IMG/VR virus record: IMGVR_UViG_3300046787_000200
Span: 62,001-126,000 of that record
DNA length: 64,000 nt
Strand: one strand, 5' to 3'
Made by a program: the position numbers and the translations under genes. Below the pieces are notes generated by a model, which did not search any database, was not told where the DNA came from, and saw nothing but the letters and a program-made list of their open reading frames with translations. Below, one piece after another: positions 1 through 64,000 of this stretch. How positions within the stretch are numbered: the stretch's first letter is position 1; each line of letters opens with the position of its first letter.

Positions 1-2
1 AA

Positions 3-563
3 ACCAATTCAGTATTTGACTATTGGAAACACTTTAAAAGTGTACATGTACAAACAAGTATTGATGCTGAAGGTAAAAGAGCAGAATATTGGAGAGACGG
101 TACTGTTTGGGAAGACATACTTACTAATATAAAACTTATTAAAGAAAGCAAAGTTCAATGGTCTATACATAGTGTAATCTCTTGGGCTAATGTTTATAGC
201 TATGTAGAATTAGTTAAAACATTATTACAAGAAAAATTATCACTCGGGTATAATTTTACCATATGGTGCTTAGATGAAAGCCATGAATTTAACTTACAAG
301 AATTACCTGACTTTAAAAAACAAGAAATAGCAAGTATGCTAGATACATTTATTGTAGAGTTAGAAGATGGTAAATTTGGTAGATATTTAGGTGAACCTGT
401 AATAAAAACAAATATAGAAAATATTAAAATGTTTATGTTTGCTAAATCAATACCTATAAATAAAGAAAAATTTGAAAAACATTTCATACTAGATGGTATA
501 AGAAATAAGGATTTCTTTGAGTACTTCCCCGAACATGAAAACATGAGAGAATATATACAATGA
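3..563 (+). CDS. Radical SAM protein, C-terminal part (5' truncated by window edge)
   Basis: Frame open from base 3 (TNSVFDYWKHFKSVHVQTSIDAEGKRAEYWRDG...), with the SID-x-G-x-RAEYWR motif of the downstream paralogues; same frame as ORF 336..563. Confidence 0.85.
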   Translation, partial: TNSVFDYWKHFKSVHVQTSIDAEGKRAEYWRDGTVWEDILTNIKLIKESKVQWSIHSVISWANVYSYVELVKTLLQEKLSLGYNFTIWCLDESHEFNLQELPDFKKQEIASMLDTFIVELEDGKFGRYLGEPVIKTNIENIKMFMFAKSIPINKEKFEKHFILDGIRNKDFFEYFPEHENMREYIQ

Positions 564-1738
564 GTAACACTCTATGCGTATTGCCCTGGATGCATTTAGC
601 CACACACCCAAACGGTGGTGCAAGTCTTTGTTGTCGCAGTAATCACACTGATGCAATTAGTTGGGCAAAGAAAACAGATAGTCACAATCTAGTTATGCTA
701 GATAATGATAGTGTTTCCGATATAATGAACAGCGACAAGTTTGTTGAAGTAAGGCAAGCTATGATTGATGGAAAACGTCCAATTGAATGTGAAGGATGTT
801 GGAGTGATGAAGATAAAGGCATTAAAAGCAAACGACAATATGAGAATGAGCGTTGGGCACACATTATCCCTAAACTTGAAAAATCAGCGAAACTACAAGA
901 CATTAATTTAATATATGTGGAACTACGTTTGGGTAATGTGTGCAACAATGCCTGCTTAACTTGTAACAGTTATAGCAGTACTAAGTGGTATCCAGATGAA
1001 AAGAAGATATCAAATGATTTACCTTGGTTTCAACTACGACCAATGGAAAACTTTAAGTGGTTTGAGAAAGAAGAATTCTACTATGACTTAGCAAACAAAA
1101 GTAAGTCTGTAGAAGAAATCTATATCAACGGTGGCGAACCTACAATGATTAAGGCTCACTTTGAATACTTAAAGCACTTGATTACATTGGGTACAGCACA
1201 GAATGTTCACTTAGTTTATAGTTTGAACATGATGGATATACCAGACAGATTGATTGAGTTGTGGAAAGATTTTAAACAAGTTACAGTTAATGCAAGCATT
1301 GATGATTTAGGTGAACGTAACTATTATATTCGATATCCAAGTAAGTGGGAAGAAACAGTTGCAAGTATAGATAAATTAAATAAACTATCTAATGTCAATT
1401 GGCATGTAACACAAACTGTTAGCATACTAAACATATATCATTTAGCAGAATTTGGACATTGGCTTGAGACAAACTACAACAAGACACCTCATCATAATTA
1501 TGTACTGTACCCTGATTATTTGAGCATTGCGGCATTGCCCGATTATTATAAAGAAGAATTACGTAGTCATTATTCAAATAGATTACATGAATGGCAACGT
1601 AAAGATTTGTTTAATAAATTGCATGAGCCTTACCAACCCGACTTGCTAAAGAAAGCAAAAGAGTTTATACTAGCAGTTGACAAAGCACGTGGATTAGATT
1701 ATAAAAACTATATACCGGAACTAAAAGACATACTATGA
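560..1738 (+). CDS. N-terminal twitch-domain radical SAM protein
   Basis: CVLPW...LCC...CEGC twitch cysteines; CNNACLTC (CX3CX2C); GGEP. Confidence 0.9.
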   Translation: MSNTLCVLPWMHLATHPNGGASLCCRSNHTDAISWAKKTDSHNLVMLDNDSVSDIMNSDKFVEVRQAMIDGKRPIECEGCWSDEDKGIKSKRQYENERWAHIIPKLEKSAKLQDINLIYVELRLGNVCNNACLTCNSYSSTKWYPDEKKISNDLPWFQLRPMENFKWFEKEEFYYDLANKSKSVEEIYINGGEPTMIKAHFEYLKHLITLGTAQNVHLVYSLNMMDIPDRLIELWKDFKQVTVNASIDDLGERNYYIRYPSKWEETVASIDKLNKLSNVNWHVTQTVSILNIYHLAEFGHWLETNYNKTPHHNYVLYPDYLSIAALPDYYKEELRSHYSNRLHEWQRKDLFNKLHEPYQPDLLKKAKEFILAVDKARGLDYKNYIPELKDIL

Positions 1739-3021
1739 TACCAATTATACCAGACAAAATTAAAGACTCATTCTGTTCAGCTAAGTGGCTGATGGCTACT
1801 ATGCACTTTGGTATGGGTGAAAATCATAGTTGCTATCACCCACCTATTCATCGCTGGAACTTAGAAGATGTAAAACGTGATCCTAGTATGCTACATAATA
1901 CACAGCATAAGATTGAACAACGCAGACAGATGATGAATGGCGAGAAGCCAAAAGAATGTTACTATTGCTTTGACATGGAAGCAATCAATCCAGATGTTAT
2001 TAGCGACCGTAAACGTTTCACTAACGAACACTATGCCATTGAACGTAGACAAGAATTGATTGACGCACCGTACAATAAACACGTTAATCCTAGCTATTTA
2101 GAGTTGAGTTTCAGTAATGTATGTAACTTTGGTTGCAGTTATTGCAGTCCAGGACAGTCTAGTAAGTGGGAGAATGAAGTACGTAAGTATGGTAGTTACC
2201 CAGTAGAAGATCCTACTGTACATGCTGATAAGATGCATGATATGCTTCCGGAAGATGATAACCCATACATTGATGCATTCTGGAAGTGGTTACCTGATGC
2301 ATACAAAGACTTGAAGTACTTGCGAATTACAGGTGGTGAGCCATTAGCCACACGTAACTTTATGAAGTTGCTAGACTTTGTTGCAACAAATCATAACCCT
2401 AATCTTACATTAGTTGTTAATACAAACTTGTGTGTACCAGATAAGAACTTAAACATGTTCTTTGAGAAGGCAACAACATTACTAAATGCTAAGACTATTA
2501 AGGGTTTAGAAGTGTATACTAGTATGGATACATGGGGACCTCAAGCAGAATACATACGTGATGGGTTAGATATTACACGTTGGGAAGCAACAGTACGCAA
2601 AGTTAGCACAACGTTTCATGTACCAATTCGTGTGATGGTTACATTCGGATTGATGAGTATCTTTAACTTTCAAACGTTTGCAGAAAAAGTTATTCAGATG
2701 CGCAGTGAAGGTATCGATATTATGTTTAATATTGCTAGACTAGTTGATCCTAAACAGTTTGACTTACGTATATTACCTGACTATTGTGATAAGTATTTTA
2801 CTAAGATGAATACGTTTATTGTTGATAACGGTCAAATTGCGAATGTAGAACGTGAAACATGGCAAATGGTTTATGACTTTTGGAAAGCACGACATGAAAC
2901 TATGACAACCGAAGACCGTGAATGGAGAAGAACTCAGTTTGCTAAATTTATTAGTGAGTATGATAAACGTAGGGATAAGAGTTTTGAAGAAAACTTTCCG
3001 GAGATATCAGGTTGGATTTAA
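1735..3021 (+). CDS. N-terminal twitch-domain radical SAM protein
   Basis: CSAKW...SCYHPP...CYYC; CNFGCSYC; GGEP. Confidence 0.9.
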   Translation: MIPIIPDKIKDSFCSAKWLMATMHFGMGENHSCYHPPIHRWNLEDVKRDPSMLHNTQHKIEQRRQMMNGEKPKECYYCFDMEAINPDVISDRKRFTNEHYAIERRQELIDAPYNKHVNPSYLELSFSNVCNFGCSYCSPGQSSKWENEVRKYGSYPVEDPTVHADKMHDMLPEDDNPYIDAFWKWLPDAYKDLKYLRITGGEPLATRNFMKLLDFVATNHNPNLTLVVNTNLCVPDKNLNMFFEKATTLLNAKTIKGLEVYTSMDTWGPQAEYIRDGLDITRWEATVRKVSTTFHVPIRVMVTFGLMSIFNFQTFAEKVIQMRSEGIDIMFNIARLVDPKQFDLRILPDYCDKYFTKMNTFIVDNGQIANVERETWQMVYDFWKARHETMTTEDREWRRTQFAKFISEYDKRRDKSFEENFPEISGWI

Positions 3022-4202
3022 GTAAATATAAAAATTGTAGAGCACATAAGCAATGGATTTTCATAAGCAATAATCCTAAACCTTATAGACCTTGTTGTTG
3101 GTTTCGTACGGATATCACGGCTGAATCATATGAGGAATATTACAGTAAACTAGAAACATTAGACATAGAAAAGAATTGTCAATACTGTATTAAAATGGAA
3201 GAACAGGATGGAGGAGAGTGGAGTCCTAGAACACTCTTTGAAAGCCAGACACCTGAAGATACTTTTGTAATTACAGCTAGTATCGATAATGTTTGTAACT
3301 TAAAATGTGTCACTTGTAATCCAATCAATAGTACTCAAATAGCAGCCGAGCTAGAACCAAAAGATATACATGCTAAATGGCTTAAAAAAAGATATCTAAA
3401 AGTGTCAAACCAATCAGCATCTAAAGTTGAGTTTATACAAGAAGCCGTGTCAACTAATAATTTTGATAATATCAAAGTAGAAATATTAGGTGGTGAGCCA
3501 TTAATTAATCCAAAAGTATTTGAATTATTAGATTGGTTAGCAGAACACCATACAGCAAGTAAAACCTCAGTTGCAATAACTAGTAATGGTACTACATACA
3601 CAGACAAACTACTAACATATATTGATAAATTTAAACGAGTGGGAGTTCAATTTAGTATTGATGGCACTGGAAAACATTTTGAATATTTACGATTCAATTC
3701 AGTAGAAGATACAATGAATGAAAACATCGATACGTTTTACAATAACGGATTACCTATCAGTTTTAATTTCACAATATCATGGATGAATATGCTGAATTTT
3801 GCAGACACATACAATTGGATGCAAAATAAATATCCAAAATTAAACACAATATTAATAACTAAATTAGAAAAACCTGATGGATATTGCGTAGAAGTATTAC
3901 CTAAATATGTTAGACAAGCAATATATGAATCAGAACTTAAACGGTTCGATAAACCTATAAATGACATATTTGCAAATTCAATAAATTTATACAAACAACA
4001 TACTACTATTGGCGGAACAGATGACTTTAACATGCCGATGTTATTGAACGGTGTTAGCAGTATGTTTGAGTTAGACATAAAACGTAAAGCAGATCACTAC
4101 CCAATATTCAAAAAAGAATATGATTTAATTATGAGCTATATGTCACCTGAACAAACACAGTTATTAACTGATACTATTTTAAAATATAGGAATTCACTGT
4201 GA
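3012..4202 (+). CDS. Radical SAM protein with short N-terminal twitch domain
   Basis: PYRPCCWF...CQYC; CNLKCVTC; GGEP; TTG start overlapping upstream gene. Confidence 0.88.
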   Translation: MDLSKYKNCRAHKQWIFISNNPKPYRPCCWFRTDITAESYEEYYSKLETLDIEKNCQYCIKMEEQDGGEWSPRTLFESQTPEDTFVITASIDNVCNLKCVTCNPINSTQIAAELEPKDIHAKWLKKRYLKVSNQSASKVEFIQEAVSTNNFDNIKVEILGGEPLINPKVFELLDWLAEHHTASKTSVAITSNGTTYTDKLLTYIDKFKRVGVQFSIDGTGKHFEYLRFNSVEDTMNENIDTFYNNGLPISFNFTISWMNMLNFADTYNWMQNKYPKLNTILITKLEKPDGYCVEVLPKYVRQAIYESELKRFDKPINDIFANSINLYKQHTTIGGTDDFNMPMLLNGVSSMFELDIKRKADHYPIFKKEYDLIMSYMSPEQTQLLTDTILKYRNSL

Positions 4203-4246
4203 ATGGTATACGGAACTAAATAAAAAGATCCCGTAATATTATCACA

Positions 4247-5536
4247 ATGTCTATATTAGAAAAAGCCTCTACCAGTAAAACCTTTTGCATATACCCATGG
4301 ATACATCAGTATGTAGGCCCTAAAGGTGACGTTAAACCATGTTGTTTATTCAACCCTAATAAAGATGGTATAGGTAGTCTTAAAGAAAATACGCTTAAAG
4401 AAATATGGAACAATGACGCAACAAAACAAATGCGTTTAGATATGCTTAACGGAGTCACCATAAAAGGCTGTGAAAAATGTGACAGTCGTGAGGGTATTAT
4501 TGCTGTTCACCGTGATGAAGCAAATAACAATTGGTACTATCAATCTAAAGATATATTAGAACAAACCAATGAAGATGGATCATTGCCCACACATCAATTA
4601 AAATATATTGATGCAAGATTCAATAATCTATGCAATTTTAGATGTAGAACATGTGGCCCTAGATTTAGCACATCATGGAATGAAGATTATCAAGCATTAC
4701 GATCTCCGAATTCGATGAATGAGTTTCCTAAAACACTTATTTTTCCCGGTAACACTAAAGATCAATTATTAGATGAGATATTAGAGCATTTACCTTATGT
4801 CAATCGTATCTACTTTGCAGGTGGTGAACCGCTCATGCAAGCAGAACACTATATAATGTTAGAAAAGCTATTAGAGTTAAAAAATGATGGTATAATTAAT
4901 AAGATGCCAATCATTGTTTATAGTACTAATTTCAGCACATTGCGATTGGGTAATAGATCAATTATTGATTTATGGAAACACTTCCCTACATTGATTCTCA
5001 ATTTAAGTATTGATGGTAGCTATGAACGTGCAGAATATTGGCGTAAAGGTACAGATTGGCAAGCAATTGTTGATAATTTAAAAGAAGTAAAAAACAATAT
5101 ATCACATGCTCAAATTAATATTAATTACACATTGTCATGGGTTAATGCATTTAATTTAACAGAATTGCATAAAGAATGGGTAACACTAGATTATATAAAT
5201 CCAAATAAAATAAATGTCAATTGTTTGGATGACCCGTCGTTTTATTCTTTGAAGTCTATTCCAACATGGAAGAAACAAAGTATTGAACAAAACTTTTTAC
5301 AGCATATTGAATGGTTAAAAAATAATAGACCTAATATGAATAGAAGAATCTATGATAAGACAATTAAGCAATTTACAGATGCAATTAGTTTTATGAATAG
5401 TTATGATTCTGGTAATGACTTTATTCATAAAAGAGAATTTAATGAAATGAATGGGCAATATGACAGAATACGTAACGAAGATTTTTTAAAGGTATTCACA
5501 GAACATATTGACATGCAACAATTTATACAAAAATAA
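4247..5536 (+). CDS. N-terminal twitch-domain radical SAM protein
   Basis: CIYPW...VKPCC...CEKC; CNFRCRTC; GGEP. Confidence 0.9.
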   Translation: MSILEKASTSKTFCIYPWIHQYVGPKGDVKPCCLFNPNKDGIGSLKENTLKEIWNNDATKQMRLDMLNGVTIKGCEKCDSREGIIAVHRDEANNNWYYQSKDILEQTNEDGSLPTHQLKYIDARFNNLCNFRCRTCGPRFSTSWNEDYQALRSPNSMNEFPKTLIFPGNTKDQLLDEILEHLPYVNRIYFAGGEPLMQAEHYIMLEKLLELKNDGIINKMPIIVYSTNFSTLRLGNRSIIDLWKHFPTLILNLSIDGSYERAEYWRKGTDWQAIVDNLKEVKNNISHAQININYTLSWVNAFNLTELHKEWVTLDYINPNKINVNCLDDPSFYSLKSIPTWKKQSIEQNFLQHIEWLKNNRPNMNRRIYDKTIKQFTDAISFMNSYDSGNDFIHKREFNEMNGQYDRIRNEDFLKVFTEHIDMQQFIQK

Positions 5537-5548
5537 CGAGAGACATTA

Positions 5549-6730
5549 ATGGATTTAACACCTTACAAAAATTGCCTAGCATTAAAAAATAGTATTTTTA
5601 TTGCCAACGAAGAAAAGCCATATCGCCCATGTTGTTGGTTTAAAACATATATAGATGCAACAGATGTTGATGACTATAAAAAACAGTTAAGTGAATTAGA
5701 TTTGGAATACAACTGTGATTATTGTATTAAACAAGATCAAGGTGGGCAATATAGCTATAGACAAATGTTTGGTGATCCAAACGAGATGGTTATCACGGCT
5801 TCATTTGATAACATATGCAATTTAAAATGTGTCACTTGCACACCAAATAACAGTACACAAATCCTTGCAGAAAGATTTAAGTTTGATGAAAAAGTTGAAG
5901 CAGAATATGCTAGAAAGTATATCACTGAGGTAGTAGCTAAACAAGCACCTAAGAAAATCGACTTTATAAAAACAACACTAGCAAATGCTAGTTTTAACAG
6001 ATTGCGATTTGATATATTAGGTGGTGAACCATTGATTAACCCAGCCATCTTTGAATTTATGGATTGGTTATCAGATCAACCTTATGCACATAAAACAACA
6101 GTGGCGATTACTACTAATGGAACCACTTACACCGACAAGCTAATTAAGTACCTTAATAAGTTTCAACGTGTGGGAGTGCAAACTAGTATAGATGGTATAG
6201 AAGAAGAATTTGAATATTTACGTTATGGATCATCATTTGAAAATTTAGAACAAGTATGTAATAAATTCTATGCATTGAAAAAACAATATTCTAATTTTGG
6301 TATGGGAACTCATTACACATTATCATGGATGAATTGTTTAAACTTTGCAGAATATTTTAATTGGTCACAAACTAACTACCCTGATATTGAAATTTATGTA
6401 AGTAAGTTACAAAGTCCTGATCATTATTCTATTGAATTATTGTCATTAGAAATGCGAACGCAAATATATAATGAAACAATGAGAAAGATACACACTCCTG
6501 TAAATGCATATTATGAGAAAGCTTTGTTCTTATATAAAGAACATATGTTATCTACAGCGTATGATGAATATAACGAAAAATTATTACAGCACGGCATGTC
6601 TACACTAAACGTTATTGATTATAGACGTAATGCCGATCATAGAAAGATAATTAAAAACTTTGTTAACTTTTTGTCATTAAATAAGAAAAATCCATGGTTC
6701 AACTATGTCATGGATAAAAACCCTAAATAA
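5549..6730 (+). CDS. Radical SAM protein, paralogue of 3012..4202
   Basis: PYRPCCWF...CDYC; CNLKCVTC; GGEPLINP. Confidence 0.88.
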   Translation: MDLTPYKNCLALKNSIFIANEEKPYRPCCWFKTYIDATDVDDYKKQLSELDLEYNCDYCIKQDQGGQYSYRQMFGDPNEMVITASFDNICNLKCVTCTPNNSTQILAERFKFDEKVEAEYARKYITEVVAKQAPKKIDFIKTTLANASFNRLRFDILGGEPLINPAIFEFMDWLSDQPYAHKTTVAITTNGTTYTDKLIKYLNKFQRVGVQTSIDGIEEEFEYLRYGSSFENLEQVCNKFYALKKQYSNFGMGTHYTLSWMNCLNFAEYFNWSQTNYPDIEIYVSKLQSPDHYSIELLSLEMRTQIYNETMRKIHTPVNAYYEKALFLYKEHMLSTAYDEYNEKLLQHGMSTLNVIDYRRNADHRKIIKNFVNFLSLNKKNPWFNYVMDKNPK

Positions 6731-6739
6731 GAAACGAAT

Positions 6740-8056
6740 ATGATAGATAAAAAAATTGAAGATTTATCACCACATTTTTGCAGTGTGCCGTGGCTGCAAA
6801 TACACACTGAACCCAACGGGAAGGTATTTCCCTGTTGCTATTATAGCTTTGATGCAAAGCATGATTTGGGTAATTGGAATAAAGAAAAGCTATCTGACAT
6901 TTTCAATAGTACTAAATGGAATCAACTACGCAAAGATTTCTTAGATGGTAAGAAACCAGACCAATGCACACGTTGTTGGAAAGAAGAAGATTCAGGTTCA
7001 ACTAGTATGCGTCAACGTTTCAATGAAAGATATAGCGATTTCCCTGACTATACAAATCAGAATGGTTACAATAAACTAAAAGATATTATTACATATACCA
7101 ATGATGATGGGTCAGTCGGTGATATAAAATTGGCAACGATTGATTTAATCTTTAACAACTTGTGTAATCTCAAGTGCAGAACATGTGGTCCTGGATTAAG
7201 TACTGGTTGGATCCCTGACCAGATTAAACTAGGTAGATATCAGATTAACCCTACATCATTGATAACAAATGACGGTGTGTTGCATATGCAAGAGGATTTG
7301 GATTATCTGATTGATATGATAGATCCATACACAGAAATACATTTTAGTGGTGGTGAGCCGATGATGCAAGAGGAACACTATCTATTCTTAAAGTTATTAG
7401 TTGAGAAGGGTAAAACTAAAACTAAAATAAGATATAATACTAACCTTACAGTTTATACACTTAAAGACTATAACGCATTTGAAATGTTAAAGCACTTTGA
7501 TAATGTTTTCATTGTGGGTAGTATTGATGCAATGGGTAGTGAAGGTGAATATATACGTAAAGGATTTGATTGGGAGTTAGCTAAAAAGTGGATAGAGACT
7601 GCCAAAGAATATCTACCTAAAGCAGATTATGGAATCAGTGCTGTGTTCAGTTTATTGAACTGTTATGGATCCGTTGACCTACATAGATATATGTGTGAAA
7701 GTGACACGTTCAAAAGACCTGACGGTAGACAATTTGGATTCTATTTAAATACATTACATGCTCCATCACAGTTAAGAACTAAAATATTACCACCTAGCGT
7801 AAAATTAGAAGTAACAGAAAAGATTAATAAGCATTTAGAGTGGTTAGCAGAAACACAAGAACGTGATTTCAACTATGATGTAACAGTAGCACATTGGAAA
7901 GATGCAATTCAGTTTATGAATAGTGAAGATGAGAGTAAGCAATTACCAAGATTTTATGCGGAAACTGAATTGCTAGATGACATTAGAAAAGAAAAATTTA
8001 GTGATGTGTTCCCTTATTTAGATTCAAAAATTAAAGAGTTTTTAGCAAATGAATAA
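6740..8056 (+). CDS. N-terminal twitch-domain radical SAM protein
   Basis: CSVPW...FPCC...CTRC; CNLKCRTC; GGEP. Confidence 0.9.
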   Translation: MIDKKIEDLSPHFCSVPWLQIHTEPNGKVFPCCYYSFDAKHDLGNWNKEKLSDIFNSTKWNQLRKDFLDGKKPDQCTRCWKEEDSGSTSMRQRFNERYSDFPDYTNQNGYNKLKDIITYTNDDGSVGDIKLATIDLIFNNLCNLKCRTCGPGLSTGWIPDQIKLGRYQINPTSLITNDGVLHMQEDLDYLIDMIDPYTEIHFSGGEPMMQEEHYLFLKLLVEKGKTKTKIRYNTNLTVYTLKDYNAFEMLKHFDNVFIVGSIDAMGSEGEYIRKGFDWELAKKWIETAKEYLPKADYGISAVFSLLNCYGSVDLHRYMCESDTFKRPDGRQFGFYLNTLHAPSQLRTKILPPSVKLEVTEKINKHLEWLAETQERDFNYDVTVAHWKDAIQFMNSEDESKQLPRFYAETELLDDIRKEKFSDVFPYLDSKIKEFLANE

Positions 8057-9362
8057 TAATTTTAATCCAGTCGAACTAGCAAAGAACAGTAAAACATTTT
8101 GTATTTTTCCATGGATACAACAATATGTTGGTCCACCCGGTGATGTTAAACCATGCTGTGTATATGACAACAAAGATGAGATAGGTAACTTAAAAGAAAA
8201 CACATTAGCAGAAATTTGGAACAACGATAAGACTAAACAGATGCGTTTGAATTTTCTGAATGGAATAGAAGAACCGGGATGTAGTATTTGCAACAGACGA
8301 GCAGAACTGGGTCATGCACATAAGAATGAATATAATAGAATATTCTTTGATTCTGATGCAGAAATTCAGAAAATAGTAGCAAGTACAAATATAGATGGAT
8401 CACTCGATGAACATAAACTTTACTATATTGATGTACGTTATAATAACTTATGTAACTTAAGTTGCCGTAGTTGTGCTCCGCACTTTAGTACTAGCTGGGT
8501 ATTGGATCATAGAAAGTTGTACAATATACAACATAAAAGAGATAAAGATGATGGATTTCAATTTCCGGGCAAGACTGAAGAACAAGCATTAGAAGAAATA
8601 TTACCGCATTTGGCTACTGCAAAGATGATTTATTTTGCAGGTGGAGAACCATTAATGCAAAAAGAACATTATGAAGTTCTTAATAAGTTGATAGAGTTGG
8701 GTAATACTGATTTAGAAATACGTTATAATACAAACTTCAGCAATCTTAAATTGAAAAAATATGATAACGTAATTGAATATTGGAAGAAGTTTTCTAATGT
8801 GCATGTATATGCTAGTTTAGACGGTAGTCATGCGAAAGGTGAATATTGGCGTAATGGTATAAATTGGGACCAAGTAGTAGAAAACCGTAAACAAATGATG
8901 AAAGAATGTCCGCATGTTAATTTTATGATTTCATATACATTGAGTTGGCCTAATGCATTGAACTTAGTAGAGTTCCACAGAGAATGGGCTGATTTGGGCT
9001 ATTTGAAACCAGAACACATGTTAGTAAACCCATTAGATACACCATCATATTATTGTTTGAAGAATATTCCTGATTGGAAGAAACGTGAAATAGAAGAAGC
9101 GTTGCAGAAAAACATAGCATGGTTGAAATCTTTTGGACAACCTTTTGGAATCATAAGTATGTATGAAACTGCAATTAAGTTTATGTGGGATGATACCGGA
9201 AAATATAGTTATGGTGTTGATGAAAGCTTGAAAGAGTTTAACAAAATAACTACAAAGTTAGATGATATACGCAATCAAAATTTCTATACAGTATATCCAG
9301 AACACATAAACATTAAAAATTATTTGACACAAAACAATTTAAATGTTGAGTTTAATTATTAA
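8049..9362 (+). CDS. N-terminal twitch-domain radical SAM protein, paralogue of 4247..5536
   Basis: SKTFCIFPW...VKPCC...CSIC; CNLSCRSC; GGEP. Confidence 0.9.
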   Translation: MNNNFNPVELAKNSKTFCIFPWIQQYVGPPGDVKPCCVYDNKDEIGNLKENTLAEIWNNDKTKQMRLNFLNGIEEPGCSICNRRAELGHAHKNEYNRIFFDSDAEIQKIVASTNIDGSLDEHKLYYIDVRYNNLCNLSCRSCAPHFSTSWVLDHRKLYNIQHKRDKDDGFQFPGKTEEQALEEILPHLATAKMIYFAGGEPLMQKEHYEVLNKLIELGNTDLEIRYNTNFSNLKLKKYDNVIEYWKKFSNVHVYASLDGSHAKGEYWRNGINWDQVVENRKQMMKECPHVNFMISYTLSWPNALNLVEFHREWADLGYLKPEHMLVNPLDTPSYYCLKNIPDWKKREIEEALQKNIAWLKSFGQPFGIISMYETAIKFMWDDTGKYSYGVDESLKEFNKITTKLDDIRNQNFYTVYPEHINIKNYLTQNNLNVEFNY

Positions 9363-10615
9363 TGGATGAAAAGAAGCTATTTAAAATAAGAGATGAGACT
9401 AGTCCAACTATGTGTTTGGCTAAGTTCCATGAGGCTAGTATTTGGGTTTACTCAGGTAAGATAGCCAGCTGTCACTACACTCCGTTCATACAAGTAGGTA
9501 ATACAGTAGATACATTCTACAATCCTACTGAAAAACGTGAACAACAAAAACGTATGCTTGCAGGAGAACAACCACCTGCATGTGATAGTTGCTGGCGTTA
9601 TGAGAACTTAGGATTGCGTAGTGATAGAACACGTAAGAGCTTGAGCTTCAAGGATCACTTATCAGCAGAAGATTATAAGAATCCTAACTATGTATTCAAA
9701 CCAAAAGCATTAGAGTTAGCTTTTCAAAATACATGTAACTTAGCATGTAGCTACTGTAGTCCACAATTCAGTACAAGCTGGATGAATGATATCAGAGTAA
9801 ATGGTGTTTATCAACAAATCGTTACAGATGATCGTAGACATTATCAAAAAGATATCAATGAAATCAATGAGATGATTGACCCTCCTGACATGACATTGTT
9901 CTGGGAATGGTTTGAAACTGTTGCAACTAGTTTAGAATCTATCCGTGTTTCGGGCGGAGAGCCACTAATGCATGAAGAAGTTTTTCGTGTGTTTGAGATG
10001 ATGACAGAGATGAACCCTAACATTGAATGCGTGATACACAGCAACCTCTGTCAAAAGCCAGTAGTTATGGATAGATTCTTTGATAAGATTAGTGGCTTAA
10101 CTAACTTGCGTATGAACATTAGTAATGAATCTGCAGGTGAAACAGCAGAATTTATACGTGAGGGTATGGTATATACTGAATGGTTAGAAAATATTGAACG
10201 ATTGGCTAATAGTACAGTAAGAGAATTTAGTGTAAGCACAACAGTTAGTGCAATTGCATTACAATCATTAGATCAAATGTATTTGGATATTATTGCTATT
10301 CGTAATCGTAGTAAAGTAAAGCCATATATATCTATCAATATGGTTGATAAGCCAGACTTTCAGGGCTTTGCTTGTTTAACTAGAAGTGAACGTGATTTCT
10401 ATATTGATAAATATACCAAGTTCTATGAATCAATTAACCATGAATTGTTACCAGTTGAACATGAACACTGTGCTAGATTGTTAAAGTTCTTAGATGAAGG
10501 GTTTGTTAAAGAAACACAACCTCAATTGCGTAAAGACAGTGATATCTTTTTTGAACAATATACTAAACGTAGAAACAAGCCAGACAATTTGGCAAAATAT
10601 ATAGGATTAAAATAA
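9362..10615 (+). CDS. N-terminal twitch-domain radical SAM protein
   Basis: CLAKF...SCHYTP...CDSC; CNLACSYC; GGEP. Confidence 0.88.
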   Translation: MDEKKLFKIRDETSPTMCLAKFHEASIWVYSGKIASCHYTPFIQVGNTVDTFYNPTEKREQQKRMLAGEQPPACDSCWRYENLGLRSDRTRKSLSFKDHLSAEDYKNPNYVFKPKALELAFQNTCNLACSYCSPQFSTSWMNDIRVNGVYQQIVTDDRRHYQKDINEINEMIDPPDMTLFWEWFETVATSLESIRVSGGEPLMHEEVFRVFEMMTEMNPNIECVIHSNLCQKPVVMDRFFDKISGLTNLRMNISNESAGETAEFIREGMVYTEWLENIERLANSTVREFSVSTTVSAIALQSLDQMYLDIIAIRNRSKVKPYISINMVDKPDFQGFACLTRSERDFYIDKYTKFYESINHELLPVEHEHCARLLKFLDEGFVKETQPQLRKDSDIFFEQYTKRRNKPDNLAKYIGLK

Positions 10616-11787
10616 TGGAAGAACAGATGTATGATATAAATTGTGTGACGAGATTGCACATTGAGTTATCAAGTAGATGTAATGCTAGTTGCCCTGCATG
10701 TAGTAGAAATCATAGCGGTGGCCCTGTTGCAGAAGATTTAGAACTTACTGAGTTATCAATCGATGATATCAAACGTATGGTTCCAGTAGAGATTGCACGA
10801 AATATAAAAAGTATTAATTACTGTGGCAATGTTGGTGATCCAGGTATGGCACCTGATCTATTAGAAATCATACAATATTTTAGAGAACATTCACCTAAGG
10901 TCGTACAACAAATTAGAACAAACGGTGGAATGCGCAACCCTGAGTATTGGACTAAGTTGGGTAATTTCTTTGCAAGACAAGCAGATCCCAATAATAAGTT
11001 CTTATTTAACATGGCAGGGGTAGTGTTTAGTGTTGATGGATTAGAAGATACTAATCACATTTATCGCAGAGGTGTTAAATGGGAAAAGTTAATTGCTAAC
11101 ATGAGAGCATATAGTGCTACCGGTGCATATGCTATATGGGAGTGGTTGATATTTGAGCACAATCAACATCAAGTTGAAGAAGCAAGAGCATTAGCAAAAG
11201 AATTAAATTTTCAGTTTATTGTTAAGAATCCACTAGGATTCGGTGAATATGATGGTAAAGTTAAGGGCTTATCTGTGTATAACAAAGAAGGTGCGTATGA
11301 GTACTCTATTTGGCCTGCTAATCACAAAGGTCCCAAAGAAGGACCAAACTTTGGTGAGAAAGTAGATTTCACTAAAATGATTAAAACGATTCCTATCATA
11401 AATGAATTCAGTAAAGAATTAGAAAAAACTTCTACAATAAAATGTAAGTCAATTGAACGTAAAGAATCACAAGAAGTTTATATCTCTGCTACTGGATACA
11501 TGCTACCATGTTGTTTCTTGGGAGGTGTATTTGGACAATTTAATAGTTCTTATAGTAGATATCAATTTAATACAATGATTAATGATTATGGATTGGATGT
11601 GTTTAATTTAAACAAACGTTCAATGTTAGAGATAATTAAAGGTCCTGAATTTTCAAAATTCTTTTTAGATGGTTGGAAAGCAGATACGATTGAGAATGGT
11701 AAATTGTTATTTTGTTTAGAAACATGCGGAAATCAATCTGCTATGGATAAATTATATAGAACTAAGATGATAGAGGTATCAAAATGA
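10615..11787 (+). CDS. Radical SAM protein with C-terminal SPASM/twitch cysteines
   Basis: N-terminal CNASCPAC; CGNVGDP in place of GGEP; C-terminal IKC...LPCC...CLETC. Confidence 0.88.
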   Translation: MEEQMYDINCVTRLHIELSSRCNASCPACSRNHSGGPVAEDLELTELSIDDIKRMVPVEIARNIKSINYCGNVGDPGMAPDLLEIIQYFREHSPKVVQQIRTNGGMRNPEYWTKLGNFFARQADPNNKFLFNMAGVVFSVDGLEDTNHIYRRGVKWEKLIANMRAYSATGAYAIWEWLIFEHNQHQVEEARALAKELNFQFIVKNPLGFGEYDGKVKGLSVYNKEGAYEYSIWPANHKGPKEGPNFGEKVDFTKMIKTIPIINEFSKELEKTSTIKCKSIERKESQEVYISATGYMLPCCFLGGVFGQFNSSYSRYQFNTMINDYGLDVFNLNKRSMLEIIKGPEFSKFFLDGWKADTIENGKLLFCLETCGNQSAMDKLYRTKMIEVSK

Positions 11788-12533
11788 GAATAGGTGTATT
11801 TGGTGATAGTTTCGCAGATAGAAACCCATACAATCCAGAAAGTCCCTTTAAGGAAGATGAATCATGGATGAAATGTATGGAAGATTCAGGACATGAAATT
11901 ACTACGTATGGGAAAACTGGTACTTCAACATGGTATTCGTTTCAACAATTCTTAGCACACCATGATCAATTTGATCATGTTATATTCTGTTATTCATCAA
12001 TGCATAGAATACATCATTTGCCAGAAGGACTTGAAGATTTAAGTTTCTTGACCACACCCGATCAACTTTATGAATTGAGAAAAAATAAAAACTTAACTCA
12101 ACGACAAGAATTGGATATAGTAAGAATACTTACAGGTCACGTACCTAACATTAGTACTACGTTTGACTTGTTTGTTAAGCAACATATATTTGATGAAGTT
12201 AATAATCTATGTAGAAATAAAAACATCAAGTTAGTTAATCTACTAACATTTGATGATAGAAAAGAAAAAAATTATTCTATTGACCTAGCGTTAAGAGCAG
12301 GTGATTGTTTATATAACTTATTTGAAGTAAGTCGTAGAGAATTACCTAGTATGGATAGAGTAGATAACAGATGGTGTCATTTATCACACGAATTAAATCT
12401 ATCATTGTCTGTACTATTAAGTCAATCTCTTAACAGTAAAGAATTACGCATTTTAGATTTACGCAAACATCCGGAATTTAATAAAGTTAACTATGATATC
12501 ACCTTGAGGTATATGAATGAGCCAACTACGTAA
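11784..12533 (+). CDS. SGNH/GDSL-like hydrolase or acyltransferase
   Basis: N-terminal FGDSF and late R-x-CH motif. Confidence 0.65.
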   Translation: MRIGVFGDSFADRNPYNPESPFKEDESWMKCMEDSGHEITTYGKTGTSTWYSFQQFLAHHDQFDHVIFCYSSMHRIHHLPEGLEDLSFLTTPDQLYELRKNKNLTQRQELDIVRILTGHVPNISTTFDLFVKQHIFDEVNNLCRNKNIKLVNLLTFDDRKEKNYSIDLALRAGDCLYNLFEVSRRELPSMDRVDNRWCHLSHELNLSLSVLLSQSLNSKELRILDLRKHPEFNKVNYDITLRYMNEPTT

Positions 12534-13263
12534 GATTATCACTTTGGGTGATAGTTTTACGTTTGGACATGGGTGTGCAGACCGTGAATATTACTATGAC
12601 CATGATACTAAAACATTCATAGGTGATCATAGACCTTTTAAAGAAAATATTCCTAGTCAATATTGTTGGCCTACTTTACTTCAGCAACATATGCATGAGG
12701 TTGAAGTTATTAATTTATCGCAACCGGCAAATTCCAATCAGGGACTATTCCGTAACTTATTAACCTATTGTGAAACCAACACAATTAATGAAGGTGATAT
12801 TATCATCTTTAACGGATCATTCCCGGGTAGGATAGACATTGCATCAGGTGCTCGTCCTGAAGTTACTGTTCCTTGGGTCATGGGTTGGGATCACCAATCA
12901 CAAATGGAAAATGAAATTGAATACAATGTTGCTAAAAAAATGTACATAACACATTTATTCAATGATTCAATAGGATATACACAATCATTGTCATCAGTAT
13001 TAGCAACACATGCATTTGCTACAATGTATAAAGCAAAGTATATTTGGTCATTGCCCAATCATGTTTATCCAAAAGAAGTTCTGGATAAACTAAAACCAAT
13101 TAATCATTTACGAATAACAGACTTATGTAAATATGATTTTTCTGGCACTAACACATATGATTTTAACAAAACTTGTTTTGCTCCCGATTATCACGTGAAT
13201 AATTTGGGACATTCTATATACTTGCAAAAACAAATAATCCCCGTCATACAATCCCTTCTATAA
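12517..13263 (+). CDS. SGNH/GDSL-like hydrolase
   Basis: GDSFTFG, NLS-x-P-x-x-SN, DYHVNNLGH. Confidence 0.75.
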   Translation: MSQLRKIITLGDSFTFGHGCADREYYYDHDTKTFIGDHRPFKENIPSQYCWPTLLQQHMHEVEVINLSQPANSNQGLFRNLLTYCETNTINEGDIIIFNGSFPGRIDIASGARPEVTVPWVMGWDHQSQMENEIEYNVAKKMYITHLFNDSIGYTQSLSSVLATHAFATMYKAKYIWSLPNHVYPKEVLDKLKPINHLRITDLCKYDFSGTNTYDFNKTCFAPDYHVNNLGHSIYLQKQIIPVIQSLL

Positions 13264-13271
13264 ATATCGTA

Positions 13272-14621
13272 ATGAATAATAATGAACAAATAGACAATCC
13301 AGACTCTGAATTCGTTGAAAAGAAAGTATTTCCCATACAAAACGAAGCCGCATGCTTGTACAAATGGGCATGGAGTACTATTTTCTTAAGCAGAGGTACA
13401 ACATCAAGTTGCCATAGAGGTCGTCATTGGAGATTGACTGAGGATAACTTCATGGATTTTCATAACCATCACGGTAAATTAGCCGACAGAGAAAAAATGT
13501 CGAGTGGGGAATGGCCTGGTAATGGTTGTGAGTACTGTAGAGATATAGAAAAAGCAGGTGGAACTAGTGATAGATCAGGATTTGTAAATGAATCAATAGA
13601 ACTATTACCACCTGAGTTTGAAGGATATGTACAGCGTATATATGAATATGATACTATCCCGTTAAAAGTAAGTCCTACACTATTAGAAGTTTATTTTAAC
13701 AATGTATGTAATCAATCATGTGTCTATTGCACTCCTGGATTTAGTAGTCAGATTGAACAAGAGGTTCGCAAATACGGGCCTAGCAAGTATAATGAAGATT
13801 ACAGCACATGGCGTCCTGATTCAAAATACGAATTGTATAAAGAAAAGTTTTGGGAATGGATGGCAAAGAATAGTGAGCATGTACAGATATTACAAGTATT
13901 AGGCGGTGAGCCACTATATCAAAAAGAGTTTGAACAATGTTTAGATTTCTTTGACAAGAACCCTAGACCTAATTTAGTATACCGTTCATTTAGTAATCTA
14001 AAACACGATCCTGAAAAGTTTAAAGCAAAGATACAGCGAGTACAAAACTTGATTGATCAAGGTAAATTAAAACGTATGGAAGTTGTATGTAGCATTGATT
14101 GCTGGGGTCCGGAAATTGAATATGTACGTGATGGCTTGATACTAGCCGAATGGGAAGAAAACATGAACACATTGTTAACGACTCCTGGTATGGGAGTATT
14201 AGTTCATGCTACACTTACTGCATTAACGTTGCCTACATTGAATCAATTGATAGAGAAAACAAATGAATGGCGTAAGATAAAAGATACAGTAGGTATCAAT
14301 TGGAATACAGTTGTTAGACCATCAACATTCAATCCATATAATTTTGGTAAATATTTGGCACCGTTTATTGATAGATCGATTGATGCATTAAATTACTATA
14401 GTAACCATGTAGAGAAAGAAAAGTTACAGACACACTTACGTGGTATACAACAACAGTTATTAACTACACCCGCAAATAAAAAAGAAGTTAATGACTTTGC
14501 TAACTTCTTAGATGATATAGACAAACGTAGAAATAGAGATTGGCGAACATTATTTCCGCAAATTGTAGATATTGTAAATATTATAAACAAAGAGGAACCA
14601 GACTATGTTCAAGTGGATTAA
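13272..14621 (+). CDS. N-terminal twitch-domain radical SAM protein
   Basis: CLYKW...SCHRG...CEYC; CNQSCVYC; GGEP; TATAAATA 5 nt upstream. Confidence 0.88.
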   Translation: MNNNEQIDNPDSEFVEKKVFPIQNEAACLYKWAWSTIFLSRGTTSSCHRGRHWRLTEDNFMDFHNHHGKLADREKMSSGEWPGNGCEYCRDIEKAGGTSDRSGFVNESIELLPPEFEGYVQRIYEYDTIPLKVSPTLLEVYFNNVCNQSCVYCTPGFSSQIEQEVRKYGPSKYNEDYSTWRPDSKYELYKEKFWEWMAKNSEHVQILQVLGGEPLYQKEFEQCLDFFDKNPRPNLVYRSFSNLKHDPEKFKAKIQRVQNLIDQGKLKRMEVVCSIDCWGPEIEYVRDGLILAEWEENMNTLLTTPGMGVLVHATLTALTLPTLNQLIEKTNEWRKIKDTVGINWNTVVRPSTFNPYNFGKYLAPFIDRSIDALNYYSNHVEKEKLQTHLRGIQQQLLTTPANKKEVNDFANFLDDIDKRRNRDWRTLFPQIVDIVNIINKEEPDYVQVD

Positions 14622-14709
14622 AAACTTATATCACAGCATAAAATCAGAGTTACGTTATCGTAAACGATTAAAAGAATTAAAGAAACGTGACCCATTTATA
14701 TACAAATGA
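14605..14709 (+). CDS. 34-aa basic micro-protein MFKWIKNLYHSIKSELRYRKRLKELKKRDPFIYK (not in ORF track)
   Basis: AGAGGA SD upstream; fills the gap between genes; ATGA overlap with next gene. Confidence 0.7.
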   Translation: MFKWIKNLYHSIKSELRYRKRLKELKKRDPFIYK

Positions 14710-15518
14710 TTCCGCTGAATAATTTATTGGACTCACAAGACTTTAGTGAGGTAATTCCGTATACAAAAGTCGAGCATAAAACATTATCAATTGATGCATA
14801 TACTACTGATTTTGCATCATTTGATGATATGAAATATGCTGAGTACTGGCAAGGAGAGCAGTTCAATTATTTTTATAATAGATATGGATTCAGAGATATT
14901 GATGTTATCCCTGAATCCATAGACATAGGTGCATTTGGTTGTAGCTTCACTGCCGGGTTAGGATTACCGGAACATATGCTTTGGCATAAACTGTTAGGCA
15001 CCTCATCATACAATTTTGGTGTGTCGGGTGCTAGTACTAAATCAGTGTTTGATTTGTTTTTAATAACATCTAAACATGTTAAAATGAAAAATGCTATATT
15101 TTTACTACCAAGTTTAAATAGAGTTCAAATTGCGGCGACAAATCCATTATTGTCCAGAATATCTTATTTGTCAATTGTCCCTTCGCATAAAAGTGAATTA
15201 GCATTAGTACATGGGGTTGATAGTGAGTTGGTATACAAAGTATTACCGGAAGAAGAACAGATAAAAAACTTTAGAAACGATGCATACATCATAGATCATA
15301 TAGCAAAAGAACGTGGTATTAATGTATATCTGTCTACTTGGGACAGTCTTACATATGAAGTATTGGCACAATTAAAATTTACACATTGTACTGTATTGCC
15401 AGTATGGGGTTCTCTCTCACAGGAACAAGCAGAATCAGATTTAGCTAGAGATAAAAAACATCCGGGGCCAATACATCATCAGCAATGGGTTGACAAAATT
15501 AAACATTTAATAAAATGA
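14706..15518 (+). CDS. SGNH-like protein
   Basis: NRYGFRD, FGCSFTAG, NFGVSGAS, ARDKKHPG. Confidence 0.7.
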   Translation: MIPLNNLLDSQDFSEVIPYTKVEHKTLSIDAYTTDFASFDDMKYAEYWQGEQFNYFYNRYGFRDIDVIPESIDIGAFGCSFTAGLGLPEHMLWHKLLGTSSYNFGVSGASTKSVFDLFLITSKHVKMKNAIFLLPSLNRVQIAATNPLLSRISYLSIVPSHKSELALVHGVDSELVYKVLPEEEQIKNFRNDAYIIDHIAKERGINVYLSTWDSLTYEVLAQLKFTHCTVLPVWGSLSQEQAESDLARDKKHPGPIHHQQWVDKIKHLIK

Positions 15519-17020
15519 ACTACATAGGAATATCAGCCGGATTCCATGATGCGGCATTATCAGTTATTGACGATAGTGGCAATATATTATTTGCTGGACA
15601 TAGTGAACGTTATAATAAACAGAAACATACAAAACACTTATCAATTGGTATAGTTGAAGATGCATTATCGTATTGCAATAGCAGAGATATACAGATTCAT
15701 TACTATGAACGCCCGTGGATGAAGTTTCTACGACAAGTTCGTTCAGGTGAAAAGCCTAAGTTATCTAGTCTATTGCTTAAAGAAACAATTGGTACTGGAT
15801 TACTACACAAACTACAAGATGGCCGTGGGGGTAAAGTACATACTCACAATCATCATTTAAGTCATGCGGCTGCAGGGTTTCAAACAAGTCCATATGATGA
15901 TGCTACAGTAGTTGTTATTGATGCTATTGGTGAGTTCGACACTATCAGTATTTGGAACGCATACTATGACAAGAACGGTGTAGCACAATACAAAAAACTA
16001 TGGGGACAGAAGTACCCAGATAGCATTGGCTTATTCTATTCGGCAATGACAGAACGAGTGGGTTTGCGACCATTAGATGAAGAATACATTTTGATGGGCA
16101 TGGCGGCATATGGTAAGTCAAACCTAAAACAAGAATTAAAAGAAATGTCCGATACATTAATACGATCATATAAAGATATTACTTTTAAAGACAATCTACA
16201 TACGGGTGTGTCAGATGATTTGCTTAAAGATACAGACCATATGGATATTGCTTGTAGTACACAATTGATCGCAGAACAATTGATTGCATCTGTTATCAGT
16301 AGAGCAAAAAGTTTAAGTAATAGTAAGAACTTAGTATATGGTGGTGGCGTAGCATTAAATTGTTTAGCAAATAGATTATTAGGAAACTTTTATGACAACA
16401 TTTGGATTATGCCTAATCCTGGCGATGCTGGTTCTAGTCTTGGAGCGGCTTGTCTTGGTTATGGCAAACGTATTAACTGGACTGATGCTTACCTTGGTCA
16501 TAATATTCTTGGTCAGTATCCTGTCAATCAGTTATTGGATCATCTTACTACCACTGGCATTGTTGGTGTGGCTAATGGTCGTGCTGAGTTCGGACCTAGA
16601 GCCCTTGGACATAGAAGCCTACTTGCAGACCCAAGAGGAACAGAAATAAAGGATAAAGTAAATGAAATTAAACGTAGGCAAAAGTTTAGACCCTTTGCGC
16701 CAGTCATTCTGGAGGAGTATGCTGATATGTATTTTGATATGCCTCGTGGCTTCAGTAACAGTAGGTATATGCAAGTCATCGCTCGTTGCAGGCATCCTGA
16801 CTTATTTCCTGCTATCGTTCATAATGATGGTACTAGTAGGGTACAGACTGTGCCAAGGGATGGCTCCGGAATACGAGGACTATTAGAGAAATGGTATGTA
16901 TTGACAGGTTGCCCGATGTTGCTTAATACTAGCTTAAACATACGAGGCGAGCCAATGGTAAATGACCGAAACGATGCAGATCGCTTTGAAATAATGTATA
17001 ATGTAAAAGTTATATCATAA
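15515..17020 (+). CDS. Carbamoyltransferase (NodU/CmcH/TobZ family)
   Basis: GFHDAA, HHLSHAAA, GGVALNC, PGDAG, EFGPRALGHRSLLADPR, RPFAP, LLNTSLN. Confidence 0.95.
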   Translation: MNYIGISAGFHDAALSVIDDSGNILFAGHSERYNKQKHTKHLSIGIVEDALSYCNSRDIQIHYYERPWMKFLRQVRSGEKPKLSSLLLKETIGTGLLHKLQDGRGGKVHTHNHHLSHAAAGFQTSPYDDATVVVIDAIGEFDTISIWNAYYDKNGVAQYKKLWGQKYPDSIGLFYSAMTERVGLRPLDEEYILMGMAAYGKSNLKQELKEMSDTLIRSYKDITFKDNLHTGVSDDLLKDTDHMDIACSTQLIAEQLIASVISRAKSLSNSKNLVYGGGVALNCLANRLLGNFYDNIWIMPNPGDAGSSLGAACLGYGKRINWTDAYLGHNILGQYPVNQLLDHLTTTGIVGVANGRAEFGPRALGHRSLLADPRGTEIKDKVNEIKRRQKFRPFAPVILEEYADMYFDMPRGFSNSRYMQVIARCRHPDLFPAIVHNDGTSRVQTVPRDGSGIRGLLEKWYVLTGCPMLLNTSLNIRGEPMVNDRNDADRFEIMYNVKVIS

Positions 17021-17028
17021 GTATATGT

Positions 17029-20000
17029 ATGTTAAGAGATGTATTTTATTTCGGAGATAAACCCAACGTTCACCCAAGAGAAAAGTTTGCAGTAGATTTA
17101 GCTGATGCTAAACGACAGTCAACCACTGAGCACTTTTGGATAATTAACGAACATTGTAATTATAAAGATTTTGATTGGGACTGGGACTTTGATTTCCTAC
17201 CCGATGAAGATGTGTGGGCAGAAGAACACAACAATGTTTGGCCTAGCCCCTATCAGAAAGATAGTGGCACTTGGTTATGCAATGCAGACAATGATGAACC
17301 ACTAACAATCTATCGTGCAGACGTAGATCCTATTCCATTAAAAGATGAAGTAACAAGTAACTGGAAGATCATTGAATATATTGAAAAAGATAAATTTGAT
17401 TTTAAATGGCATCCAGACCCAACTGACCCTCCCTACATATATGTATTTGGTAATGAATGGTATCCCGGGACTATTATGCCCACAGTTGAATATCATGTTG
17501 AAGGTGCAACAGAACGTAAATATGTAACTGATCAAATAGCTCAACTATTACCAATGCCAATGTTGTTCAATATCATATATGAACCGGCGGAGTTTGATTA
17601 TAGTTGGAGACCAGACCCTACAGCACCACCTTATATCTATGTATTTGGTAACAATCAATATCCTGCAAGTGTGATGCCAACGGTTGAGTTTCATGTTGAA
17701 GGTGCAACAGAACGTAAGTTTATTGAAAATATTGTTCCTAAGTTGGCAGCAAGACCTGCAGAATTTGATGTATTAGAAGATATAGATCAGTCATCATTTG
17801 ATTTTAGTTGGGTCCCTGATCCTACTGCGCCTCCTTATATATATGCTTGGGGTAATCAATGGAACAAGCCAGAAGATAAAATTAGTGTTCAGTATGTAGC
17901 AGAAGGTGCGACAGAATACAAATACATGGATGCACGTACTAAACGTAAGGAGTCAATGAATAATTGGAACATACCACCTAATATGTTTCAAAATAAGTTT
18001 GATTTTAGTTGGGAACCTAGTCCGGCTGATCTACCGTTCATATATCAATTTGGTACTCAATGGCAAAAAACACATGGTCCTCAATATATTGTAGAAGGCG
18101 CTACCGAGATAAAATATGTTGACGTATTAAAAGCAGAAGTTGTATGTACTGAGTTTGAAAATTGGCAAGTACCTAGAAACATTGACCAATCTAAGTTTGA
18201 TTTTAGTTGGCATCCCGATAGCACAGAAGAACCATACATCTATCAATTTCCTGATCAGTGGACCAGAACCGGTGGACCTAGATATGTCGTACCCGGCGCA
18301 ACTGAAATCAAGTACATAGATGTGCAGACAGCAACAGCTAAACATGACAAGACACACTGGGTTATACCTGATGATATTGATGTTAGTGAGTTTGATTTTA
18401 GTTGGCACCCCGACATAGATCACGCACCATTGATATATCAATTTGGAACTCAGTGGCAACGAACTAGTGGACCTAAGTTTTATGCAGTCGGTTGCACAGA
18501 AGATAGTGATATACAATATGTTGACATTATCAAAGCTAAAGCTTTGCCTAATAAAGAATTATGGCAAACATTAATCTCAGTAGATAATTTTGATTATAGC
18601 TGGCATCCAGATGAAACTGAAGAACCCTACATATATGTTTTTGGCAATCAATGGAATCGTGCTGAAGTAGAACCTACATTAATATATGAGATGCCTGGAG
18701 CAACACATAAAAAGTATATTAATGACATTGGTATTAAAGCATCTGCATATGCTGAAGGTTGGGAAACAATTGAAGATATTGAATCATTTGATTACAGTTG
18801 GAGACCTGATCCAGGGGATCCCGCATACATATATGTATTTGGTAATAAGCAATATGATGGCACAATTATGCCCACAGTTAAATTACATATCAAAGACGCT
18901 ACACAAGAAAAGTTTGTTGATGATATTGTTGCAACATTGGCACAACGTCCCGATCTATTTAAAAACACAGAACTAATCAAAGACTTTGACTATTCATGGA
19001 GACCAAACCCTAAAGACCCACCGTATGTATATCAGTTCGGGACACAATGGGCTAAAACACATGGACCTCAGTTTATTATACCTGAAGCTATTGAGACAAA
19101 ATTTATTAACTATCCAGTTGCAACAATATTGCCTGATATGACACACTGGGAAATACCAGAGAATGTTGATGTTACTAAGTTTGATTTTAGCTGGCACCCA
19201 GATGGTACTGCACCCGCATACATCTATCAATTTGGCACACTGCTTGATGATAAAGATGGTCCTAGATATATTACACCTGATAATGATGGTATAGTTGTTA
19301 ATTTAGAGCGTAAAGAAATCATATTAGAAGAATTGATATTCCCTAAGTACAATATAAAGACCACACTAGAAGATTTAATAAACGAACATGAAGGTGAAAT
19401 CTTTTGGGCTATCAACCCTGAACTTGACTACTCAAACTTTGATTTCAAGTGGGTACCTGATAAACAAAATGTCTATCACATTAATGCATTCGGTAGTAAA
19501 GATAATATCAACACACAGACTTATTTTGTCAATGGTAAAATGTGGCAGAAAGGCTACCGTGATATTAATTACGTTGAAGATAAAGTAATTGATGTTAGAA
19601 CTAAAATTGATATGTTCTTTGTTGACAGAGGTAATAGTCAATCACAAGAACGATTCAATAAGCTAAAGGCAAAGTTTGATAACATCACTAAAACACGATA
19701 CTTGAACAGTTGGGTTGATACAATTAATCGGTGTATTACTAAGTCAAGTACAAACTTGTGCTGGATATTGAACAGTGAGCTTGACTATGATGATTTTGAG
19801 TTTGATTACTATCCTAGTCCATGGCAAATGCGCATGGTTCATGTGTTCGGTACTCAGTGGAGTCATTGGGGCACAACGTTTATGGTTAACAAACATAGCT
19901 TCAGTGAAGATACAAAATATGTTAAAGTTATTGAACATTTAAGTAATCTTAACTTTGTCAAACGTAAGACTGCTAAAGCAACTAATTGTTTGTATGACAT

Positions 20001-21312
20001 ATATTTGATAGACCATGGAAATGAGTTACCAAAAGACATTAAAGGACATAATTATACTACGGTCAAATATGAACGTAGTTACTTAAACACATTTAAGAAT
20101 TTAGTAAAGACTTTACCGGACAAGAAAGAACATTATATTTGGATATGCAGTAGCGTATGTGATTATGAAAACTTTGATTTTGGTTATATTTGTGATCCAT
20201 ATGCCAAAGATCAATTACATGTATTCCCAAGCGACAAACAAAAGTTTGGAGATACTTTCCTAATTGATGTAAATAAGTTACGCACATTAATTGATGATAT
20301 GATTATGTTGGAAGATTATGAGAAGGTCAACTATAATCAACATCAAAGGGCGAAACGTTTACCTGCCCCTATTATTATTACGAAAGAAGATACACATGTT
20401 AACGATATTCATACTGACTTTGATTGGCCTTACGCTACGTTTGTCACGGAAGACAATAAAGAAATACAAGTAACAGATGTAGAACCAATGAGTTTATGGA
20501 CACCTGATAGTAAAAATATTATTATTACTAGTACCGGTGCAACACGAATCATTGTACCTAAAGAAGCAAAAGATTATGTAGAGAATGAGTTGTATGATTA
20601 TCCATACATCAGCCGTAGTAAATCTCTAGTTAAATCTCAGCCACTGGATATAGTCTTCCTAAGCAACGGTGAAACTGGTGCTGACGAGAACTACGAACAT
20701 TTACTGAAAGTGACTACGGGATTAAAGAATAGAGTTGTGCGTGTAGATGGCGTTAATGGTCGTGTACAAGCCTATCATGCGGCAGCAGAAGCAAGTAACA
20801 CGCCATGGATGTTCACCGTGTTTGCTAAGTTACGTGTTGATGATAAATTTGATTGGTCATGGCAACCTGATAGACTACAAGTACCCAAGCATTATATCTT
20901 TAATGCAACAAACCCTGTCAATGGATTAGAGTATGGTCACCAAGCTATGATTGCTTATAACAAGAAGATTACATTAGCTAATACTGGTAGAGGGCTTGAC
21001 TTCACATTAGATGACGAACATGAAGTTGTTGAAATGAATAGCGGTATAGCTATGTACAATACAGATGCCTGGAGTACATGGCGTACTGCATTTAGAGAAG
21101 CACTAAAACTAAGAGCCGATACTAGCCAAGCAAGTAAAGATAGATTAGATGCATGGTTAAATAAAGGCGAAGGGAACTTTGCCCAATATAGTTGTGAAGG
21201 TGCGCAACATGCTATAGAATACTATGAATCAGTTAATGGTGATTTAGATAAATTACGTCTAAGTTATGATTGGCCTTGGTTGAAAGAGTATTTTAATAAT
21301 AAATACAATTGA
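17029..21312 (+). CDS. 1427-aa protein with internal tandem repeats and C-terminal glycosyltransferase(GT-A)-like domains
   Basis: About 10 FD(F/Y)SWxPDx4PYIYxFG repeats; C-terminal DIVFLSNGE...RVDGVNG...YHAAA...WRTAFRE. Confidence 0.75.
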   Translation: MLRDVFYFGDKPNVHPREKFAVDLADAKRQSTTEHFWIINEHCNYKDFDWDWDFDFLPDEDVWAEEHNNVWPSPYQKDSGTWLCNADNDEPLTIYRADVDPIPLKDEVTSNWKIIEYIEKDKFDFKWHPDPTDPPYIYVFGNEWYPGTIMPTVEYHVEGATERKYVTDQIAQLLPMPMLFNIIYEPAEFDYSWRPDPTAPPYIYVFGNNQYPASVMPTVEFHVEGATERKFIENIVPKLAARPAEFDVLEDIDQSSFDFSWVPDPTAPPYIYAWGNQWNKPEDKISVQYVAEGATEYKYMDARTKRKESMNNWNIPPNMFQNKFDFSWEPSPADLPFIYQFGTQWQKTHGPQYIVEGATEIKYVDVLKAEVVCTEFENWQVPRNIDQSKFDFSWHPDSTEEPYIYQFPDQWTRTGGPRYVVPGATEIKYIDVQTATAKHDKTHWVIPDDIDVSEFDFSWHPDIDHAPLIYQFGTQWQRTSGPKFYAVGCTEDSDIQYVDIIKAKALPNKELWQTLISVDNFDYSWHPDETEEPYIYVFGNQWNRAEVEPTLIYEMPGATHKKYINDIGIKASAYAEGWETIEDIESFDYSWRPDPGDPAYIYVFGNKQYDGTIMPTVKLHIKDATQEKFVDDIVATLAQRPDLFKNTELIKDFDYSWRPNPKDPPYVYQFGTQWAKTHGPQFIIPEAIETKFINYPVATILPDMTHWEIPENVDVTKFDFSWHPDGTAPAYIYQFGTLLDDKDGPRYITPDNDGIVVNLERKEIILEELIFPKYNIKTTLEDLINEHEGEIFWAINPELDYSNFDFKWVPDKQNVYHINAFGSKDNINTQTYFVNGKMWQKGYRDINYVEDKVIDVRTKIDMFFVDRGNSQSQERFNKLKAKFDNITKTRYLNSWVDTINRCITKSSTNLCWILNSELDYDDFEFDYYPSPWQMRMVHVFGTQWSHWGTTFMVNKHSFSEDTKYVKVIEHLSNLNFVKRKTAKATNCLYDIYLIDHGNELPKDIKGHNYTTVKYERSYLNTFKNLVKTLPDKKEHYIWICSSVCDYENFDFGYICDPYAKDQLHVFPSDKQKFGDTFLIDVNKLRTLIDDMIMLEDYEKVNYNQHQRAKRLPAPIIITKEDTHVNDIHTDFDWPYATFVTEDNKEIQVTDVEPMSLWTPDSKNIIITSTGATRIIVPKEAKDYVENELYDYPYISRSKSLVKSQPLDIVFLSNGETGADENYEHLLKVTTGLKNRVVRVDGVNGRVQAYHAAAEASNTPWMFTVFAKLRVDDKFDWSWQPDRLQVPKHYIFNATNPVNGLEYGHQAMIAYNKKITLANTGRGLDFTLDDEHEVVEMNSGIAMYNTDAWSTWRTAFREALKLRADTSQASKDRLDAWLNKGEGNFAQYSCEGAQHAIEYYESVNGDLDKLRLSYDWPWLKEYFNNKYN
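17395..19290 (+). repeat. Ten diverged ~60-70 aa protein repeats
   Basis: Recurrent FD(F/Y)SW(H/R)PD, P(Y/F)IY(V/Q)FG, GATE-x-K(Y/F); recurrent ttgattttagttgg at DNA level. Confidence 0.9.
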
Positions 21313-21648
21313 AGTTATTGCTGTATGAAGCAAAGAGAAAAGTGTCTTGGACGGGGGTGCGAATCCCCCCAGGTCCACCATAAAACACATTAAGCCTGGG
21401 TTGCCGGGTCAGTAGACATGCAGGGTTACCTTGCGTCACTTCTGAAAAATAGTGTGTTTTATGATGGGCCTGACCTAGATTCGACAGGGCAACAAGTAAA
21501 TTAGTGGACAGCTCGGCAACGCAGAAGCCGTCAGGGTTGGGGGTTCCCGACTATAGAAGCACAAAAGTAAACGCAAACGACTCACAGTTCGCATTAGCAG
21601 CCTAAACGCCGCTTAGGGTAAGACATACCTCGTAACAGAAAATCAGAT
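21311..21648 (+). ncRNA. ssrA: Circularly permuted (two-piece) tmRNA; tag peptide ANDSQFALAA
   Basis: Acceptor piece first (T-arm GGGGG-TGCGAAT-CCCCC, CAGGTCC-ACCA ending 21380), intervening segment 21381-21465, then 5' end GGGCCTG at 21466 (G3.U70 Ala identity), GATTCGAC, tag frame 21573-21605; outer ends approximate. Confidence 0.92.
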
Positions 21649-21649
21649 G

Positions 21650-21674
21650 GGGCACTTAGGTGCCCTTTTCTTTT
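21650..21674 (+). terminator. Intrinsic terminator after tmRNA
   Basis: GGGCAC-TTAG-GTGCCC followed by TTTTCTTTT. Confidence 0.85.
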
Positions 21675-21701
21675 GCTATCATACAAGTTGTGATATATAA
21701 T
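21673..21701 (+). promoter_or_regulatory. Sigma70-type promoter of the tRNA
   Basis: TTGCTA-17 nt-TATAAT ending 10 nt before the tRNA. Confidence 0.7.
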
Positions 21702-21711
21702 AGATACAAAT

Positions 21712-21786
21712 GCGATTGATACTCGGTGGACGAGAAGGAGCCTCTAAAACTCTGATTTGCGGGTTCGATTCCCGTCAATCGCACCA
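21712..21786 (+). tRNA. Amber suppressor tRNA (anticodon CTA at 21744-21746)
   Basis: Acceptor GCGATTG/CAATCGC + ACCA; D-stem CTCG/CGAG; anticodon arm GGAGC-CTCTAAA-ACTCT (one C.A mismatch); T-arm GCGGG-TTCGATT-CCCGT. Confidence 0.88.
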
Positions 21787-21919
21787 GAGCAGAGGTTTAT
21801 CTATTGAAACCAGTATGAGTCGCTAAGGTAGTATACTAACCCTTAGGGCAAGCAACAGTATTAAATATACAGTAGATGACGGCCGAGAATAGAACGGCAA
21901 CTTTTTAAAGGAAAATAAA

Positions 21920-22492
21920 ATGGCATAGATTGAATATGGTTGTAAAGATGTAGTCTTTCACTTTAACAAAAAACATTTAGAAGACGAGACCGTACCAATG
22001 TGGGTCTTAAAAACACATGGTGAAACTTTTTACGTGAATCATGTTCATTGTAAAATGCCTTGGGATACAAAAGAAACTCCGGACAATACGCACACTAAAG
22101 GCTCTATCAAAATCAAGGAATGTCTCCTTACGATTGACGATGAGAATAATGCGACAATAGATAAACTGTCTGTATACGATAAGATTCGATTACGCAATCA
22201 ACGATTGGGTATCACACGAATTATGTTCAAGCCTGGCAGTCAAATGCATAGAGCATTACAGAACAAAGAGTTTAAGCACAGTTCTTTCAAAGTTATTGCA
22301 GGTGCATGTACAACTACATTCTTTGTTTGTGATATGCTAGTAAAATCTGAGGTTACATTTGCTTCATTGAAGTATGATGACTTTAGAATTTTATCACCCA
22401 ATGAAGGATATTATAAAGAATATGATAGTGTAAAAGATGGAAGGATTCAAGCAAATTATAGTGATCCGGACACCCCATATGAGTATTCTTAA
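21920..22492 (+). CDS. Hypothetical protein (190 codons) with in-frame TAG at codon 3; ORF track starts it at internal ATG 21998
   Basis: AAGGA SD then ATG GCA TAG ATT GAA TAT..., in frame with 21998 (78 nt, no other stop); ATG 21998 lacks a comparable SD. Confidence 0.7.
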
Positions 22493-22507
22493 CCAAAATA
22501 CAGTAAA

Positions 22508-22530
22508 AACATGTGATTTCAGTCACATTT
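22508..22530. promoter_or_regulatory. CRP-like binding site
   Basis: aacaTGTGAtttcagTCACAttt upstream of TTGACA(22547)-18 nt-TATACT(22571). Confidence 0.55.
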
Positions 22531-22610
22531 GCGTAAAATATGAATATTGACAAGTATGCCTCATATGATATATACTTATTCAGTTATTTTTATATATAAA
22601 AGGAAAATTT

Positions 22611-23513
22611 ATGACAACAACAATTACAATTAAAGACAAGCCAGTTAACACTACATATCAAAACGTTACAGGTTTGACAGGTGGTACAGGAACTGGTGCA
22701 GTTTTTGACGTAGTAAAAGAAAACGGTGTTTACACTGCAAGCTTAGACAGTCTAGCCGCAAGTGCTGGTTCTGGTTATGCCGCAGGTGATACTATCACTA
22801 TTTTGGGCTCTGCACTTGGTGGCGTGAACGTAACAAACAACTTGATCCTAACTGTTGCAACAGTTGGTGCCGCAGGTAAGATTGCTACATTCGGTGCTGT
22901 TGGTACAGGTCGTGTAGGTGATGGCACAGTTGACATTCAAGTTGATGTTACCGGCACTGCCGACGTTGACACATACACACTAAATGGCGCAAGCACAGAC
23001 TTCACACTTACTAAAACCGCAGACAAAATTACAGCCACAAGCACAGTCGCAACTAATGTTACATTTACATTAGCAGACCACGAGCGTGTTGTATTTGACA
23101 ACAAAGGTATTGCATTTGATGCCTCAGGTAAAGCAGGTGATGTTTATGCATTACTAGCTGCCGCACTTGGCACAGCAGATGTTACTAATGCATATAAAGG
23201 TATTGGTATCTATCTTGCAGATGCAGGTTGGACTAACAAAGAATTAGCAACAGCGTTGTTAGCTACTGACACTTACAAAACTGATGCCGGTGGTGTAAGT
23301 GATGAGACATTTATCAAACACGTTTACAAAAACGTATTTGGTACTGATGCTACATTGACACAAGTTACTGAATACACAACTTGGATGCACAATAGCAATC
23401 TAAGTCAAGCAGATGTTTTAGTAGCCGCAAGTGAGTTGGCTGCATTTGAAACTACAATCGGTTTGACTGGGTTAGCAACAACTGGTATTGAATATACCCC
23501 ATTCGTTGCTTAA
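22611..23513 (+). CDS. Thr/Ala/Gly-rich surface-layer-like protein with DUF4214-like C-terminus
   Basis: ERVVFDNKGIAFDASGKAG...FIKHVYKNVFG...SQADVLVAASE; AAGGA SD. Confidence 0.7.
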   Translation: MTTTITIKDKPVNTTYQNVTGLTGGTGTGAVFDVVKENGVYTASLDSLAASAGSGYAAGDTITILGSALGGVNVTNNLILTVATVGAAGKIATFGAVGTGRVGDGTVDIQVDVTGTADVDTYTLNGASTDFTLTKTADKITATSTVATNVTFTLADHERVVFDNKGIAFDASGKAGDVYALLAAALGTADVTNAYKGIGIYLADAGWTNKELATALLATDTYKTDAGGVSDETFIKHVYKNVFGTDATLTQVTEYTTWMHNSNLSQADVLVAASELAAFETTIGLTGLATTGIEYTPFVA

Positions 23514-23531
23514 TTGATTTAAATCAATATA

Positions 23532-23555
23532 GGAAAGGCTCTACGGAGCCTTTCC
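23532..23555 (+). terminator. Terminator-like hairpin
   Basis: GGAAAGGCTC-TACG-GAGCCTTTCC. Confidence 0.65.
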
Positions 23556-23570
23556 CATTATAAATACGTC

Positions 23571-24125
23571 ATGGAAACATTTACTTTAGTACCCGACATA
23601 CTCAACCCAGTAGTTGAATGTCACAATTTAGATTTACCAATTCCTATTAATCCAAATTTTAAAAAGAATGAAGGATATGCTACACAAGATGGTCATAATA
23701 GATTCGTAGCAGACCCATATTCAGATACAGATCAAGTAACAATATATTTTAAAAATATGATGTATGAAAATATAGTTCCTTTATTTTTTCAACATCAAAG
23801 ATTTAATTGGACTTGGCCTATTAAAATGGAAACTTTAATTAAAAACACTGATGTTAGTGTAACACTAATTAAAGATGAGATAGGATTTAATCAAGGTAGA
23901 CATGAAGATCCTAGAAACTTTGTAGCGTCAGGTGTATTACATTTACAAGATTGTGAACAAGGCACAACCTTTGAAAGTGGGTATGTTGCACCTACAAAAA
24001 AATTCTCAGGTGCATTCTGGTCTAATAGTCAATTATCTTATCATTGGGTAGAAAAAGTTACAAGCGAACGAATGGCATACTTAGTGATAGCTCAATGGAA
24101 ATTTTTGCCCTTTTATGTAAAGTAA
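23571..24125 (+). CDS. Putative 2OG-Fe(II) oxygenase
   Basis: H-x-D (RHED), distal H (SYHWV) and R (SERMAY). Confidence 0.6.
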   Translation: METFTLVPDILNPVVECHNLDLPIPINPNFKKNEGYATQDGHNRFVADPYSDTDQVTIYFKNMMYENIVPLFFQHQRFNWTWPIKMETLIKNTDVSVTLIKDEIGFNQGRHEDPRNFVASGVLHLQDCEQGTTFESGYVAPTKKFSGAFWSNSQLSYHWVEKVTSERMAYLVIAQWKFLPFYVK

Positions 24126-24248
24126 TAATACATTTAGCGCAATTAGACATATGTTATTGCTCAAACAGTCTTTTTATTTGCAAGACAATCTTCGTGTTAA
24201 ATATTAGTCTAGCCTGAGGAATCAGGTTAATTTTTAAAGGAAAATTAT

Positions 24249-25133
24249 ATGAAGAAAATCGCAATAGCGACATTATTAGTTGCATCAACAATGGTAGCAA
24301 CTGCACAAGTTAGATTAACAGGTAAAGTTAGCGAGTTCGTTGACAATACTAAAACAGGTGCAGTAAGCAAGACCAGTCTAGTAGCAGATCCAACAAGTAA
24401 CATTACCTTCTCAGCAACTGAAAAGATTATTGGTACTTTGACAGCTAATGTAGTACTAGATACAAGTTTAGCGGCTAATGATCCTATCGGTGGTGCTGAT
24501 ACTAAATTGGGCAATCGTCAATCTACAATTGGCTTGTCTAGTAAAGTTGGTAGCATTGACCTAGGTCGTAATCTACACAGTCATTTCTTAGCAATTACTA
24601 ACAATGATGCATTCGGCACATTGTATGGTTCTATTGCAGGTGATGTACATAATGTGCGTGGTGTTCGTGTCAGTAATGGTACGTTCCTTGCATTGAAGCC
24701 TATTATGGGCGTAACTGCAACTTATGACCGCACACACAATGGTGTAGGAACTGAAGCATCTAGTTACAGCGCAAGCGCATCAATGTTTGGTGTTAATGCA
24801 ACTGTTGCACAATTCACACAAGGTATTGAGAAAAGTACAGTGATTGGTGCAAGTGCAAAACTAGGTACTGCTAAAGTATTTTACACACATAGTGATGACA
24901 AAGGTGTAGTAGCAAGCACAGGTGATCTAGTCGGTGTAAGTCAACAATTTGGTGCAGTAACGGCAAAAGCAAGTTATGGTAAAACCAATACTGATGTTAA
25001 GGCTTACGCATTAGGTGCTGATTATAATTTGAGCAAGCGTACTATTGTTGGAGCAACATATCGTAATGTTGACGCAGTAGGTACAGCAAGTGATATTAAA
25101 CAAGTTGGAGTTGGTGTAACACACCGCTTCTAA
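24249..25133 (+). CDS. Gram-negative porin (betaproteobacterial type)
   Basis: Signal peptide; NRQSTIGL, IDLGR, ADYNLSKRT, C-terminal VGVTHRF. Confidence 0.88.
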   Translation: MKKIAIATLLVASTMVATAQVRLTGKVSEFVDNTKTGAVSKTSLVADPTSNITFSATEKIIGTLTANVVLDTSLAANDPIGGADTKLGNRQSTIGLSSKVGSIDLGRNLHSHFLAITNNDAFGTLYGSIAGDVHNVRGVRVSNGTFLALKPIMGVTATYDRTHNGVGTEASSYSASASMFGVNATVAQFTQGIEKSTVIGASAKLGTAKVFYTHSDDKGVVASTGDLVGVSQQFGAVTAKASYGKTNTDVKAYALGADYNLSKRTIVGATYRNVDAVGTASDIKQVGVGVTHRF

Positions 25134-25151
25134 TCTCAATGAGATAGAAAC

Positions 25152-25175
25152 AAAAGGCTCTTCGGAGCCTTTTTT
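25152..25175 (+). terminator. Intrinsic terminator after porin
   Basis: AAAAGGCTC-TTCG-GAGCCTTTTTT. Confidence 0.85.
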
Positions 25176-25211
25176 GTTGACATAAATACCATAACATGTT
25201 ACATTAACGAT

Positions 25212-25466
25212 ATGAAAATAGAACGTGCAATCGATTGGAATCAAGTTAGCGTTGAGTTAGCTACTCAAATGAATGGCATTGGCTACAACCCCGATTTAGT
25301 TCGAATGCATTTGAACATTGGTAAAATGGTAAGTGAGTTAAGCAAACTTGAAGTCAACTTGCGCAGAACAGGCAAGTTTGAAATGCTTGATGACAGAGTA
25401 GCCGAAATCAATAAAGCAATCAATCACTTTGAGAAGCTACTATTGATGGCTAATCTAATGAAGTAA
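25212..25466 (+). CDS. Hypothetical protein (probably leaderless)
   Basis: ORF; TTGACA(25177)-17-TACATT ends 6 nt before ATG. Confidence 0.7.
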   Translation: MKIERAIDWNQVSVELATQMNGIGYNPDLVRMHLNIGKMVSELSKLEVNLRRTGKFEMLDDRVAEINKAINHFEKLLLMANLMK

Positions 25467-25467
25467 T

Positions 25468-25496
25468 TTGACAATAAATCATTTTGGGTCTATAAT
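25468..25496 (+). promoter_or_regulatory. Phage early promoter (TTGACAATAAAT class)
   Basis: TTGACA-17-TATAAT. Confidence 0.85.
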
Positions 25497-25523
25497 AGTC
25501 TTTCACTTAACTAAGGACCTATT

Positions 25524-25820
25524 ATGAAAATAGCAAATTATGTATTGAAGTACACAAGATCAGTCGATGGACCACTAATGATCCCTAAGAAAAAGATTGA
25601 TAGTACAATGAAATGGGTAGAGTACAGTTTAGACATTGTAGATATGCAGAAAATGCTTATGGGAACACGTGATCTAAAAGACAAATATCAATTGATGGAC
25701 CTTTTAGAAATTGCAGAGCGTAAGAAAAAATGGCACTATCGCCAAGAAAACTTTAACGTGAGTAGGGCCAGCACTCTCTTGCAAGCTATGCTCAGTAGAG
25801 CTTACAAGCGCATTGCTTAA
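25524..25820 (+). CDS. Hypothetical protein
   Basis: ORF with AAGGA SD downstream of promoter. Confidence 0.75.
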   Translation: MKIANYVLKYTRSVDGPLMIPKKKIDSTMKWVEYSLDIVDMQKMLMGTRDLKDKYQLMDLLEIAERKKKWHYRQENFNVSRASTLLQAMLSRAYKRIA

Positions 25821-25822
25821 AT

Positions 25823-25953
25823 TTGACAATAAATCAATAACGTGATACAATACTTGTATTGAAGCTAGAAAACTGACTAGTTAATCAAATGGGTAGTTGT
25901 TGTAAATAAACAACAACACAAAATTTGACAATAAATCAGTTTTCTACTATACT
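25823..25953 (+). promoter_or_regulatory. Two tandem early promoters
   Basis: TTGACA(25823)-17-TACAAT and TTGACA(25925)-17-TATACT, both with ATAAATC spacer start. Confidence 0.8.
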
Positions 25954-25984
25954 TCATATATCAAATTTTTAACAGGAGCATCTA

Positions 25985-27085
25985 ATGGCATCAGTATCAG
26001 ACAATCTGACAATCACATCAGTACAAACCCGCAAAGCTATTCTTAAAGCTTTTAAAGCAAAACGTCCCGTATTCTTGTGGGGCCCGCCCGGTATCGGTAA
26101 ATCAGAAGTTGTGCAGGAAGTTGCTGACGAACTTCAAGGTCATGTGATTGATTTGCGTATGGCACAGATGGAGCCGACTGATATTCGCGGTATCCCTTAC
26201 TTCAACAAAGATATCAATAAGATGGATTGGGCGGCACCGGTTGATTTGCCTAGTGAAGAACTTGCAAGTCAGTACCCGATTGTTGTATTGTTCTTGGATG
26301 AAATGAACAGTGCGCCCCCAGCTGTACAGGCTGCAGGCTATCAGTTGATTTTGAATCGCCGTGTAGGTAAGTATGTATTGCCCGATAACGTTGTTATCGT
26401 TGCGGCTGGTAACCGTGATAGCGACAAAGGTGTTACATATCGTATGCCGATGCCCCTCGCTAATCGTTTCTTGCACTTGGAAATGCGAGCCGATTTTACT
26501 GCATGGCAGAACTGGGCTGTGAACAAAGGTATTCACAAAGACGTTGTGGGTTACTTGTCATTCGCTAAACAAGATTTGTATGAGTTTGATAGTAAATCAA
26601 GTTCACGTGCGTTCGCTACACCGCGTTCATGGTGTTTCGTTAGTGACTTGTTGAATGATGAAGATGACACAGATTCAGATACATTGTTCAACTTGATCAG
26701 TGGTGCAGTTGGTGAAGGTCTTGCTGTTAAGTTTGCGGCACACCGCAAAGTTGCAGGTAAGATGCCCGACCCGGCAGATATCTTGTCAGGTAAAGTTAAG
26801 GACCTTGCAGTTAAGGAAATCTCTGCAATGTATTCATTGACAATTTCAATGTGTTATGAATTGCGTGATGCACTTGAAACTAATAAAGTTGAAAGCAAGA
26901 AATTCCATGAAATGGCTGATAACTTCTTCAACTACATTATGACTAACTTTGAGACTGAGTTGGTTGTGATGGGTGCTAAGATTGCGCTTAAGACATACAA
27001 GTTGCCGATTGAGCCAAGTCAGTTGAAAAACTTTGACGAGTTTCATAAGAAATACGGCAAGTATATTGTTCAAGCAGGTGAGTAA
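25985..27085 (+). CDS. MoxR-family AAA+ ATPase
   Basis: GPPGIGKS Walker A, LFLDEMN Walker B, AAGNR, LANRF, TPRSW. Confidence 0.9.
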   Translation: MASVSDNLTITSVQTRKAILKAFKAKRPVFLWGPPGIGKSEVVQEVADELQGHVIDLRMAQMEPTDIRGIPYFNKDINKMDWAAPVDLPSEELASQYPIVVLFLDEMNSAPPAVQAAGYQLILNRRVGKYVLPDNVVIVAAGNRDSDKGVTYRMPMPLANRFLHLEMRADFTAWQNWAVNKGIHKDVVGYLSFAKQDLYEFDSKSSSRAFATPRSWCFVSDLLNDEDDTDSDTLFNLISGAVGEGLAVKFAAHRKVAGKMPDPADILSGKVKDLAVKEISAMYSLTISMCYELRDALETNKVESKKFHEMADNFFNYIMTNFETELVVMGAKIALKTYKLPIEPSQLKNFDEFHKKYGKYIVQAGE

Positions 27086-27128
27086 TTCGAAGGGTGCTAG
27101 TCACCCTTCTTTTTAATAAGGAAATAAA

Positions 27129-27281
27129 ATGAGTGGTAAGAAATATTTTTATGCATTGGGACAAAGTGCCCGGGCCAAAGGAATGACAAAGGACCAAGGC
27201 ATGGCCCTGTACTCAATTGAGTCCGCACAGGATTACGCACGTATTGCATTTGATGCAGGATATCGTGGACTGTCAATTTGA
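27129..27281 (+). CDS. 50-aa hypothetical protein (not in ORF track)
   Basis: AAGGA SD, MSGKKYFYALGQSARAKG...GYRGLSI. Confidence 0.6.
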   Translation: MSGKKYFYALGQSARAKGMTKDQGMALYSIESAQDYARIAFDAGYRGLSI

Positions 27282-27306
27282 CAATAAATCATATATGTGC
27301 TATAAT
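27278..27306 (+). promoter_or_regulatory. Phage early promoter
   Basis: TTGACA-ATAAATC...-TATAAT, 17-nt spacer. Confidence 0.85.
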
Positions 27307-27332
27307 ACACACATATTCAGTAAAGGAACAAC

Positions 27333-28610
27333 ATGAGCGAAGTTCTCTCTCCCAGTAAAAAACGTAGTCGTAGCAAGAAGTTTGAAAATCTTGTAGGTCC
27401 GACAGATAAAAAAGTTGACTTTGATGCACGTGAGCGATTGGTCACTGCCCGTATCGGTCTACTATTGCGTCATTCATTCTTTGGTAATCTTGCAACACGT
27501 ATGCAATTGATTAATGCCGATGAATGGTGTAGTACTGCCGCAACTGACGGCCAGAAGTTCTATTATAATAGTCGCTTCATTATGATGTTGAAGCCTAAAG
27601 AAGTTGAATTCTTGGTAGGTCATGAAGTGTTACACGTGGTGTATGATCACATGGGCCGACGTGATAATCGTGACCCTGAAATCTGGAACATTGCTGATGA
27701 CTATGCAGTTAATGCAGATTTGAAACGTCACAAAGTAGGTCAATTCATTACATCGGTACCTTGCTTGTATGAAACAAAGTATGATGGCAAAGCCGCAGAA
27801 GCAATCTATGATGACTTGATGAAGAATGTTCAAAAGATTGACATTAATTCATTGATTGATCAAATGCTTGATGATCACCTCGATGGTGAAGGTGATGACG
27901 GTGAGGGTGATGGTGAGGGAAATCAAAAGGGTAAAGGTCGTCCCAAGATGACACCTGAAGAACGTGAGCGAGTTCGTCAGGAAGTTAAGCAGGCTATTAT
28001 CAATGCCGCACAAAGTGCAGAAGCAGGTCAATTGCCCTTGGGTGTTGAGCGTTTGATTCGTCAACATACTAACCCTGTGATGCCCTGGCGTGAATTGATT
28101 CAAACGAATTTGACAAGTGCTATTCGTTCAGATTACAGTTGGATGCGCCCCTCACGTAGAGGTTGGCATATGGATGCAATTATGCCTGGTATGAATCCCG
28201 GTGAAGAAATTGATGTTGTTGTATCAATCGATATGTCAGGCTCTATCAGTAACAAACAAGCACAACAGTTCTTGGGTGAGATTGGTGGCATGATGGATTC
28301 GTTTGATGGTTACAAGGTCCATGTATTCTGTTTTGATACTGACACTTACAATCCGAAAGATTTCAGTAGCGAGAATATGGAATTGATTGAAGAATATGAG
28401 CCGATGGGCGGTGGCGGTACTGACTTTGATTGTATCTTCAAGTACTTGAAAGATAATGCTATTGATCCGAAACGATTGATTGTGTTTACAGATGGCTATC
28501 CCTGCGGTAGTTGGGGTGACCCAGACTATTGTGATACTACTTGGATCATTCACGGTGACCCTAATCCGAATCCCCCATTCGGTACATTTGCACTATATGA
28601 CGAGAAGTGA
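27333..28610 (+). CDS. Metallopeptidase-like plus vWA domain protein (DUF2201-like), MoxR partner
   Basis: TAATDG, HEVLH (HExxH), DMSGS MIDAS, GGGGTDF, FTDGY. Confidence 0.88.
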   Translation: MSEVLSPSKKRSRSKKFENLVGPTDKKVDFDARERLVTARIGLLLRHSFFGNLATRMQLINADEWCSTAATDGQKFYYNSRFIMMLKPKEVEFLVGHEVLHVVYDHMGRRDNRDPEIWNIADDYAVNADLKRHKVGQFITSVPCLYETKYDGKAAEAIYDDLMKNVQKIDINSLIDQMLDDHLDGEGDDGEGDGEGNQKGKGRPKMTPEERERVRQEVKQAIINAAQSAEAGQLPLGVERLIRQHTNPVMPWRELIQTNLTSAIRSDYSWMRPSRRGWHMDAIMPGMNPGEEIDVVVSIDMSGSISNKQAQQFLGEIGGMMDSFDGYKVHVFCFDTDTYNPKDFSSENMELIEEYEPMGGGGTDFDCIFKYLKDNAIDPKRLIVFTDGYPCGSWGDPDYCDTTWIIHGDPNPNPPFGTFALYDEK

Positions 28611-28613
28611 TAT

Positions 28614-28724
28614 ATGAGCTGGTTAGATTACATTATAGTTTCATTAATTGGACTAGGATTGATTTGGCTGTTCTTCATTATCGTTATAAAGTTTTTTGGG
28701 ATGATGAAAGACGTAGATGATTAA
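28614..28724 (+). CDS. 36-aa membrane micro-protein (not in ORF track)
   Basis: MSWLDYIIVSLIGLGLIWLFFIIVIKFFG...; fills intergenic gap. Confidence 0.55.
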   Translation: MSWLDYIIVSLIGLGLIWLFFIIVIKFFGMMKDVDD

Positions 28725-28959
28725 ATCTAGTGAGGAAATAATCATCTACGAAAGTCCCGATGGTGGTAAGACGGTCTACTCACGTAAGAGTGGATCGGCT
28801 GACAGAACACTAATTAAAGAAGATACTTCACAAAATTACATTACTAAATGGTATGAGTGGAAAGAGATTCTTAAACTAGCAGAAACAGAACCTTCATTAG
28901 CAAACGCAATTAGTAAAGCAGAGATGTTATATGTCATCCTCAAGAAAGAAGAAAAATAA
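28717..28959 (+). CDS. Hypothetical protein
   Basis: ORF, IYESPDGGKTVYSR motif. Confidence 0.7.
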   Translation: MIKSSEEIIIYESPDGGKTVYSRKSGSADRTLIKEDTSQNYITKWYEWKEILKLAETEPSLANAISKAEMLYVILKKEEK

Positions 28960-29305
28960 ACACTATCTAGCAATGTGGGACTCACAAGGTCTTGAGTGCC
29001 TGTATGATGTTGACCTACATATGAATAGGTATGATGAATGGGAAAAACTAAAAGTTGTTGCTATTCTTAAAGAAGAAAAACTCCCGGCAAAGCCACCTAG
29101 TATTCCATTGCAACATATGATATTACGAGCAAGGGTGAATAGTCAACGATGCTACGAGATTTATGAATTCACTAGCACAATGGGATATAAAGAACTTACT
29201 GAAGTGTTTAATGATTATCCTCAACCCATTGTAGAATGGATTAGAGAGAACGGTAAAAAAGTTTATAGCGACTATGTTAAACAAGATAGAAAGATGATTG
29301 TATGA
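28931..29305 (+). CDS. Hypothetical protein
   Basis: ORF in overlapping gene string. Confidence 0.7.
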   Translation: MSSSRKKKNKHYLAMWDSQGLECLYDVDLHMNRYDEWEKLKVVAILKEEKLPAKPPSIPLQHMILRARVNSQRCYEIYEFTSTMGYKELTEVFNDYPQPIVEWIRENGKKVYSDYVKQDRKMIV

Positions 29306-29727
29306 AGTATATAGGTACTAGTCTAGGTGGTTGTTTGAAAAGTCTCATGGCAGGTGAAGTGTCCATCGATGAGGTTATGTTCATTGTGACACGCACAATG
29401 TGCCCTACATTTGACAAATATATTGATGTAGTTAAGCAATACTATGCAGAAGGTAATCTATATGCACGTAAGCCATCGCAATATGATTTGAGTGAATCAT
29501 CACTGGATGATGTAATTGAGATGGCTAGTAGATTATATTATTTGGGTAAGATTCATCAGCCAAGAGTTTTTGTTGAAGAAGGTGGGTTTGGTGTTGCATA
29601 TCAGCATCCTACTGAATATGGTAATAGTTTGTGGATGCAAGTAGTACCCACTAATACTAACACTACACCTGCAGTAGTCGAAGCTTATGAAAAATATAAA
29701 TTGTTGGATGCGTTGACACGTGACTGA
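29302..29727 (+). CDS. Hypothetical protein
   Basis: ATGA-coupled ORF. Confidence 0.75.
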   Translation: MKYIGTSLGGCLKSLMAGEVSIDEVMFIVTRTMCPTFDKYIDVVKQYYAEGNLYARKPSQYDLSESSLDDVIEMASRLYYLGKIHQPRVFVEEGGFGVAYQHPTEYGNSLWMQVVPTNTNTTPAVVEAYEKYKLLDALTRD

Positions 29728-29965
29728 ATATAATATTGATCCCTACATTTGGTTTGCAAATAGAGAAGTAGAATTCTTACCTAAACATTTTGTATTATCT
29801 AATACCCCATTGTCAATGGATTCCAAGCAATGGGTTTTAGATAAACTAAAAGGTAGATTTTGCGTAGTTCAAACCACTGAGTTTTTTATAATAGATTATT
29901 GTTTGGGTAAGATTGCATTTGAAGATCCTTCTGAAGCAACTTTTTATGAATTAAAATGGTCATGA
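29720..29965 (+). CDS. Small protein of the 'F-x-L(K/R)W' C-terminus family
   Basis: Ends FEDPSEATFYELKWS like the array at 61-64 kb. Confidence 0.7.
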   Translation: MTEYNIDPYIWFANREVEFLPKHFVLSNTPLSMDSKQWVLDKLKGRFCVVQTTEFFIIDYCLGKIAFEDPSEATFYELKWS

Positions 29966-31158
29966 CAAAATTACGTATTCTATTATCCTCAATACTATTT
30001 GTATTAGTAGGATGCGGCGGGGGCGGAACAACTCAACCAGAAGTTACACCCAAACCTACATCGCAGTTTGAAACACCTGTTGTTATACCTACAGACAAAT
30101 TTAGGTTAGCAAAAATTGATTATAGATATGATACACCTAAAAATCAAGTTGATATTAATGGTAATCATACTACTTCATTTGAATCTGTAAAATCTACAAT
30201 TGACAATATTAAGCAGATAGGGTTTAATGGAGTAATTTTTCTACTACAAACGCCAGTAGATAAGAATACAGGTGTTGTAATTACTGATAAACCTATTCCC
30301 AAAGATACATGGAAGTTAGTTGACTATGCAAAATCTCAAGGTCTAAACGTTTGGCTATCGTTACAAATTGTAGATAGTGTTACAGATGTATTATTGACTC
30401 CTAATTTCAATCTTTATACTGAACAATATATGTTTAACAACATTATTGAATATCAACGAAAAATTGCAACAACGGCAGAACAATATAAAGTACAAGGTAT
30501 TTTTATTAGTGAAGGTAATTATAATTTAGAGTCATATGAACATTTGTTTTATTGGCAACAACTAATTACTGAAATTAGAAAAGTCTATTCAGGTAAACTA
30601 TCCTACGCCACTCATATGATGATGCCAACTAGTATTTGGAATCATGTTGATTATGCTAGCATTAATTTAAATGAAACATTGTCTAAGACTCCAAATTACG
30701 ATTTAAAAACTATTATAAATTTTTATTTCAATGATGCGTATAGTAAGAACCAAGTACAATTAATTAAGAACTTCCATATGGTATATGGTAAGAAGTTTAT
30801 ATTGATGACAATGCCTACTATTACTGATATGGGAGTAGGTCACGTCCCTTCTACATTTTGGGAAAATGTAATGAACAATGTTTGGACTGCTATATACACT
30901 CCTCAAACTGACAAGCAAATGCAATTATTGAAAATTCGTGCATTCGTAGAAGTAATTAATAAACATTTGATTGATGTAGTTGATGGTGTAGGGTTTGGTG
31001 AATTTGATCCATGGCTACAGCATGTGAATTTTAGTAAGCAAGGTACCGGAATATATCACTACTATTGCTGTGGCTTTGATCTAACTACTAATGTAGATGC
31101 CCAAAAAACAATCAATTCGTATTTTAGTAAACCATGGGGACATTATACAGTCCAATAA
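29962..31158 (+). CDS. Lipoprotein with glycoside hydrolase-like TIM barrel (GH113-like)
   Basis: Lipobox LVGC-GGGG; YWQQLITEIRKVYSGKLSYA...IWNHVDY. Confidence 0.6.
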   Translation: MTKLRILLSSILFVLVGCGGGGTTQPEVTPKPTSQFETPVVIPTDKFRLAKIDYRYDTPKNQVDINGNHTTSFESVKSTIDNIKQIGFNGVIFLLQTPVDKNTGVVITDKPIPKDTWKLVDYAKSQGLNVWLSLQIVDSVTDVLLTPNFNLYTEQYMFNNIIEYQRKIATTAEQYKVQGIFISEGNYNLESYEHLFYWQQLITEIRKVYSGKLSYATHMMMPTSIWNHVDYASINLNETLSKTPNYDLKTIINFYFNDAYSKNQVQLIKNFHMVYGKKFILMTMPTITDMGVGHVPSTFWENVMNNVWTAIYTPQTDKQMQLLKIRAFVEVINKHLIDVVDGVGFGEFDPWLQHVNFSKQGTGIYHYYCCGFDLTTNVDAQKTINSYFSKPWGHYTVQ

Positions 31159-31219
31159 AAATATTTGACGTAATGATTTTAGTTAAATATGATTAACTTA
31201 TATAAGAGGAGAACACAAT

Positions 31220-31885
31220 ATGAGTTTTACACGACATGTTGGTAAACACGGTGATAGAAAAGTTGCAATAGTATTCAGAGAAGTACCTGGTGAAGCACAC
31301 ATGTGCTTGGTAACATATACTGAGACATTGAATCAACACGTACATGATCCATTAATTAAATGCATTGAATCTGATATCGGTCAGAATAGCGAACATTTAG
31401 CCGATGCATTGAATAGAACATACGCTAAAGATGGTAGACCAATCCTACAAGTATTGCACCTAGAAGGTCAATTAAAGAAAGTTCAAACAAGTCAAATTGT
31501 TATGACACCTTCGCCAAATCAAACGATTCGTTTAGATGAATTGAATAAGATTTTAGATGAGATGCAACAAGGTGAAAGTGCTGTTAAACGTCTACAAGAA
31601 CTAGATGATAGCCGAGGATTACAAGATCCGGCTGATGTAGTCCGTAGAATGCGTGGAAATCAGAATCCAGTCACACCTACTGGTGATTTGCTAGGTGACC
31701 AAGCACTTGCTAAACAACGTATCGATCAGGCACAAAAGATGGAACGTGAAGCTAAAGGCTTAATGGCTGAAGCACAACGTCTAATGGATGAAGCTAAATC
31801 ATTAGATCCATCAGTGGCCCCTGCTCCGGCAGTAGAAGTTAAAGCAACAAAAGCTAGAAAAACTAGAGCAAAAGTTAGTGTCTAA
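31220..31885 (+). CDS. Hypothetical protein with coiled-coil C-terminus
   Basis: Long ORF with GAGGAG SD. Confidence 0.8.
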   Translation: MSFTRHVGKHGDRKVAIVFREVPGEAHMCLVTYTETLNQHVHDPLIKCIESDIGQNSEHLADALNRTYAKDGRPILQVLHLEGQLKKVQTSQIVMTPSPNQTIRLDELNKILDEMQQGESAVKRLQELDDSRGLQDPADVVRRMRGNQNPVTPTGDLLGDQALAKQRIDQAQKMEREAKGLMAEAQRLMDEAKSLDPSVAPAPAVEVKATKARKTRAKVSV

Positions 31886-32181
31886 TGTCACCAGAATTTA
31901 TCGAAAAATGGGAACACATCCTTGAAGATGTTGAGAAAAACAAAATCCCTGTACAATTTATTAAAAAGCTAATTATTAAGCTTCAAGGTAAAAAGCAACA
32001 GACTATCAACATTCAAAAGTTTTTAGAACAAGGATTGGACCCAGAACAAATAGAAGATGCGGTTAGTCGCAAGCTAGATGAACTAGATGAATTGATAGTG
32101 AGTGTAGAATTTATTCTCAATGTTCAAAGTATTGCAGACACGGTACAACCAGAGACAGACAGACTATTAGGTAAATTATGA
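31885..32181 (+). CDS. Hypothetical protein
   Basis: TAATG-coupled ORF. Confidence 0.75.
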   Translation: MSPEFIEKWEHILEDVEKNKIPVQFIKKLIIKLQGKKQQTINIQKFLEQGLDPEQIEDAVSRKLDELDELIVSVEFILNVQSIADTVQPETDRLLGKL

Positions 32182-32633
32182 AATTAATTGTAGCGTGTGA
32201 TCCGAAAGGTGGAATAGGCTATGAAAATAAATTGCCCTGGAGTAAAATCGAGGGCGATTTGCCAAGATTCAAAGAATTGACTAACGGCGGTGTTGTAGTA
32301 ATGGGTAGAAACACATGGGAAAGTCTTCCCTTTAAACCCTTACCCAATAGAATAAATTTTATTGTTACTAGCCAAAAGGGAATGTATCCAAGAAGTTGTT
32401 TTACTATTCCTAGCTTAGATTACATTAGTAATTTCAAAAACGCATGGTTAATAGGTGGAGCCAAACTAATCAATAGTAGTTGGGATGTGATAGATGAAAT
32501 ACATCTTACGAAGACATTTACCGAATATACTTGTGATACCTTCATTAATCTGTTACAATTAGAAAATGATTTTACGTGTTGGTTTAAAGAACAACACAAT
32601 GATCATACTTATGAAATTTGGAAAAGAAAATGA
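32178..32633 (+). CDS. folA: Dihydrofolate reductase
   Basis: IGYENKLPW, DLPRFKELT, VMGRNTWESL, PLPNR, IGGA. Confidence 0.95.
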   Translation: MKLIVACDPKGGIGYENKLPWSKIEGDLPRFKELTNGGVVVMGRNTWESLPFKPLPNRINFIVTSQKGMYPRSCFTIPSLDYISNFKNAWLIGGAKLINSSWDVIDEIHLTKTFTEYTCDTFINLLQLENDFTCWFKEQHNDHTYEIWKRK

Positions 32634-33204
32634 AAGCATACAGTGTTCCGGGACTGTCACAAACTATTGAGCTTGATATTATAAGTAATTGGGCAAAAGA
32701 TGTACCTGCTAATGGTGTAATTGTTGAAGTAGGATCATTGTTCGGTAGAACTTCAGTTGCGTTCGCTGAAGGAGCAGATCCATCAGTTACAATCTATTGT
32801 ATAGATTACTTTGATGAGGTTTGGTCTAGCGATACAACTGACTTACATCCAAAAGGAGTTTTTGAAAAAGGCACAGTATTTCACCGAGGTGATGAATTTA
32901 AAAAATATACTAGTGAGTATAAAAATATAATTCAACTGACTAATAAAAAACTTGTTTACCCGTACGACAAAGAACCAATAGATTTATTTTTTTAGATGCT
33001 ACTCATATGAATCCAAATGATATGCATAATTTGATTTACTTTAAAAAGTTTTTTAAAAAAAATACTTTAATTTGTGGACATGATTATAGTCATAAGTTTT
33101 TTCCTGACGTTGTTAGAAATGTACATATACTAGAATCATTGTATAAAACTAAAGCAAAATTGTATGAACGATCATCTCTATGGTCTATAAGGATACCTGA
33201 ATGA
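32630..33204 (+). pseudogene. Class I SAM methyltransferase split by a -1 frameshift at T7 run (32987-32993)
   Basis: VEVGSLFGRT and CIDYF in first ORF; a -1 shift restores IDLFFLDATH, continuing to ICGHDY. Confidence 0.8.
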
Positions 33205-34100
33205 AACAATATAAAGAATTATTACAAGATATACTAGATAACGGAGAAATTAAAGATGATAGAACTGGTGTTGGCACTTATAGTGTTTTTGGACGTCATA
33301 TTCGCTTTGATTTGCGTAGGGGCTTTCCCGCAGTCACTACTAAGAAACTTGCTTGGAAAGCTTGCGTCGGTGAGCTTCTCTGGTTTATTGAAGGGTCTAG
33401 TGATGAACGTAGATTGGCAGAACTTACCCACGGTACAAGTGAAGGAAAGGTTACTATCTGGACCCCGAATGCACAGGCTCCGTACTGGAAGCCTAAAGCG
33501 AAATTCGAAGGTGATCTTGGCCGTGTATACGGAGTACAATGGCGCCATTGGAACAAAGATACGATTGAGAAAGACATGGGTCCGGCACACAAAGGTGGTA
33601 CACGCCTCGCAGTGGATCGGACGGAAGTCGACCAATTGGCAAATCTCATTAAAGGATTAACTGAAGATCCTAATGGGCGCAGACACATTCTAAGTGCCTG
33701 GAACGTGAGCGAGCTAGACCAAATGGCATTGCCCCCTTGTCACGTTATGAGTCAATTCTATGTTAACAAAAATAAAGAACTATCTTGCCATATGTATCAG
33801 CGTAGTGTTGATGTTTTCTTGGGCTTACCTTTTAACATTGCTTCTTACGCACTACTTACACATCTATTGGCACATCACTGTAATCTGAAAGTAGGTGAAC
33901 TTGTTATTAGTACAGGGGATACACATATCTACCAAGATCACATTGAACAAGTCAAAGAACAATTGCAACGTGAAACTTATCCATTGCCAACGTTAATGTT
34001 GAACGCATCAAAGACTAATATCTTTGAAATGACAATGGCTGATATACATTTGGAAAACTATGAAAGTCATGGACCAATTAAAGCAACTATGGCAGTCTGA
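33201..34100 (+). CDS. thyA: Thymidylate synthase
   Basis: DRTGVGT, ELLWF, YGVQWR, LPPCH, YQRSVDVFLGLPFNIASY, DTHIY. Confidence 0.97.
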   Translation: MKQYKELLQDILDNGEIKDDRTGVGTYSVFGRHIRFDLRRGFPAVTTKKLAWKACVGELLWFIEGSSDERRLAELTHGTSEGKVTIWTPNAQAPYWKPKAKFEGDLGRVYGVQWRHWNKDTIEKDMGPAHKGGTRLAVDRTEVDQLANLIKGLTEDPNGRRHILSAWNVSELDQMALPPCHVMSQFYVNKNKELSCHMYQRSVDVFLGLPFNIASYALLTHLLAHHCNLKVGELVISTGDTHIYQDHIEQVKEQLQRETYPLPTLMLNASKTNIFEMTMADIHLENYESHGPIKATMAV

Positions 34101-34353
34101 TGACGAAGCCAAAACAATCACTTACACAGTTAAAAAACTTAATGTAGGTGATGTTGAAGACCCTGATATTATTGTAGGACAATATATATGGGAGTGGCAA
34201 GAATCTGAAGCAGGTAAATGGATTATGGAAAACTCAAGACCTTTACCTAGTTGGCATCGTAGTATTAATCATGTAACATATGGTTATCAATATGATATCA
34301 GAGCATATCTTACACCTAAACAAATAACTTATTTTGAATTGAAATATAAATGA
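34060..34353 (+). CDS. Hypothetical protein
   Basis: GDVEDPD...GKWIMENS; ends YFELKYK. Confidence 0.7.
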   Translation: MKVMDQLKQLWQSDDEAKTITYTVKKLNVGDVEDPDIIVGQYIWEWQESEAGKWIMENSRPLPSWHRSINHVTYGYQYDIRAYLTPKQITYFELKYK

Positions 34354-35315
34354 ACATTCTAGTAACAGGCGGTCTCGGCCTTATCGGACATCATGTAGTT
34401 AATAAATTAGAATCATTGGGACACGATGTTGTAGTCACTGATACTCGTACTACTTATGGAATTATTCCACAAGATGAGATTGATTATCTAATGTCCGAGC
34501 GTATTAAGAAAATTAAAACTAAACACATATACAATATCGATATCAGTAATGCAGATAGTATTGATTGGTTGATACAAAAACATCAACCTGCAATCGTTAT
34601 TCACATGGCTAGTTTTCCCCGTCAGAAAGTTGTCAATGCTAATCCAGCAATGGGTGCAAGAACAATGATGGAAGGCTTGATGAACCTATGTGAATCAGCT
34701 AAGAAACACAACGTGTGTAAGTTCTTGTATATCAGTAGTTCAATGGTGTATGGTGACTTTACTGACGATGTAACAGAAGATTACAACTGCAAACCGCAAG
34801 GTCAATACGGTATTATGAAACTATCCGGTGAGCATATTGTTAAAGATTATAGCCGTCGTAATTGCTTCAGTCATACTATCATTCGTCCAAGTGCTGTGTA
34901 TGGTCCATTAGATGTTGAGGATCGTGTTATTGCTAAGTTCATGTTGACTGCTATGCGTGGTGGAACACTTAAAGTTAATGGCGCAAGTGAAACATTAGAT
35001 TTTACATATGTAGAAGATGCCGCGGATGGTATTGTAGCTGCCGCACTAAGTGACAACACTACTAATAAAACATATAACATTACAAAGAGCCATAGTCGTA
35101 GTTTGTTAGATGCCGCAAACTTAGCAGTTAAGATTGCAGGTAAAGGTAACATCGAAGTCAAAGATAAAGATGCAGACTTCCCTAGTCGCGGTGCATTGAA
35201 CATCGATCAGGCACGAAAAGACTTTGGCTACGATCCAAAAGTAGATGTAGAAGAAGGATTTCAAAAGTATTATGACTGGCTCAGCAATTCAACATACTGG
35301 CAGAACAAACTATAA
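34350..35315 (+). CDS. NAD-dependent nucleotide-sugar epimerase/dehydratase
   Basis: TGGLGLIG, SSSMVYG, YGIMK, DFTYVED. Confidence 0.92.
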   Translation: MNILVTGGLGLIGHHVVNKLESLGHDVVVTDTRTTYGIIPQDEIDYLMSERIKKIKTKHIYNIDISNADSIDWLIQKHQPAIVIHMASFPRQKVVNANPAMGARTMMEGLMNLCESAKKHNVCKFLYISSSMVYGDFTDDVTEDYNCKPQGQYGIMKLSGEHIVKDYSRRNCFSHTIIRPSAVYGPLDVEDRVIAKFMLTAMRGGTLKVNGASETLDFTYVEDAADGIVAAALSDNTTNKTYNITKSHSRSLLDAANLAVKIAGKGNIEVKDKDADFPSRGALNIDQARKDFGYDPKVDVEEGFQKYYDWLSNSTYWQNKL

Positions 35316-35499
35316 TCAAGTTTATAGGAAAGTAATAAAATTGCCCTGGAATAAATGGTTTGCGTGGTATCCAGTAAGAGTTCATGGAAAATATACATGG
35401 CTTAAAATTGTGTACCGTCGTAGTCTACTTACATATGTTGATATGGATGATTGGTCACGATATGAGTATGGCACAATATTTGATATAATTAAAGAATGA
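35272..35499 (+). CDS. Hypothetical protein (start uncertain)
   Basis: WNKWFAWYPV...WLK; ATGA overlap with next gene. Confidence 0.6.
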   Translation: MTGSAIQHTGRTNYNQVYRKVIKLPWNKWFAWYPVRVHGKYTWLKIVYRRSLLTYVDMDDWSRYEYGTIFDIIKE

Positions 35500-36560
35500 A
35501 CATTCCACACTTTGGATTAGCAAGACAATATAAGAACATTGGTGAAGAGTTGCTTGATGCAAGTCACCGTGCGCTCAAAGACGGGCAATTGGTAGGTGGG
35601 CATTACACTCGTTCTTTTGAAGAATGGCTAAAGTTTAGAACCACAACAAAGTATGCAGTAACAGTTCATAGTGGTACGCAAGCATTAGAGATTATTGCAC
35701 GATATAAAAAGATTAAGCATAGTCAAACAATGGAAGGTAATCCTAAAGCTAGACTTCCTAATCTTACATACCCTGCGACACTTAACGCATTCTTAACTGC
35801 GGGTTGGGATGTTGAGTTAGGGGATACTGACAAGAATGGTATATTACCTCATCACAACAGAGTCGGGGGCATATATGATTGTGTTGTAGGATTTGCAGGA
35901 TTAAGACCATGGCCTAATACTAACTATTATGACAGTCACGGTGTAATTGTTGACGGTGCACAACATTGGTTAGTGTCTGGCGGCATGGTTGGTAGTGGTA
36001 TGGCAATCAGTTTTGACCCCACAAAGAACTTACCAAGCTCAGGCAACGGTGGTGCTATTGTAACAAATGATCACCACTTGTATATGTTTGCATCTTCATA
36101 TAGAGATAACAACAAGCCATCATTTTATGATGTAGGAACTAATAGTAAAATGAGTGAACAAGATTGTGCTCAAATATTAGTTAGAACAAAGTATCTGGAA
36201 GAATGGCAAAAGCGTAGAAGTGAGATAGCAAAGTATTGGTGTGACGCATTTAGAGACCTGCCATTGACTTGTCTATCTGACACAAAAGACCCACACGCAC
36301 ATCAAAAGTTTGTGATGTATTTACCTGATCGTAATAGCTTACACACGCATTTACTAACTGATGGAATCGATAGTAAGATTCATTATGAATATGTGTTAGG
36401 TGATTTGCCAACCGCACAAGATAGAAACATTAGTAGACCTGATTTGTTAAGTACTAGCGTAATGTTGTCTAGAGGCGCACTAAGTCTCCCCATGTACCCA
36501 GAATTAACCGATATTGAAGTTCAATATATTGCTGATAAGGTTGTAGGGTTTTATAAATAG
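35496..36560 (+). CDS. DegT/DnrJ/EryC1/StrS PLP-dependent sugar aminotransferase
   Basis: SGTQAL, VDGAQ, SFDPTKNL, GNGGAIVTND, LSLPMYP; TAG stop. Confidence 0.92.
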   Translation: MNIPHFGLARQYKNIGEELLDASHRALKDGQLVGGHYTRSFEEWLKFRTTTKYAVTVHSGTQALEIIARYKKIKHSQTMEGNPKARLPNLTYPATLNAFLTAGWDVELGDTDKNGILPHHNRVGGIYDCVVGFAGLRPWPNTNYYDSHGVIVDGAQHWLVSGGMVGSGMAISFDPTKNLPSSGNGGAIVTNDHHLYMFASSYRDNNKPSFYDVGTNSKMSEQDCAQILVRTKYLEEWQKRRSEIAKYWCDAFRDLPLTCLSDTKDPHAHQKFVMYLPDRNSLHTHLLTDGIDSKIHYEYVLGDLPTAQDRNISRPDLLSTSVMLSRGALSLPMYPELTDIEVQYIADKVVGFYK

Positions 36561-36563
36561 TTG

Positions 36564-37553
36564 ATGAAGATATTTCCAATTAAAGTAGAAAAAGCCGTAC
36601 CGACAGATCAAAAGTTTATAGAGTGGAAAATACATAATGTATGTAACCATGATTGTAGTTTTTGCGGTGCAAGACACAAAGATGGTAGCCAGCGCTGGTT
36701 CAGTTTAGAAAAGTATAAAGAATATACCGATAAATTAGTTGAAGCTTGCGGTGATAGTCCTTTCTGGATACAAATCACCGGAGGCGAACCCACATTGTTC
36801 CCTGACTTATTGCCATTACTTGCATATATGAAATCAAAAGGTGCAATGGTAAGTCTAATATCAAATGGATCACGTACTATACGTTGGTGGAAAGAATTAC
36901 AAGAAGCACATATAATTGATTACTTGTTTATAACATACCATAGTGAACAGACTGATAATTATACACATATTAGTGAAATATTAAATTTATTCCATAATGA
37001 ACCAATTGAAGTTGTTTGTTTAGTTACACATTCTATTAATAGTTTAGACAAAGCGTTTGAAGCTAGGGATTATTTAATGAATAACACCGGAGCTATAGTT
37101 ACTCTTAAATCAATGGTTTTTGGTGACTTTGACATTTATGAATTATATAGCAAAGAACAAATAACTAAACTAAAGCAAAACAATTGGGTATATGGTAATT
37201 TGAGAAATACAAAAAAACTATCCACATTGCCTATCAAATATAAAATAAATCACGCACTTAAAGTAACCTACAATAAAGATAACTTGTCACTAACAGTTGA
37301 TCCTCAATTGTTGATGAAGAAAAAACAAAATAAGTTTTTAGGTTGGGAATGTGCTATTGGCAATCATAACATGCGTATAGACCATGATGTAATATATCGA
37401 GGTGTATGCGAAGTTGGTGGACAGAAAAATTTGAATGATCCTAGTATTCAATTTGCAGATGATTATATAACCTGTACTAGCACTCAATGTTTTTGTGGTA
37501 CTGATATGATTGCACCTAAAATATTACCTGAGAATTTATACCCAAATGATTAA
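36564..37553 (+). CDS. Radical SAM protein with C-terminal Cys cluster
   Basis: CNHDCSFC, GGEPT, ISNGSR, C-terminal CAIG...C...CFC. Confidence 0.88.
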   Translation: MKIFPIKVEKAVPTDQKFIEWKIHNVCNHDCSFCGARHKDGSQRWFSLEKYKEYTDKLVEACGDSPFWIQITGGEPTLFPDLLPLLAYMKSKGAMVSLISNGSRTIRWWKELQEAHIIDYLFITYHSEQTDNYTHISEILNLFHNEPIEVVCLVTHSINSLDKAFEARDYLMNNTGAIVTLKSMVFGDFDIYELYSKEQITKLKQNNWVYGNLRNTKKLSTLPIKYKINHALKVTYNKDNLSLTVDPQLLMKKKQNKFLGWECAIGNHNMRIDHDVIYRGVCEVGGQKNLNDPSIQFADDYITCTSTQCFCGTDMIAPKILPENLYPND

Positions 37554-38514
37554 GATACCTATAAAACTTGAACGAGCAGACTCGCCGGAATTCAGAGTTA
37601 TTGAATGGAAAATCCATAACGTATGCAACTATAATTGTAGTTTTTGCTTTGATGACAATAAAGACGGTAGTGTTAGGTGGCTATCGTTAGATGAATATAA
37701 ATCTCAATTTGATAAATTATACTCAATATGTGATGGAATGCCCTATTGGGTGCAGATCACGGGCGGTGAACCAACACTATATCCGCAACTAATAGAGTTG
37801 TTAACTTACATTAAATCAAAAGGTGCATATACTAGTATAATAAGCAACGGAGCCAGAACTATCAGATGGTGGAAAGAGTTAAGAGAAAGTAATGTATTAG
37901 ACGTATTATACCTCACTCATCATTCAGAACAAAAAGGTGACCATATACACAATGCAGAAGTAATGAATTTGTTTTTAGATTCAACGACTGAAACCATTTG
38001 TGTAGTAACGCATGTATTAGACACGTTGGATAGTGCTATTGAATCGTATGATTATTTGGTTGAAAATACCGGATCAGTAATTTCATTGAAAGCTATGATT
38101 ATTAAAGAATATGATATTAACTTAGCATATACTGCTTCTCAACAAGAAAAAATAAAAAACTCTACGATGACAGTAGGTAAATTAAGACCTAATAAAATAC
38201 CTACACCTATCCCCGAAAAACTGCATATTTGGCACACATTCTTAAAAGTAGAATACAATGACGGTACTGTCGAGGAAATGAGAGCGCAGATGTTTTTAAA
38301 GAACAATAGACCTAAGTTTAAAAACTGGAAATGTGCTAACGGCAAGTATTACATAAAAATTGAAGGTAATACTGTACTGCGTGGTGTTTGTGGGGAAGGA
38401 CCAGTGGCAAACATAAATGATACTGATTTGAAGTTTCAAACTGATTATGTAACTTGTACATATGATATGTGTTATTGCAGGTCTGATTTAGCATCACCTA
38501 AATATATGGAATAA
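37546..38514 (+). CDS. Radical SAM protein, tandem paralogue of 36564..37553
   Basis: IEWKIHNVCNYNCSFC, GGEPT, RTIRWWKEL, CYC. Confidence 0.88.
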   Translation: MIKIPIKLERADSPEFRVIEWKIHNVCNYNCSFCFDDNKDGSVRWLSLDEYKSQFDKLYSICDGMPYWVQITGGEPTLYPQLIELLTYIKSKGAYTSIISNGARTIRWWKELRESNVLDVLYLTHHSEQKGDHIHNAEVMNLFLDSTTETICVVTHVLDTLDSAIESYDYLVENTGSVISLKAMIIKEYDINLAYTASQQEKIKNSTMTVGKLRPNKIPTPIPEKLHIWHTFLKVEYNDGTVEEMRAQMFLKNNRPKFKNWKCANGKYYIKIEGNTVLRGVCGEGPVANINDTDLKFQTDYVTCTYDMCYCRSDLASPKYME

Positions 38515-38522
38515 ATAACGTT

Positions 38523-38981
38523 ATGTGGATACTATCAATACTACCCGAAGCCGCAATACATACAATCTTTGGATTGGGTATTTTGGGCACAATAGCAGGA
38601 TTCGTCCTAGGATTCATTCCTTTCATCAAAGCATACAGATTAGCGATACAAGTTATCAGCTTAGTAGTGCTAGTTCTTGGTGTCTACCTTGAGGGGGGAT
38701 TAGCTGACTATAAAGAGTGGGAACTTAAAGTCAAAGAGATGGAAGCTAAAGTTGCACAAGCTGAAGCTAAATCAGCTAATGTAAATACTGAAATACAAGA
38801 AAAGGTCGTAGAAAAGACCAAAGTTGTCCGTGAAAAGGGACGCACCATCGTTCAGTACGTTGATAAAGAAATCGTCAAAAAAGAAGAAATTATCAAATAT
38901 ATTGAAAATTGTCCAGTACCTAAGGACATTATTGATATACATAATCAAGCCGCTGAATTGAACAAAGGAGCAACAAAATGA
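38523..38981 (+). CDS. Putative inner-membrane spanin (Rz-like)
   Basis: N-terminal TM segments, coiled coil, C-terminal Cys; overlaps lipoprotein gene. Confidence 0.6.
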   Translation: MWILSILPEAAIHTIFGLGILGTIAGFVLGFIPFIKAYRLAIQVISLVVLVLGVYLEGGLADYKEWELKVKEMEAKVAQAEAKSANVNTEIQEKVVEKTKVVREKGRTIVQYVDKEIVKKEEIIKYIENCPVPKDIIDIHNQAAELNKGATK

Positions 38982-39241
38982 GATATCTCTTAATTGCTCT
39001 ATTATTAGCAGGATGCTCAACAACTGTTCCTGTTACTCAAAAGTTCCCCAATGCTACTCCTGAACTAATGAAAAAATGTGAAGACCTTAAAAAGATTGAA
39101 GGTGACAAAGTAGCCATTACTGAAATGATGAAAGTAGTTGTTCATAACTATTCATTGTATTGGGAATGCAGTGCTAAAGTAGATGGTTGGCAAGACTGGT
39201 ATAACGCACAGAAGAAGATTTATGATGATATCTCAAAATAA
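38978..39241 (+). CDS. Putative outer-membrane spanin lipoprotein (Rz1-like)
   Basis: Lipobox LLAGC, Pro-containing linker, two Cys. Confidence 0.62.
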   Translation: MRYLLIALLLAGCSTTVPVTQKFPNATPELMKKCEDLKKIEGDKVAITEMMKVVVHNYSLYWECSAKVDGWQDWYNAQKKIYDDISK

Positions 39242-39497
39242 TAGCATATTATTAGCAATTTGTTTATTATTGACGGGCTGTGCAACAGTAGATAACTATC
39301 CAGTGTATGTAGAAGCACAAAAGTCATTAAGCCGTGATGCTACTGTAGCAGAAGCGGCACGTATTGCAGCCTTAACTGAAATGGTTAAAAGTTCTGACAA
39401 TGAAGTAAAGATACAAGCAATTAGAGCATTACAAGAAATCCAGCGTAGTAAGCGTCCAATTATCATACAGCAACCCAAAGGTATGTTCGGTAACTGA
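39222..39497 (+). CDS. Small lipoprotein
   Basis: Lipobox LLTGC. Confidence 0.6.
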   Translation: MMISQNNSILLAICLLLTGCATVDNYPVYVEAQKSLSRDATVAEAARIAALTEMVKSSDNEVKIQAIRALQEIQRSKRPIIIQQPKGMFGN

Positions 39498-39521
39498 TAA
39501 ATACTATATCTAGGAATTAAA

Positions 39522-40340
39522 ATGACACAAGAAGTTATCGATACAGGCGAATTACCGAACGACGGTTCCGGTGATCCGTTACGTTTAGCCTTCGACAAAA
39601 TTAACAACAATTTTGCTAACTTATTCACTACATTAGGTGCTAATGTAGAGTTGATTGATTCCTCACAATTTCCTGAACCTACTCCTACTAATAGCGGAAC
39701 GCAGAACATATTAAATATTGGTCAAGTAGTTTTTAACACCAATATTATTTCAGATCCTACTCCAGTAGAACCTCAACTACTTTCATTTAGCACTACTGAA
39801 GGCCCGTACGGTGCACAAGAATACATTAATCTTGGTGTAACACCCAATGATGGTTTAGGTGACCCATTAAGAACAGCTTTCAATAAGATTAACAATAACT
39901 TTAGTAATCTGTTCTTTACTACAGTTAATACAAGTAACATTTACACTAGCGGTTTAACTGCAGGACAAGTAATTTACGAGTATCCAGCAAATGCATTTAC
40001 ACAAGGGTCGTTCCAAATTCGTTCTAGTGATCCTGGAACCCCTGATAGTCAAAGCATTACTATATCTGCACAACTAACTAACAATAATGAAGCAGTAAAG
40101 TTTACTGGTTATGCTATGACGTTTGAAGGTAACGCATTAACAAGATATGATATGGATGTTAGTAGTGGTAACGTTAGGATTTTAGCTAATCCAATAGCTA
40201 ATACATACATATTACACTTTATCGCATCACAAGTTACATTCATAGGTGAGATTACACCGGGCGTTGATATTGGACTTGATGGCTATGTTGACTCAGTATT
40301 GGGCACACAGAATGATGATATTTTGACGACTGAGAATTAA
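39522..40340 (+). CDS. Baseplate/tail structural protein with duplicated T4 gp9/gp10-like N-terminal motif
   Basis: NDGSGDPLRLAFDKINNNF and NDGLGDPLRTAFNKINNNF; late promoter GATAAATA at 39496. Confidence 0.75.
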   Translation: MTQEVIDTGELPNDGSGDPLRLAFDKINNNFANLFTTLGANVELIDSSQFPEPTPTNSGTQNILNIGQVVFNTNIISDPTPVEPQLLSFSTTEGPYGAQEYINLGVTPNDGLGDPLRTAFNKINNNFSNLFFTTVNTSNIYTSGLTAGQVIYEYPANAFTQGSFQIRSSDPGTPDSQSITISAQLTNNNEAVKFTGYAMTFEGNALTRYDMDVSSGNVRILANPIANTYILHFIASQVTFIGEITPGVDIGLDGYVDSVLGTQNDDILTTEN

Positions 40341-40341
40341 T

Positions 40342-40743
40342 ATGAGAGCTAAAGAGTTTATAGTTGAGCAAAAGTTAGATGATGCACATGATGGCTTGGC
40401 CATTGTTGCAAAATCATTGCCCAATACATTTATTATACCTGATTTAAAGAACCAAGACTTTTATCAGTTATATCGCTTTGGCGTAGCTATGGCAGCAGTA
40501 CGTGGCGAAAGCGGTCATGACGGAGTTCAAAATGGATTTGAACCTGAATTTCAAGCTGAGTCTGATTGGGGAGAACATCAGATTGTTAGTTCAATGGATC
40601 CTGAAGTAGGGCAATTAATTGACAAAGCATTAAACAAAATAGGTAAGTCAGGTAAAAAAGCCGTTAGTACTCCAACTAGTGATGAGATGGATGATACAGT
40701 AATTAAATCACCTATTAAAGCGTTCAAAGGATATAAACGATGA
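40342..40743 (+). CDS. Putative internal head protein
   Basis: N-terminal MRAKEFIVE; C-terminal FKGYKR. Confidence 0.55.
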   Translation: MRAKEFIVEQKLDDAHDGLAIVAKSLPNTFIIPDLKNQDFYQLYRFGVAMAAVRGESGHDGVQNGFEPEFQAESDWGEHQIVSSMDPEVGQLIDKALNKIGKSGKKAVSTPTSDEMDDTVIKSPIKAFKGYKR

Positions 40744-41108
40744 GAGCAACAGAGTTTGTATTTGAAAATAAAAAAGGTAAAATAACCAAGAGACAACAGC
40801 AACCTACTCGTGGTTTGAATATCTTTGCTGACAATCAGTTTGACCGCACATATGATTTGAATCGTGTAATGATGGCAGTTGCTTGTAGCGACGGTGTAAA
40901 TCCTATTGAAATGGATGCTGAAAGTTGGGTTGGTAAGAACAATACAGCACATCCTTATACAAAAGAAGAACAAGCTATGCTTAAGTTGGCATATAAAGCT
41001 GCCGGCATCACTTATAAAGATTTAAACAAAGGTGATCTAAATAGCCAAGAATTAGAATCAACTAATACACAAAGCACAATAAAGCCTTTCAAGGGCTACA
41101 AAAAATAA
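40740..41108 (+). CDS. Putative internal head protein, paralogue of the previous gene
   Basis: N-terminal MRATEFVFE; C-terminal FKGYKK. Confidence 0.55.
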   Translation: MRATEFVFENKKGKITKRQQQPTRGLNIFADNQFDRTYDLNRVMMAVACSDGVNPIEMDAESWVGKNNTAHPYTKEEQAMLKLAYKAAGITYKDLNKGDLNSQELESTNTQSTIKPFKGYKK

Positions 41109-41160
41109 TTTCATCATTGATATAGAGAATAAGTAATTATATCAAATTACAGGATTCTCA

Positions 41161-41850
41161 ATGATAGATATTAACAACACTTTAGATTTAATCAAATTAA
41201 AATTTTATAATGAATGGCTTTATACCGCTCATATTTACGATGAGGGCACAAGCCAAATGCATGAAAATCTCACTAGAGAAATTGTAAAAAAATATATCGA
41301 TCCGATCAATTTACCAAAGAATTATAAAATCTTAGATTTGGGTTGCGGACCTGGTTACTTCTTAGATGAGATGAAACAACGTGAATATACAGATGTTACC
41401 GGAGTTACATTAAGTCCCGGTGATATTAAGATTTGTGAAGATAAAGGTCATAAAATTGCAAAATATGATTTAAGTTTCTTGCCACAAAAAGACGGATACT
41501 TTGATGAAAGTGTTGACTTTATCTTTTTACGTCATGCACTAGAACATAGTCCATATCCTATCTTTAGCTTAATGGAATATAATCGTGTATTGAAACAAGG
41601 TGGTAAAATGTACATAGAAGTACCAGCTCCGAATTGTGAAAGAATGCACGAATACAATTTGAATCATTACAGTATTTTGGGTGAAAATCAATTGGCAGCA
41701 TTACTAACACGTTGTGGTTTTGATATTGATTATTTTAACAACTTAGATTTTGATATCGAAATTCCCGGTGAAGAGAGTGAAAAGAAAACAGTTAAAGAAA
41801 AATATTTTTGTATTTTAGTAACTAAACAAAGACCATTAGATATTAAATGA
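41161..41850 (+). CDS. Class I SAM-dependent methyltransferase
   Basis: ILDLGCGPG, DFIFLRHALEH, RVLKQGG. Confidence 0.9.
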   Translation: MIDINNTLDLIKLKFYNEWLYTAHIYDEGTSQMHENLTREIVKKYIDPINLPKNYKILDLGCGPGYFLDEMKQREYTDVTGVTLSPGDIKICEDKGHKIAKYDLSFLPQKDGYFDESVDFIFLRHALEHSPYPIFSLMEYNRVLKQGGKMYIEVPAPNCERMHEYNLNHYSILGENQLAALLTRCGFDIDYFNNLDFDIEIPGEESEKKTVKEKYFCILVTKQRPLDIK

Positions 41851-42566
41851 CGGGTAAAAAAAGATTCTTAATGCATTACCCGGTTGGTGCAAGAGGTGAT
41901 TTTTTATGTACCCTACTATGCGATGACAAGTACGGTATTAATGGAACGTTCTATTCTCTTCCGCCACCGGATAAAAGAGTAGTTAAAGTCCATAATATCA
42001 ATAATGGGGTAATTTCAACTATTGATACTTTTCCTGAGCAAGTAAAAGACTTCACTGAATTATTTGAATTAGCAGATGCACATGAATTAATTAAAATAAA
42101 AATAGTGGCAAAAACAATTGAAGAAAAGCTAGACATAGCTTACTTTGGTTGGATTAAAAGTATATTTTATGGTATTGATAGAGCCAGACCGTATATTACA
42201 GTAGAGAAAAGAGACATTCCTAATCACCAAGAAGAACTAAAAAAACAAGCAGTATATTTAGTTACTACTGCTCTTACTGGAATTGATCAAACTCAAAAAG
42301 AAGATGCAGGTTATGAAGAAAAGTATAATTATATTGTCAATTTTAATGACCTGTTCAACATCGAATTCTTAAAAGAAATATTTGAAAAAGTAAATAATAA
42401 GCCTCTACCACTGGTATATATTCCCAGACTTAAAGCTAATATATCAATACAGAATAGGTTAAGCGAATCTGAGAATTATAAGTATTTTAAAGAAATGATA
42501 TTAAGGCATCAGCAGATACATGAGCATTATTGTGCCATCGACAATCTGATACAACAAATAAAATAA
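41847..42566 (+). CDS. Hypothetical protein
   Basis: ATGA-coupled long ORF. Confidence 0.75.
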   Translation: MTGKKRFLMHYPVGARGDFLCTLLCDDKYGINGTFYSLPPPDKRVVKVHNINNGVISTIDTFPEQVKDFTELFELADAHELIKIKIVAKTIEEKLDIAYFGWIKSIFYGIDRARPYITVEKRDIPNHQEELKKQAVYLVTTALTGIDQTQKEDAGYEEKYNYIVNFNDLFNIEFLKEIFEKVNNKPLPLVYIPRLKANISIQNRLSESENYKYFKEMILRHQQIHEHYCAIDNLIQQIK

Positions 42567-42605
42567 AATAAAACGATAAATACTCACTAACAGTGAGTAT
42601 TTTTT

Positions 42606-44087
42606 ATGGCCTATCCAGAACCAACAGAAGTTTCCCCGTGGTATTTACGCAATATTACGCAAGCATTAGCACTAGATAGTGTTACAGGCAATGTATATGT
42701 TCGCACCGACTCAAATGTTACAGTAGGAAATCTTACAGTAGGCAATGTAGGTATTACTAGCCTAGGTAATGTAGATATTTCAGGTAATACTTTACCAATC
42801 ACCGGTAATATTACAATAGACCCTGGTCAAACAATTGAAGTCACGCAGGGCACAGATCCTTGGGTGGTATCAGGCAATGTAAATGCCACATTATCGGGTA
42901 CTCCGCAAGTAGAAATTACCGGTTATAACTTAGATGCGTTTGCTAGGTTGCGTGTATCTAATCCCTATACATTCTTTGACTCGGCATTGACCGGTGAGCG
43001 TAGATATGATTGGTCAAGTGCTACTGCCACCAGCGGTACTGTAACTTTTGATTACAACGCTAATGTTAGAAATTTAAATGTAACTGCGGCCAGTGGCAGT
43101 GAAGTTATCCGTGAAAGTATTTGGTGCTTCCCTTATCAAGCAGGTAAGAGCTTGTTAGTAATGTCAAGTTTCATTATGAGTCCTGCTAAAACAGGATTAA
43201 GACAACGAGTTGGATACTTTGGCGCAAGCAACGGTGTATACTTTGAGCAAGCAAATAGCACAAAGAATATGGTTATCCGTTCAAGTAGTTCAGGAAGTCT
43301 AGTTGAAGATAGAGTAGCACAGATTGATTGGAATACAGATAAATTAAACGGTACTGGACCATCAGGTATAACACTTGATACTACCGCTACACAGATTTTC
43401 TGGTGCGACATTGAATGGCTAGGTGTAGGTACAGTTCGTTGTGGATTTGTTATTGACGGTCAATTCATCACTTGTCATACATTTAATCACGCCAATGACC
43501 CAACATATACCACAACATATATGGGTTCTGCGACATTACCTTGTAGATATGAGATAACTAATACGGGCGCCACCTCAGGGGCAAGTACGATGCAACAAAT
43601 ATGTACTACTGTCATTAGTGAGGGTGGTTACAATATGCCTGCATTTACGAATACTGCAGGTACTGGAATTTCTACAGTAAGATTAACGACCGGAGGGACA
43701 TATTATCCTATCGTTAGTATTAGACTAAACAGTTCATATCTGAATAGTATTGTAAAAGTAAATCAAATTGATATTTTAAGTCCATCAGTAAATTATTATC
43801 GTTGGGAATTATTACGCAATGCTACATTAACCGGTGCAACTTGGACTGACACTTCATCTACTGTGAGAGTGGATGTTGATACTGCTGCCACTGCAGTAAC
43901 AGGTGGTACTCCTATGCAAAGTGGTTTTGCAAGTTCTAGGGAAAATGCAACATTACAAGCAGAAAACATTTATGCACAGTTAGGAAGAACGCTCGCCGGT
44001 GTTAGTGATACTTACACACTGGTAATTACAGCCGCATCAAACAACGCAGATGTACTAGCACAAATGGGTTGGCAAGAAATACTGTAA
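42606..44087 (+). CDS. Putative virion structural (beta-rich) protein
   Basis: Thr/Gly/Ser rich; DAFARLRVSNP, YQAGKS, EWLGVG, C-terminal WQE; late promoter upstream. Confidence 0.65.
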   Translation: MAYPEPTEVSPWYLRNITQALALDSVTGNVYVRTDSNVTVGNLTVGNVGITSLGNVDISGNTLPITGNITIDPGQTIEVTQGTDPWVVSGNVNATLSGTPQVEITGYNLDAFARLRVSNPYTFFDSALTGERRYDWSSATATSGTVTFDYNANVRNLNVTAASGSEVIRESIWCFPYQAGKSLLVMSSFIMSPAKTGLRQRVGYFGASNGVYFEQANSTKNMVIRSSSSGSLVEDRVAQIDWNTDKLNGTGPSGITLDTTATQIFWCDIEWLGVGTVRCGFVIDGQFITCHTFNHANDPTYTTTYMGSATLPCRYEITNTGATSGASTMQQICTTVISEGGYNMPAFTNTAGTGISTVRLTTGGTYYPIVSIRLNSSYLNSIVKVNQIDILSPSVNYYRWELLRNATLTGATWTDTSSTVRVDVDTAATAVTGGTPMQSGFASSRENATLQAENIYAQLGRTLAGVSDTYTLVITAASNNADVLAQMGWQEIL

Positions 44088-44115
44088 AGTTATTTTTACC
44101 CAATAAATACTCACT

Positions 44116-45675
44116 ATGAGTAAGCCATTAAGCAACGCACCGTCATTAGTAAAGAATCCTTATACTAAAACAGTTTTCAAAACTGATAAAGAACTACAGG
44201 ATTTTATTAAATGCTGTGACCCAGATACAGGTTATCTATATTTTATGGATAACTTCTTCTACATACAACACCCTACAAAAGGTAGTATGTTGTACCACCC
44301 ATGGCCCTATCAGCAACGGTTGATTGATACATATCATAGATATCGTTATAGTATCTCATTGATGCCTCGACAATCAGGTAAATCAACTTCAGCCGCAGGT
44401 TATTTACTTTGGTACGCAATGTTTGTTCCCGATTCAACTATCTTAGTTGCGGCACACAAATACACAGGTGCTCAGGAGATTATGCAACGTATTCGTTATG
44501 CATATGAAAACTGCCCCGATCATATTAAAGCAGGTGTAACAACATACAACAAAGGTTCATTAGACTTTGAGAACGGTAGTCGTATTGTTTCAGCAACAAC
44601 TACTGAAAATACAGGTCGTGGTATGTCTATTACACTATTGTACCTTGACGAGTTTGCATTTGTTAGACCAAGTATCGCTAAAGAATTCTGGACAGCGATT
44701 ACACCTACACTATCAACTGGTGGTAAAGCGATTATCACAAGTACTCCTAACTCAGACGAAGATCAATTCGCACTGATTTGGAAAGGTGCTAACAAGACTG
44801 AAGATGAGTTTGGTAACACAACAGAACTAGGTGTTAATGGTTTCCGTTCTTACAGAGCATACTGGAATGAACAACCGGGAAGAGATGAGCAATGGGCTAA
44901 AGAGATGAAAGCTCAGTTGGGTGAGGATCGTTTCAACCGAGAGATTGGTTGTGAGTTCATTATTGCTGACGAAACATTAATCAATCCAAACACATTGATT
45001 ATGATGGAAGGCACAGAACCAGTAAGTCGTCAAGGTCAGGTCAGATGGTATCAGACACCTAAGAAGGGCAATATCTATTGTGTAGGCCTAGACCCAAGTC
45101 TTGGTACAGGAGGTGATCCGGCTGCTATTCAAATATTTGAAGCTAATACAACTACACAAGTAGGTGAGTGGAAACATAACAAAACAGACATTCCTAGTCA
45201 GGTTAAACTAATAGCACAGATTAACAAGTATATCGCAGAATGCACCGGGGAACCTAATAATATCTATTACAGTATTGAATGTAATGGCATCGGGGAAGCC
45301 GCTATTGTATCATTAAATGAATACGGGGAATCTAATATCCCGGGTATCTTTATCAGCGAAGCAGGTAAAGGACGTAAAGGATTCAATACAACTAATAAGA
45401 GTAAGCTAGCAAGTTGTGCTAAGTTCAAAACATTAGTTGAAAGTAAGAAAATGACTGTAAATAGTCGTAGTCTTATCAGTGAATTAAAAGCTTTTGTAGC
45501 ACATGGTGGTAGTTATGCCGCTAAGATTGGGGACACTGACGATTTGATTATGGCCAGCTTATTAGTAACACGTATGTTACAGCAATTAAGTGACTATCAT
45601 TATGATTTAGAGAATCAAATCAGAGATCACAACGAAGTTATAATGCCTTTGCCGTTCTATGCGGTCATGGGTTAA
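44116..45675 (+). CDS. Terminase large subunit (T4 gp17-like)
   Basis: PRQSGKS Walker A, LYLDEFAF Walker B, TSTPN, GLDPS and DDLIMA nuclease motifs. Confidence 0.95.
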   Translation: MSKPLSNAPSLVKNPYTKTVFKTDKELQDFIKCCDPDTGYLYFMDNFFYIQHPTKGSMLYHPWPYQQRLIDTYHRYRYSISLMPRQSGKSTSAAGYLLWYAMFVPDSTILVAAHKYTGAQEIMQRIRYAYENCPDHIKAGVTTYNKGSLDFENGSRIVSATTTENTGRGMSITLLYLDEFAFVRPSIAKEFWTAITPTLSTGGKAIITSTPNSDEDQFALIWKGANKTEDEFGNTTELGVNGFRSYRAYWNEQPGRDEQWAKEMKAQLGEDRFNREIGCEFIIADETLINPNTLIMMEGTEPVSRQGQVRWYQTPKKGNIYCVGLDPSLGTGGDPAAIQIFEANTTTQVGEWKHNKTDIPSQVKLIAQINKYIAECTGEPNNIYYSIECNGIGEAAIVSLNEYGESNIPGIFISEAGKGRKGFNTTNKSKLASCAKFKTLVESKKMTVNSRSLISELKAFVAHGGSYAAKIGDTDDLIMASLLVTRMLQQLSDYHYDLENQIRDHNEVIMPLPFYAVMG

Positions 45676-45696
45676 ACCAAATTTGATAAATACATT

Positions 45697-47310
45697 ATGC
45701 CAAAAAATTCAGAATCATTAAACCGCTCGTTATTCGATCTTTTACACAGTAAAGGGTTCGATCCTACTATGCTTGACACCTCAGGTAAGGAAATTCCTAC
45801 CCCAGAAGAAGCAGAAGTATTTCAATTTAATTTCGTTAAAGATGGAGAAAATTACGGAAAAGTAACTATCTCTGTTGACGGATTACACAAACTAGTCATT
45901 TACTTTAGTGATGATATAGCAAATAGTGAAAAAGAAGAAAGTCACGGTGAAGATGAATCTTGGTATAAAGTTTTAAATCAATTGAAACGTTTTGCACAAC
46001 GATATCAATTGAGTTTTGAATTACGCAATGTTGATAACTTAAAACATGACATGGCAAAAAGGGAATATATGAAAAAGCAAGAAAGAATATCTGAAGGTTA
46101 CTACCCAATGGGTAAAAAAGCAAGCTACAATGATGCAGTGCCAAATGTAAAAATTGTATTACAGCACACTCGCCAAATTGAAGAAGGTGAGCAACGTTAT
46201 CGTAATATTGCTAAAATCTTCTTAGAGAATAGTGAAGGTGAAAGATTCTTAGCTCCAACTATCAAGCCAGGTATTGCACGTGTGTATGGTCGATTGATTG
46301 CTGAAGGTGATAAGCCCCACGGTGATCGTTGGAATCACGTTACTAGCTTAGTAGAAGAATATCAAAAGATGGGCGCATTCGTTCGTGCTACCCGTAATGG
46401 TCAGTTCAATGAATCAGCACAGCGTTTGGTTAATGAAGGTGTTAACCACTATCAATCACTACGTGAAACATTGAGCAAGATGACTGGTCATCGTGGTTAC
46501 AATACATATTTTGAAAGCTGGACACCATCATTGATGGAAGAAGAATCTGAAGAAACAAATTTAAATGAGTTGTTTGTGCAAGAAACATTAGATCCACGTA
46601 TTGAAAGTGTAATGCCAATACTATCTAAGCTACAAAAGAAAGTAGCAGAGATGAAAGAAGTAGGTGAGTTAAGTGAGTGGGCCGATAGTTTATTAGAAGC
46701 TCCTGGAGCTGAGACATTAAAGCATAATGATGATACAGAAGAAGGTAATCTAAAAGCATTTGACTTAGCTGAAGATGAAGCAGATTTAGAACCAGCCATT
46801 GATGAGTTAGATGAAAATTTCTTTGACAAAATTAAACAAGGAGCTAAGAAACTTGATAGATTAGTAACTGGTGGTGATAAAGAAGATTTATTGAAGAAGT
46901 TACAACAAGATGCAGGTGTTCCAGCTTCAGCACAACACGGTAAGCCAAATATGGCAAAGCCAAATGAAAAAGAAGTAGACGAAAGCGCATTACAAGCATA
47001 CTTGGGTGACAAGAAGTATGGTAAAGATGGTATGGATGCATTACGTAAAGCAGGACAAGAACACGCTAGCGAAAAGAAAATGCAAAACATTCGTGCCAAG
47101 TATAGTAAAAAAGAAGAAGTTGCAGAAGATGAATTTGCCGGCGACTTTAAAACTGGTCCTGCCGGACAATGGCGTAATAAAGGGCCTAAAGCAAATAAGC
47201 CTGCTAAAGTAGGTGACTTGGTTGGTGCAAGCGAGAGTATTGAATCAGATAGTAATGTAGTTGAAGGTCAAGAAGACCTAAATGCTATTAAGCGTTTATT
47301 GGGTAAGTAA
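45697..47310 (+). CDS. Acidic late protein, possibly head-associated
   Basis: Long ORF after terminase, GATAAATA 4 nt upstream, many (I/L/V)-x-E sites. Confidence 0.7.
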   Translation: MPKNSESLNRSLFDLLHSKGFDPTMLDTSGKEIPTPEEAEVFQFNFVKDGENYGKVTISVDGLHKLVIYFSDDIANSEKEESHGEDESWYKVLNQLKRFAQRYQLSFELRNVDNLKHDMAKREYMKKQERISEGYYPMGKKASYNDAVPNVKIVLQHTRQIEEGEQRYRNIAKIFLENSEGERFLAPTIKPGIARVYGRLIAEGDKPHGDRWNHVTSLVEEYQKMGAFVRATRNGQFNESAQRLVNEGVNHYQSLRETLSKMTGHRGYNTYFESWTPSLMEEESEETNLNELFVQETLDPRIESVMPILSKLQKKVAEMKEVGELSEWADSLLEAPGAETLKHNDDTEEGNLKAFDLAEDEADLEPAIDELDENFFDKIKQGAKKLDRLVTGGDKEDLLKKLQQDAGVPASAQHGKPNMAKPNEKEVDESALQAYLGDKKYGKDGMDALRKAGQEHASEKKMQNIRAKYSKKEEVAEDEFAGDFKTGPAGQWRNKGPKANKPAKVGDLVGASESIESDSNVVEGQEDLNAIKRLLGK

Positions 47311-48720
47311 ATGAAAATATCAGCGTTGTTAAGAGAAGCACAAAAAGGCCCTACATTATCCTTAGATCAGGATTTAATGCAGAGAGCTATGTTAAGGTTC
47401 CCTGGCTATGATAGCCAACAGGCACTATCATTATACATAGCTGATAAGGCTTCTCAACAACAAAAAACTGATGCGGCACAAAACAATTTAATCACTAAAC
47501 AACAAAACGCTATATCATCCTTGGGTCAAGAATTACAAAATTATGAAGCACAAGCACAAGAGACTGACCGTGAAGTTGAAAGATTAAAACAACTAAGTGG
47601 TGCATTGACAACTGGTAGTGCTGATAGACAACAGAAGGCTAAAGTAAGTGCTGATGAGTTAGAGAAGCTACAGAAAGATTTAGAAGCACTGAAGACTAAA
47701 CCAAACTTAGATCCAGAAAAATATAAAGAGATTGAACAACAGATTACTGCTTTGGCTAATAGTGCCGGCGCAGAAGATGAAGATGTTAAGAAATTACAAA
47801 ATTTAGTTAATAATATACAAACTAAAGCAACTATTAACTACGATGATGTATCTGCCCAACTTGCAAAGACACAACAAGATTTAGCAAGTAAAGAAGAAAG
47901 ATTTTCAAAATACATAAGAAAGACTGGCGAGAAAGCAAGAACCAGTTCTGAAGAAATTAAAAAGTATTCTGATATAGTTAATGGTTACAAAAAAGATATT
48001 GAAAACTTTGATAAGTTCATGGCCAGTGAAAAGGATAATATTATTACCTTACGTGGTGAAATTCAACAGCAAGCACAAGAGATTGAAGATATGGCTAGTG
48101 AGTTAGCAAGCAGTATTGGATTTGTAAAACCTTTACTTAAAAATAAGTCTGCTACTATGGCAAAAAATGCAATCGACAATGCAAAAAATTCAGCTACAGA
48201 CGCAACATCAAATGTGCCACAACGACAACTACCTGATATTGAATATGATGATACTGAAGATTTAGAGCCAGAATTGTTTGGCGACGAAGATCAGGAAGAT
48301 GAAACTAAGGTTAACTATAGATATGAAAGCAAAATAGTTGAGCAAACTAATCGTCCGGTAGGTCCTGTACTAGACCATGATCCAAATACAGAAGAATGGT
48401 TAACTAAACACTTGCCAATAATGGTAAGAGACTTTAAAAAACTATTTGCATTAGCGTTAGTTAAGAAAAACCCAACATATAATGATCACCAAATTGCATA
48501 TGCAATTGAAGATATGATAGACATTTTATTTAGCCATGAAGAAAATCCTATATCCAAAGCAACAATGAATGGATTTTATAGTTTGGTTAAAACTAATTTA
48601 TTCCAGCAAGCACCAGAAACATCTACCCTACATATGAAACAAAATAGATTGTTCACCGAGAGTTTAGATAAAACATATTCACGTATGTTGGACAAAATCA
48701 TTGGCTTACCCTACATTTAA
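47311..48720 (+). CDS. Long coiled-coil protein
   Basis: Q/E/K-rich heptads; N-terminal MKISALLRE. Confidence 0.75.
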   Translation: MKISALLREAQKGPTLSLDQDLMQRAMLRFPGYDSQQALSLYIADKASQQQKTDAAQNNLITKQQNAISSLGQELQNYEAQAQETDREVERLKQLSGALTTGSADRQQKAKVSADELEKLQKDLEALKTKPNLDPEKYKEIEQQITALANSAGAEDEDVKKLQNLVNNIQTKATINYDDVSAQLAKTQQDLASKEERFSKYIRKTGEKARTSSEEIKKYSDIVNGYKKDIENFDKFMASEKDNIITLRGEIQQQAQEIEDMASELASSIGFVKPLLKNKSATMAKNAIDNAKNSATDATSNVPQRQLPDIEYDDTEDLEPELFGDEDQEDETKVNYRYESKIVEQTNRPVGPVLDHDPNTEEWLTKHLPIMVRDFKKLFALALVKKNPTYNDHQIAYAIEDMIDILFSHEENPISKATMNGFYSLVKTNLFQQAPETSTLHMKQNRLFTESLDKTYSRMLDKIIGLPYI

Positions 48721-48776
48721 AAGGGTTAAAAACCCATAGAAAAAAATGTGTTTACCCACAAACGGGATAAATACTA

Positions 48777-48805
48777 TTGACATTCAGAGATAGTCTTGCT
48801 ATACT
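48777..48805 (+). promoter_or_regulatory. Sigma70-type promoter of SSB gene, overlapped by inverted repeat
   Basis: TTGACA-17-TATACT; AGAGATAGT...ACTATCTCT; GATAAATA late box at 48766. Confidence 0.75.
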
Positions 48806-48882
48806 ATCTCTAATGTTAGTCACTAATAGGTAGTGGCGAATATTAAAAACGAGACCATCTCAATTTATAAGGAAATAAAATC

Positions 48883-49887
48883 ATGGCATCATTAGCAGAC
48901 ATTCGTGCCCGTATCGCGGCACAAGACAACAAAGCAAACAACAAGGGTACACAAACCCAATCAGATAACTCTATCTACCCCCATTGGAACATTGACGAAG
49001 GCACAACAGCTACTGTTCGTTTCTTGCCTGACGCAAATGGTAACAACACATTCTTCTGGGTAGAACGTCAACTTATTAAGTTGCCATTCAATGGTGTCAA
49101 GGGTGATCCTAACGTAAAACAAACTATCGTTCAAGTTCCATGTATTGAAATGTATGGCACTGGCGAGACATGTCCTATCTTGGCAGAAGTTCGTCCTTGG
49201 TATAAAGACGAAACATTGAAAGAAATGGCAAACAAGTATTGGAAGAAGCGTAGTTATATCTTCCAAGGTTTTGTTCGTCAGAACCCACTAGGTGATGACA
49301 AAGTTCCAGCGAATCCGATTCGCAGATTTGTTATCAGTTCACAGATTTTCAATGTTATTAAATCTAGTTTGATGGATCCAGAAATGGAAGAATTGCCAAC
49401 AGATTACTTGCATGGTGTTGACTTCAACATTAAGAAAACAAGTAAAGGTGGCTATGCTGATTATTCAACTAGTAACTGGGCACGTAAAGAAAGTGCATTA
49501 ACAGAGACAGAACAAGCCGCAATTGAAGCACATGGTTTGTTTAATCTTTCTGACTTCTTGCCTAAGAAACCAGGTGAAGCAGAATTGCGTATCATCAAAG
49601 AAATGTTTGAAGCATCAGTAGATGGTCAACCTTTCGACAATGAACGTTGGGGAGCATATTATCGTCCATATGGATTAGAAGCACCTGCAGGAGCGACAGC
49701 GGAAAAACAAACAGTGTCTGCTGGAACCAGCACCCCCGCGACAGCACCCGTAGCAGAGACTTCAGCACCGTGGGAAGATGAGCCTGCAACTACAACTGCA
49801 CCTGTTCAAGTCCCAACAGCTAGTCCATCAAGCGACAAAGCACAAGACATTCTAGCAATGATTCGTGCTAGACAAAACAAGTCTTAA
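48883..49887 (+). CDS. Single-stranded DNA-binding protein (T4 gp32-like)
   Basis: VRFLPD, PC...CPI, DFNIKKTSKGGYADYSTS; followed by UvsX/UvsY. Confidence 0.88.
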   Translation: MASLADIRARIAAQDNKANNKGTQTQSDNSIYPHWNIDEGTTATVRFLPDANGNNTFFWVERQLIKLPFNGVKGDPNVKQTIVQVPCIEMYGTGETCPILAEVRPWYKDETLKEMANKYWKKRSYIFQGFVRQNPLGDDKVPANPIRRFVISSQIFNVIKSSLMDPEMEELPTDYLHGVDFNIKKTSKGGYADYSTSNWARKESALTETEQAAIEAHGLFNLSDFLPKKPGEAELRIIKEMFEASVDGQPFDNERWGAYYRPYGLEAPAGATAEKQTVSAGTSTPATAPVAETSAPWEDEPATTTAPVQVPTASPSSDKAQDILAMIRARQNKS

Positions 49888-49926
49888 TAGGTGATGGGGC
49901 TTCGGCCCCTTCCTAAGGAGAACTAC

Positions 49927-50160
49927 ATGACACTACCAGACGAACGCTACCGTGCCCTAAAACAGGGCAAGAAGTTGTTGGAAGAATTATGCGATCCAGG
50001 CAAAACACCTCGTGTTCCTAGTTTAATTAGAGATAGAGCAAGGACCGCATTACGACATTTCCCTAACGATTGGGAAATTGATATGTTAACAGACAAATGT
50101 CCAGATATGCTAGACAAACAACCGTTTAGTGTATATAATAACGGCATACACAAACAATAA
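49927..50160 (+). CDS. Hypothetical protein
   Basis: AAGGAG SD, MTLPDERYRAL...LRHFP. Confidence 0.75.
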   Translation: MTLPDERYRALKQGKKLLEELCDPGKTPRVPSLIRDRARTALRHFPNDWEIDMLTDKCPDMLDKQPFSVYNNGIHKQ

Positions 50161-50168
50161 GGATTATA

Positions 50169-51236
50169 ATGGCAAAACCATTCGACATTAGTAAATTTAG
50201 AAAAGATATTACAAAAAGTATTGATGGTCTATCAATCGGATTTAATGATCCGACGGATTGGATCTCGACAGGAAATTATGCTCTCAATTACCTCATTAGT
50301 GGTGATTTTAATAAAGGCGTTCCTCTTGGTAAAGTTACTGTCTTTGCCGGAGAGTCAGGTGCAGGAAAATCATTCATCTGCTCAGGAAACCTTGTTAGAC
50401 ACGCACAAGAACAAGGAATCTTTGTAGTCTTAATTGACACAGAGAACGCACTAGATGAAGCGTGGCTACACGCACTCGGTGTATCTACTGACGAAGATAA
50501 ACTATTGAAGTTGAATATGGCTATGATTGATGATGTAGCTAAAACAATTTCAGAGTTTATGAAGTCATACAAAGTATTGCCTGAAACAGACAAGCCGAAA
50601 GTTCTTTTCGTCTTAGATAGTTTAGGTATGCTATTGACACCTACTGACGTTAATCAGTTTGAAGCAGGTGATATGAAAGGTGATATGGGTCGTAAGCCTA
50701 AAGCACTAACAGCACTTGTTCGTAACTGTGTTAATATGTTCGGTAGTCACAATGTTGGATTAGTCGCAACTAATCACACATATGCTTCACAAGATATGTT
50801 TGACCCAGATGATAAAATCAGTGGTGGTCAAGGTTTCGTTTACGCATCAAGTATTGTAGTTGCGATGAAGAAACTGAAACTTAAAGAAGATGAAGATGGT
50901 AATAAGATTAGTGATGTGCGAGGTATTCGTGCGGCATGTAAGATTATGAAAACTCGTTATGCAAAACCATTTGAATCTGTACAAGTTAAGATCCCTTATG
51001 AAACAGGTATGAGCCCTTACTCAGGTATGCTAGATATGATTGAGAAGGCTGAACTTGTTAAGAAAGAAGGTAACTCATTAGTCTATACAACACTTGATGG
51101 AGAAATTATTAAGAAGTTTCGTAAAGCATGGGAATCAAATACTGACGGTTGCTTAGATAAAGTAATGAGTGAGTATGGACAAAAGGCAACAACAAAGATA
51201 AGTAATGTAACACCGGAGGAGGATGTTACAGAATGA
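50169..51236 (+). CDS. uvsX: RecA-like recombinase (UvsX)
   Basis: ISTGNYALN, GESGAGKS, IDTENALD, LDSLG, SGGQG. Confidence 0.93.
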   Translation: MAKPFDISKFRKDITKSIDGLSIGFNDPTDWISTGNYALNYLISGDFNKGVPLGKVTVFAGESGAGKSFICSGNLVRHAQEQGIFVVLIDTENALDEAWLHALGVSTDEDKLLKLNMAMIDDVAKTISEFMKSYKVLPETDKPKVLFVLDSLGMLLTPTDVNQFEAGDMKGDMGRKPKALTALVRNCVNMFGSHNVGLVATNHTYASQDMFDPDDKISGGQGFVYASSIVVAMKKLKLKEDEDGNKISDVRGIRAACKIMKTRYAKPFESVQVKIPYETGMSPYSGMLDMIEKAELVKKEGNSLVYTTLDGEIIKKFRKAWESNTDGCLDKVMSEYGQKATTKISNVTPEEDVTE

Positions 51237-51484
51237 GTTTAAATTTTGTTGCTGAAGTATGGGACGCTATGCGTTCCCATATTGATTTCAATGAGCGTAG
51301 TGATGCTGCCGACACATTGATTAATCTGTTGATTGATAACAATTATGAAACAGAAGATATCAAAGATGCTTTCAGGGGTGACAAGGAAGTGCTTAGTGCA
51401 TTGAAAGGTTACGCTGAACAACATGATGTTGAAGATGACTATGAAGAATATGATGACGATAACGACACAGACGAATGGGATTAA
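51233..51484 (+). CDS. Acidic hypothetical protein
   Basis: ATGA-coupled ORF. Confidence 0.75.
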   Translation: MSLNFVAEVWDAMRSHIDFNERSDAADTLINLLIDNNYETEDIKDAFRGDKEVLSALKGYAEQHDVEDDYEEYDDDNDTDEWD

Positions 51485-51946
51485 ATGTCAAATTGGTACA
51501 CACGAGTATCGCAAAATTTGGGTGTAATACCCGATTTCATATTGCACTTTGAAACTGAATTAGTATCTGCAAAACAAGAGGTAAAGGTATACGGTAATGT
51601 TGAAAAGAACATTGCCGCTATTCCGGGCGTTACCGAACATCGTTTCAATCAACTACAAGAGATAGAAGCAGTATTGAACTATCTCAATATTAAATTAAGG
51701 CAAATTCGCCGAAAACATTTTCAAAAATACCTAGAGGCGTATAATAGAGCTTTAACAAGCCGTGATGCTGAAAAGTATGTTGATGGTGAAGATGAAGTAG
51801 TTGATTTTGAAACACTTATCAATGAAGTGGCATTGTTAAGAAATAAGTGGTTGGGCATTATGAAGGGTCTTGAAGCTAAACAATGGCAGATGGGTCACAT
51901 CGTAAGATTACGCACAGCTGGTATGGAAGATATCACAATAGGATAA
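51485..51946 (+). CDS. uvsY: Recombination mediator (UvsY-like)
   Basis: Helical protein, AEKYVDGE...KGLEAKQWQMGHIVRLRTAG, downstream of uvsX. Confidence 0.7.
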   Translation: MSNWYTRVSQNLGVIPDFILHFETELVSAKQEVKVYGNVEKNIAAIPGVTEHRFNQLQEIEAVLNYLNIKLRQIRRKHFQKYLEAYNRALTSRDAEKYVDGEDEVVDFETLINEVALLRNKWLGIMKGLEAKQWQMGHIVRLRTAGMEDITIG

Positions 51947-51948
51947 AA

Positions 51949-52770
51949 ATGTCAAATTATACAAACCCTTGGCAAATAGGTGCCGCTAGCGCAATTGCCG
52001 GCTCTGCTATGAATCTACAAGCCGCAAGCCAGAATACAATTTCATTAAGTAGTTTAAATTCCGCCGGCGGCATTGACTTTGATTGGAACCATCTAACTAA
52101 CGGATTGAATTCTAATGTTAAGAAATATGAAGTATATGAAATCAGCCAAGACCTATTAGCATTAAGCGTATGCTGGGCACGATATCGAAAAGTTAGAAAT
52201 GAACCTGGTATACACCCTACTATCACTAAGTTATTGGATAGTGAGTTGTTTCGTTTAGTAACGGCTGAAGATATCGAACAAGCAAACATCATCCGTGATT
52301 ACTATAGTAAGAAAATCATGGTATGGAAGCTTAAGAACATTACACTTACTGCTTTCCGTGAAGATTTAAATACATTTGTGCATAGTGATGGTAAAACATT
52401 TAAAGAGTCTATGTTGCCATTGGTATATCGTTTGCCTGAGTTTTACGAGTATGATGTTGAGTTTGAACAAATGTTATTTGATTATAATAAAGAAGTTAAA
52501 CGACACGATGCTCAATTTGTAACTGATTCTAAGCAATTGAAATTCGTAAAACAACTTTCAGTTAATACTAAACGACAGAAGCGAAAAGAATATTGGTTCA
52601 GTGATACACATAACAACTTAGTTACGTTTAGTATTGAAACTCATAATTCACTAGTTTCGTTGTTAGACATGACATTGAAAAATAATGACATTAATGTAAT
52701 CGGTAGATACAAAAAATCTATGCGTGATGGTAATGAATATTTAAAAGTTGAGAAGTTTAGTTTTGTTTAA
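51949..52770 (+). CDS. Hypothetical protein
   Basis: Long ORF; start re-set to ATG 51949 after AGGA. Confidence 0.75.
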   Translation: MSNYTNPWQIGAASAIAGSAMNLQAASQNTISLSSLNSAGGIDFDWNHLTNGLNSNVKKYEVYEISQDLLALSVCWARYRKVRNEPGIHPTITKLLDSELFRLVTAEDIEQANIIRDYYSKKIMVWKLKNITLTAFREDLNTFVHSDGKTFKESMLPLVYRLPEFYEYDVEFEQMLFDYNKEVKRHDAQFVTDSKQLKFVKQLSVNTKRQKRKEYWFSDTHNNLVTFSIETHNSLVSLLDMTLKNNDINVIGRYKKSMRDGNEYLKVEKFSFV

Positions 52771-52796
52771 ATACATGCTAAAGTTTAAAGGAAAAA

Positions 52797-53717
52797 ATGA
52801 AAATATTATTGACAGGTAGTTCTGGTTTTATTGGATCTCACCTTACTCCATTGTTAGAAAAAACACATGAGCTATATCACTTGAAAAGTGATTTATTAAA
52901 TCATAAGCAAGTGCAGGAAGAAGTTGCATCGATATCACCTGATATCATTATACACTTGGCGGCTCGTACTGAAGTTGAACAAAGCTTTTATGAACAACTT
53001 ACGTTTAGTGAAATCAATTATGTAGGTACAGTCAATTTGATTGAATCGGCAGCAAAAGTAAAGAATCTTAAGAATTTTGTTTTTGCTAGTACTATGGAAG
53101 TATATGGTTGGCAACCTATTAGTGATATTGTTAAAGCCGGAAATATACCTGACTTTATTGCATTCGATGAAAACACACAACCTAATCCTAACGCACCATA
53201 TGCAGTTGCAAAATATGCATGTGAAAAGTATTTAGAATATGCACATCGTTGTTATAATCTACCATTTACTGCTATTAGACAAACTAATGCATATGGTAGA
53301 GTAGATAATGATTTCTTTGTAACAGAACAAATCATTACACAAATGATTAAAAATCCTAACGAGATTAACTTAGGTTACGGAGAACCATATCGTAATTTCA
53401 TATTCATTGATGATTTATTGAAAGCTTGGATTACTGTTATTGAGAATCCTGATATTGTTCAAGGTAAGATTTTCACTATTGGTCCTGATAATCCTATTAA
53501 GATTAAAGATTATACTAACAAGATTGCACAGAAACTAAATTGGAATGGTGTTATTAATTGGAATACTAAACCACATCGTCCTGGTGAAATATATTGGTTG
53601 AATAGTAATCATAATTTAATCACATCTATTACTGGCTGGAAACCTGCAGTTAGTTTAGATGATGGATTAGATATAACGATTGATATATGGAAAAAGAATT
53701 TACTTAATAGGAAATAA
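52797..53717 (+). CDS. NAD-dependent nucleotide-sugar epimerase/dehydratase
   Basis: TGSSGFIG, HLAA, ASTMEVYG, PYAVAK, RNFIFIDD. Confidence 0.92.
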   Translation: MKILLTGSSGFIGSHLTPLLEKTHELYHLKSDLLNHKQVQEEVASISPDIIIHLAARTEVEQSFYEQLTFSEINYVGTVNLIESAAKVKNLKNFVFASTMEVYGWQPISDIVKAGNIPDFIAFDENTQPNPNAPYAVAKYACEKYLEYAHRCYNLPFTAIRQTNAYGRVDNDFFVTEQIITQMIKNPNEINLGYGEPYRNFIFIDDLLKAWITVIENPDIVQGKIFTIGPDNPIKIKDYTNKIAQKLNWNGVINWNTKPHRPGEIYWLNSNHNLITSITGWKPAVSLDDGLDITIDIWKKNLLNRK

Positions 53718-54986
53718 TTTCTTATCTCTGAACTCATGCCAAAAATTACTACGCATTTTTTTATTAGCATAAAACGAACTTAATAATTCATAGTTATGCG
53801 TAGTAATAGTCATTGATTTATAGAAAAGTGTTTTCTTCTTTTTCTCATCCCATTCACTTATTTCTTTGCATAATTCTACTACTTTGATTAATCGTTCTAT
53901 TGGATCTTTAATATCATCGTAGCTTTCATCATAAAAATCACTAAATGTTTTGTAACCCATATTACGTAGATTTTCTAATGTTTTATATGGACCTACTACA
54001 ATAAATGGTTGTCTATGAACCATAGGTTTAAATATTTTTTCAGTATTAAAAATCTCACCTACATTAGTTTCGGTTACTACACTTATTAAACTACTTTGAT
54101 AATATGAATCAATTGGTCCATATAATAATGCCATTACTGACGATTCTTTGAATTCATCCAATTCTAATGGTAATGTAGATTCAATTTCATCTATGTAAGA
54201 ATCATTGATATTGTATTTTTCAATTAATTTAGGATCAAGTAAATCTCTTAAAACATTTTCTGATGGTAATCCTGATTGTTTATTTAAAGTAAAATAACTG
54301 TCATCTATTAAGTTAAATTTATTCCATAATAAAAATAAATTAACACGTTGCCATCTATGAACTCTGTTTAAACATAAAAAAGTTTTTTCTATTTTAGAAT
54401 AATCTATATTTTTTGGTAATGCTATATTTTCTTTAGAATTTTTAAATTCATAAATATGTCTACTCGCCATCCATTCAAAATATTCTAAACATGATATATT
54501 CATACCTTTATTTAAAGGGATACTATGTCTAAAACAATAATCATTATATTGGTCATTACCATTAGTATTACCGGTTTGTAATATAACTTTATTAAGTGGA
54601 ATCTTTTTCGAATATACATATCGATGAATGGTTTGAATTACATGATCGGTAATAGCACACTCATTACCTAAATCTAAAAATAAATATCCATTTCTACCGC
54701 ATATACTATTATAAACATTAAGTGATATTGAAGTAGATGCTAAAATATCAATTTCCGGATTCATTGGCCACTCATTTGGACCCAAAGATATTCTTATTGG
54801 ATATATGAATAAATCATTATCATTTAGTGTTAATGTAGGGACACAATCATACCCACCTACTTTATTAAAAAATTCATAAGTACCATTATCTATTTCTAAT
54901 TCGGATAATGGTCTATTAAAGTTTTGATTGTTGACTAACGGAAAAGTGGGTGAAAAGTAGTCAAAAGCAACAAGGATTCTGTTCAT
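53700..54986 (-). CDS. Hypothetical protein, possibly glycosyltransferase-like; only convincing minus-strand gene
   Basis: 428 aa; FLCLNR, SVVTET, TEKIFKPM...PFIVVG, GYKTF...DESYD; CATAAATA 6 nt upstream on minus strand. Confidence 0.75.
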   Translation of the reverse strand: MNRILVAFDYFSPTFPLVNNQNFNRPLSELEIDNGTYEFFNKVGGYDCVPTLTLNDNDLFIYPIRISLGPNEWPMNPEIDILASTSISLNVYNSICGRNGYLFLDLGNECAITDHVIQTIHRYVYSKKIPLNKVILQTGNTNGNDQYNDYCFRHSIPLNKGMNISCLEYFEWMASRHIYEFKNSKENIALPKNIDYSKIEKTFLCLNRVHRWQRVNLFLLWNKFNLIDDSYFTLNKQSGLPSENVLRDLLDPKLIEKYNINDSYIDEIESTLPLELDEFKESSVMALLYGPIDSYYQSSLISVVTETNVGEIFNTEKIFKPMVHRQPFIVVGPYKTLENLRNMGYKTFSDFYDESYDDIKDPIERLIKVVELCKEISEWDEKKKKTLFYKSMTITTHNYELLSSFYANKKMRSNFWHEFRDKKLFPIK

Positions 54987-55013
54987 AATTTTTATTTATG
55001 TTTGGGTCAAAGG

Positions 55014-55042
55014 TTGACAATAAATCAGTTTGGGCGTACAAT
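55014..55042 (+). promoter_or_regulatory. Phage early promoter
   Basis: TTGACA-ATAAATC...-TACAAT, 17-nt spacer. Confidence 0.8.
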
Positions 55043-55073
55043 ACATGTATTGAATCAATTAAAGGAGATTGCG

Positions 55074-55316
55074 ATGAAAGTTCTTTACACTAGCCCGTTT
55101 TCTAAGTATACAGATGGCACTTATCGTAAGTTTATGATTCCGGTAAAAGCATTGTCAACATATGCAAAACGTGATGCCGCACTTATCCAAATGTCTGCAT
55201 TAGGCGGAATCCATGCTCAACCCACTAAAGAATTCATGTCACTCCGCAAAGTTATGATGACAGCCAAGCGTAAGATTGAGCGTGAGGGTTGGTTTAGTGA
55301 GCCAGTTTTTGACTAA
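55074..55316 (+). CDS. Hypothetical early protein
   Basis: AAGGAG SD before ATG 55074. Confidence 0.72.
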   Translation: MKVLYTSPFSKYTDGTYRKFMIPVKALSTYAKRDAALIQMSALGGIHAQPTKEFMSLRKVMMTAKRKIEREGWFSEPVFD

Positions 55317-55319
55317 AAT

Positions 55320-55348
55320 TTGACAATAAATGGACATTGTGCTATAAT
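55320..55348 (+). promoter_or_regulatory. Phage early promoter
   Basis: TTGACA-ATAAATG...-TATAAT. Confidence 0.85.
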
Positions 55349-55379
55349 AGAATCTTAAACAGTCAACTAAAGGAATCAA

Positions 55380-55562
55380 ATGATTACAACTATTGCTGAA
55401 TTTATTCAAAAATGTGAAGTGTCTACGAACGATCAAATTTATGATATGTTTGAATTTAATTGTTCTGATGAAGTTAGGGCTGATGTTTATTTCTGGGCCA
55501 ACCCCGCAAGCTCGGAACCATTCCGTAGTGCTATGTATAATCTTGGCTTTACTGAATATTGA
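55380..55562 (+). CDS. Hypothetical early protein
   Basis: AAGGA SD, own promoter. Confidence 0.7.
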   Translation: MITTIAEFIQKCEVSTNDQIYDMFEFNCSDEVRADVYFWANPASSEPFRSAMYNLGFTEY

Positions 55563-55587
55563 CAATAAATGGCATTCGTGCTATAAT
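55559..55587 (+). promoter_or_regulatory. Phage early promoter
   Basis: TTGACA-ATAAATG...-TATAAT. Confidence 0.85.
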
Positions 55588-55621
55588 ACTTGTATTGATT
55601 GATTAACACACAGGAGCAACT

Positions 55622-56653
55622 ATGTCTACAATTCGCATTTTGTCAGGTTCTTATCGTAAACAACCTGTAGTCAATACAGAGTTCACACTGGTCAAGGGTT
55701 TTCAGACCGGTGCTAAAGGTGGTTATGTGACTGTTAAAAATGACGGTCAATTCGCAATCAACATTCCTGAAGTTAAGGTCCTTGTTGATAGTATCAATGA
55801 TATTGAATTTTTGAATGGAGAACAAGTGGTAGCTAATACAGTAGAGTTTAAAAAAGAAGTAGTGAAAGAAACAGAAACAGAAACAGAAGCAATGGACCGT
55901 ATTGCAACACGTTTCGAGGTCCTCGATGAAATGTCACGTGCATGTATTAACGGTGACATTCGTGCTATGATTGTTTCAGGTCCACCCGGTGTCGGCAAGT
56001 CACACGGTGTTGAAACACAAATGGAGAAGGCAAGCATGTTTGACAAGCTTGCGGGTAAGAAAGTTCGCTTTCAAATTGTTAAAGGTGCGATGACTGCATT
56101 GGGTTTGTATGCACAATTGTACAAATATTCTGACAGTAAGAATGTATTGATTTTTGATGACTGCGATTCAGTTTTTACTGATGACTTGAGTTTGAACATT
56201 CTCAAGGCAGCACTTGATTCAGGTAAGACACGTAGAATTTGCTGGAACTCTGATTCACGTTTGTTGCGTGAAGAAGGTATCCCGAATACTTTCAACTTCA
56301 ATGGTAGTGCTATCTTTATCACTAACTTGAAATTCGGTAACTTGAAGTCTAAGAAGTTGCAGGATCACTTGGAAGCATTGCAGTCACGGTGTCACTTCTT
56401 GGACCTGACTATTGATGGTGATCGGGATAAGATGTTGCGCATCAAGCAAGTTCACCGTGATGCTGATGGTGGTTTGTTTAAAGACTATGATTTCACTGAA
56501 GAACAAGCACAAACTGTAATTGACTTCATGTGGGACAATCATACTAAATTGCGTGAAGTGTCCTTGCGTATGTGTTTGAAGATTGCAGACTTGGTTAAGA
56601 TCAGTCCCAGTAACTGGCAGAATCTTGCTAAGACAACTTGCATGAAGGCTTAA
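55622..56653 (+). CDS. AAA-family P-loop ATPase
   Basis: GPPGVGKS, LIFDDCD, IFITN, ALQSRC. Confidence 0.85.
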   Translation: MSTIRILSGSYRKQPVVNTEFTLVKGFQTGAKGGYVTVKNDGQFAINIPEVKVLVDSINDIEFLNGEQVVANTVEFKKEVVKETETETEAMDRIATRFEVLDEMSRACINGDIRAMIVSGPPGVGKSHGVETQMEKASMFDKLAGKKVRFQIVKGAMTALGLYAQLYKYSDSKNVLIFDDCDSVFTDDLSLNILKAALDSGKTRRICWNSDSRLLREEGIPNTFNFNGSAIFITNLKFGNLKSKKLQDHLEALQSRCHFLDLTIDGDRDKMLRIKQVHRDADGGLFKDYDFTEEQAQTVIDFMWDNHTKLREVSLRMCLKIADLVKISPSNWQNLAKTTCMKA

Positions 56654-56654
56654 T

Positions 56655-56810
56655 ATGACAGGCGTGTTTAGTTGTATTATCAGCCTTGCAATTGCTAACT
56701 TCGGCATTGCGGCTTTGCATAGTGTGCCACATTATCAAAGTGCCCTAGGTACAACTTGGAGCCAAGCATTTGCTGTATTGATCTATTATTTCATCTGGGT
56801 CAAGGAATAA
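56655..56810 (+). CDS. 51-aa hydrophobic protein (not in ORF track)
   Basis: MTGVFSCIISLAIANFGIAAL...AVLIYYFIWVKE. Confidence 0.5.
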   Translation: MTGVFSCIISLAIANFGIAALHSVPHYQSALGTTWSQAFAVLIYYFIWVKE

Positions 56811-56855
56811 CCCCTGCAGTGTGCGTAGAGGCAATGTCAATAAGTCCTCTTCGAT

Positions 56856-56876
56856 AAAGGAGCAATGCTCCTTTTA
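56856..56876 (+). terminator. Terminator hairpin
   Basis: AAAGGAGC-AAT-GCTCCTTTT. Confidence 0.7.
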
Positions 56877-56919
56877 CCATTATGATTGTAAATAATAATC
56901 GAACGTGATATAATAAACG

Positions 56920-57924
56920 ATGGATTTTAAGACACTTGAAGATGTAGGAACGTTTATGCTTGTCAATATACGACTAAGCAGGTATGACCTACAATTCGTT
57001 AATAACTTAACTAATATGATTGGTGTAAGAAATACAATTACTACTAATCAGGATAATCTCTTTAGACGGGTCGCATTAAAATATCGTAGGCAATTTACTC
57101 AACAAAAATTTGATATTGATACTTTACTATTATTACCTTGGACATGTAACGTAATAGAAAGTTCACCTCAATATACAAATGCATCTATCTCAATCATAGG
57201 GGATAAGATAATCTTTAGATCACCTTTCAATAAAAGCTTTTTAAACGCATTGAAAAAGAATCCAATCTATTCAATGGAATGGCATAAAGATAAACGTCAA
57301 TATGAAATCATATACGGTCCTACAACATTGAAAATGTTAATTACTTTAAGTGCGGATCACTTTGAAGTAATAGATTATTGCCCTATTACTAAAAATATTA
57401 TCAATAGTCTTAGCGAATTTGAAACAGTTAAATATTGGAAGCCGACACTTGTATGTAACAATGGTTACTTCTACATAGCCTCACTCAACGAAATATTATA
57501 CGAAACTATTAAAGATATTCCAGTAACCAACGATTTAACAATGGTTGCAGATTATGTTCAGTATGGAATTGAAGTAAGTGAATCTGTTATTGAGCACTTT
57601 TTTGATATAGAAAATCCAATGAAGATAACTCTTGCATGTAGTTATCGGGTTGAATGTGAAATTAGAGATTTAAATTCTGCTATTGAATGGTTACGTGAAC
57701 TTGGATGCGATAGTGTTACTACACATCTTTCAAAAAATACAACATTATCTAGTTTAGTGGAACAACACGATGTTGCTATGATTAAAGACCAATCAAACTT
57801 GCTATCATACAATAAACCTGTTATGATTCATTATAGGAATTATAGCTATATGGATCAGCCAGCCGGCTTATTTAAAATTATAAAATGCGTGAATTCAGAA
57901 CCCATCAATCTAGGAGATAAATGA
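56920..57924 (+). CDS. Hypothetical protein, possible HARP-like domain
   Basis: IIFRSPFNKSFLNALKK...WHKDKRQYEI; coupled to helicase gene. Confidence 0.65.
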   Translation: MDFKTLEDVGTFMLVNIRLSRYDLQFVNNLTNMIGVRNTITTNQDNLFRRVALKYRRQFTQQKFDIDTLLLLPWTCNVIESSPQYTNASISIIGDKIIFRSPFNKSFLNALKKNPIYSMEWHKDKRQYEIIYGPTTLKMLITLSADHFEVIDYCPITKNIINSLSEFETVKYWKPTLVCNNGYFYIASLNEILYETIKDIPVTNDLTMVADYVQYGIEVSESVIEHFFDIENPMKITLACSYRVECEIRDLNSAIEWLRELGCDSVTTHLSKNTTLSSLVEQHDVAMIKDQSNLLSYNKPVMIHYRNYSYMDQPAGLFKIIKCVNSEPINLGDK

Positions 57925-59372
57925 AACAATGTAAGATTATCGTTAAAGATGAAGTTAACGTCAAAATAGAAGGACTTGAGCTATCAGAGCGAAAAGCACT
58001 GATGAAACTTTTTGAGTATGAAGTTCCAGGTGCACGTTATTTACCTGCAGTCAGACTAGGTAGATGGAATGGTAAAGTAAGTTATTTTAGTTTAGGTGGT
58101 TCAAGTTACATTAACTTGTTACCTGAAATCATTCCTGTATTAGACAATGCAGGTTATGATATTGAACTAGAAGATACTAGAGATTATACAACTACATTTG
58201 AATTTGCTGAAGTGTCCGAGGCAACGTTTGCACATAAGAATTGGCCTAAAGGTCATCCTAAAGAAGGACAGCCGGTAGAACTACGTGACTATCAAATCAA
58301 TATTGTTAATAACTTCTTAAAGAATCCGCAATCACTACAAGAAATTGCAACTGGTGCAGGTAAAACATTAATGACAGCCGCACTGAGTTATAGTGTAGAG
58401 AACTATGGTCGTAGCATTGTTATTGTCCCGAACAAAAGTCTAGTAACACAAACTGAGGCTGACTATATTAATCTAGGATTAGATGTTGGTGTATACTTTG
58501 GTGATCGTAAAGAATACAATAAGACACATACTATTTGCACTTGGCAAAGCCTTAACAATATGCTTAAGAAAACAAAAGCAGGTGAAGCAGATATTATGGA
58601 CTTCATTGAAGGTGTAGTATGTGTAATGGTAGATGAAGTGCATATGGCTAAAGCTGATGCATTAAAAACATTGCTTACAAGTGTATTTGCTAAAGTTCCA
58701 ATTCGTTGGGGACTTACAGGAACTATCCCTAAAGCTAAATTTGAAGCTCAATCATTGTTTGTAAGTCTTGGTCCTGTTATCAGTAAGTTATCAGCAAGTG
58801 AACTACAAGATCAGGGTGTGTTGGCACAATGTCACGTAAACATTGTTCAATTAAAAGATGAAGTTGAATTCACTAATTATCAAAGTGAACTAAAACACTT
58901 ATTAGAAGATACTCATAGACTTGATGCTATCGCTGAATTGATATTAAAGATTAAAGAGAGTGGCAATGTATTGATTCTAGTTGATAGAGTGAATGCAGGT
59001 AAGGAACTGATTAGTAGATTACCGGATAGTGTGTTCGTTAGTGGTGCTACTAATATGACTGACAGGAAAGAAGAATATGATGAAGTTGCTACTAGCACGA
59101 ACAAAATTATTGTTGCGACTTATGGTGTTGCGGCTGTTGGCATTAACATACCTCGTATTTTTAATCTGGTTCTCATTGAACCTGGAAAATCCTTCGTCCG
59201 TGTTATCCAAAGTATCGGTCGAGGAATTCGTAAGGCAGAAGATAAAGACTTTGTTCAAATCTGGGATGTAACCAGCAGTTGTAAGTTTGCCAAACGACAC
59301 TTAACACAACGTAAGGCTTTTTACAAAGAAGCTAATTACCCGTTTGACTTAGAAAAGTTGACATACAGATAA
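57921..59372 (+). CDS. uvsW: Superfamily 2 helicase (UvsW-like)
   Basis: LRDYQ, ATGAGKT, DEVH, GLTGT, QSIGRGIR. Confidence 0.92.
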   Translation: MKQCKIIVKDEVNVKIEGLELSERKALMKLFEYEVPGARYLPAVRLGRWNGKVSYFSLGGSSYINLLPEIIPVLDNAGYDIELEDTRDYTTTFEFAEVSEATFAHKNWPKGHPKEGQPVELRDYQINIVNNFLKNPQSLQEIATGAGKTLMTAALSYSVENYGRSIVIVPNKSLVTQTEADYINLGLDVGVYFGDRKEYNKTHTICTWQSLNNMLKKTKAGEADIMDFIEGVVCVMVDEVHMAKADALKTLLTSVFAKVPIRWGLTGTIPKAKFEAQSLFVSLGPVISKLSASELQDQGVLAQCHVNIVQLKDEVEFTNYQSELKHLLEDTHRLDAIAELILKIKESGNVLILVDRVNAGKELISRLPDSVFVSGATNMTDRKEEYDEVATSTNKIIVATYGVAAVGINIPRIFNLVLIEPGKSFVRVIQSIGRGIRKAEDKDFVQIWDVTSSCKFAKRHLTQRKAFYKEANYPFDLEKLTYR

Positions 59373-59392
59373 GAAAGTGTTATAATACTATT

Positions 59393-59893
59393 ATGCGAAT
59401 ATTAACCTTAGACAACGAATTCTATAACTTAGAAACACTCCCCGAAGAAATTGATGACCTGCGTTTTGCTATATTAGATAACTCTAATCCTAGCAATGTA
59501 GATTATCATTATATCCCACTTATCTTTTTAGAGAGTTTTAACAGCCCTGCACTTGTATTGAAGATCGGTAATCAAACTATTAAGATGCCCATTGACTGGC
59601 AGATACTTATAGGTGAACAAGAGCATGGAGATTTAGAAACGTTACCTCTTACAAGTATTAATGATAGAGGTTTCAATGCATTTGAATTTAATCCACTAAC
59701 AGCATTCAGCCCGAGTTTTGTACCTATTGAGATTGTAGACATTTACCACGATGTAACATGGTATGCACCAAGATTGAAGAACGGACAGTTCTTATGTGTA
59801 CCGATTGATGATGGTCCTAAACCACGATGTGTATATTTTGTAAAAGAGATTAGTCGTAACTGTGAGATTGTAGATTATAGTCAGGCATTCTAA
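59393..59893 (+). CDS. Hypothetical protein (probably leaderless)
   Basis: TTGACA(59358)-17-TATAAT ends 6 nt before ATG. Confidence 0.8.
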   Translation: MRILTLDNEFYNLETLPEEIDDLRFAILDNSNPSNVDYHYIPLIFLESFNSPALVLKIGNQTIKMPIDWQILIGEQEHGDLETLPLTSINDRGFNAFEFNPLTAFSPSFVPIEIVDIYHDVTWYAPRLKNGQFLCVPIDDGPKPRCVYFVKEISRNCEIVDYSQAF

Positions 59894-60486
59894 TGGCAAC
59901 AAAGAAACAAGCAATACCACAAGATGAAAAGTTAGAGAACCAAGACTTTAACATGTTTGAAGCATTATCGGCTTTGGACAAGAAAGACTATGGTTACTAT
60001 GATAGACTTACACCTGAACAACAACGTAAATTTGTGCCATTCATGTTAATTAAGTGGTTAAGTTATGTTAAAGGTTCAGGTGATATTGCTGGTTATTATG
60101 TAATGAGTACTGAGTACAATGCTAATAAGTATTTCTTTAATGAAAGTGTCGGTAAGCATCCTAAACTACAATGGTACATGTTATGCGCAAGTAGTCCTGG
60201 ATTAGGTAAGCAGTTTCATCAGTGGTTACCGCAGATTAAAGAACGTGTAAGCTTATTGAAAGAACCAGCTGTATTAAAAGACACAAAAGAATATTTTACA
60301 AAGATATATCCCAAAGCAAATGTTGAAGATATCACAGAATATTCGAAACAATTTGTGCAAGAACAGAAAAAGAAAATGCATCTTGCAGAAATTTATCCCC
60401 ATTTAAAAATAGCAGACATAGAAGTACTAAGCCAAACGGTTACAGATGAAGATATCTCTCAATACGAAAAAGACAGAGGCAACTGA
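59893..60486 (+). CDS. Hypothetical protein, possibly clamp-loader small subunit (gp62-like)
   Basis: FVPFMLIKWLS...N...LQWYML pattern; replication context. Confidence 0.45.
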   Translation: MATKKQAIPQDEKLENQDFNMFEALSALDKKDYGYYDRLTPEQQRKFVPFMLIKWLSYVKGSGDIAGYYVMSTEYNANKYFFNESVGKHPKLQWYMLCASSPGLGKQFHQWLPQIKERVSLLKEPAVLKDTKEYFTKIYPKANVEDITEYSKQFVQEQKKKMHLAEIYPHLKIADIEVLSQTVTDEDISQYEKDRGN

Positions 60487-61168
60487 TAAGCCAACTAAGT
60501 TTGGTTGTGAGTTTTGCAATAGAGAATTCATGCGTGAATCTACTATGGCTAAACACCTATGTGAAAATAAACAACGTTTTTTGAACAAAGACCTACAAGG
60601 TAATCGTATTGGATTTCAAGCTTGGCTACAATTTTACAAAAAAAACACATCAAGCAAAAAGAATAAAACATATGATGAGTTTATTCGTAGCGCATATTAT
60701 ACTGCTTTTGTAAAGTTTGGCACACATTGCGCTGATATCAATGCTATTAATATTAGCCGATATGTTGATTGGTTGTTGAAGAATCAAATACGTATTGATA
60801 CCTGGACTACTGATAGTGTTTACACAAAATACTTAATTGAATATCTACGTGTGGAAGATCCGTTAGATGCAATTGCACGTAGTGTCCAAACTACTATTGA
60901 TTTAGCAGAAATTGAAGGCATATTACCTAGAGATTATTTGCGTTACGGTAATACAAATAAGATATGTCATAATATTACTAATGGTAAACTTAGTCCTTGG
61001 ATGTTATATCAGAGTGACAGTGGTGTAAAGTTTTTAGATAATTTAAATGAATCACAAGTAAAATTGGTTATTGATTACATCAACCCAGAGTTATGGAAGA
61101 TCAAATTTAACCGTGAATCAGAAAATGTGAAACAAGTTAAGGAATTATTGAATGCAGGCGGGTACTAG
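60446..61168 (+). CDS. Zinc-finger-containing hypothetical protein
   Basis: CEFC-x12-HLC; TAG stop. Confidence 0.75.
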   Translation: MKISLNTKKTEATDKPTKFGCEFCNREFMRESTMAKHLCENKQRFLNKDLQGNRIGFQAWLQFYKKNTSSKKNKTYDEFIRSAYYTAFVKFGTHCADINAINISRYVDWLLKNQIRIDTWTTDSVYTKYLIEYLRVEDPLDAIARSVQTTIDLAEIEGILPRDYLRYGNTNKICHNITNGKLSPWMLYQSDSGVKFLDNLNESQVKLVIDYINPELWKIKFNRESENVKQVKELLNAGGY

Positions 61169-61349
61169 AGTTCGTATACCATGGCAAGCAAATCACGGCA
61201 TACCTACATGGAATGAAACATGTGCTTGGGCAATAGAACAGTTTGGATTATCTGGTGATAGATATGTTACAAACGCAACTGAAGATTATTTGGATTTCTA
61301 TTTTGTAGATGAGCGTGATGCTATCATCTTTGAGTTAGCACGGGGTTGA
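61152..61349 (+). CDS. Small 'LRW-family' protein
   Basis: CAWAIEQFG...FYFVDERDAIIFEL. Confidence 0.7.
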   Translation: MQAGTRVRIPWQANHGIPTWNETCAWAIEQFGLSGDRYVTNATEDYLDFYFVDERDAIIFELARG

Positions 61350-61350
61350 A

Positions 61351-61566
61351 GTGCAACAGGTAAAACTATATATTAATGTAACCAGAACATTAGAAATAGT
61401 ATACGAACTAAAGCAAATGGGTTGGATTATGGGTACAGACTTTGACTTTGCCTATTATAAGTCTGAATGGGATAGTTTTGGGCATGAACCTCCCAGTCAA
61501 CAATATACTATGTTTACCTTTTACAACGATAGTAATGCCAGTTACTTTACATTAAAGTGGGGATGA
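61351..61566 (+). CDS. Small 'LRW-family' protein
   Basis: Ends ASYFTLKWG. Confidence 0.7.
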   Translation: MQQVKLYINVTRTLEIVYELKQMGWIMGTDFDFAYYKSEWDSFGHEPPSQQYTMFTFYNDSNASYFTLKWG

Positions 61567-61579
61567 TGTATAATATACT

Positions 61580-62008
61580 ATGTTATACAGATTTATACAT
61601 AGGCTAAAAGCCCGTATTAGAAAATATCGGGCAGAACGAAAACTTGAAAAAAGTGGGTGTTCATCTTGGTATATGTACCGTCGTAAGTTTGATACTGCTT
61701 ATAATATTCGTGCTAATAAAATAAATGATTGTTATCACGGATACAAGTTTATTCATTCTATAACCGATCATAGTCATTATGCTTATCAGTTTCTTTACTA
61801 TTATGATTGGCACATACAACGATTTGGTTATGATGAGATGGTTGATTGGTGTAATGAAAATCTAAAACATAAACATCGTTTTGATTTTCATCGTGTGATT
61901 AACTATCAAGGTGGGTGGGAAATTAATGAACTTGGTGGTAGTGATTATTTGTTTGTTGCGTTCGAAGATGAGAAAGATTACATTCATTATATGTTGAGGT
62001 GGTCGTGA
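61580..62008 (+). CDS. 'LRW-family' protein
   Basis: DWCNEN...FEDEKDYIHYMLRWS; TTTACA-17-TATAAT 5 nt upstream. Confidence 0.75.
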   Translation: MLYRFIHRLKARIRKYRAERKLEKSGCSSWYMYRRKFDTAYNIRANKINDCYHGYKFIHSITDHSHYAYQFLYYYDWHIQRFGYDEMVDWCNENLKHKHRFDFHRVINYQGGWEINELGGSDYLFVAFEDEKDYIHYMLRWS

Positions 62009-62193
62009 AACTTACCCCCAAACACGGCTACGGGCCAAACTGCTATACTGTGGCTACAACTTCAGAATGGTATGACATTGTTATTTGGATGTTGGAAAAT
62101 GAAGTGGATCACTGGCATGTGTCTACTGGTCCCGAAGGCTATGGATTTCAAGTAAAATCAAAGGTTGAATGGTTTTTGTTGAGGTGGAGTTAA
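62005..62193 (+). CDS. Small 'LRW-family' protein
   Basis: GTG start after GAGGTGG; ends WFLLRWS. Confidence 0.7.
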   Translation: MKLTPKHGYGPNCYTVATTSEWYDIVIWMLENEVDHWHVSTGPEGYGFQVKSKVEWFLLRWS

Positions 62194-62429
62194 TGGATTT
62201 AGATACGGTAAAACGAATAGCATATAAGTGGTCCACTGAAAATAGTAATCTCAAACCAATGATTGGTGACGCAAGAGTTATTACCGGTGATTATATAGTT
62301 GACTCAAGGATATATCATTTTGAAAAAGCTAGTGGTATAGAATTAGATGTTTCCGGACTTAATCTCATAACAGGATATAAAATAGTTGATGAAGAAAAGT
62401 TTGCTTGGTGTGTATTGAGGTATAGTTGA
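62193..62429 (+). CDS. Small 'LRW-family' protein
   Basis: TAATG coupling; ends DEEKFAWCVLRYS. Confidence 0.7.
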   Translation: MDLDTVKRIAYKWSTENSNLKPMIGDARVITGDYIVDSRIYHFEKASGIELDVSGLNLITGYKIVDEEKFAWCVLRYS

Positions 62430-62746
62430 TGCGTAAATTCATACATCGTATCTGGTGGAAACTTATGCCTGGCACAATCATTAAAGTGAAATGGCCTAAA
62501 GGTAAGATTACAGTAGATCATAATGATTCGAGATGGTGTGATCTTGGTGGTGCAGTATGGATAGAGTTTGAAAGCGCGGATCCAAACGATCACTATCGTC
62601 CATGGATGGAAGCAAATGTAGGTCGTCAGAATTGGGATTGGAGTTGGGATATGCGAGACAATGATGTTGCTGAAAATGTATTGTCTATCAAGTTTCGTAA
62701 AGGTAAAGAACAATATGCTTCAATGGTGGCACTAAAATGGATGTAA
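62429..62746 (+). CDS. Small 'LRW-family' protein
   Basis: TGATG coupling; ends MVALKWM. Confidence 0.7.
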   Translation: MRKFIHRIWWKLMPGTIIKVKWPKGKITVDHNDSRWCDLGGAVWIEFESADPNDHYRPWMEANVGRQNWDWSWDMRDNDVAENVLSIKFRKGKEQYASMVALKWM

Positions 62747-62928
62747 AAGTGTTTAGTTTACCCGGTGGAATAGACGGCTGGGATCAAGTTGTAGAACGGA
62801 TTACTTGGTGTAGAGAACAGTTTGGTGAACGAACATTTGCAGGTCCTTGGGAATATAATGCAGTTAGTCATATGATTATTGTGCGTGAAGAAAAGAATAT
62901 TATGTTGTATATGTTGAGGTGGTTATGA
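62737..62928 (+). CDS. Small 'LRW-family' protein
   Basis: TWCREQFG...LYMLRWL. Confidence 0.7.
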   Translation: MDVKVFSLPGGIDGWDQVVERITWCREQFGERTFAGPWEYNAVSHMIIVREEKNIMLYMLRWL

Positions 62929-63137
62929 AAGAGTTTCCATACACTGTAACTACTAAGAAACTCAAGCACGAGGCCGAACAATGGTGCACCAAGAATATTG
63001 GGGAACGATGGTTTGCTGTGGGGAGAAAGACAGGCAATTGGACATGCTTTTGGGCAGGAAGAGATGATCCTAAAAGTTATCGCTGGCACTTTAAAAATGA
63101 AAAAGATGCTGTTATGTTTTCGTTGAGGTGGTTATGA
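62925..63137 (+). CDS. Small 'LRW-family' protein
   Basis: QWCTKNIG...FKNEKDAVMFSLRWL. Confidence 0.72.
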   Translation: MKEFPYTVTTKKLKHEAEQWCTKNIGERWFAVGRKTGNWTCFWAGRDDPKSYRWHFKNEKDAVMFSLRWL

Positions 63138-63340
63138 TAAAGAAACAATATCATAGGCATCCAACGTCAGTAGGTTATTTCAGTAACTTTATCAGAATGA
63201 ATGACCCCGAAGGTGTCATTGAAGATGAACTGAAGAAATACAATGCCTCAGTTGGTAAAAGCAAGAATAAAAACTATAAACTGAATGTTAAGTGGCACGA
63301 TGAAAAATTATATATGTTGTTTGTATTGAGGTATCAATGA
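63134..63340 (+). CDS. Small 'LRW-family' protein
   Basis: Ends DEKLYMLFVLRYQ. Confidence 0.7.
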   Translation: MIKKQYHRHPTSVGYFSNFIRMNDPEGVIEDELKKYNASVGKSKNKNYKLNVKWHDEKLYMLFVLRYQ

Positions 63341-63546
63341 GAGAACTAAAGAAAGAACTGTGGCCCCACAAGGTAGAGCTTGATTTGGATCAAAGTCAGC
63401 AAAAGATTGTGGAAATAGAAACTTGGCTGGGCGAACATTATGGTATTTATAAAGGTCGCTGGAATCAGGTCAACCATTATGACCATACTACATTTTATTT
63501 CCGTTCAGGCAGTGATGCTACTATGTTTAGTTTGAGGTGGCAATGA
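63337..63546 (+). CDS. Small 'LRW-family' protein
   Basis: TWLGEHYG...DATMFSLRWQ. Confidence 0.72.
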   Translation: MRELKKELWPHKVELDLDQSQQKIVEIETWLGEHYGIYKGRWNQVNHYDHTTFYFRSGSDATMFSLRWQ

Positions 63547-63794
63547 CTATTACTAGTTCAATGTTACAACATCTTAATGTTAAGGTACCAAAGTTATACA
63601 AAGTTGTATATGCTAAAACAATAGACGGCGTTCAAGCACAATGGCAAGTAAGTTATAAAGATTATATTGTAAATGAATGGCTTAAGGAAAACTGCGAATA
63701 TCCTTACTATCATAGTCCCGGATATCTTACAGAAAAGTTTATTGAGTTTACAGATGAAAAAGAAGCGTTGTGGTTTAGTTTGAGGTTTGAATGA
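63543..63794 (+). CDS. Small 'LRW-family' protein
   Basis: EWLKENC...DEKEALWFSLRFE. Confidence 0.72.
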   Translation: MTITSSMLQHLNVKVPKLYKVVYAKTIDGVQAQWQVSYKDYIVNEWLKENCEYPYYHSPGYLTEKFIEFTDEKEALWFSLRFE

Positions 63795-64000
63795 TAGTAA
63801 GTGAAGGTAAAATATTCGGTGAAAGATACTATACAGTTGATCCTGAGTTGGTTGACTTCAATGACTTTGATCCAAACTTTTTTCATCAATCCTGGCACGA
63901 TATAGAAATATGGTGTATCAAAACATTTGGATGCACCCCTGCAAATGGTGTTTGGGAACCTCACGGTAGATGGTATATGAACAATAGTAAGTTTTGGTTC
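63791..64000 (+). CDS. Small 'LRW-family' protein, 3' truncated
   Basis: ATGA coupling; MIVSEGK...IWCIKTFG...RWYMNNSKFWF runs off the window. Confidence 0.65.
   Translation, partial: MIVSEGKIFGERYYTVDPELVDFNDFDPNFFHQSWHDIEIWCIKTFGCTPANGVWEPHGRWYMNNSKFWF

Follow-up and report, generated by a model that had tools for sequence, protein, structure and literature searches.

What does a phage do with a tightly packed run of radical SAM (rSAM) enzyme genes, and is the run complete in the sequence in which it was first seen? The window analysed here is a 64,000-nucleotide stretch (IMGVR_UViG_3300046787_000200:62001-126000) of a 352-kb contig from an uncultured jumbo phage. An earlier note, made from the sequence alone, described a tandem array of ten complete rSAM genes and one truncated paralogue, and inferred that together with adjacent SGNH proteins, a carbamoyltransferase and a glycosyltransferase-like protein they form a pathway that tailors a glycan on the virion, DNA or host surface. 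The observation is confirmed and was understated, and every testable element of the reading held up. The array comprises 14 rSAM genes, 13 of them of an uncharacterised type with the auxiliary iron-sulfur domain at the N-terminus. Although no substrate, product or target has been shown, the array most likely edits the sugars of a surface glycan.

Open reading frame calling gave ten complete rSAM genes in the window, each with one CX3CX2C motif, and an open frame that runs off the left edge (Table 1). Spacing between successive rSAM genes is -10 to +44 nt, except for a 1.5-kb stretch that holds two SGNH genes. The paralogue described in the earlier note as truncated is an effect of the window edge, and its gene is complete on the source contig. 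As the note suspected, the array extends to the left, where a short-chain dehydrogenase (SDR) gene and three more rSAM genes of 466, 508 and 521 aa are preceded by a NodS-like methyltransferase gene, giving 14 rSAM genes in about 20.5 kb. Two further rSAM genes lie 20 kb downstream. The phage assignment also holds. Terminase, UvsX, a gp32-like SSB, a helicase and a T4 gp9/10-like protein are present, and TerL is about 50% identical to that of PA5oct/Atu_ph07-type jumbo phages. The host is probably a betaproteobacterium.

Table 1. Features of the rSAM array and associated genes, with positions counted from the first letter of the window; bit scores are against NCBIfam NF033640 (N_Twi_rSAM).
Position	Strand	Feature	Length	Description	Supporting observations
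3..560	+	R0	186 codons (406 aa complete)	C-terminal part of an N-terminal-twitch (N_Twi) rSAM gene, cut by the window edge; complete on the contig at L008 12080-13300	337 bits for the full protein
560..1738	+	R1	392 aa	N_Twi rSAM; part of the conserved core (orthologues down to ~30-40% identity in distant relatives)	350 bits; Cys pattern; synteny; dN/dS 0.05
1735..3021	+	R2	428 aa	N_Twi rSAM of the 4-Cys twitch subtype (single Cys where others have a Cys-Cys pair)	284 bits; dN/dS 0.03
3012..4202	+	R3	396 aa	N_Twi rSAM with a short linker; variable cassette, the closest relative having no orthologue and carrying a 44%-identical R5-like gene at this position	166 bits
4247..5536	+	R4	429 aa	N_Twi rSAM, 46% identical to R7	353 bits; Pfam SPASM at residues 14-79
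5549..6730	+	R5	393 aa	N_Twi rSAM, 45% identical to R3	181 bits
6740..8056	+	R6	438 aa	N_Twi rSAM; N-terminal domain aligns weakly to the BtrN twitch domain	368 bits; AF2 model pLDDT 94; Foldseek finds rSAM cores only
8049..9362	+	R7	437 aa	N_Twi rSAM	357 bits
9362..10615	+	R8	417 aa	N_Twi rSAM, 4-Cys subtype, highly conserved among close relatives	244 bits; dN/dS 0.04
10615..11787	+	R9	390 aa	rSAM in the conventional order (CX3CX2C at residue 22, SPASM-like cysteines at the C-terminus)	Pfam SPASM at 284-350 and Radical_SAM at 16-170; phrog_21308
11784..12533	+	SG1	249 aa	SGNH/GDSL-like protein	GDS motif and invariant His in alignment; profile against GDSL structures
12517..13263	+	SG2	248 aa	SGNH/GDSL-like protein	Alignment and profile as for SG1
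13272..14621	+	R10	449 aa	N_Twi rSAM, 4-Cys subtype	233 bits
14706..15518	+	SG3	270 aa	SGNH-like protein with G-C-S in place of G-D-S in block I	Alignment and profile as for SG1
15515..17020	+	Carbamoyltransferase	501 aa	NodU/CmcH-type	Pfam Carbam_trans_N and Carbam_trans_C; phrog_1601; recurs beside N_Twi rSAMs in RsoM2USA, Azospirillum and many related loci
17029..21312	+	Big	1427 aa	About 11 tandem ~66-aa repeats (motif FDFSWxPD...PYIYxFG) and a C-terminal ~300-aa domain homologous to the upstream U6 family, which has a predicted GT-A fold	U6 model and Foldseek; no Pfam, PHROG or PDB sequence hit
34350..35315	+	SDR		NDP-sugar 4,6-dehydratase/epimerase-like; linked to the array by function only, not by adjacency	Pfam Epimerase and GDP_Man_Dehyd; best NCBIfam match dTDP-glucose 4,6-dehydratase
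35496..36560	+	Aminotransferase		DegT/DnrJ/EryC1-family sugar aminotransferase; ends in TAG, in frame with the next gene	
36561..37553	+	rSAM	330 aa	Conventional order, with a C-terminal Cys cluster	Pfam Radical_SAM 2e-13; Cys map
37510..38514	+	rSAM	334 aa	Conventional order, similar in length and Cys spacing to the preceding gene	Pfam Radical_SAM 4e-13; Cys map

Nine of the ten complete rSAM proteins in the window match NF033640 over its full length, and across the whole array 12 of the 13 N_Twi paralogues exceed the curated cutoff of 170 bits, with R3 falling 4 bits short. All nine have the pattern C-x17/18-(C)C-x26-64-C-x2-C upstream of the CX3CX2C motif, and Pfam places the SPASM/twitch domain at residues ~6-82 in four of them. 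Residues 14-79 of R6 align weakly to residues 169-235 of BtrN, its twitch domain (E=0.018). The architecture is a circular permutation of the usual order, as conventional-order Planctomycetota rSAMs match the same HMM in permuted segments. The paralogues are only 19-46% identical to each other and so span much of the family's diversity inside a single genome. Despite this divergence, all 13 N_Twi paralogues keep the 4 twitch Cys, CX3CX2C, GGEP and other invariant residues, and dN/dS values of 0.03-0.22 indicate strong purifying selection. NF033640 is a subfamily model with only a generic name and no assigned function, comprising about 7,700 clusters at 50% identity, and full-text literature searches aimed at it found no characterised member.

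The array is neither unique to this phage nor previously unnoticed. All 78 related viral loci carry 2-13 such genes, with a conserved core of paralogues (Ra-Rb-Rc) and swappable cassettes. Rb and Rc are in 46 of 48 loci, whereas the other paralogues are in 1-19, and 123 of 353 rSAM ORFs are under 40% identical to any reference paralogue. Two papers noted such cassettes in passing. Radical SAM cassettes were mentioned in the host-recognition cluster of pelagimyophages (Zaragoza-Solas et al. 2020, PMC7029224), and a T4-like marine viral genome was reported with 12 rSAM genes (Nishimura et al. 2017, PMC5332604). As in the present phage, the pelagimyophage cluster is a hypervariable region of a large myovirus that combines tail fibres, GT8 glycosyltransferases and rSAM gene cassettes differing between close relatives. 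Those reports mention the genes in a sentence, without family assignment, architecture or hypothesis, and the present phage is not a pelagiphage.

The neighbouring genes named in the earlier note are real, and the glycan inference is strengthened by further evidence. Three proteins with the GDS motif (with the exception noted in Table 1) and an invariant His have a joint profile that hits GDSL/SGNH structures at E=4e-6. Upstream of the array, two GT8-like glycosyltransferases (U4 and U5; profile against glycogenin, E=2.5e-6) and a GT-A-like protein (U6) lie next to fibre-like proteins, namely U2, with a Peptidase_G2 intramolecular-chaperone (IMC) domain and virion-protein PHROGs, and U3, with 30% Ser+Thr. 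The U6 model is confident (pLDDT 87), and its annotated Foldseek matches in PDB and BFVD are almost all GT-A-fold sugar-nucleotide enzymes, chiefly glycosyltransferases, and include chlorovirus PBCV-1 A64R. The window also encodes two NDP-sugar dehydratase/epimerases. The association is general, as 45 of 49 full-length related viral loci pair the array with GT-A, GT8, SGNH or carbamoyltransferase genes, and the cultured phage RsoM2USA has one Rb orthologue (51% identity) with a carbamoyltransferase two genes downstream. A natural fusion protein (P0363) joins an N_Twi rSAM to a GT2 domain, and its contig holds 6 N_Twi genes, a U6-like gene and 4 further GT2 genes. In bacteria, an Azospirillum plasmid polysaccharide locus holds a distant N_Twi-like rSAM with a carbamoyltransferase, FkbM methyltransferases, a UDP-sugar dehydrogenase, epimerases and a GT, and a 60% GC contig holds an N_Twi rSAM with three GT2, one GT4 and three GDSL genes.

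Several known systems can be compared with this locus. BtrN (2-deoxy-scyllo-inosamine dehydrogenase) and BlsE are twitch-domain rSAMs that act on sugars, and HygY may be a further example. They share with the array an rSAM core plus one auxiliary [4Fe-4S]-type Cys motif (C-x17/18-C...C-x2-C), and BlsE and DesII are among the structural neighbours of the R6 model. However, in the phage proteins the twitch domain is N-terminal, there is no significant sequence similarity outside the motifs, an extra ~120-aa helical C-terminal region is present, and the genes occur in arrays of up to 14. In the desosamine pathway a PLP aminotransferase (DesI) is followed by an rSAM (DesII), and in the second cluster of the window a 4,6-dehydratase-like SDR, a DegT aminotransferase and an rSAM follow each other; the two downstream rSAMs do not reach any equivalog cutoff. 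Bacterial O-antigen or capsule loci, and viral self-glycosylation systems such as that of PBCV-1 and possibly mycobacteriophage virion glycosylation, likewise have clustered glycosyltransferases, nucleotide-sugar enzymes, acyl, methyl and carbamoyl tailoring enzymes, and mosaic, cassette-like evolution. In the phage, tailoring is dominated by rSAM enzymes rather than by conventional epimerases or oxidoreductases. No Wzx/Wzy/ABC export genes, flippase, polymerase, initiating phosphoglycosyl transferase or lipid-carrier gene typical of envelope polysaccharide pathways was identified in the stretches examined.

Other roles have been considered, of which modification of a phage protein is the least unlikely. 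In this view the rSAMs would install epimerisations, cross-links or other radical modifications on a protein such as the Ser/Thr-rich fibre proteins or the 1427-aa repeat protein, a RiPP-like maturation with the sugar enzymes acting separately. Most characterised SPASM/twitch rSAMs are peptide maturases, and many such NCBIfam models give weak secondary hits. Foldseek ranks the peptide-modifying enzymes CteB and anSME as high as the sugar or nucleotide enzymes viperin, DesII and BlsE for the R6 model, and the fold therefore does not discriminate. The repeats of Big are near-identical and rich in Trp, Tyr and Pro, and repeated motifs are typical substrates of multi-turnover rSAM maturases; some cellular relatives are also fused or adjacent to Sel1 or TPR protein-binding repeats. 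However, Pfam reports no RRE or other peptide-recognition domain in the ten complete rSAM proteins of the window, only 4-5 auxiliary Cys are present rather than the 7-Cys SPASM motif, and the short gaps leave no room for precursor-peptide genes. Big ends in a GT-A-like domain, so it looks like an enzyme rather than a substrate, and it is absent from many loci that keep the rSAM core. The GT2 fusion and the recurrent GT, SGNH and carbamoyltransferase neighbours point to sugars.

Synthesis of a diffusible small molecule, such as an aminoglycoside- or aminocyclitol-like compound or a modified nucleotide sugar used as an antimetabolite, is doubtful. The enzyme classes (twitch rSAM, DegT aminotransferase, NDP-sugar dehydratase, TobZ-family carbamoyltransferase, SDR and methyltransferases) appear to overlap those of aminoglycoside pathways (in the island the rSAMs would play BtrN/AprD4/DesII-like roles), and a cyanophage study speculated on “antibiotic synthesis genes” from a similar gene set (PMC12801897). 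No 2-deoxy-scyllo-inosose synthase or other committed scaffold enzyme was seen in the ORFs scanned, though, fourteen rSAMs far exceed any known small-molecule pathway, and the placement beside fibre genes and the O-antigen-like cassette mosaic fit a surface structure better. Hypermodification of phage DNA or its nucleotide precursors, to evade host restriction, is similarly improbable. Jumbo phages often modify their DNA, rSAMs are likely to take part in some thymidine hypermodification pathways, thymidylate synthase and DHFR are in the window, and in one related locus a dCMP-deaminase gene sits directly after the carbamoyltransferase. The thymidylate synthase is nevertheless a full-length, high-scoring ThyA match next to DHFR, as expected for ordinary dTMP synthesis, and no 5-hmdU kinase, DNA glycosyltransferase signature or base-exchange enzyme was found. 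The bacterial contexts are polysaccharide loci, and the island borders structural rather than replication genes.

The explanation favoured here, with moderate confidence, is that the array is the radical-chemistry section of a phage-encoded glycan island at the edge of the tail-fibre/host-recognition module. No member of NF033640 has a known substrate and all of the functional evidence is contextual; the upstream fibre genes may simply be the end of the structural module with the island inserted beside it, and fourteen radical steps on one glycan has no precedent. In the inferred mechanism, the glycosyltransferases build a glycan from host-made and phage-made nucleotide sugars, and each N_Twi rSAM cleaves SAM at its CX3CX2C cluster and abstracts one particular sugar C-H. 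The radical could then pass an electron to the twitch [4Fe-4S] cluster, giving a keto sugar as BtrN does, or take back a hydrogen atom from the opposite face, giving an epimer, for which the extra Cys of the Cys-Cys pair found in eight of the 13 paralogues is a candidate hydrogen donor. The products would then be methylated, O-acylated or de-acylated (SGNH) and O-carbamoylated, with the glycan sitting either on the virion fibres or on the infected cell's envelope. Under this proposal the array is a combinatorial radical toolkit whose many deeply diverged paralogues would each handle a different position or residue, and swapping cassettes would change the glycan, as in O-antigen loci.

The + strand of the window carries ten complete ORFs of 390-449 aa (R1 to R10), each with a single CX3CX2C motif, and an eleventh open frame (R0) that runs off the left edge. 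Successive radical SAM (rSAM) genes overlap by up to 10 nt or are separated by at most 44 nt, with the exception of one 1.5-kb stretch that holds two other genes. Pfam finds the Radical_SAM domain (PF04055) in all ten with E-values from 3e-11 to 2e-4; seven of the ten are above the gathering score, whereas R3, R9 and R10 are below it but carry the motifs. In four of the ten, Pfam also finds a SPASM/twitch domain at the extreme N-terminus, at residues ~6-82. NCBIfam NF033640 ("twitch domain-containing radical SAM protein", N_Twi_rSAM) matches nine of the ten end to end, eight of these scoring 181-368 bits against a curated cutoff of 170 and R3 scoring 166.2, marginally below. R9 scores 44 and is not a member; it has the ordinary order with the SPASM-like cysteines at the C-terminus. 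The nine share the pattern C-x17/18-(C)C-x26-64-C-x2-C ahead of the CX3CX2C. R6 residues 14-79 align to the twitch domain of BtrN, residues 169-235, though only at E=0.018. The earlier note had described ten complete genes and one truncated paralogue, with the auxiliary-cluster cysteines at the N-terminus in nine, and this observation is confirmed in every particular.

The array is longer than the window shows. The window is part of IMGVR_UViG_3300046787_000200, a 352,012-bp contig, and window position 1 is contig position 62001. On the contig the truncated paralogue is a complete 406-aa N_Twi gene, and upstream of it lie a short-chain dehydrogenase, three more N_Twi genes (466, 508 and 521 aa, here Rc, Rb and Ra) and a NodS-like methyltransferase. 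The run therefore holds 14 rSAM genes, of which 13 are N_Twi and one is conventional, and two further conventional-order rSAMs sit downstream in the window. Exactly one CX3CX2C is present in each of the 14 array proteins and in the two downstream rSAMs. R0, Ra, Rb and Rc also exceed the NF033640 cutoff, with scores within the same range of 181-368 bits. The coordinates of the features are summarized in the table.

Features of the array and its surroundings; positions are those of the window unless a contig locus is named.
Position	Strand	Feature
L008 5348-6301 (locus on the contig, 6.4 kb upstream of the window)		U6, GT-A-like protein (predicted fold)
3-560		R0, open frame running off the left edge
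560-14621	+	Span of the ten complete rSAM ORFs, R1 to R10
10615-11787	+	R9, rSAM in the conventional order
11784-12533		SG1, SGNH/GDSL-like protein
12517-13263		SG2, SGNH/GDSL-like protein
14706-15518		SG3, SGNH-like protein
15515-17020		NodU/CmcH carbamoyltransferase
17029-21312	+	1427-aa repeat protein
21279-21671 and 21712-21786	+	tmRNA and tRNA with anticodon CUA
24249-25133	+	Gram-negative porin
25985-28610	+	ATPase followed by a large HNH-endonuclease-family protein
29956-31158	+	GH113-like glycoside hydrolase
35496-37553	+	DegT aminotransferase and the first of the two conventional-order rSAMs of the next row
36561-38514		Two conventional-order rSAMs
41161-41850	+	Class I methyltransferase
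52797-53717	+	Second NDP-sugar epimerase/dehydratase

The genes are old, intact and constrained. Pairwise identity among the paralogues is 19-46%, while orthologues of Ra, Rb, Rc and R1 persist at 35-60% identity in distant phages, so the duplications are old and a recent tandem amplification was rejected. All 13 N_Twi proteins keep the four twitch Cys upstream of the CX3CX2C, the three core Cys, GGEP and several other invariant residues. Against orthologues in three related contigs, dN/dS is 0.03-0.22 for every gene that could be compared, and with the motifs intact a pseudogene graveyard was also rejected. An AlphaFold model of R6 is confident (pLDDT 94), and its core superposes on rSAM enzymes of many functions, i.e. 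CteB, anSME, PFL-AE, viperin, DesII and BlsE. This confirms the fold but does not reveal the substrate class, since Foldseek does not separate peptide-modifying from sugar-modifying relatives. Conventional-order rSAMs from Planctomycetota match an HMM of the paralogues in permuted segments, core first and twitch last. The N-terminal position of the twitch domain is therefore a circular permutation of an ordinary twitch enzyme. A promoter and terminator scan found no more sites than in shuffled sequence, and neither supports nor contradicts a single operon.

Such arrays are a feature of the lineage and of the family. A scan of IMG/VR with Rc returned 106 confirmed matches, of which 80 were kept as 78 distinct loci, and every one of the 78 has 2-13 N_Twi ORFs within ±10 kb. 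The order fibre-like U2, U3, U4, U5, U6, Ra, Rb, Rc, R1 is retained down to ~35-50% identity, whereas what follows varies in number and kind. At 40% identity or better, Rb and Rc orthologues are in 46 of 48 full-length loci and Ra in 33, while the other paralogues are each in 1-19 loci. A third of all rSAM ORFs (123 of 353) are under 40% identical to any of the 14 reference paralogues. Even the closest relative (about 90% identity) has replaced R3 and SG3 with divergent versions. A profile of the 13 paralogues finds 7,715 representatives of 50%-identity clusters at E<=1e-30 among 1.84 billion proteins. Many of the best matches (P0241-P0274) are 770-1200-aa proteins with two or three complete N_Twi modules in tandem, which may be true fusions of neighbouring array genes or gene-calling read-throughs. 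The 100 Atlas clusters nearest to R6 are almost wholly viral. Megablast of the array against 50,697 phage records found no match, and tblastn found N_Twi genes in only a few cultured phages, belonging to two lineages: Vibrio phages K566/K567, with four N_Twi genes, and Ralstonia phage RsoM2USA, with one Rb orthologue at 51% identity. A search with four closer paralogues returned only twitch/SPASM-domain matches in conventional-order rSAMs, which showed the permutation but gave no bacterial N_Twi context, and tblastn of Rb against plasmids found nothing.

Upstream of the array on the contig, U2 has a Peptidase_G2 intramolecular-chaperone domain and hits virion-protein and tail-fibre PHROGs, and U3 is 30% Ser+Thr with almost no charged residues. 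U4 and U5 are paralogues whose joint profile hits glycogenin-1 (GT8) at E=2.5e-6 over positions 5-113, the nucleotide-binding and DXD region. U6 has no sequence-level relatives of known function. It is extremely common in metagenomes, with at least 8,000 clusters at 90% identity, all labelled "hypothetical", of which the top 120 are 82% identical or more; the phage lineage is therefore very abundant somewhere. The U6 model (pLDDT 87) gives annotated Foldseek matches in PDB and BFVD that are almost all GT-A-fold sugar-nucleotide enzymes, chiefly glycosyltransferases, and a D-G-D motif is present in U6. However, the scores are modest (E around 3e-4, TM 0.2-0.35), and the GT-A assignment of U6 and of the large protein rests on this predicted fold. 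PDB sequence searches with the 1427-aa protein, U4 and U6 as single sequences, and with the U6 profile, gave nothing meaningful.

Within and after the array there are three SGNH-like proteins whose combined profile hits GDSL/SGNH structures at E=4e-6, although single-sequence Pfam searches had found nothing. Gly, Ser and His are invariant across the three families, and SG3 has G-C-S in place of the block I G-D-S. The NodU/CmcH carbamoyltransferase has Carbam_trans_N and Carbam_trans_C domains (E=5e-34 and 1e-46) and matches phrog_1601 at E=3e-94. The 1427-aa protein has about 11 tandem 66-aa repeats (FDFSWxPD...PYIYxFGxQW...GATExKY) and a C-terminal domain homologous to U6. The repeats have no Pfam, PHROG, PDB or Atlas relatives; Atlas searches gave only unnamed viral clusters for the C-terminus and nothing above noise for the repeat region. 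The motif recurs once inside the C-terminal GT-A-like domain, so the repeats may be duplicated sub-domains of it. Directly after this gene lie a tmRNA of betaproteobacterial type (RF01850, 106 bits; tag ANDSQFALAA), which suggests the host group, and a tRNA with anticodon CUA, an amber suppressor that ARAGORN calls "Pyl". Only 2 of 53 major ORFs in the window end in TAG.

Further along the window lie the GH113-like hydrolase, a dTDP-glucose-4,6-dehydratase-like SDR, a DegT sugar aminotransferase, the two extra rSAMs, a methyltransferase and the second NDP-sugar epimerase/dehydratase. The DegT aminotransferase ends in TAG, and one codon later, in the same frame, comes the ATG of an rSAM gene, giving 686 codons if read through by the phage's own suppressor tRNA. 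This geometry is conserved in all 22 relatives examined, but the stop is TAG in 14 and TAA in 8, so read-through cannot be obligatory; it could be translational coupling or an optional aminotransferase-rSAM fusion. The window also encodes a Gram-negative porin (PF13609, E=1e-22), and strong matches to an ATPase (phrog_1297) and a large HNH-endonuclease-family protein (phrog_1314). The rest of the window is ordinary jumbo-myovirus content, with TerL about 50% identical to PA5oct/Atu_ph07-type phages.

The link of the rSAMs to sugars is inferred from several genomic contexts. At least one GT-A-like, GT8-like, SGNH or carbamoyltransferase gene lies within ±10 kb of the core rSAM gene Rc in 45 of 49 full-length related loci. 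RsoM2USA keeps just the Rb orthologue, with a carbamoyltransferase two genes downstream. One family member (P0363) is a natural fusion of an N_Twi rSAM to a GT2 domain (PF00535, 5.6e-17), and its 29-kb contig interleaves six full N_Twi genes with a U6-like gene and four more GT2 genes. A 60% GC contig, presumably cellular, places a Sel1-fused N_Twi rSAM among three GT2 genes, a GT4, three GDSL proteins, B12-rSAMs and TPR proteins. On an Azospirillum brasilense plasmid, a distant full-length relative (121 bits, below cutoff) sits with a carbamoyltransferase, FkbM methyltransferases, a nucleotide-sugar dehydrogenase, epimerases and a glycosyltransferase. These are independent contexts with the same partners. 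The bacterial distribution of true N_Twi members was sampled only through three contexts.

With moderate confidence, we propose that the island builds and tailors a glycan and that the N_Twi enzymes are position-specific sugar C-H activators. After hydrogen abstraction by the 5'-deoxyadenosyl radical, the substrate radical would either be oxidised through the twitch cluster to a keto sugar, as in BtrN, leaving a ketone open to transamination, reduction or elimination, or be quenched from the opposite face, giving an epimer. Eight of the 13 paralogues have a Cys-Cys pair where the other five have a single Cys. We speculate, by inference only, that the extra thiol is the hydrogen donor of epimerases and that the single-Cys group are dehydrogenases. 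The methyltransferase, SGNH proteins and carbamoyltransferase would then decorate the hydroxyl groups. The position next to fibre genes and the cassette-like turnover suggest that the glycan is exposed and under diversifying pressure, and it could sit either on the virion fibres or on the infected cell's envelope.

Other explanations appear less likely. Modification of a protein is unlikely, although it is kept alive by the peptide-maturase neighbours in fold space and by the striking repeat protein. The N_Twi proteins have only 4-5 auxiliary Cys rather than the seven-Cys SPASM motif of RiPP maturases, Pfam reports no RRE or other peptide-recognition domain in the ten complete rSAM proteins of the window, gaps of 44 nt or less leave no room for precursor ORFs, all equivalog scores are far below their cutoffs, and the repeat protein ends in an enzyme-like domain. 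A diffusible aminoglycoside-like product is more doubtful still; the enzyme classes overlap, but no scaffold-forming enzyme was seen in the ORFs scanned. DNA hypermodification is similarly improbable, as the thymidylate synthase looks ordinary and the cellular contexts are polysaccharide loci.

A more far-reaching version of the glycan hypothesis, possible but tentative, is that the array is a combinatorial "radical glycan editor", in which a set of position-specific twitch rSAMs would epimerise, oxidise or deoxygenate sugars after they have been built into a polymer or attached to a fibre protein, as the carbohydrate counterpart of proteusin/RiPP tailoring. Cassette exchange among the thousands of subfamilies would let abundant environmental jumbo phages diversify a virion or host-surface glycan in an arms race over adsorption, superinfection exclusion or grazing.

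The family is catalogued (NF033640) but unnamed as to function, and literature searches aimed at it found no functional study. The phenomenon has been mentioned in passing in two papers, one of which concerns a T4-like marine viral genome with 12 rSAM genes (PMC5332604). The finding is therefore not categorically new, but is a very large, well-preserved example of an unexplained and evidently widespread system, to which the present analysis adds the family assignment, the permutation, the core/cassette structure, the GT fusion and cultured model phages. Two cultured phage lineages carry small versions of the system and provide tractable entry points: RsoM2USA, with one core rSAM plus a carbamoyltransferase, and K566/K567. 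N-terminal-twitch rSAMs form a very large family that concentrates in arrays beside glycosyltransferases in uncultured large phages, and proteins of this phage lineage are abundant in metagenomes. If these enzymes edit sugars, they are an unexplored reservoir of C-H functionalising carbohydrate chemistry, and they would also be a new way for phages to build or disguise surface glycans.

Follow-up and report, generated by a model that had tools for sequence, protein, structure and literature searches.

A conserved micro-ORF upstream of a carbamoyltransferase gene in a T4-like freshwater jumbo phage and in other viruses

A 34-codon open reading frame, missed by annotation in a T4-like freshwater jumbo phage of 352 kb, is almost certainly a real gene, and its product is very probably linked in function to the carbamoyltransferase predicted to be encoded downstream of it. 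In over a hundred viral contigs such an ORF lies a short way 5' of carbamoyltransferase genes that belong to one clade. The micro-protein belongs to a very large, unnamed and previously undescribed family, which more than 7,000 protein clusters match and for which we found no Pfam or PHROG family. The relevant features of the window (the whole stretch of DNA analysed, 64,000 nt) are listed below.

560..11787, + strand: nine further tandem radical SAM genes (context)
11784..12533, + strand: possible SGNH-like protein P0002, with G-D-S at residues 7-9 (weak assignment)
12517..13263, + strand: SGNH-like paralogue P0003, with block I G-D-S; hhalign match to the P0004 family
13272..14621, + strand: N-terminal-twitch radical SAM protein (NCBIfam NF033640, 233 bits against a cut-off of 170)
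14591..14596, + strand: Shine-Dalgarno-like AGAGGA, 8 nt 5' of the micro-ORF ATG
14605..14709, + strand: micro-ORF P0001, 34 aa, C-terminal end RDPFIYK
14706..15518, + strand: SGNH-fold protein P0004, with block I G-C-S and D249/H252; start overlaps the micro-ORF, stop overlaps the carbamoyltransferase gene
15515..17020, + strand: predicted NodU/CmcH-type carbamoyltransferase, 501 aa
17029..21312, + strand: giant protein P0005, 1427 aa, downstream of the carbamoyltransferase in most related loci
17359..19341, + strand: ten tandem ~66-aa repeats of P0005 (residues 111-771)
20632..21309, + strand: GT-A (nucleotide-diphospho-sugar transferase) fold domain of P0005 (residues ~1202-1427)

The micro-ORF and its link to the carbamoyltransferase

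The sequence-only reading had picked out this ORF, with its good Shine-Dalgarno site and RDPFIYK end, and had described it as coupled to an SGNH-like gene and a carbamoyltransferase gene, all of which holds. Its 5' part overlaps the 3' end of the last radical SAM gene by 17 nt, and its stop overlaps the P0004 start codon in the ATGA at 14706-14709. In P0001, a variable, amphipathic N-terminus leads into a polybasic helix and then the invariant tail, with a net charge of +9 in 34 residues. Members of the family are 31-51 aa long and end in an invariant D-P-[F/Y]-I-Y followed by 0-3 residues. Conservation is strongest over the last ~17 residues, and the variable N-terminus retains its length and hydrophobic periodicity; its amphipathic character is modest, as 20% of shuffles reach the same value. 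One relative, P0006, is a single ORF in which two units are fused. Position, length and start site are conserved across loci, and most relatives carry an AGGA/GGAG-like purine-rich stretch at an equal distance before the start codon. The reading frame is under purifying selection (dN 0.096 versus dS 1.33 over the last 12 codons), with every synonymous codon for the P, F, I and Y of the tail in use across relatives, and contigs from RNA libraries cover the micro-ORF.

The product of the gene at 15515..17020 is a predicted carbamoyltransferase of the NodU/CmcH/TobZ type, comprising a Kae1-like N-domain and a C-domain. It matches Pfam (Carbam_trans_N, 5e-34; Carbam_trans_C, 1e-46), NCBIfam and PHROG (PHROG 1601, 3e-94) models, and residues H113, H114, H117, D136 and D304 are invariant in 52 relatives. 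The check that the sequence-only reading had set itself, conservation of the micro-ORF and its occurrence together with such genes, was passed from both directions. Starting from the enzyme, all 34 viral contigs with carbamoyltransferases 63-86% identical to that of the window have, 5' of the enzyme gene and on its strand, an ORF of 31-45 aa with the end KRDPFIY(K). Starting from the motif, we found it at the end of an ORF of 31-51 aa in 119 of 120 contigs; a carbamoyltransferase gene lies within the stretch in 94 of the 120, on the same strand in 94/94, with the enzyme start mostly within ~10 nt of the micro-ORF stop. Where at least 2.5 kb of downstream sequence was present, the enzyme was found in 58 of 70 contigs. 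The other 12 of the 70 hold no recognisable carbamoyltransferase gene, and in such loci the micro-ORF precedes unknown proteins of 473-530 aa, a twitch radical SAM protein or a GDSL-like protein.

The adjacency persists across carbamoyltransferases 30-86% identical to that of the window and across unrelated neighbourhoods, for example beside a helicase-like gene in locus L041. By way of their carbamoyltransferases we also found unannotated micro-ORFs in Ralstonia phage RsoM2USA (ending KQDPFIYK) and marine virus AG-345-D19 (ending SDPYIYEE). Twenty of the partners consist of the N-domain only (312-336 aa), showing that the link is to the Kae1-like N-domain. In a phylogenetic tree, the micro-ORF-linked enzymes, including these N-domain-only forms and that of the window, make up one clade (SH-aLRT 96), within which two micro-protein subtypes appear to track two enzyme subclades, as judged by eye and not computed. 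The module envisaged in the sequence-only reading stands for the carbamoyltransferase, notably its N-domain, which is the constant neighbour of the micro-ORF, and not for the SGNH gene, which is missing from many related loci.

The surrounding genes

Three SGNH-like genes had been suggested from the sequence, and the evidence for them is unequal. P0004 and P0003 are members of the SGNH/GDSL superfamily. The AF2 model of P0004 has a pLDDT of 95, its best 50 PDB matches in Foldseek are all GDSL/SGNH hydrolases, and 62 relatives all keep G78-C79-S80, with the block I serine, and the block V residues D249/H252; it has 86 relatives, none with a Pfam match. The P0003 family is homologous to that of P0004 (hhalign probability 96.5%, E 8e-10, 195 columns). 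P0002 aligned with the P0003 family at a probability of 48% over its N-terminal 76 columns only, and on its motifs it can be called SGNH-like weakly at best. None of the three matched any Pfam (including Lipase_GDSL), NCBIfam or PHROG model. Upstream of the micro-ORF, eleven radical SAM genes extend from 560 to 14621, ending with that at 13272..14621, whose RsoM2USA counterpart is 26% identical. Five of those in 560..11787 match Pfam SPASM, four at the N-terminus and one at the C-terminus.

P0005 has no Pfam or PHROG family. Each of its ten repeats (consensus FDFSWHPDP..PPYIYxFGNQW) carries P-[YFL]-[IV]-Y, and P[YF]IY occurs six times against 0.04 expected from composition, an excess that arises because the units are repeats. 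The repeated motif noticed in the sequence-only reading is real; the idea that it is a docking motif shared with the micro-protein found no backing, as the two proteins have only the tetrapeptide in common and hhalign gives a probability of 3%. The most conserved part of P0005 is its C-terminal domain, which has no Pfam match. It was modelled by AF2 with pLDDT >90, and Foldseek matched the model to ArnC, GtrB, SunS and hyaluronan synthase (E 3e-4 to 1e-2), with VIA-align Z scores of 9-11.7 over ~140 residues. By this fold match the C-terminus of P0005 appears to be GT-A glycosyltransferase-like, a fold that nucleotidyltransferases share too.

Possible roles of the micro-protein

We favour the reading that the micro-protein is a translationally coupled partner of the carbamoyltransferase in a glycan-tailoring cassette, which as a whole we give an even chance of being correct. 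The micro-ORF would be translated in step with the enzyme, its stop usually lying a few bases from the enzyme start codon, and the invariant tail would bind the carbamoyltransferase, making the micro-protein a small accessory or targeting subunit; we rate this binding mechanism slightly below even. Its role would be akin to that proposed for the membrane-anchored SxtK/DUF5989 beside bacterial carbamoyltransferases, minus the transmembrane helix and SxtJ. The module would form part of a variable sugar-tailoring cassette, to which P0005 would contribute its GT-A glycosyltransferase-like domain, while acyl or carbamoyl groups would be put on or taken off by the SGNH-fold proteins and remodelling of the substrate would fall to the twitch radical SAM enzymes. 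That the cassette may tailor glycans is suggested by these folds and by nearby sugar-nucleotide genes.

It is also conceivable, although unlikely, that the micro-protein is an acceptor, carrier or RiPP-like precursor, whose tail enters the Kae1-like active site to be carbamoylated on the Tyr hydroxyl or the Lys amine, and which the SGNH-fold and twitch/SPASM enzymes may process further. In HypE, the C-terminal Cys receives a carbamoyl group from HypF, and radical SAM enzymes of the SPASM/twitch kind typically mature peptides. The placing of the invariant part at the extreme C-terminus, the choice of the transferase half of the enzyme as partner and the eleven radical SAM genes flanking the micro-ORF agree with such a role. 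Peptides are among the substrates of NodU-like carbamoyltransferases: in one case a RiPP precursor is carbamoylated on a Lys (PMC13174530), and crocagin biosynthesis involves a short precursor (core with Tyr20 and a Trp), the esterase-like protease CgnD and the carbamoyltransferase CgnI (PMC10070186). CgnD is found among the structural matches of P0004, but only at rank 8, amid generic SGNH folds. Moreover, neither the radical SAM nor the SGNH genes are regular neighbours, many loci holding just the micro-ORF, the carbamoyltransferase and the giant protein; the N-domain-only partners are without the domain to which carbamoyl-adenylate formation is assigned by analogy with TobZ; and the transmembrane DUF5989 would be odd as a RiPP precursor.

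A bolder and rather improbable form of this idea takes P-[F/Y]-I-Y as a tyrosine-modification site common to the micro-protein and the ten P0005 repeats. The micro-protein would then be a peptide primer, carrier or precursor, glycosylated or carbamoylated on its C-terminal Tyr (or Lys), and the SGNH-fold and twitch radical SAM enzymes would act on it afterwards to remodel it. If so, phages would encode a peptide-anchored glycan or RiPP-like compound, the gene set for which would be present in thousands of aquatic phages, and bacterial SxtK/DUF5989 would be the membrane-tethered counterpart of the micro-protein.

About equally improbable is a cis-acting leader or arrest peptide, in which the basic stretch and DPFIYK-stop would stall or tune ribosomes to set expression of the downstream enzyme, the peptide itself having no role. 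The conservation just before the stop, the polybasic stretch adjoining the C-terminus and the invariable location of the micro-ORF 5' of an enzyme gene, its stop codon overlapping the next start or separated from it by a few bases, would be expected of such an element. Bacterial DUF5989, however, lies on either side of the carbamoyltransferase gene, P0006 fuses two units in one ORF, the N-terminus keeps its periodicity and length, and the micro-protein subtypes appear to follow the enzyme subclades, as expected of interacting proteins. We consider it very unlikely that the micro-protein is an independent small cationic protein with affinity for membrane or nucleic acid (e.g. a host-takeover factor), whose gene simply accompanies that of the enzyme: its high charge, amphipathic N-terminal helix and occurrence in some loci without a carbamoyltransferase would suit such a protein, but the unbroken same-strand adjacency across divergent enzymes and unrelated neighbourhoods would not. 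Finally, a chance ORF or annotation artefact, as the missing RsoM2USA annotation and the lack of a Pfam or PHROG family might suggest, is already refuted by the linkage, the size of the family and the purifying selection; the conserved start and Shine-Dalgarno site and the coverage by RNA-library contigs also speak against it.

Comparison with known systems

The bacterial precedent cited in the sequence-only reading is real. In the sxt cluster, sxtI-J-K-L encode a carbamoyltransferase, two proteins of unknown function and a GDSL lipase (PMC2679770). We found at least 119 bacterial small ORFs that end exactly in APFIYTLF and then stop, and the three scanned are Pfam DUF5989 (PF19451). A carbamoyltransferase gene lies within 8 kb on the same strand in 98 of the 119, the neighbours in seven sampled loci include SxtJ and GDSL-like genes, and SxtJ is present in 4/4 loci checked. 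The phage micro-protein resembles SxtK/DUF5989 in having P-F-I-Y at or near the C-terminus, an N-terminal amphipathic helix followed by basic residues, and a gene on the same strand as a NodU/CmcH-type carbamoyltransferase gene, at a distance of at most 8 kb and often of just a few bases; loci of both kinds include SGNH/GDSL genes. They differ in the tail (DPFIY(K) versus APFIYTLF), in gene order (always upstream of the enzyme in phages, upstream or downstream in bacteria) and in their carbamoyltransferase partners, which fall in separate clades. The description of the micro-protein as a soluble analogue also fits: the transmembrane helix of DUF5989 is absent from it (median maximal 19-residue hydropathy -0.5 versus 2.8), none of 132 phage members reaches the transmembrane grade of 1.6 in a 19-residue Kyte-Doolittle window, and the 352-kb phage genome, searched to E 10, holds no match to SxtJ (PF19588).

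Homology between the two families could not be demonstrated. P0001, the RsoM2USA ORF and four of the longest phage members did not match PF19451 even at E up to 10 (cut-off 27 bits; bacterial controls score 86-88 bits), nor did a six-frame search of the whole phage genome find it. Hhalign gave a probability of 41% over 15 N-terminal columns (the helix) only, and phage N-terminal parts scored no better than reversed sequences against an N-terminal DUF5989 model. By the positive-inside rule, the PFIY tail of DUF5989 would lie on the non-cytoplasmic side and would be poorly placed to dock on a cytosolic enzyme.

RiPP pathways of the crocagin and std types bring together a carbamoyltransferase, a short precursor peptide and a protease, of the SGNH fold or another kind. 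They share with the window a gene for a small peptide that bears a conserved C-terminal Tyr or Lys, next to genes for a NodU-like carbamoyltransferase and an SGNH-fold protein. On the other side, no dioxygenase gene and no peptide-binding gene of the CgnB/E type was recognised, loci can lack the SGNH gene, and the setting is a phage genome, beside a GT-A protein. A further resemblance is to the DUF6071 (PF19547) proteins that flank the module in RsoM2USA: they measure ~280 aa, carry G-C-S close to the N-terminus and D-H-P towards the C-terminus, and are encoded between a twitch radical SAM gene, the micro-ORF and the carbamoyltransferase gene. The SGNH-fold proteins of the window differ in having no PF19547 match and in aligning with them at the last motif only.

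The Nol-like carbamoyltransferases of cyanophages and pelagiphages (PHROG 1601: P-SSM2, S-SSM7, HTVC008M, S-CAM8) differ from that of the window in sequence (27-32% identity), in having no adjacent DPFIY micro-ORF and in lying outside the linked clade; among five such enzymes without a micro-ORF, four fall outside it and the fifth, from phage C48C1, is its sister. They nevertheless belong to the same enzyme family as the window carbamoyltransferase and, like it, occur in T4-like phages, often amid sugar-modifying genes.

The micro-ORF and its carbamoyltransferase partner

The elements described in the sequence-only reading, namely a 34-aa ORF, an SGNH-like gene, a carbamoyltransferase (CT) and the repeats of an adjacent giant protein, were confirmed at the locus. 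The CT (15515..17020) is identified unambiguously by Pfam, NCBIfam and PHROG, and the His/Asp residues expected in its Kae1-like domain are invariant among 52 CT relatives. The small ORF upstream of it is as follows.

14605..14709, + strand: micro-ORF P0001, 34 residues, C-terminus RDPFIYK

P0001 has AGAGGA 8 nt before its ATG and starts 17 nt within the upstream radical SAM gene. An ATGA is common to its stop and the start of the SGNH-like gene P0004 (14706..15518), whose own stop overlaps the CT start. In the 34 viral contigs found through CT similarity (the CT-first set, with CTs 63-86% identical to that of the window), an ORF of 31-45 aa with a KRDPFIY(K) end lies 5′ of the CT on the same strand in 34/34, and most have a purine-rich Shine-Dalgarno-like stretch before its start codon. 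The last 12 codons in this set show a dN of 0.096 versus a dS of 1.33, and their Pro, Phe, Ile and Tyr residues are invariant while all the synonymous codons occur. Contigs overlapping P0001 were also present in two metatranscriptome libraries, one identical across 14625-14863; because such libraries may hold DNA, these give only a hint of transcription.

A motif-first scan, with a degenerate DNA pattern for KRDPFIYK, returned at least 120 viral contigs, all of which carry KRDPFIYK because the pattern was so constructed; the sets unbiased for the motif are the CT-first loci, Ralstonia phage RsoM2USA and the marine virus AG-345-D19. Among the 120 motif-first matches listed, the micro-ORF ends at the motif or at most 2 residues beyond it in 119. 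The fetched stretch includes a CT in 94, on the same strand every time and mostly starting within ~10 nt of the micro-ORF stop. Of the listed loci, 70 extend 2.5 kb or more downstream, and 58 of these have a CT. Both scans bear out the conservation of the micro-ORF and its co-occurrence with CTs. The CT partners among the listed matches comprise 57 full-length forms, 17 cut by the stretch end and 20 of 312-336 aa that match CT residues 5-320 alone, i.e. the Kae1-like half.

L041 8494-9441; L109 4574-5545; 18 other loci: N-domain-only CT with micro-ORF, without Carbam_trans_C

In L041 the micro-ORF and N-domain-only CT are followed by an unrelated helicase-like gene, and on the basis of this locus a split CT behind these short partners was rejected. 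An SGNH-fold gene lies between micro-ORF and CT in some loci only. Given this inconstancy and the N-domain-only partners, the constant partner of the micro-ORF is the CT N-domain. In the 12 of the 70 listed loci without a recognisable CT, the micro-ORF precedes unknown proteins of 473-530 aa, a twitch radical SAM protein or a GDSL-like protein; no kinship of the 473-aa protein to CT was found. In L046 (2178-5862), L110 (4342-7488), L114 and L128, which have no CT, the micro-ORF is followed by this 473-aa protein and large proteins with cytidylyltransferase-like domains, and the micro-proteins end in DPFIYK with NF, NH or SF after it. L031 (6001-8232) has a CT N-terminal fragment of 48 codons, then an SGNH-like ORF and then a full CT, an arrangement suggestive of an insertion or duplication where the CT begins.

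In a quick maximum-likelihood tree with SH-aLRT support, the micro-ORF-linked CTs, N-domain-only forms included, form a single clade (support 96), and CTs linked to the bacterial small protein DUF5989 a separate one (support 97). Four of five unlinked phage CTs fall outside the micro-ORF-linked clade and the fifth, from phage C48C1, is its sister. No DPFIY micro-ORF was found beside cyanophage and pelagiphage CTs, which are 27-36% identical to that of the window. This quick tree suggests at least two origins of N-domain-only CTs within the linked clade. Two micro-protein subtypes, judged by eye, appear to track two CT subclades, which common descent alone could explain. The micro-ORF is shown to be a selected and presumably translated micro-protein gene, locked to one CT clade and with predicted translational coupling to the CT.

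The nearest cultured phage is RsoM2USA, whose CT is 44% identical to that of the window and which might serve as an experimental system.

L002 (RsoM2USA, MG752970) 11026-11136: 36-aa ORF with a KQDPFIYK end, in the unannotated gap between gp201 and gp200

In MG752970 numbering this ORF is at 125890-126000 on the minus strand. The gap of 109 nt lies one gene (gp200, DUF6071) 5′ of the CT, gp199; gp203, gp201 and gp200 are all DUF6071 proteins with a G-C-S motif. Virus AG-345-D19 carries a variant micro-protein with the C-terminus SDPYIYEE. A tblastn search of cultured phages with the 34-aa P0001 gave no match, the query being too short and masked as low complexity; cultured carriers were found via the CT because this query misses even RsoM2USA, which clearly has the ORF.

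The micro-protein has no family match in Pfam, NCBIfam or PHROGs. When 8,000 candidates were scored, more than 7,174 protein clusters matched its profile with E no higher than 1, all of them 'hypothetical proteins' of 36-75 aa without Pfam domains. Unnamed clusters of the same size are present in the ESM Atlas. One metagenomic relative of 75 aa (P0006) joins two units of differing subtype in one ORF, each with a DPFIYK end, so that some phages may carry tandem paralogues. Annotation routinely overlooks micro-proteins, and this family of more than 7,000 metagenomic clusters has no Pfam or PHROG entry and is unannotated even in cultured RsoM2USA. What is new is a phage-borne form of the CT-associated PFIY micro-proteins that has no transmembrane helix and makes up a large unnamed family.

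The surrounding cassette

The viral record is 352,012 bp long and judged complete, the window being its bases 62001-126000. Pfam matches to T4 gp9/10, T4-type large terminase, gp32 and RecA/UvsX identify the source as a T4-like jumbo phage, and a sequencing-run search found near-identical DNA in aquatic metagenomes, freshwater and estuary ones among them, of about nine studies. Genes at 3-21312 are closely packed, all on the + strand. Eleven radical SAM genes lie at 560-14621 (+), ten unbroken at 560-11787 and one at 13272-14621; Pfam SPASM is found in five, and the NF033640 cut-off is met by the last alone. At this position related phages have other numbers of radical SAM genes, or none.

The conserved phage core marked out across loci consists of the micro-ORF, the CT and a giant GT-A protein, and the genes 5′ of it vary greatly, with arrays of twitch radical SAM proteins, SGNH-fold proteins, cytidylyltransferase-like proteins and unknowns. 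The window also has sugar-nucleotide enzymes 13-17 kb further 3′; the genes at 33201-38514 (+), encoding thymidylate synthase, an NAD-dependent sugar epimerase/dehydratase, a DegT-type aminotransferase and two further radical SAM proteins, are a sugar-nucleotide pathway near the cassette. The cassette suggests that its enzymes tailor a product containing sugar, perhaps a glycan of the surface or virion, perhaps some other modification. Also in the window are a phage-encoded homologue of Gram-negative porins (24249-25133, +; Pfam Porin_4, 1e-22) and, at 25985-28610 (+), a MoxR-type AAA ATPase ~250 nt 5′ of a DUF2201 metallopeptidase/VWA protein, a pair already known as a system and here in a phage.

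No sequence family was matched by P0002 (11784..12533), P0003 (12517..13263) or P0004, and a PDB sequence search with them found nothing. The model of P0004 has an SGNH/GDSL hydrolase fold (pLDDT 95) with invariant G-C-S and D..H, and P0003 is homologous to it; the link of P0002 is weak. The giant protein (17029..21312) matched nothing in Pfam, NCBIfam or PHROGs. Its C-terminus is the best-conserved part (56-84% identity in near relatives, 25-30% in distant loci), and residues ~1202-1427 adopt a GT-A fold in the model. It also contains ten repeats of ~66 aa, and P-[YFL]-[IV]-Y is present in every one. Homology of the micro-protein to these repeats was rejected, with P-[F/Y]-I-Y alone in common (hhalign 3%), and in the repeats this motif is part of a more extended conserved stretch, FDFSWHPDP..PPYIYxFGNQW, apparently the structural core of the repeat domain. 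The docking motif that the sequence-only reading had suggested for the two proteins is therefore not supported.

Possible roles of the micro-protein

In our best reading, held tentatively, the micro-protein would bind the Kae1-like CT domain via its invariant tail and act as an accessory or targeting subunit. A single complex prediction for CT and micro-protein scored 0.00, which speaks neither for nor against binding. The main rival, which we consider rather unlikely, takes the tail itself as the acceptor. Such a role has an established precedent in HypE, the C-terminus of which is carbamoylated by HypF. Furthermore, a NodU-like CT carbamoylates Lys in a RiPP precursor (PMC13174530), and the crocagin pathway joins a short precursor (its core including Tyr20 and a Trp), an esterase-like protease and a CT (PMC10070186). 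A leader or arrest peptide would agree with the conservation of the C-terminal end, but the remaining features do not fit, leaving this improbable. Overall, the earlier interpretation is partly supported, with homology to DUF5989, the docking motif and the mechanism unproven.

Comparison with bacterial SxtK/DUF5989

The description of the saxitoxin cluster (PMC2679770) marks sxtJ and sxtK as 'unknown', proposes them as partners of the CT SxtI, and proposes the GDSL lipase SxtL as a decarbamoylase. No mention of DUF5989 or DUF6071 was found in the literature searched. An APFIYTLF pattern returned at least 120 bacterial genome stretches from many phyla; among the matches listed, it is exactly terminal in 119 ORFs, which typically have 49-52 aa and a hydrophobic helix at their centre. 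For 98 of these 119, a same-strand CT lies no more than 8 kb away, on one side or the other. The three ORFs scanned are Pfam DUF5989 (PF19451; about 86-88 bits), and SxtJ and GDSL-like proteins are among the neighbours in seven sampled loci. The analogy drawn with SxtK is apt. In L172 (2809-4371), from a Planctomycetota MAG, one long open frame contains a G-D-S-motif N-terminal part, hydrophobic segments and a DUF5989-type C-terminus, and may be a natural fusion of bacterial module parts.

The phage micro-proteins gave no match to PF19451. Profile-profile comparison with DUF5989 aligned the N-terminal helix alone, at 41% probability; this likeness was rejected as evidence of homology, its score being no better than that of reversed sequences against the DUF5989 N-terminal model. 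The two families share the C-terminal tetrapeptide and gene neighbourhood. However, DUF5989/SxtK has a central hydrophobic helix, whereas the phage micro-proteins have no transmembrane-grade segment, in keeping with the soluble character suggested for them, and no SxtJ was found in the phage genome. We treat the phage micro-protein as a putative functional analogue and possible remote relative of DUF5989, not as a member. With a soluble version, no SxtJ and, in some phages, two genes (micro-ORF and N-domain-only CT), the phage system makes the SxtJ/SxtK role accessible in vitro.

What the first reader, a model, noticed from the sequence alone, without database searches (positions are those of the whole stretch)
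17029..21312. Giant repeat protein built from glycosyltransferase-like fragments
Seen: ten ~65-aa repeats (FDxSWxPD...PYIYxFG...GATE) in two subtypes (MPTV-type and GPxY-type). The same FD(F/W)xW/YxP element recurs inside longer GT-like units at both ends. The last unit has FTVFAK where a DxD motif would be expected. Inference: a catalytically degenerate, multivalent sugar-binding or scaffold protein organising the enzymes upstream. Less likely, it is a repetitive Trp/Tyr-rich substrate for the radical SAM enzymes.
Basis: partly seen in the sequence, partly recalled or inferred. Interest (0 to 1): 0.65.

Follow-up and report, generated by a model that had tools for sequence, protein, structure and literature searches.

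The report
Jumbo-phage repeat-bearing glycosyltransferase-like giant protein
This 1427-residue protein of an uncultured freshwater jumbo phage joins ten copies of a new 66-residue beta repeat to a strongly conserved sugar-transferase-like domain whose usual metal-binding motif is replaced by an invariant lysine; it belongs to a large, unnamed, almost phage-only family of unknown function.

Summary
ORF 17029-21312 (+) encodes 1427 aa with exactly ten tandem 65-68-aa repeats in two subtypes. The same FDxxW core recurs in five longer units.

AlphaFold models are confident (pLDDT 95 and 89). The longer units have GT-A (nucleotide-sugar transferase) folds. The repeats are beta-rich and match no solved structure.

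FAK sits exactly where a paralogue in the same genome and Ralstonia phage RsoM2USA gp348 carry a true DGD motif.

"Catalytically degenerate" is not supported for the last unit. Over 257 homologues its polar residues are invariant or nearly so (E1215, K1267, H1288, N1295, Y1302, H1304, D1324, R1356, E1357, K1360). That pattern fits a re-tooled, probably metal-independent active site better than a dead one.

The family is large and nearly phage-only, with no Pfam, PHROG or NCBIfam model. There are 1847 hits in the word search and at least 555 IMG/VR loci, against 3 loci in 185,579 prokaryote genomes.

Repeat number runs from 0 to 29. A NodU-type carbamoyltransferase lies within 50 nt upstream in 36 of 53 loci. 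Related phages keep nearby radical SAM clusters whatever the repeat number.

Best reading: a glycan-pathway transferase with pseudo-GT-A modules and an extendable repeat arm. The acceptor is unknown.

The parts
17029..21312 (+). Whole ORF, 1427 aa (P0001). Acidic (pI 4.8); no hydrophobic segment long enough for a membrane helix or signal peptide.
17029..17370 (+). N-terminal unit, aa 1-114. A truncated GT-A-like module with INEHCNY at the DxD-equivalent strand, followed by the FDxxW core.
17371..19353 (+). Array of ten 65-68-aa repeats, aa 115-775. Boundaries: aa 115, 181, 249, 316, 382, 447, 513, 579, 645, 710, ending at 775. Subtype order is M M m G G G m M G G (M = MPTV long loop, m = long-loop variant, G = GPxY short loop).
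   Evidence: Modelled for R1-R5 at pLDDT about 95, beta-rich. No PDB fold or sequence match. Net charge -52.
19354..20328 (+). Three short GT-A-like modules, aa 776-1100. They carry NPE, NSE and SSV where DxD would be, each followed by the FDxxW core.
20329..20625 (+). Beta-rich linker with a conserved YDYPYI motif, aa 1101-1199.
   Evidence: Secondary structure of the model; consensus in alignments A1 and A2.
20626..21309 (+). Conserved C-terminal GT-A domain plus helical bundle, aa 1200-1427. This is the probable catalytic core.
20821..20829 (+). Codons for F1265-A1266-K1267, the position of the DxD motif.
   Evidence: Aligns to DGD in the same-genome paralogue and in RsoM2USA gp348. Lys in 254 of 257 homologues.
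15515..17020 (+). NodU/CmcH-type carbamoyltransferase, the conserved upstream partner gene.
   Evidence: Pfam Carbam_trans_N and Carbam_trans_C; PHROG 1601. Within 50 nt upstream on the same strand in 36 of 53 related loci, and within 1 kb in 42 of 53.
560..14621 (+). Ten radical SAM genes, mostly of the N-terminal-twitch family. Two SGNH/GDSL-like ORFs (11784-12533, 12517-13263) lie among them; a third (14706-15518) follows.
   Evidence: The GDSF-type motifs were read from the translations only.

Best explanation
The protein is a soluble, phage-encoded enzyme of the GT-A (nucleotide-sugar transferase) fold superfamily. It works in a phage glycan-building and glycan-tailoring gene island.

The C-terminal 230 aa are the working domain. 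The ancestral metal-binding DxD motif has been replaced by [F/P/N]-[A/G]-K, with an invariant lysine. The lysine, together with new invariant histidines, probably takes over the role of the metal in neutralising the donor's phosphates. This step is inferred.

The N-terminal unit and the three short GT-A-like modules are non-catalytic derivatives of the same fold.

The 66-aa repeats are duplicated copies of the beta segment that follows the DxD strand in the GT-A-like units. They form a stiff acidic arm of lineage-specific length (0-29 units). The arm either holds a polymeric acceptor or product multivalently, or sets a distance; this too is inferred.

The co-transcribed NodU-type carbamoyltransferase would then carbamoylate the transferred sugar (inferred). 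The acceptor is not known: it could be a virion protein, a host envelope glycan or something else.
For: Fold: a confident model (pLDDT 95.2, pTM 0.85) whose significant matches are all GT-A-fold enzymes.

Descent from a DxD enzyme: a paralogue in the same genome and RsoM2USA gp348 have DGD where this protein has FAK, and they share the NGL-YG and WR-FRE motifs.

Selection on a site:
- Y1302, G1303, D1324, R1356, E1357, K1360 and W1376 are identical in 257 of 257 homologues.
- E1215 and N1295 are kept in 255 of 257, and K1267 in 254 of 257.
- The C-terminal 652 aa are 58-85% identical across homologues, while repeats within this protein are 24-55% identical to one another.

Glycan context:
- carbamoyltransferase directly upstream;
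- SGNH-like ORFs;
- a sugar epimerase and an aminotransferase in the window;
- UDP-glucose dehydrogenase, sulfotransferase, GT4 and DegT genes beside relatives.

Modularity: forms with 2-3 repeats plus the catalytic domain occur in comparable neighbourhoods.

The protein has no membrane segment.
Against: - No sequence model of any glycosyltransferase family matches.
- Loss of DxD is also what a pseudo-enzyme would show.
- The model coordinates could not be inspected, so clustering of the invariant residues in one pocket is assumed, not shown.
- No donor, acceptor, expression or virion data exist. No RNA run held the gene.
- A function for the repeats has no direct support.
Confidence: 0.5

Rival explanations
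1. One reading: the whole protein is catalytically dead. It acts as a multivalent sugar-binding protein or as a scaffold that organises the neighbouring enzymes.
For: DxD is absent in every GT-A-like unit. Pseudo-GT-A scaffolds are known and appear among the fold matches: the accessory domain of LH3 and CHPF in the CHSY3-CHPF complex. The gene is tightly coupled to the carbamoyltransferase gene. The repeats are aromatic-rich and acidic.
Against: The last unit has invariant charged and polar residues over 257 homologues, including the Lys that replaced DxD. Decayed sites normally drift. Relatives with 2-3 repeats still sit beside clusters of radical SAM genes. Repeat number does not track the number of neighbouring enzymes. 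No lectin or carbohydrate-binding fold was found.
Confidence: 0.2
2. A virion or cell-surface-directed structural protein (fibre, decoration or adhesin). Its GT-A-fold head binds a host glycan rather than making one, and the repeat arm is a stalk.
For: Vaccinia H3, an envelope protein with a glycosyltransferase fold, is among the weak fold matches to the N-terminal unit. Repeat number varies from 0 to 29, as stalk length does in fibres. Tail-fibre-like ORFs and a 3094-aa ORF lie about 25-40 kb upstream in the genome. The inter-repeat geometry is predicted with fair confidence (pTM 0.70).
Against: No PHROG structural family matches. The gene sits in an enzyme operon, not among head or tail genes. 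Only the most abundant virion bands of RsoM2USA were identified, and gp348 is not among the ORFs named, so virion data are uninformative.
Confidence: 0.15
3. One reading: the Trp/Tyr-rich repeats are substrates that the neighbouring radical SAM enzymes cross-link or otherwise modify.
For: There are ten radical SAM genes upstream and ten repeats. Radical SAM clusters lie next to the gene in four related complete jumbo phages. The only cultured relative, RsoM2USA gp348, is preceded by a radical SAM of the same family.
Against: The numbers do not track: 16, 6, 11, 8 and 7 radical SAM genes go with 10, 9, 9, 10 and 13 repeats. RsoM2USA gp348 and the same-genome paralogue sit beside radical SAM genes, and neither shows a stretch outside the catalytic domain long enough for a repeat array. 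The enzymes are the N-terminal-twitch type. The repeats are folded beta domains at pLDDT about 95, not linear peptides.
Confidence: 0.05

Closest known systems
GT-A fold glycosyltransferases (for example B4GALNT1, WrtF fucosyltransferase, SunS/ThuS, and the PBCV-1 A064R and Mimivirus R699 viral enzymes)
   Different: There is no DxD; an invariant Lys sits in its place. No sequence model matches. A C-terminal helical bundle and an N-terminal repeat array are added.
Metal-independent GT-A enzymes such as GT14 C2GnT-L (from general knowledge, not tested here)
   Same: A GT-A fold working without DxD, with basic side chains neutralising the diphosphate. This is the mechanism proposed here for K1267.
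   Different: No sequence or specific structural match was obtained. The analogy is an inference.
Multi-GT-A proteins with non-catalytic GT-A-like domains: LH3/PLOD3 accessory domain, CHSY3-CHPF, chondroitin polymerase K4CP
   Same: Several GT-A-like domains in one chain or complex, some lacking DxD and acting structurally. These are the best Foldseek matches to the 652-aa C-terminal model (K4CP, E 8e-5).
   Different: TM-scores are low (0.1-0.2) because the domain arrangements differ. None of these proteins has a tandem array of part-domains.
Processive GT2 synthases (hyaluronan synthase, BcsA)
   Different: There is no membrane segment, no literal QxxRW and no DxD. rmsd is 4.5-5.0 Å.
Same-genome paralogue (G000:C1:54611-55564) and Ralstonia phage RsoM2USA gp348
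   Same: The same domain family: the profile hits the paralogue at E 7.8e-20 and tblastn hits gp348 at 1e-12. Both lie next to N-terminal-twitch radical SAM genes.
   Different: They keep DGD and have YGN instead of YGH. The alignment shows no room in either for a repeat array or extra modules.

Membership tests
GT-A fold (nucleotide-diphospho-sugar transferase) superfamily | Rossmann-like alpha/beta/alpha fold of the GT-A type | tested here: met
GT-A fold (nucleotide-diphospho-sugar transferase) superfamily | DxD metal-binding motif at the end of the central strand | tested here: not met
   FAK lies at that position; the paralogue and RsoM2USA gp348 have DGD there. It is Lys in 254 of 257 homologues. 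Metal-independent GT-A families also lack DxD, so this does not exclude the fold superfamily.
GT-A fold (nucleotide-diphospho-sugar transferase) superfamily | Binds a nucleotide-sugar and transfers the sugar | not testable with these tools
   Needs biochemistry.
Pfam Glycos_transf_2 (GT2) and other curated glycosyltransferase families | Match to the family profile above its cut-off | tested here: not met
   No Pfam, NCBIfam or PHROG hit for the protein. PF00535 finds nothing in the whole phage genome. The nearest named Atlas cluster is GT2 at 0.86, which is a lead only.
Processive membrane GT2 synthases (BcsA/HAS/NodC type) | Membrane channel helices and a Q(Q/R)xRW motif | tested here: not met
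   Maximum hydropathy is 0.96 over 19 residues, with no window above 1.6. No QxxRW occurs; only a conserved WRTAFRE helix is present.
Known carbohydrate-binding or cell-wall-binding repeat families | Sequence or fold match of the 66-aa repeat to a described repeat | tested here: not met
RiPP-type precursor / radical SAM protein substrate | Substrate number or presence tracks the modifying enzymes; substrate motifs are accessible | tested here: not met
   Radical SAM counts and repeat counts do not track. Relatives whose alignment leaves no room for a repeat array also sit beside radical SAM genes. The repeats are modelled as folded domains.
NodU/CmcH carbamoyltransferases (the neighbour gene 15515-17020) | Both the Carbam_trans_N and Carbam_trans_C domains | tested here: met
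   E 5e-34 and 1.1e-46; PHROG 1601, E 2.8e-94. The NodU equivalog itself is far below its cut-off (133 against 1000 bits), so this is a family member, not NodU.

The most novel reading that the evidence does not exclude
A phage-only class of metal-independent GT-A transferase in which duplicated fragments of the enzyme's own acceptor-side subdomain form a rigid, evolvable arm of 0-29 units. The arm would work as a molecular ruler or polymer clamp, setting the length or spacing of a carbamoylated glycan that freshwater jumbo phages lay down on their virions or on the infected cell.
Probability: 0.1. Interest if true: 0.8.

Novelty: new variant of a known kind. Interest (0 to 1): 0.55.

Why it matters
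This is a very large protein family: 1847 word-search hits, 833 clusters at 50% identity and at least 555 IMG/VR loci. It is almost confined to large uncultured phages and has no name, no profile model and no studied member.

It combines three unusual things:
- a GT-A domain that swapped its DxD for an invariant lysine while close relatives keep DxD, a natural pair for studying how metal dependence is lost;
- a new beta repeat apparently derived from a piece of the enzyme itself;
- a conserved operon with a carbamoyltransferase inside an island holding up to 16 radical SAM genes.

If the protein is active, freshwater jumbo phages carry their own elaborate glycan-decorating machinery. That is known for giant eukaryotic viruses and for some mycobacteriophages, but not for this group. 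RsoM2USA gp348/gp349 offers a culturable entry point.

Tried and rejected
Family and sequence searches that found nothing
- Pfam, PHROGs and NCBIfam scans of the whole protein gave nothing.
- A Pfam scan of 28 diverse homologues gave only stray hits, including one RmlD fragment fusion.
- PDB sequence-profile searches with the C-terminal region and with the repeat gave nothing meaningful.

Cultured phages
- megablast against 50,697 records gave no match.
- tblastn, both with this protein and with a divergent family member, found only RsoM2USA.
- The RsoM2USA paper has no data on gp348.

Literature
- Searches for jumbo phage, radical SAM, SPASM, carbamoyltransferase and twitch radical SAM found nothing relevant.

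Fold searches of the repeat model
- PDB Foldseek, the VIA wide search, the ESM Atlas and BFVD returned only uncharacterised viral relatives or weak matches to the N-terminal unit.

Ideas considered and set aside
- DNA as the ligand of the repeats: rejected because the array is strongly acidic (net -52).
- Assembly artefact or recent DNA duplication: rejected.
- The 'joints' seen in two runs have short flanks and come from short contigs of related phages or from other repeats. They were not taken as repeat-number polymorphism.

Other
- Context look-ups for three short family members mostly hit contigs too short to inform.
Full report
**Setting**

The window is bases 62001-126000 of a 352,012-bp IMG/VR phage record that CheckV rates as complete. 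Near-identical copies of the gene occur in freshwater, estuary and aquatic metagenome runs from 12 studies; two of the runs may be the source sample. In a run from another study, one 4582-nt contig spans the whole gene with 40 substitutions and no gaps. The gene is therefore real and its repeat array is stable.

**The observation**

ORF 17029-21312 (+) encodes 1427 aa. Its start lies 8 nt after the stop of the upstream gene.

The FDxxWxP core occurs ten times at 65-68-aa spacing, at aa 123 to 718. The ten units are 24-55% identical. They split into a long-loop MPTV type (R1, R2, R8; R3 and R7 are variants) and a short-loop GPxY type (R4, R5, R6, R9, R10).

The same core is found once in each of five longer units, at aa ~48, 804, 923, ~1050 and 1274. 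A repeat HMM detects three of these at i-E 6e-8 to 8e-6. Tandem Repeats Finder sees nothing at the DNA level, so the copies are old and maintained as protein.

**Structure of the C-terminal region**

The C-terminal 652 aa were modelled with an alignment of 83 diverse homologues. The result was pLDDT 95.2 and pTM 0.85.
- All Foldseek matches with E <= 0.001 are GT-A glycosyltransferases: K4CP, ArnC, SunS and WrtF. LH3 and Mimivirus R699 follow just above that threshold.
- The residue-range realignment shows two well-tested domains.
- Nucleotidyltransferases score almost as well as glycosyltransferases on the last domain. Fold alone does not fix the chemistry.

**Structure of the N-terminal region and repeats**

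The repeats match nothing in PDB. In the ESM Atlas and BFVD they match only uncharacterised viral proteins. I could not fold one repeat alone, so 'no known fold' is provisional.

**Is the last unit dead?**

This is now shown directly.
- The genome holds a 317-aa paralogue at G000:C1:54611-55564.
- Ralstonia phage RsoM2USA gp348 is the only relative among 50,697 cultured-phage records.
- Both align over the whole domain and carry DGD exactly at F1265-A1266-K1267.

The family therefore descends from a DxD enzyme. But the FAK branch is not decaying. Over 257 full-length domains drawn from two searches:
- K1267 is Lys in 254;
- E1215 and N1295 are kept in 255;
- H1288 is kept in 248 and H1304 in 246;
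- Y1302, G1303, D1324, R1356, E1357, K1360 and W1376 are kept in all 257.

The C-terminal region is 58-85% identical across homologues, whereas repeats within this protein are 24-55% identical to one another.

A lysine replacing the metal site, with co-occurring changes (YGN to YGH, and a KH pair), fits a switch to metal-independent catalysis. From general knowledge, some GT-A families such as GT14 work this way. This is my inference. It needs coordinates and biochemistry.

**The other units**

The N-terminal unit and the modules at aa 776-1100 lack DxD; they carry NEH, NPE, NSE and SSV at that position. They are short, about 85-125 aa each. One of them is recognisably homologous to the catalytic domain: the domain HMM hits aa 858-942 at i-E 4.5e-6.

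They resemble the non-catalytic GT-A-like domains of LH3 and CHPF, which are among the fold matches. The repeats align with the segment that follows the DxD strand in every GT-A-like unit. They look like duplicated part-domains of the enzyme itself.

**Family and distribution**

- The word-indexed search found 1847 proteins at E <= 1e-3, all unnamed, of 1423-2455 aa within its length window.
- The exhaustive search with the C-terminal region found 833 clusters at 50% identity.
- Their lengths and matched ranges suggest nested architectures: domain alone (~300 aa), plus linker (~440), plus one module (~540), plus two (~650), and then repeats.
- 185,579 prokaryote species genomes hold three, all on MAG contigs.
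- Repeat number in complete ORFs runs from 0 to 29. Arrays seem to grow by internal blocks such as M-G-G-G.
- Wherever a complete small form was seen, the repeats sit N-terminal to the catalytic domain. Forms with 2-3 repeats directly joined to it exist on 52-137 kb phage contigs.

**Gene context**

A NodU/CmcH-type carbamoyltransferase lies on the same strand within 50 nt upstream in 36 of 53 related loci that have enough flank. It lies within 1 kb in 42 of 53.

The ten radical SAM genes upstream are mostly the N-terminal-twitch family NF033640. The phage has 16 radical SAM hits in all. Four related complete jumbo phages have 6-11, clustered by the gene.

Those counts do not follow repeat number, which is 9-13 in these phages. 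A 2-repeat relative still sits by five radical SAM genes, a sulfotransferase and a GT4. RsoM2USA gp348 follows a homologous radical SAM, gp349 (24% identity, E 1e-31). The link is therefore between this domain family and twitch radical SAMs, not between the repeats and radical SAMs.

Other neighbours are glycan-type:
- three SGNH-like ORFs, judged from motifs read;
- a sugar epimerase, an aminotransferase and two more radical SAMs at 34350-38514;
- UDP-glucose dehydrogenase and DegT beside relatives;
- a NodS-like methyltransferase after the paralogue.

**Physical properties**

The protein has no membrane or signal segment. The repeat array is strongly acidic (net -52, pI 4.5), which argues against nucleic acid as its ligand.

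**Conclusion**

The most likely reading (0.5) is an active GT-A-type transferase of a phage glycan pathway. It is flanked by pseudo-GT-A modules and carries an extendable repeat arm, and it works with the adjacent carbamoyltransferase. The acceptor and the role of the arm are open.

The rivals are:
- a dead scaffold or lectin (0.2);
- a virion stalk with a glycan-binding head (0.15);
- a radical SAM substrate (0.05).

It is a new variant of a known kind: a known fold in an undescribed, phage-restricted family with a new repeat and an altered active-site motif.

Noticed in passing
window 21279-21671 (+): A phage-encoded tmRNA of the betaproteobacterial type (Rfam beta_tmRNA, 106 bits, E 4.6e-33). 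ARAGORN gives the tag peptide ANDSQFALAA. It overlaps the last ~34 nt of the giant gene. It hints at a betaproteobacterial host.
   Followed up: partly
window 21712-21786 (+): A tRNA with anticodon CTA, which would read the UAG stop codon (ARAGORN labels it tRNA-Pyl; Rfam tRNA 35.7 bits). Whether the phage recodes TAG was not examined. The ORFs studied here are open under table 11.
   Followed up: no
window 3-14621 and 36561-38514; genome G000:C1:56166-62563: An unusually large set of radical SAM genes: 16 Pfam hits in the genome, most in one run. They are mostly the N-terminal-twitch family NF033640, whose substrates are unknown. Related complete jumbo phages have 6-11.
   Followed up: partly
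G000:C1:54611-55564 (L089:5212-6165), about 6.4 kb before the window: A 317-aa paralogue of the C-terminal domain that keeps a DGD motif. It is followed by a NodS-like methyltransferase, three radical SAM genes and a short-chain dehydrogenase.
   Followed up: yes
window 24249-25133 (+): A Gram-negative porin gene (Porin_4, E 1.4e-22) carried by the phage. A homologue is present in 17 of 84 related loci and next to a 2-repeat relative (L092).
   Followed up: partly
window 25985-28610 (+): A MoxR/CobS-like AAA ATPase and a DUF2201 (VWA/metallopeptidase-like) pair. The pair is conserved downstream of the giant gene: 43 and 35 of 84 loci respectively.
   Followed up: partly
window 33201-34100 (+): A thymidylate synthase homologue (PHROG 160). 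Whether it is a true ThyA or a pyrimidine hydroxymethylase was not checked.
   Followed up: no
P0385 (165-aa fragment on a 1098-nt metagenome contig): One repeat unit appears fused to a heparinase II/III-like Pfam domain (PF07940). This is the only hint of the repeat beside a different polysaccharide-active domain. It is a single fragment and may be a gene-calling artefact.
   Followed up: no
L004, L005 (Haliscomenobacter MAG); L006 (Fischerella MAG): The only 'prokaryote' copies of the family lie on MAG contigs of 183, 148 and 19 kb. These may be jumbo-phage contigs binned with bacteria.
   Followed up: no
G000:C1:40078-52376: A 3094-aa ORF and two ORFs whose N termini look tail-fibre-like by eye lie upstream. 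Two 257-275-aa ORFs without any Pfam hit follow, just before the paralogue.
   Followed up: no
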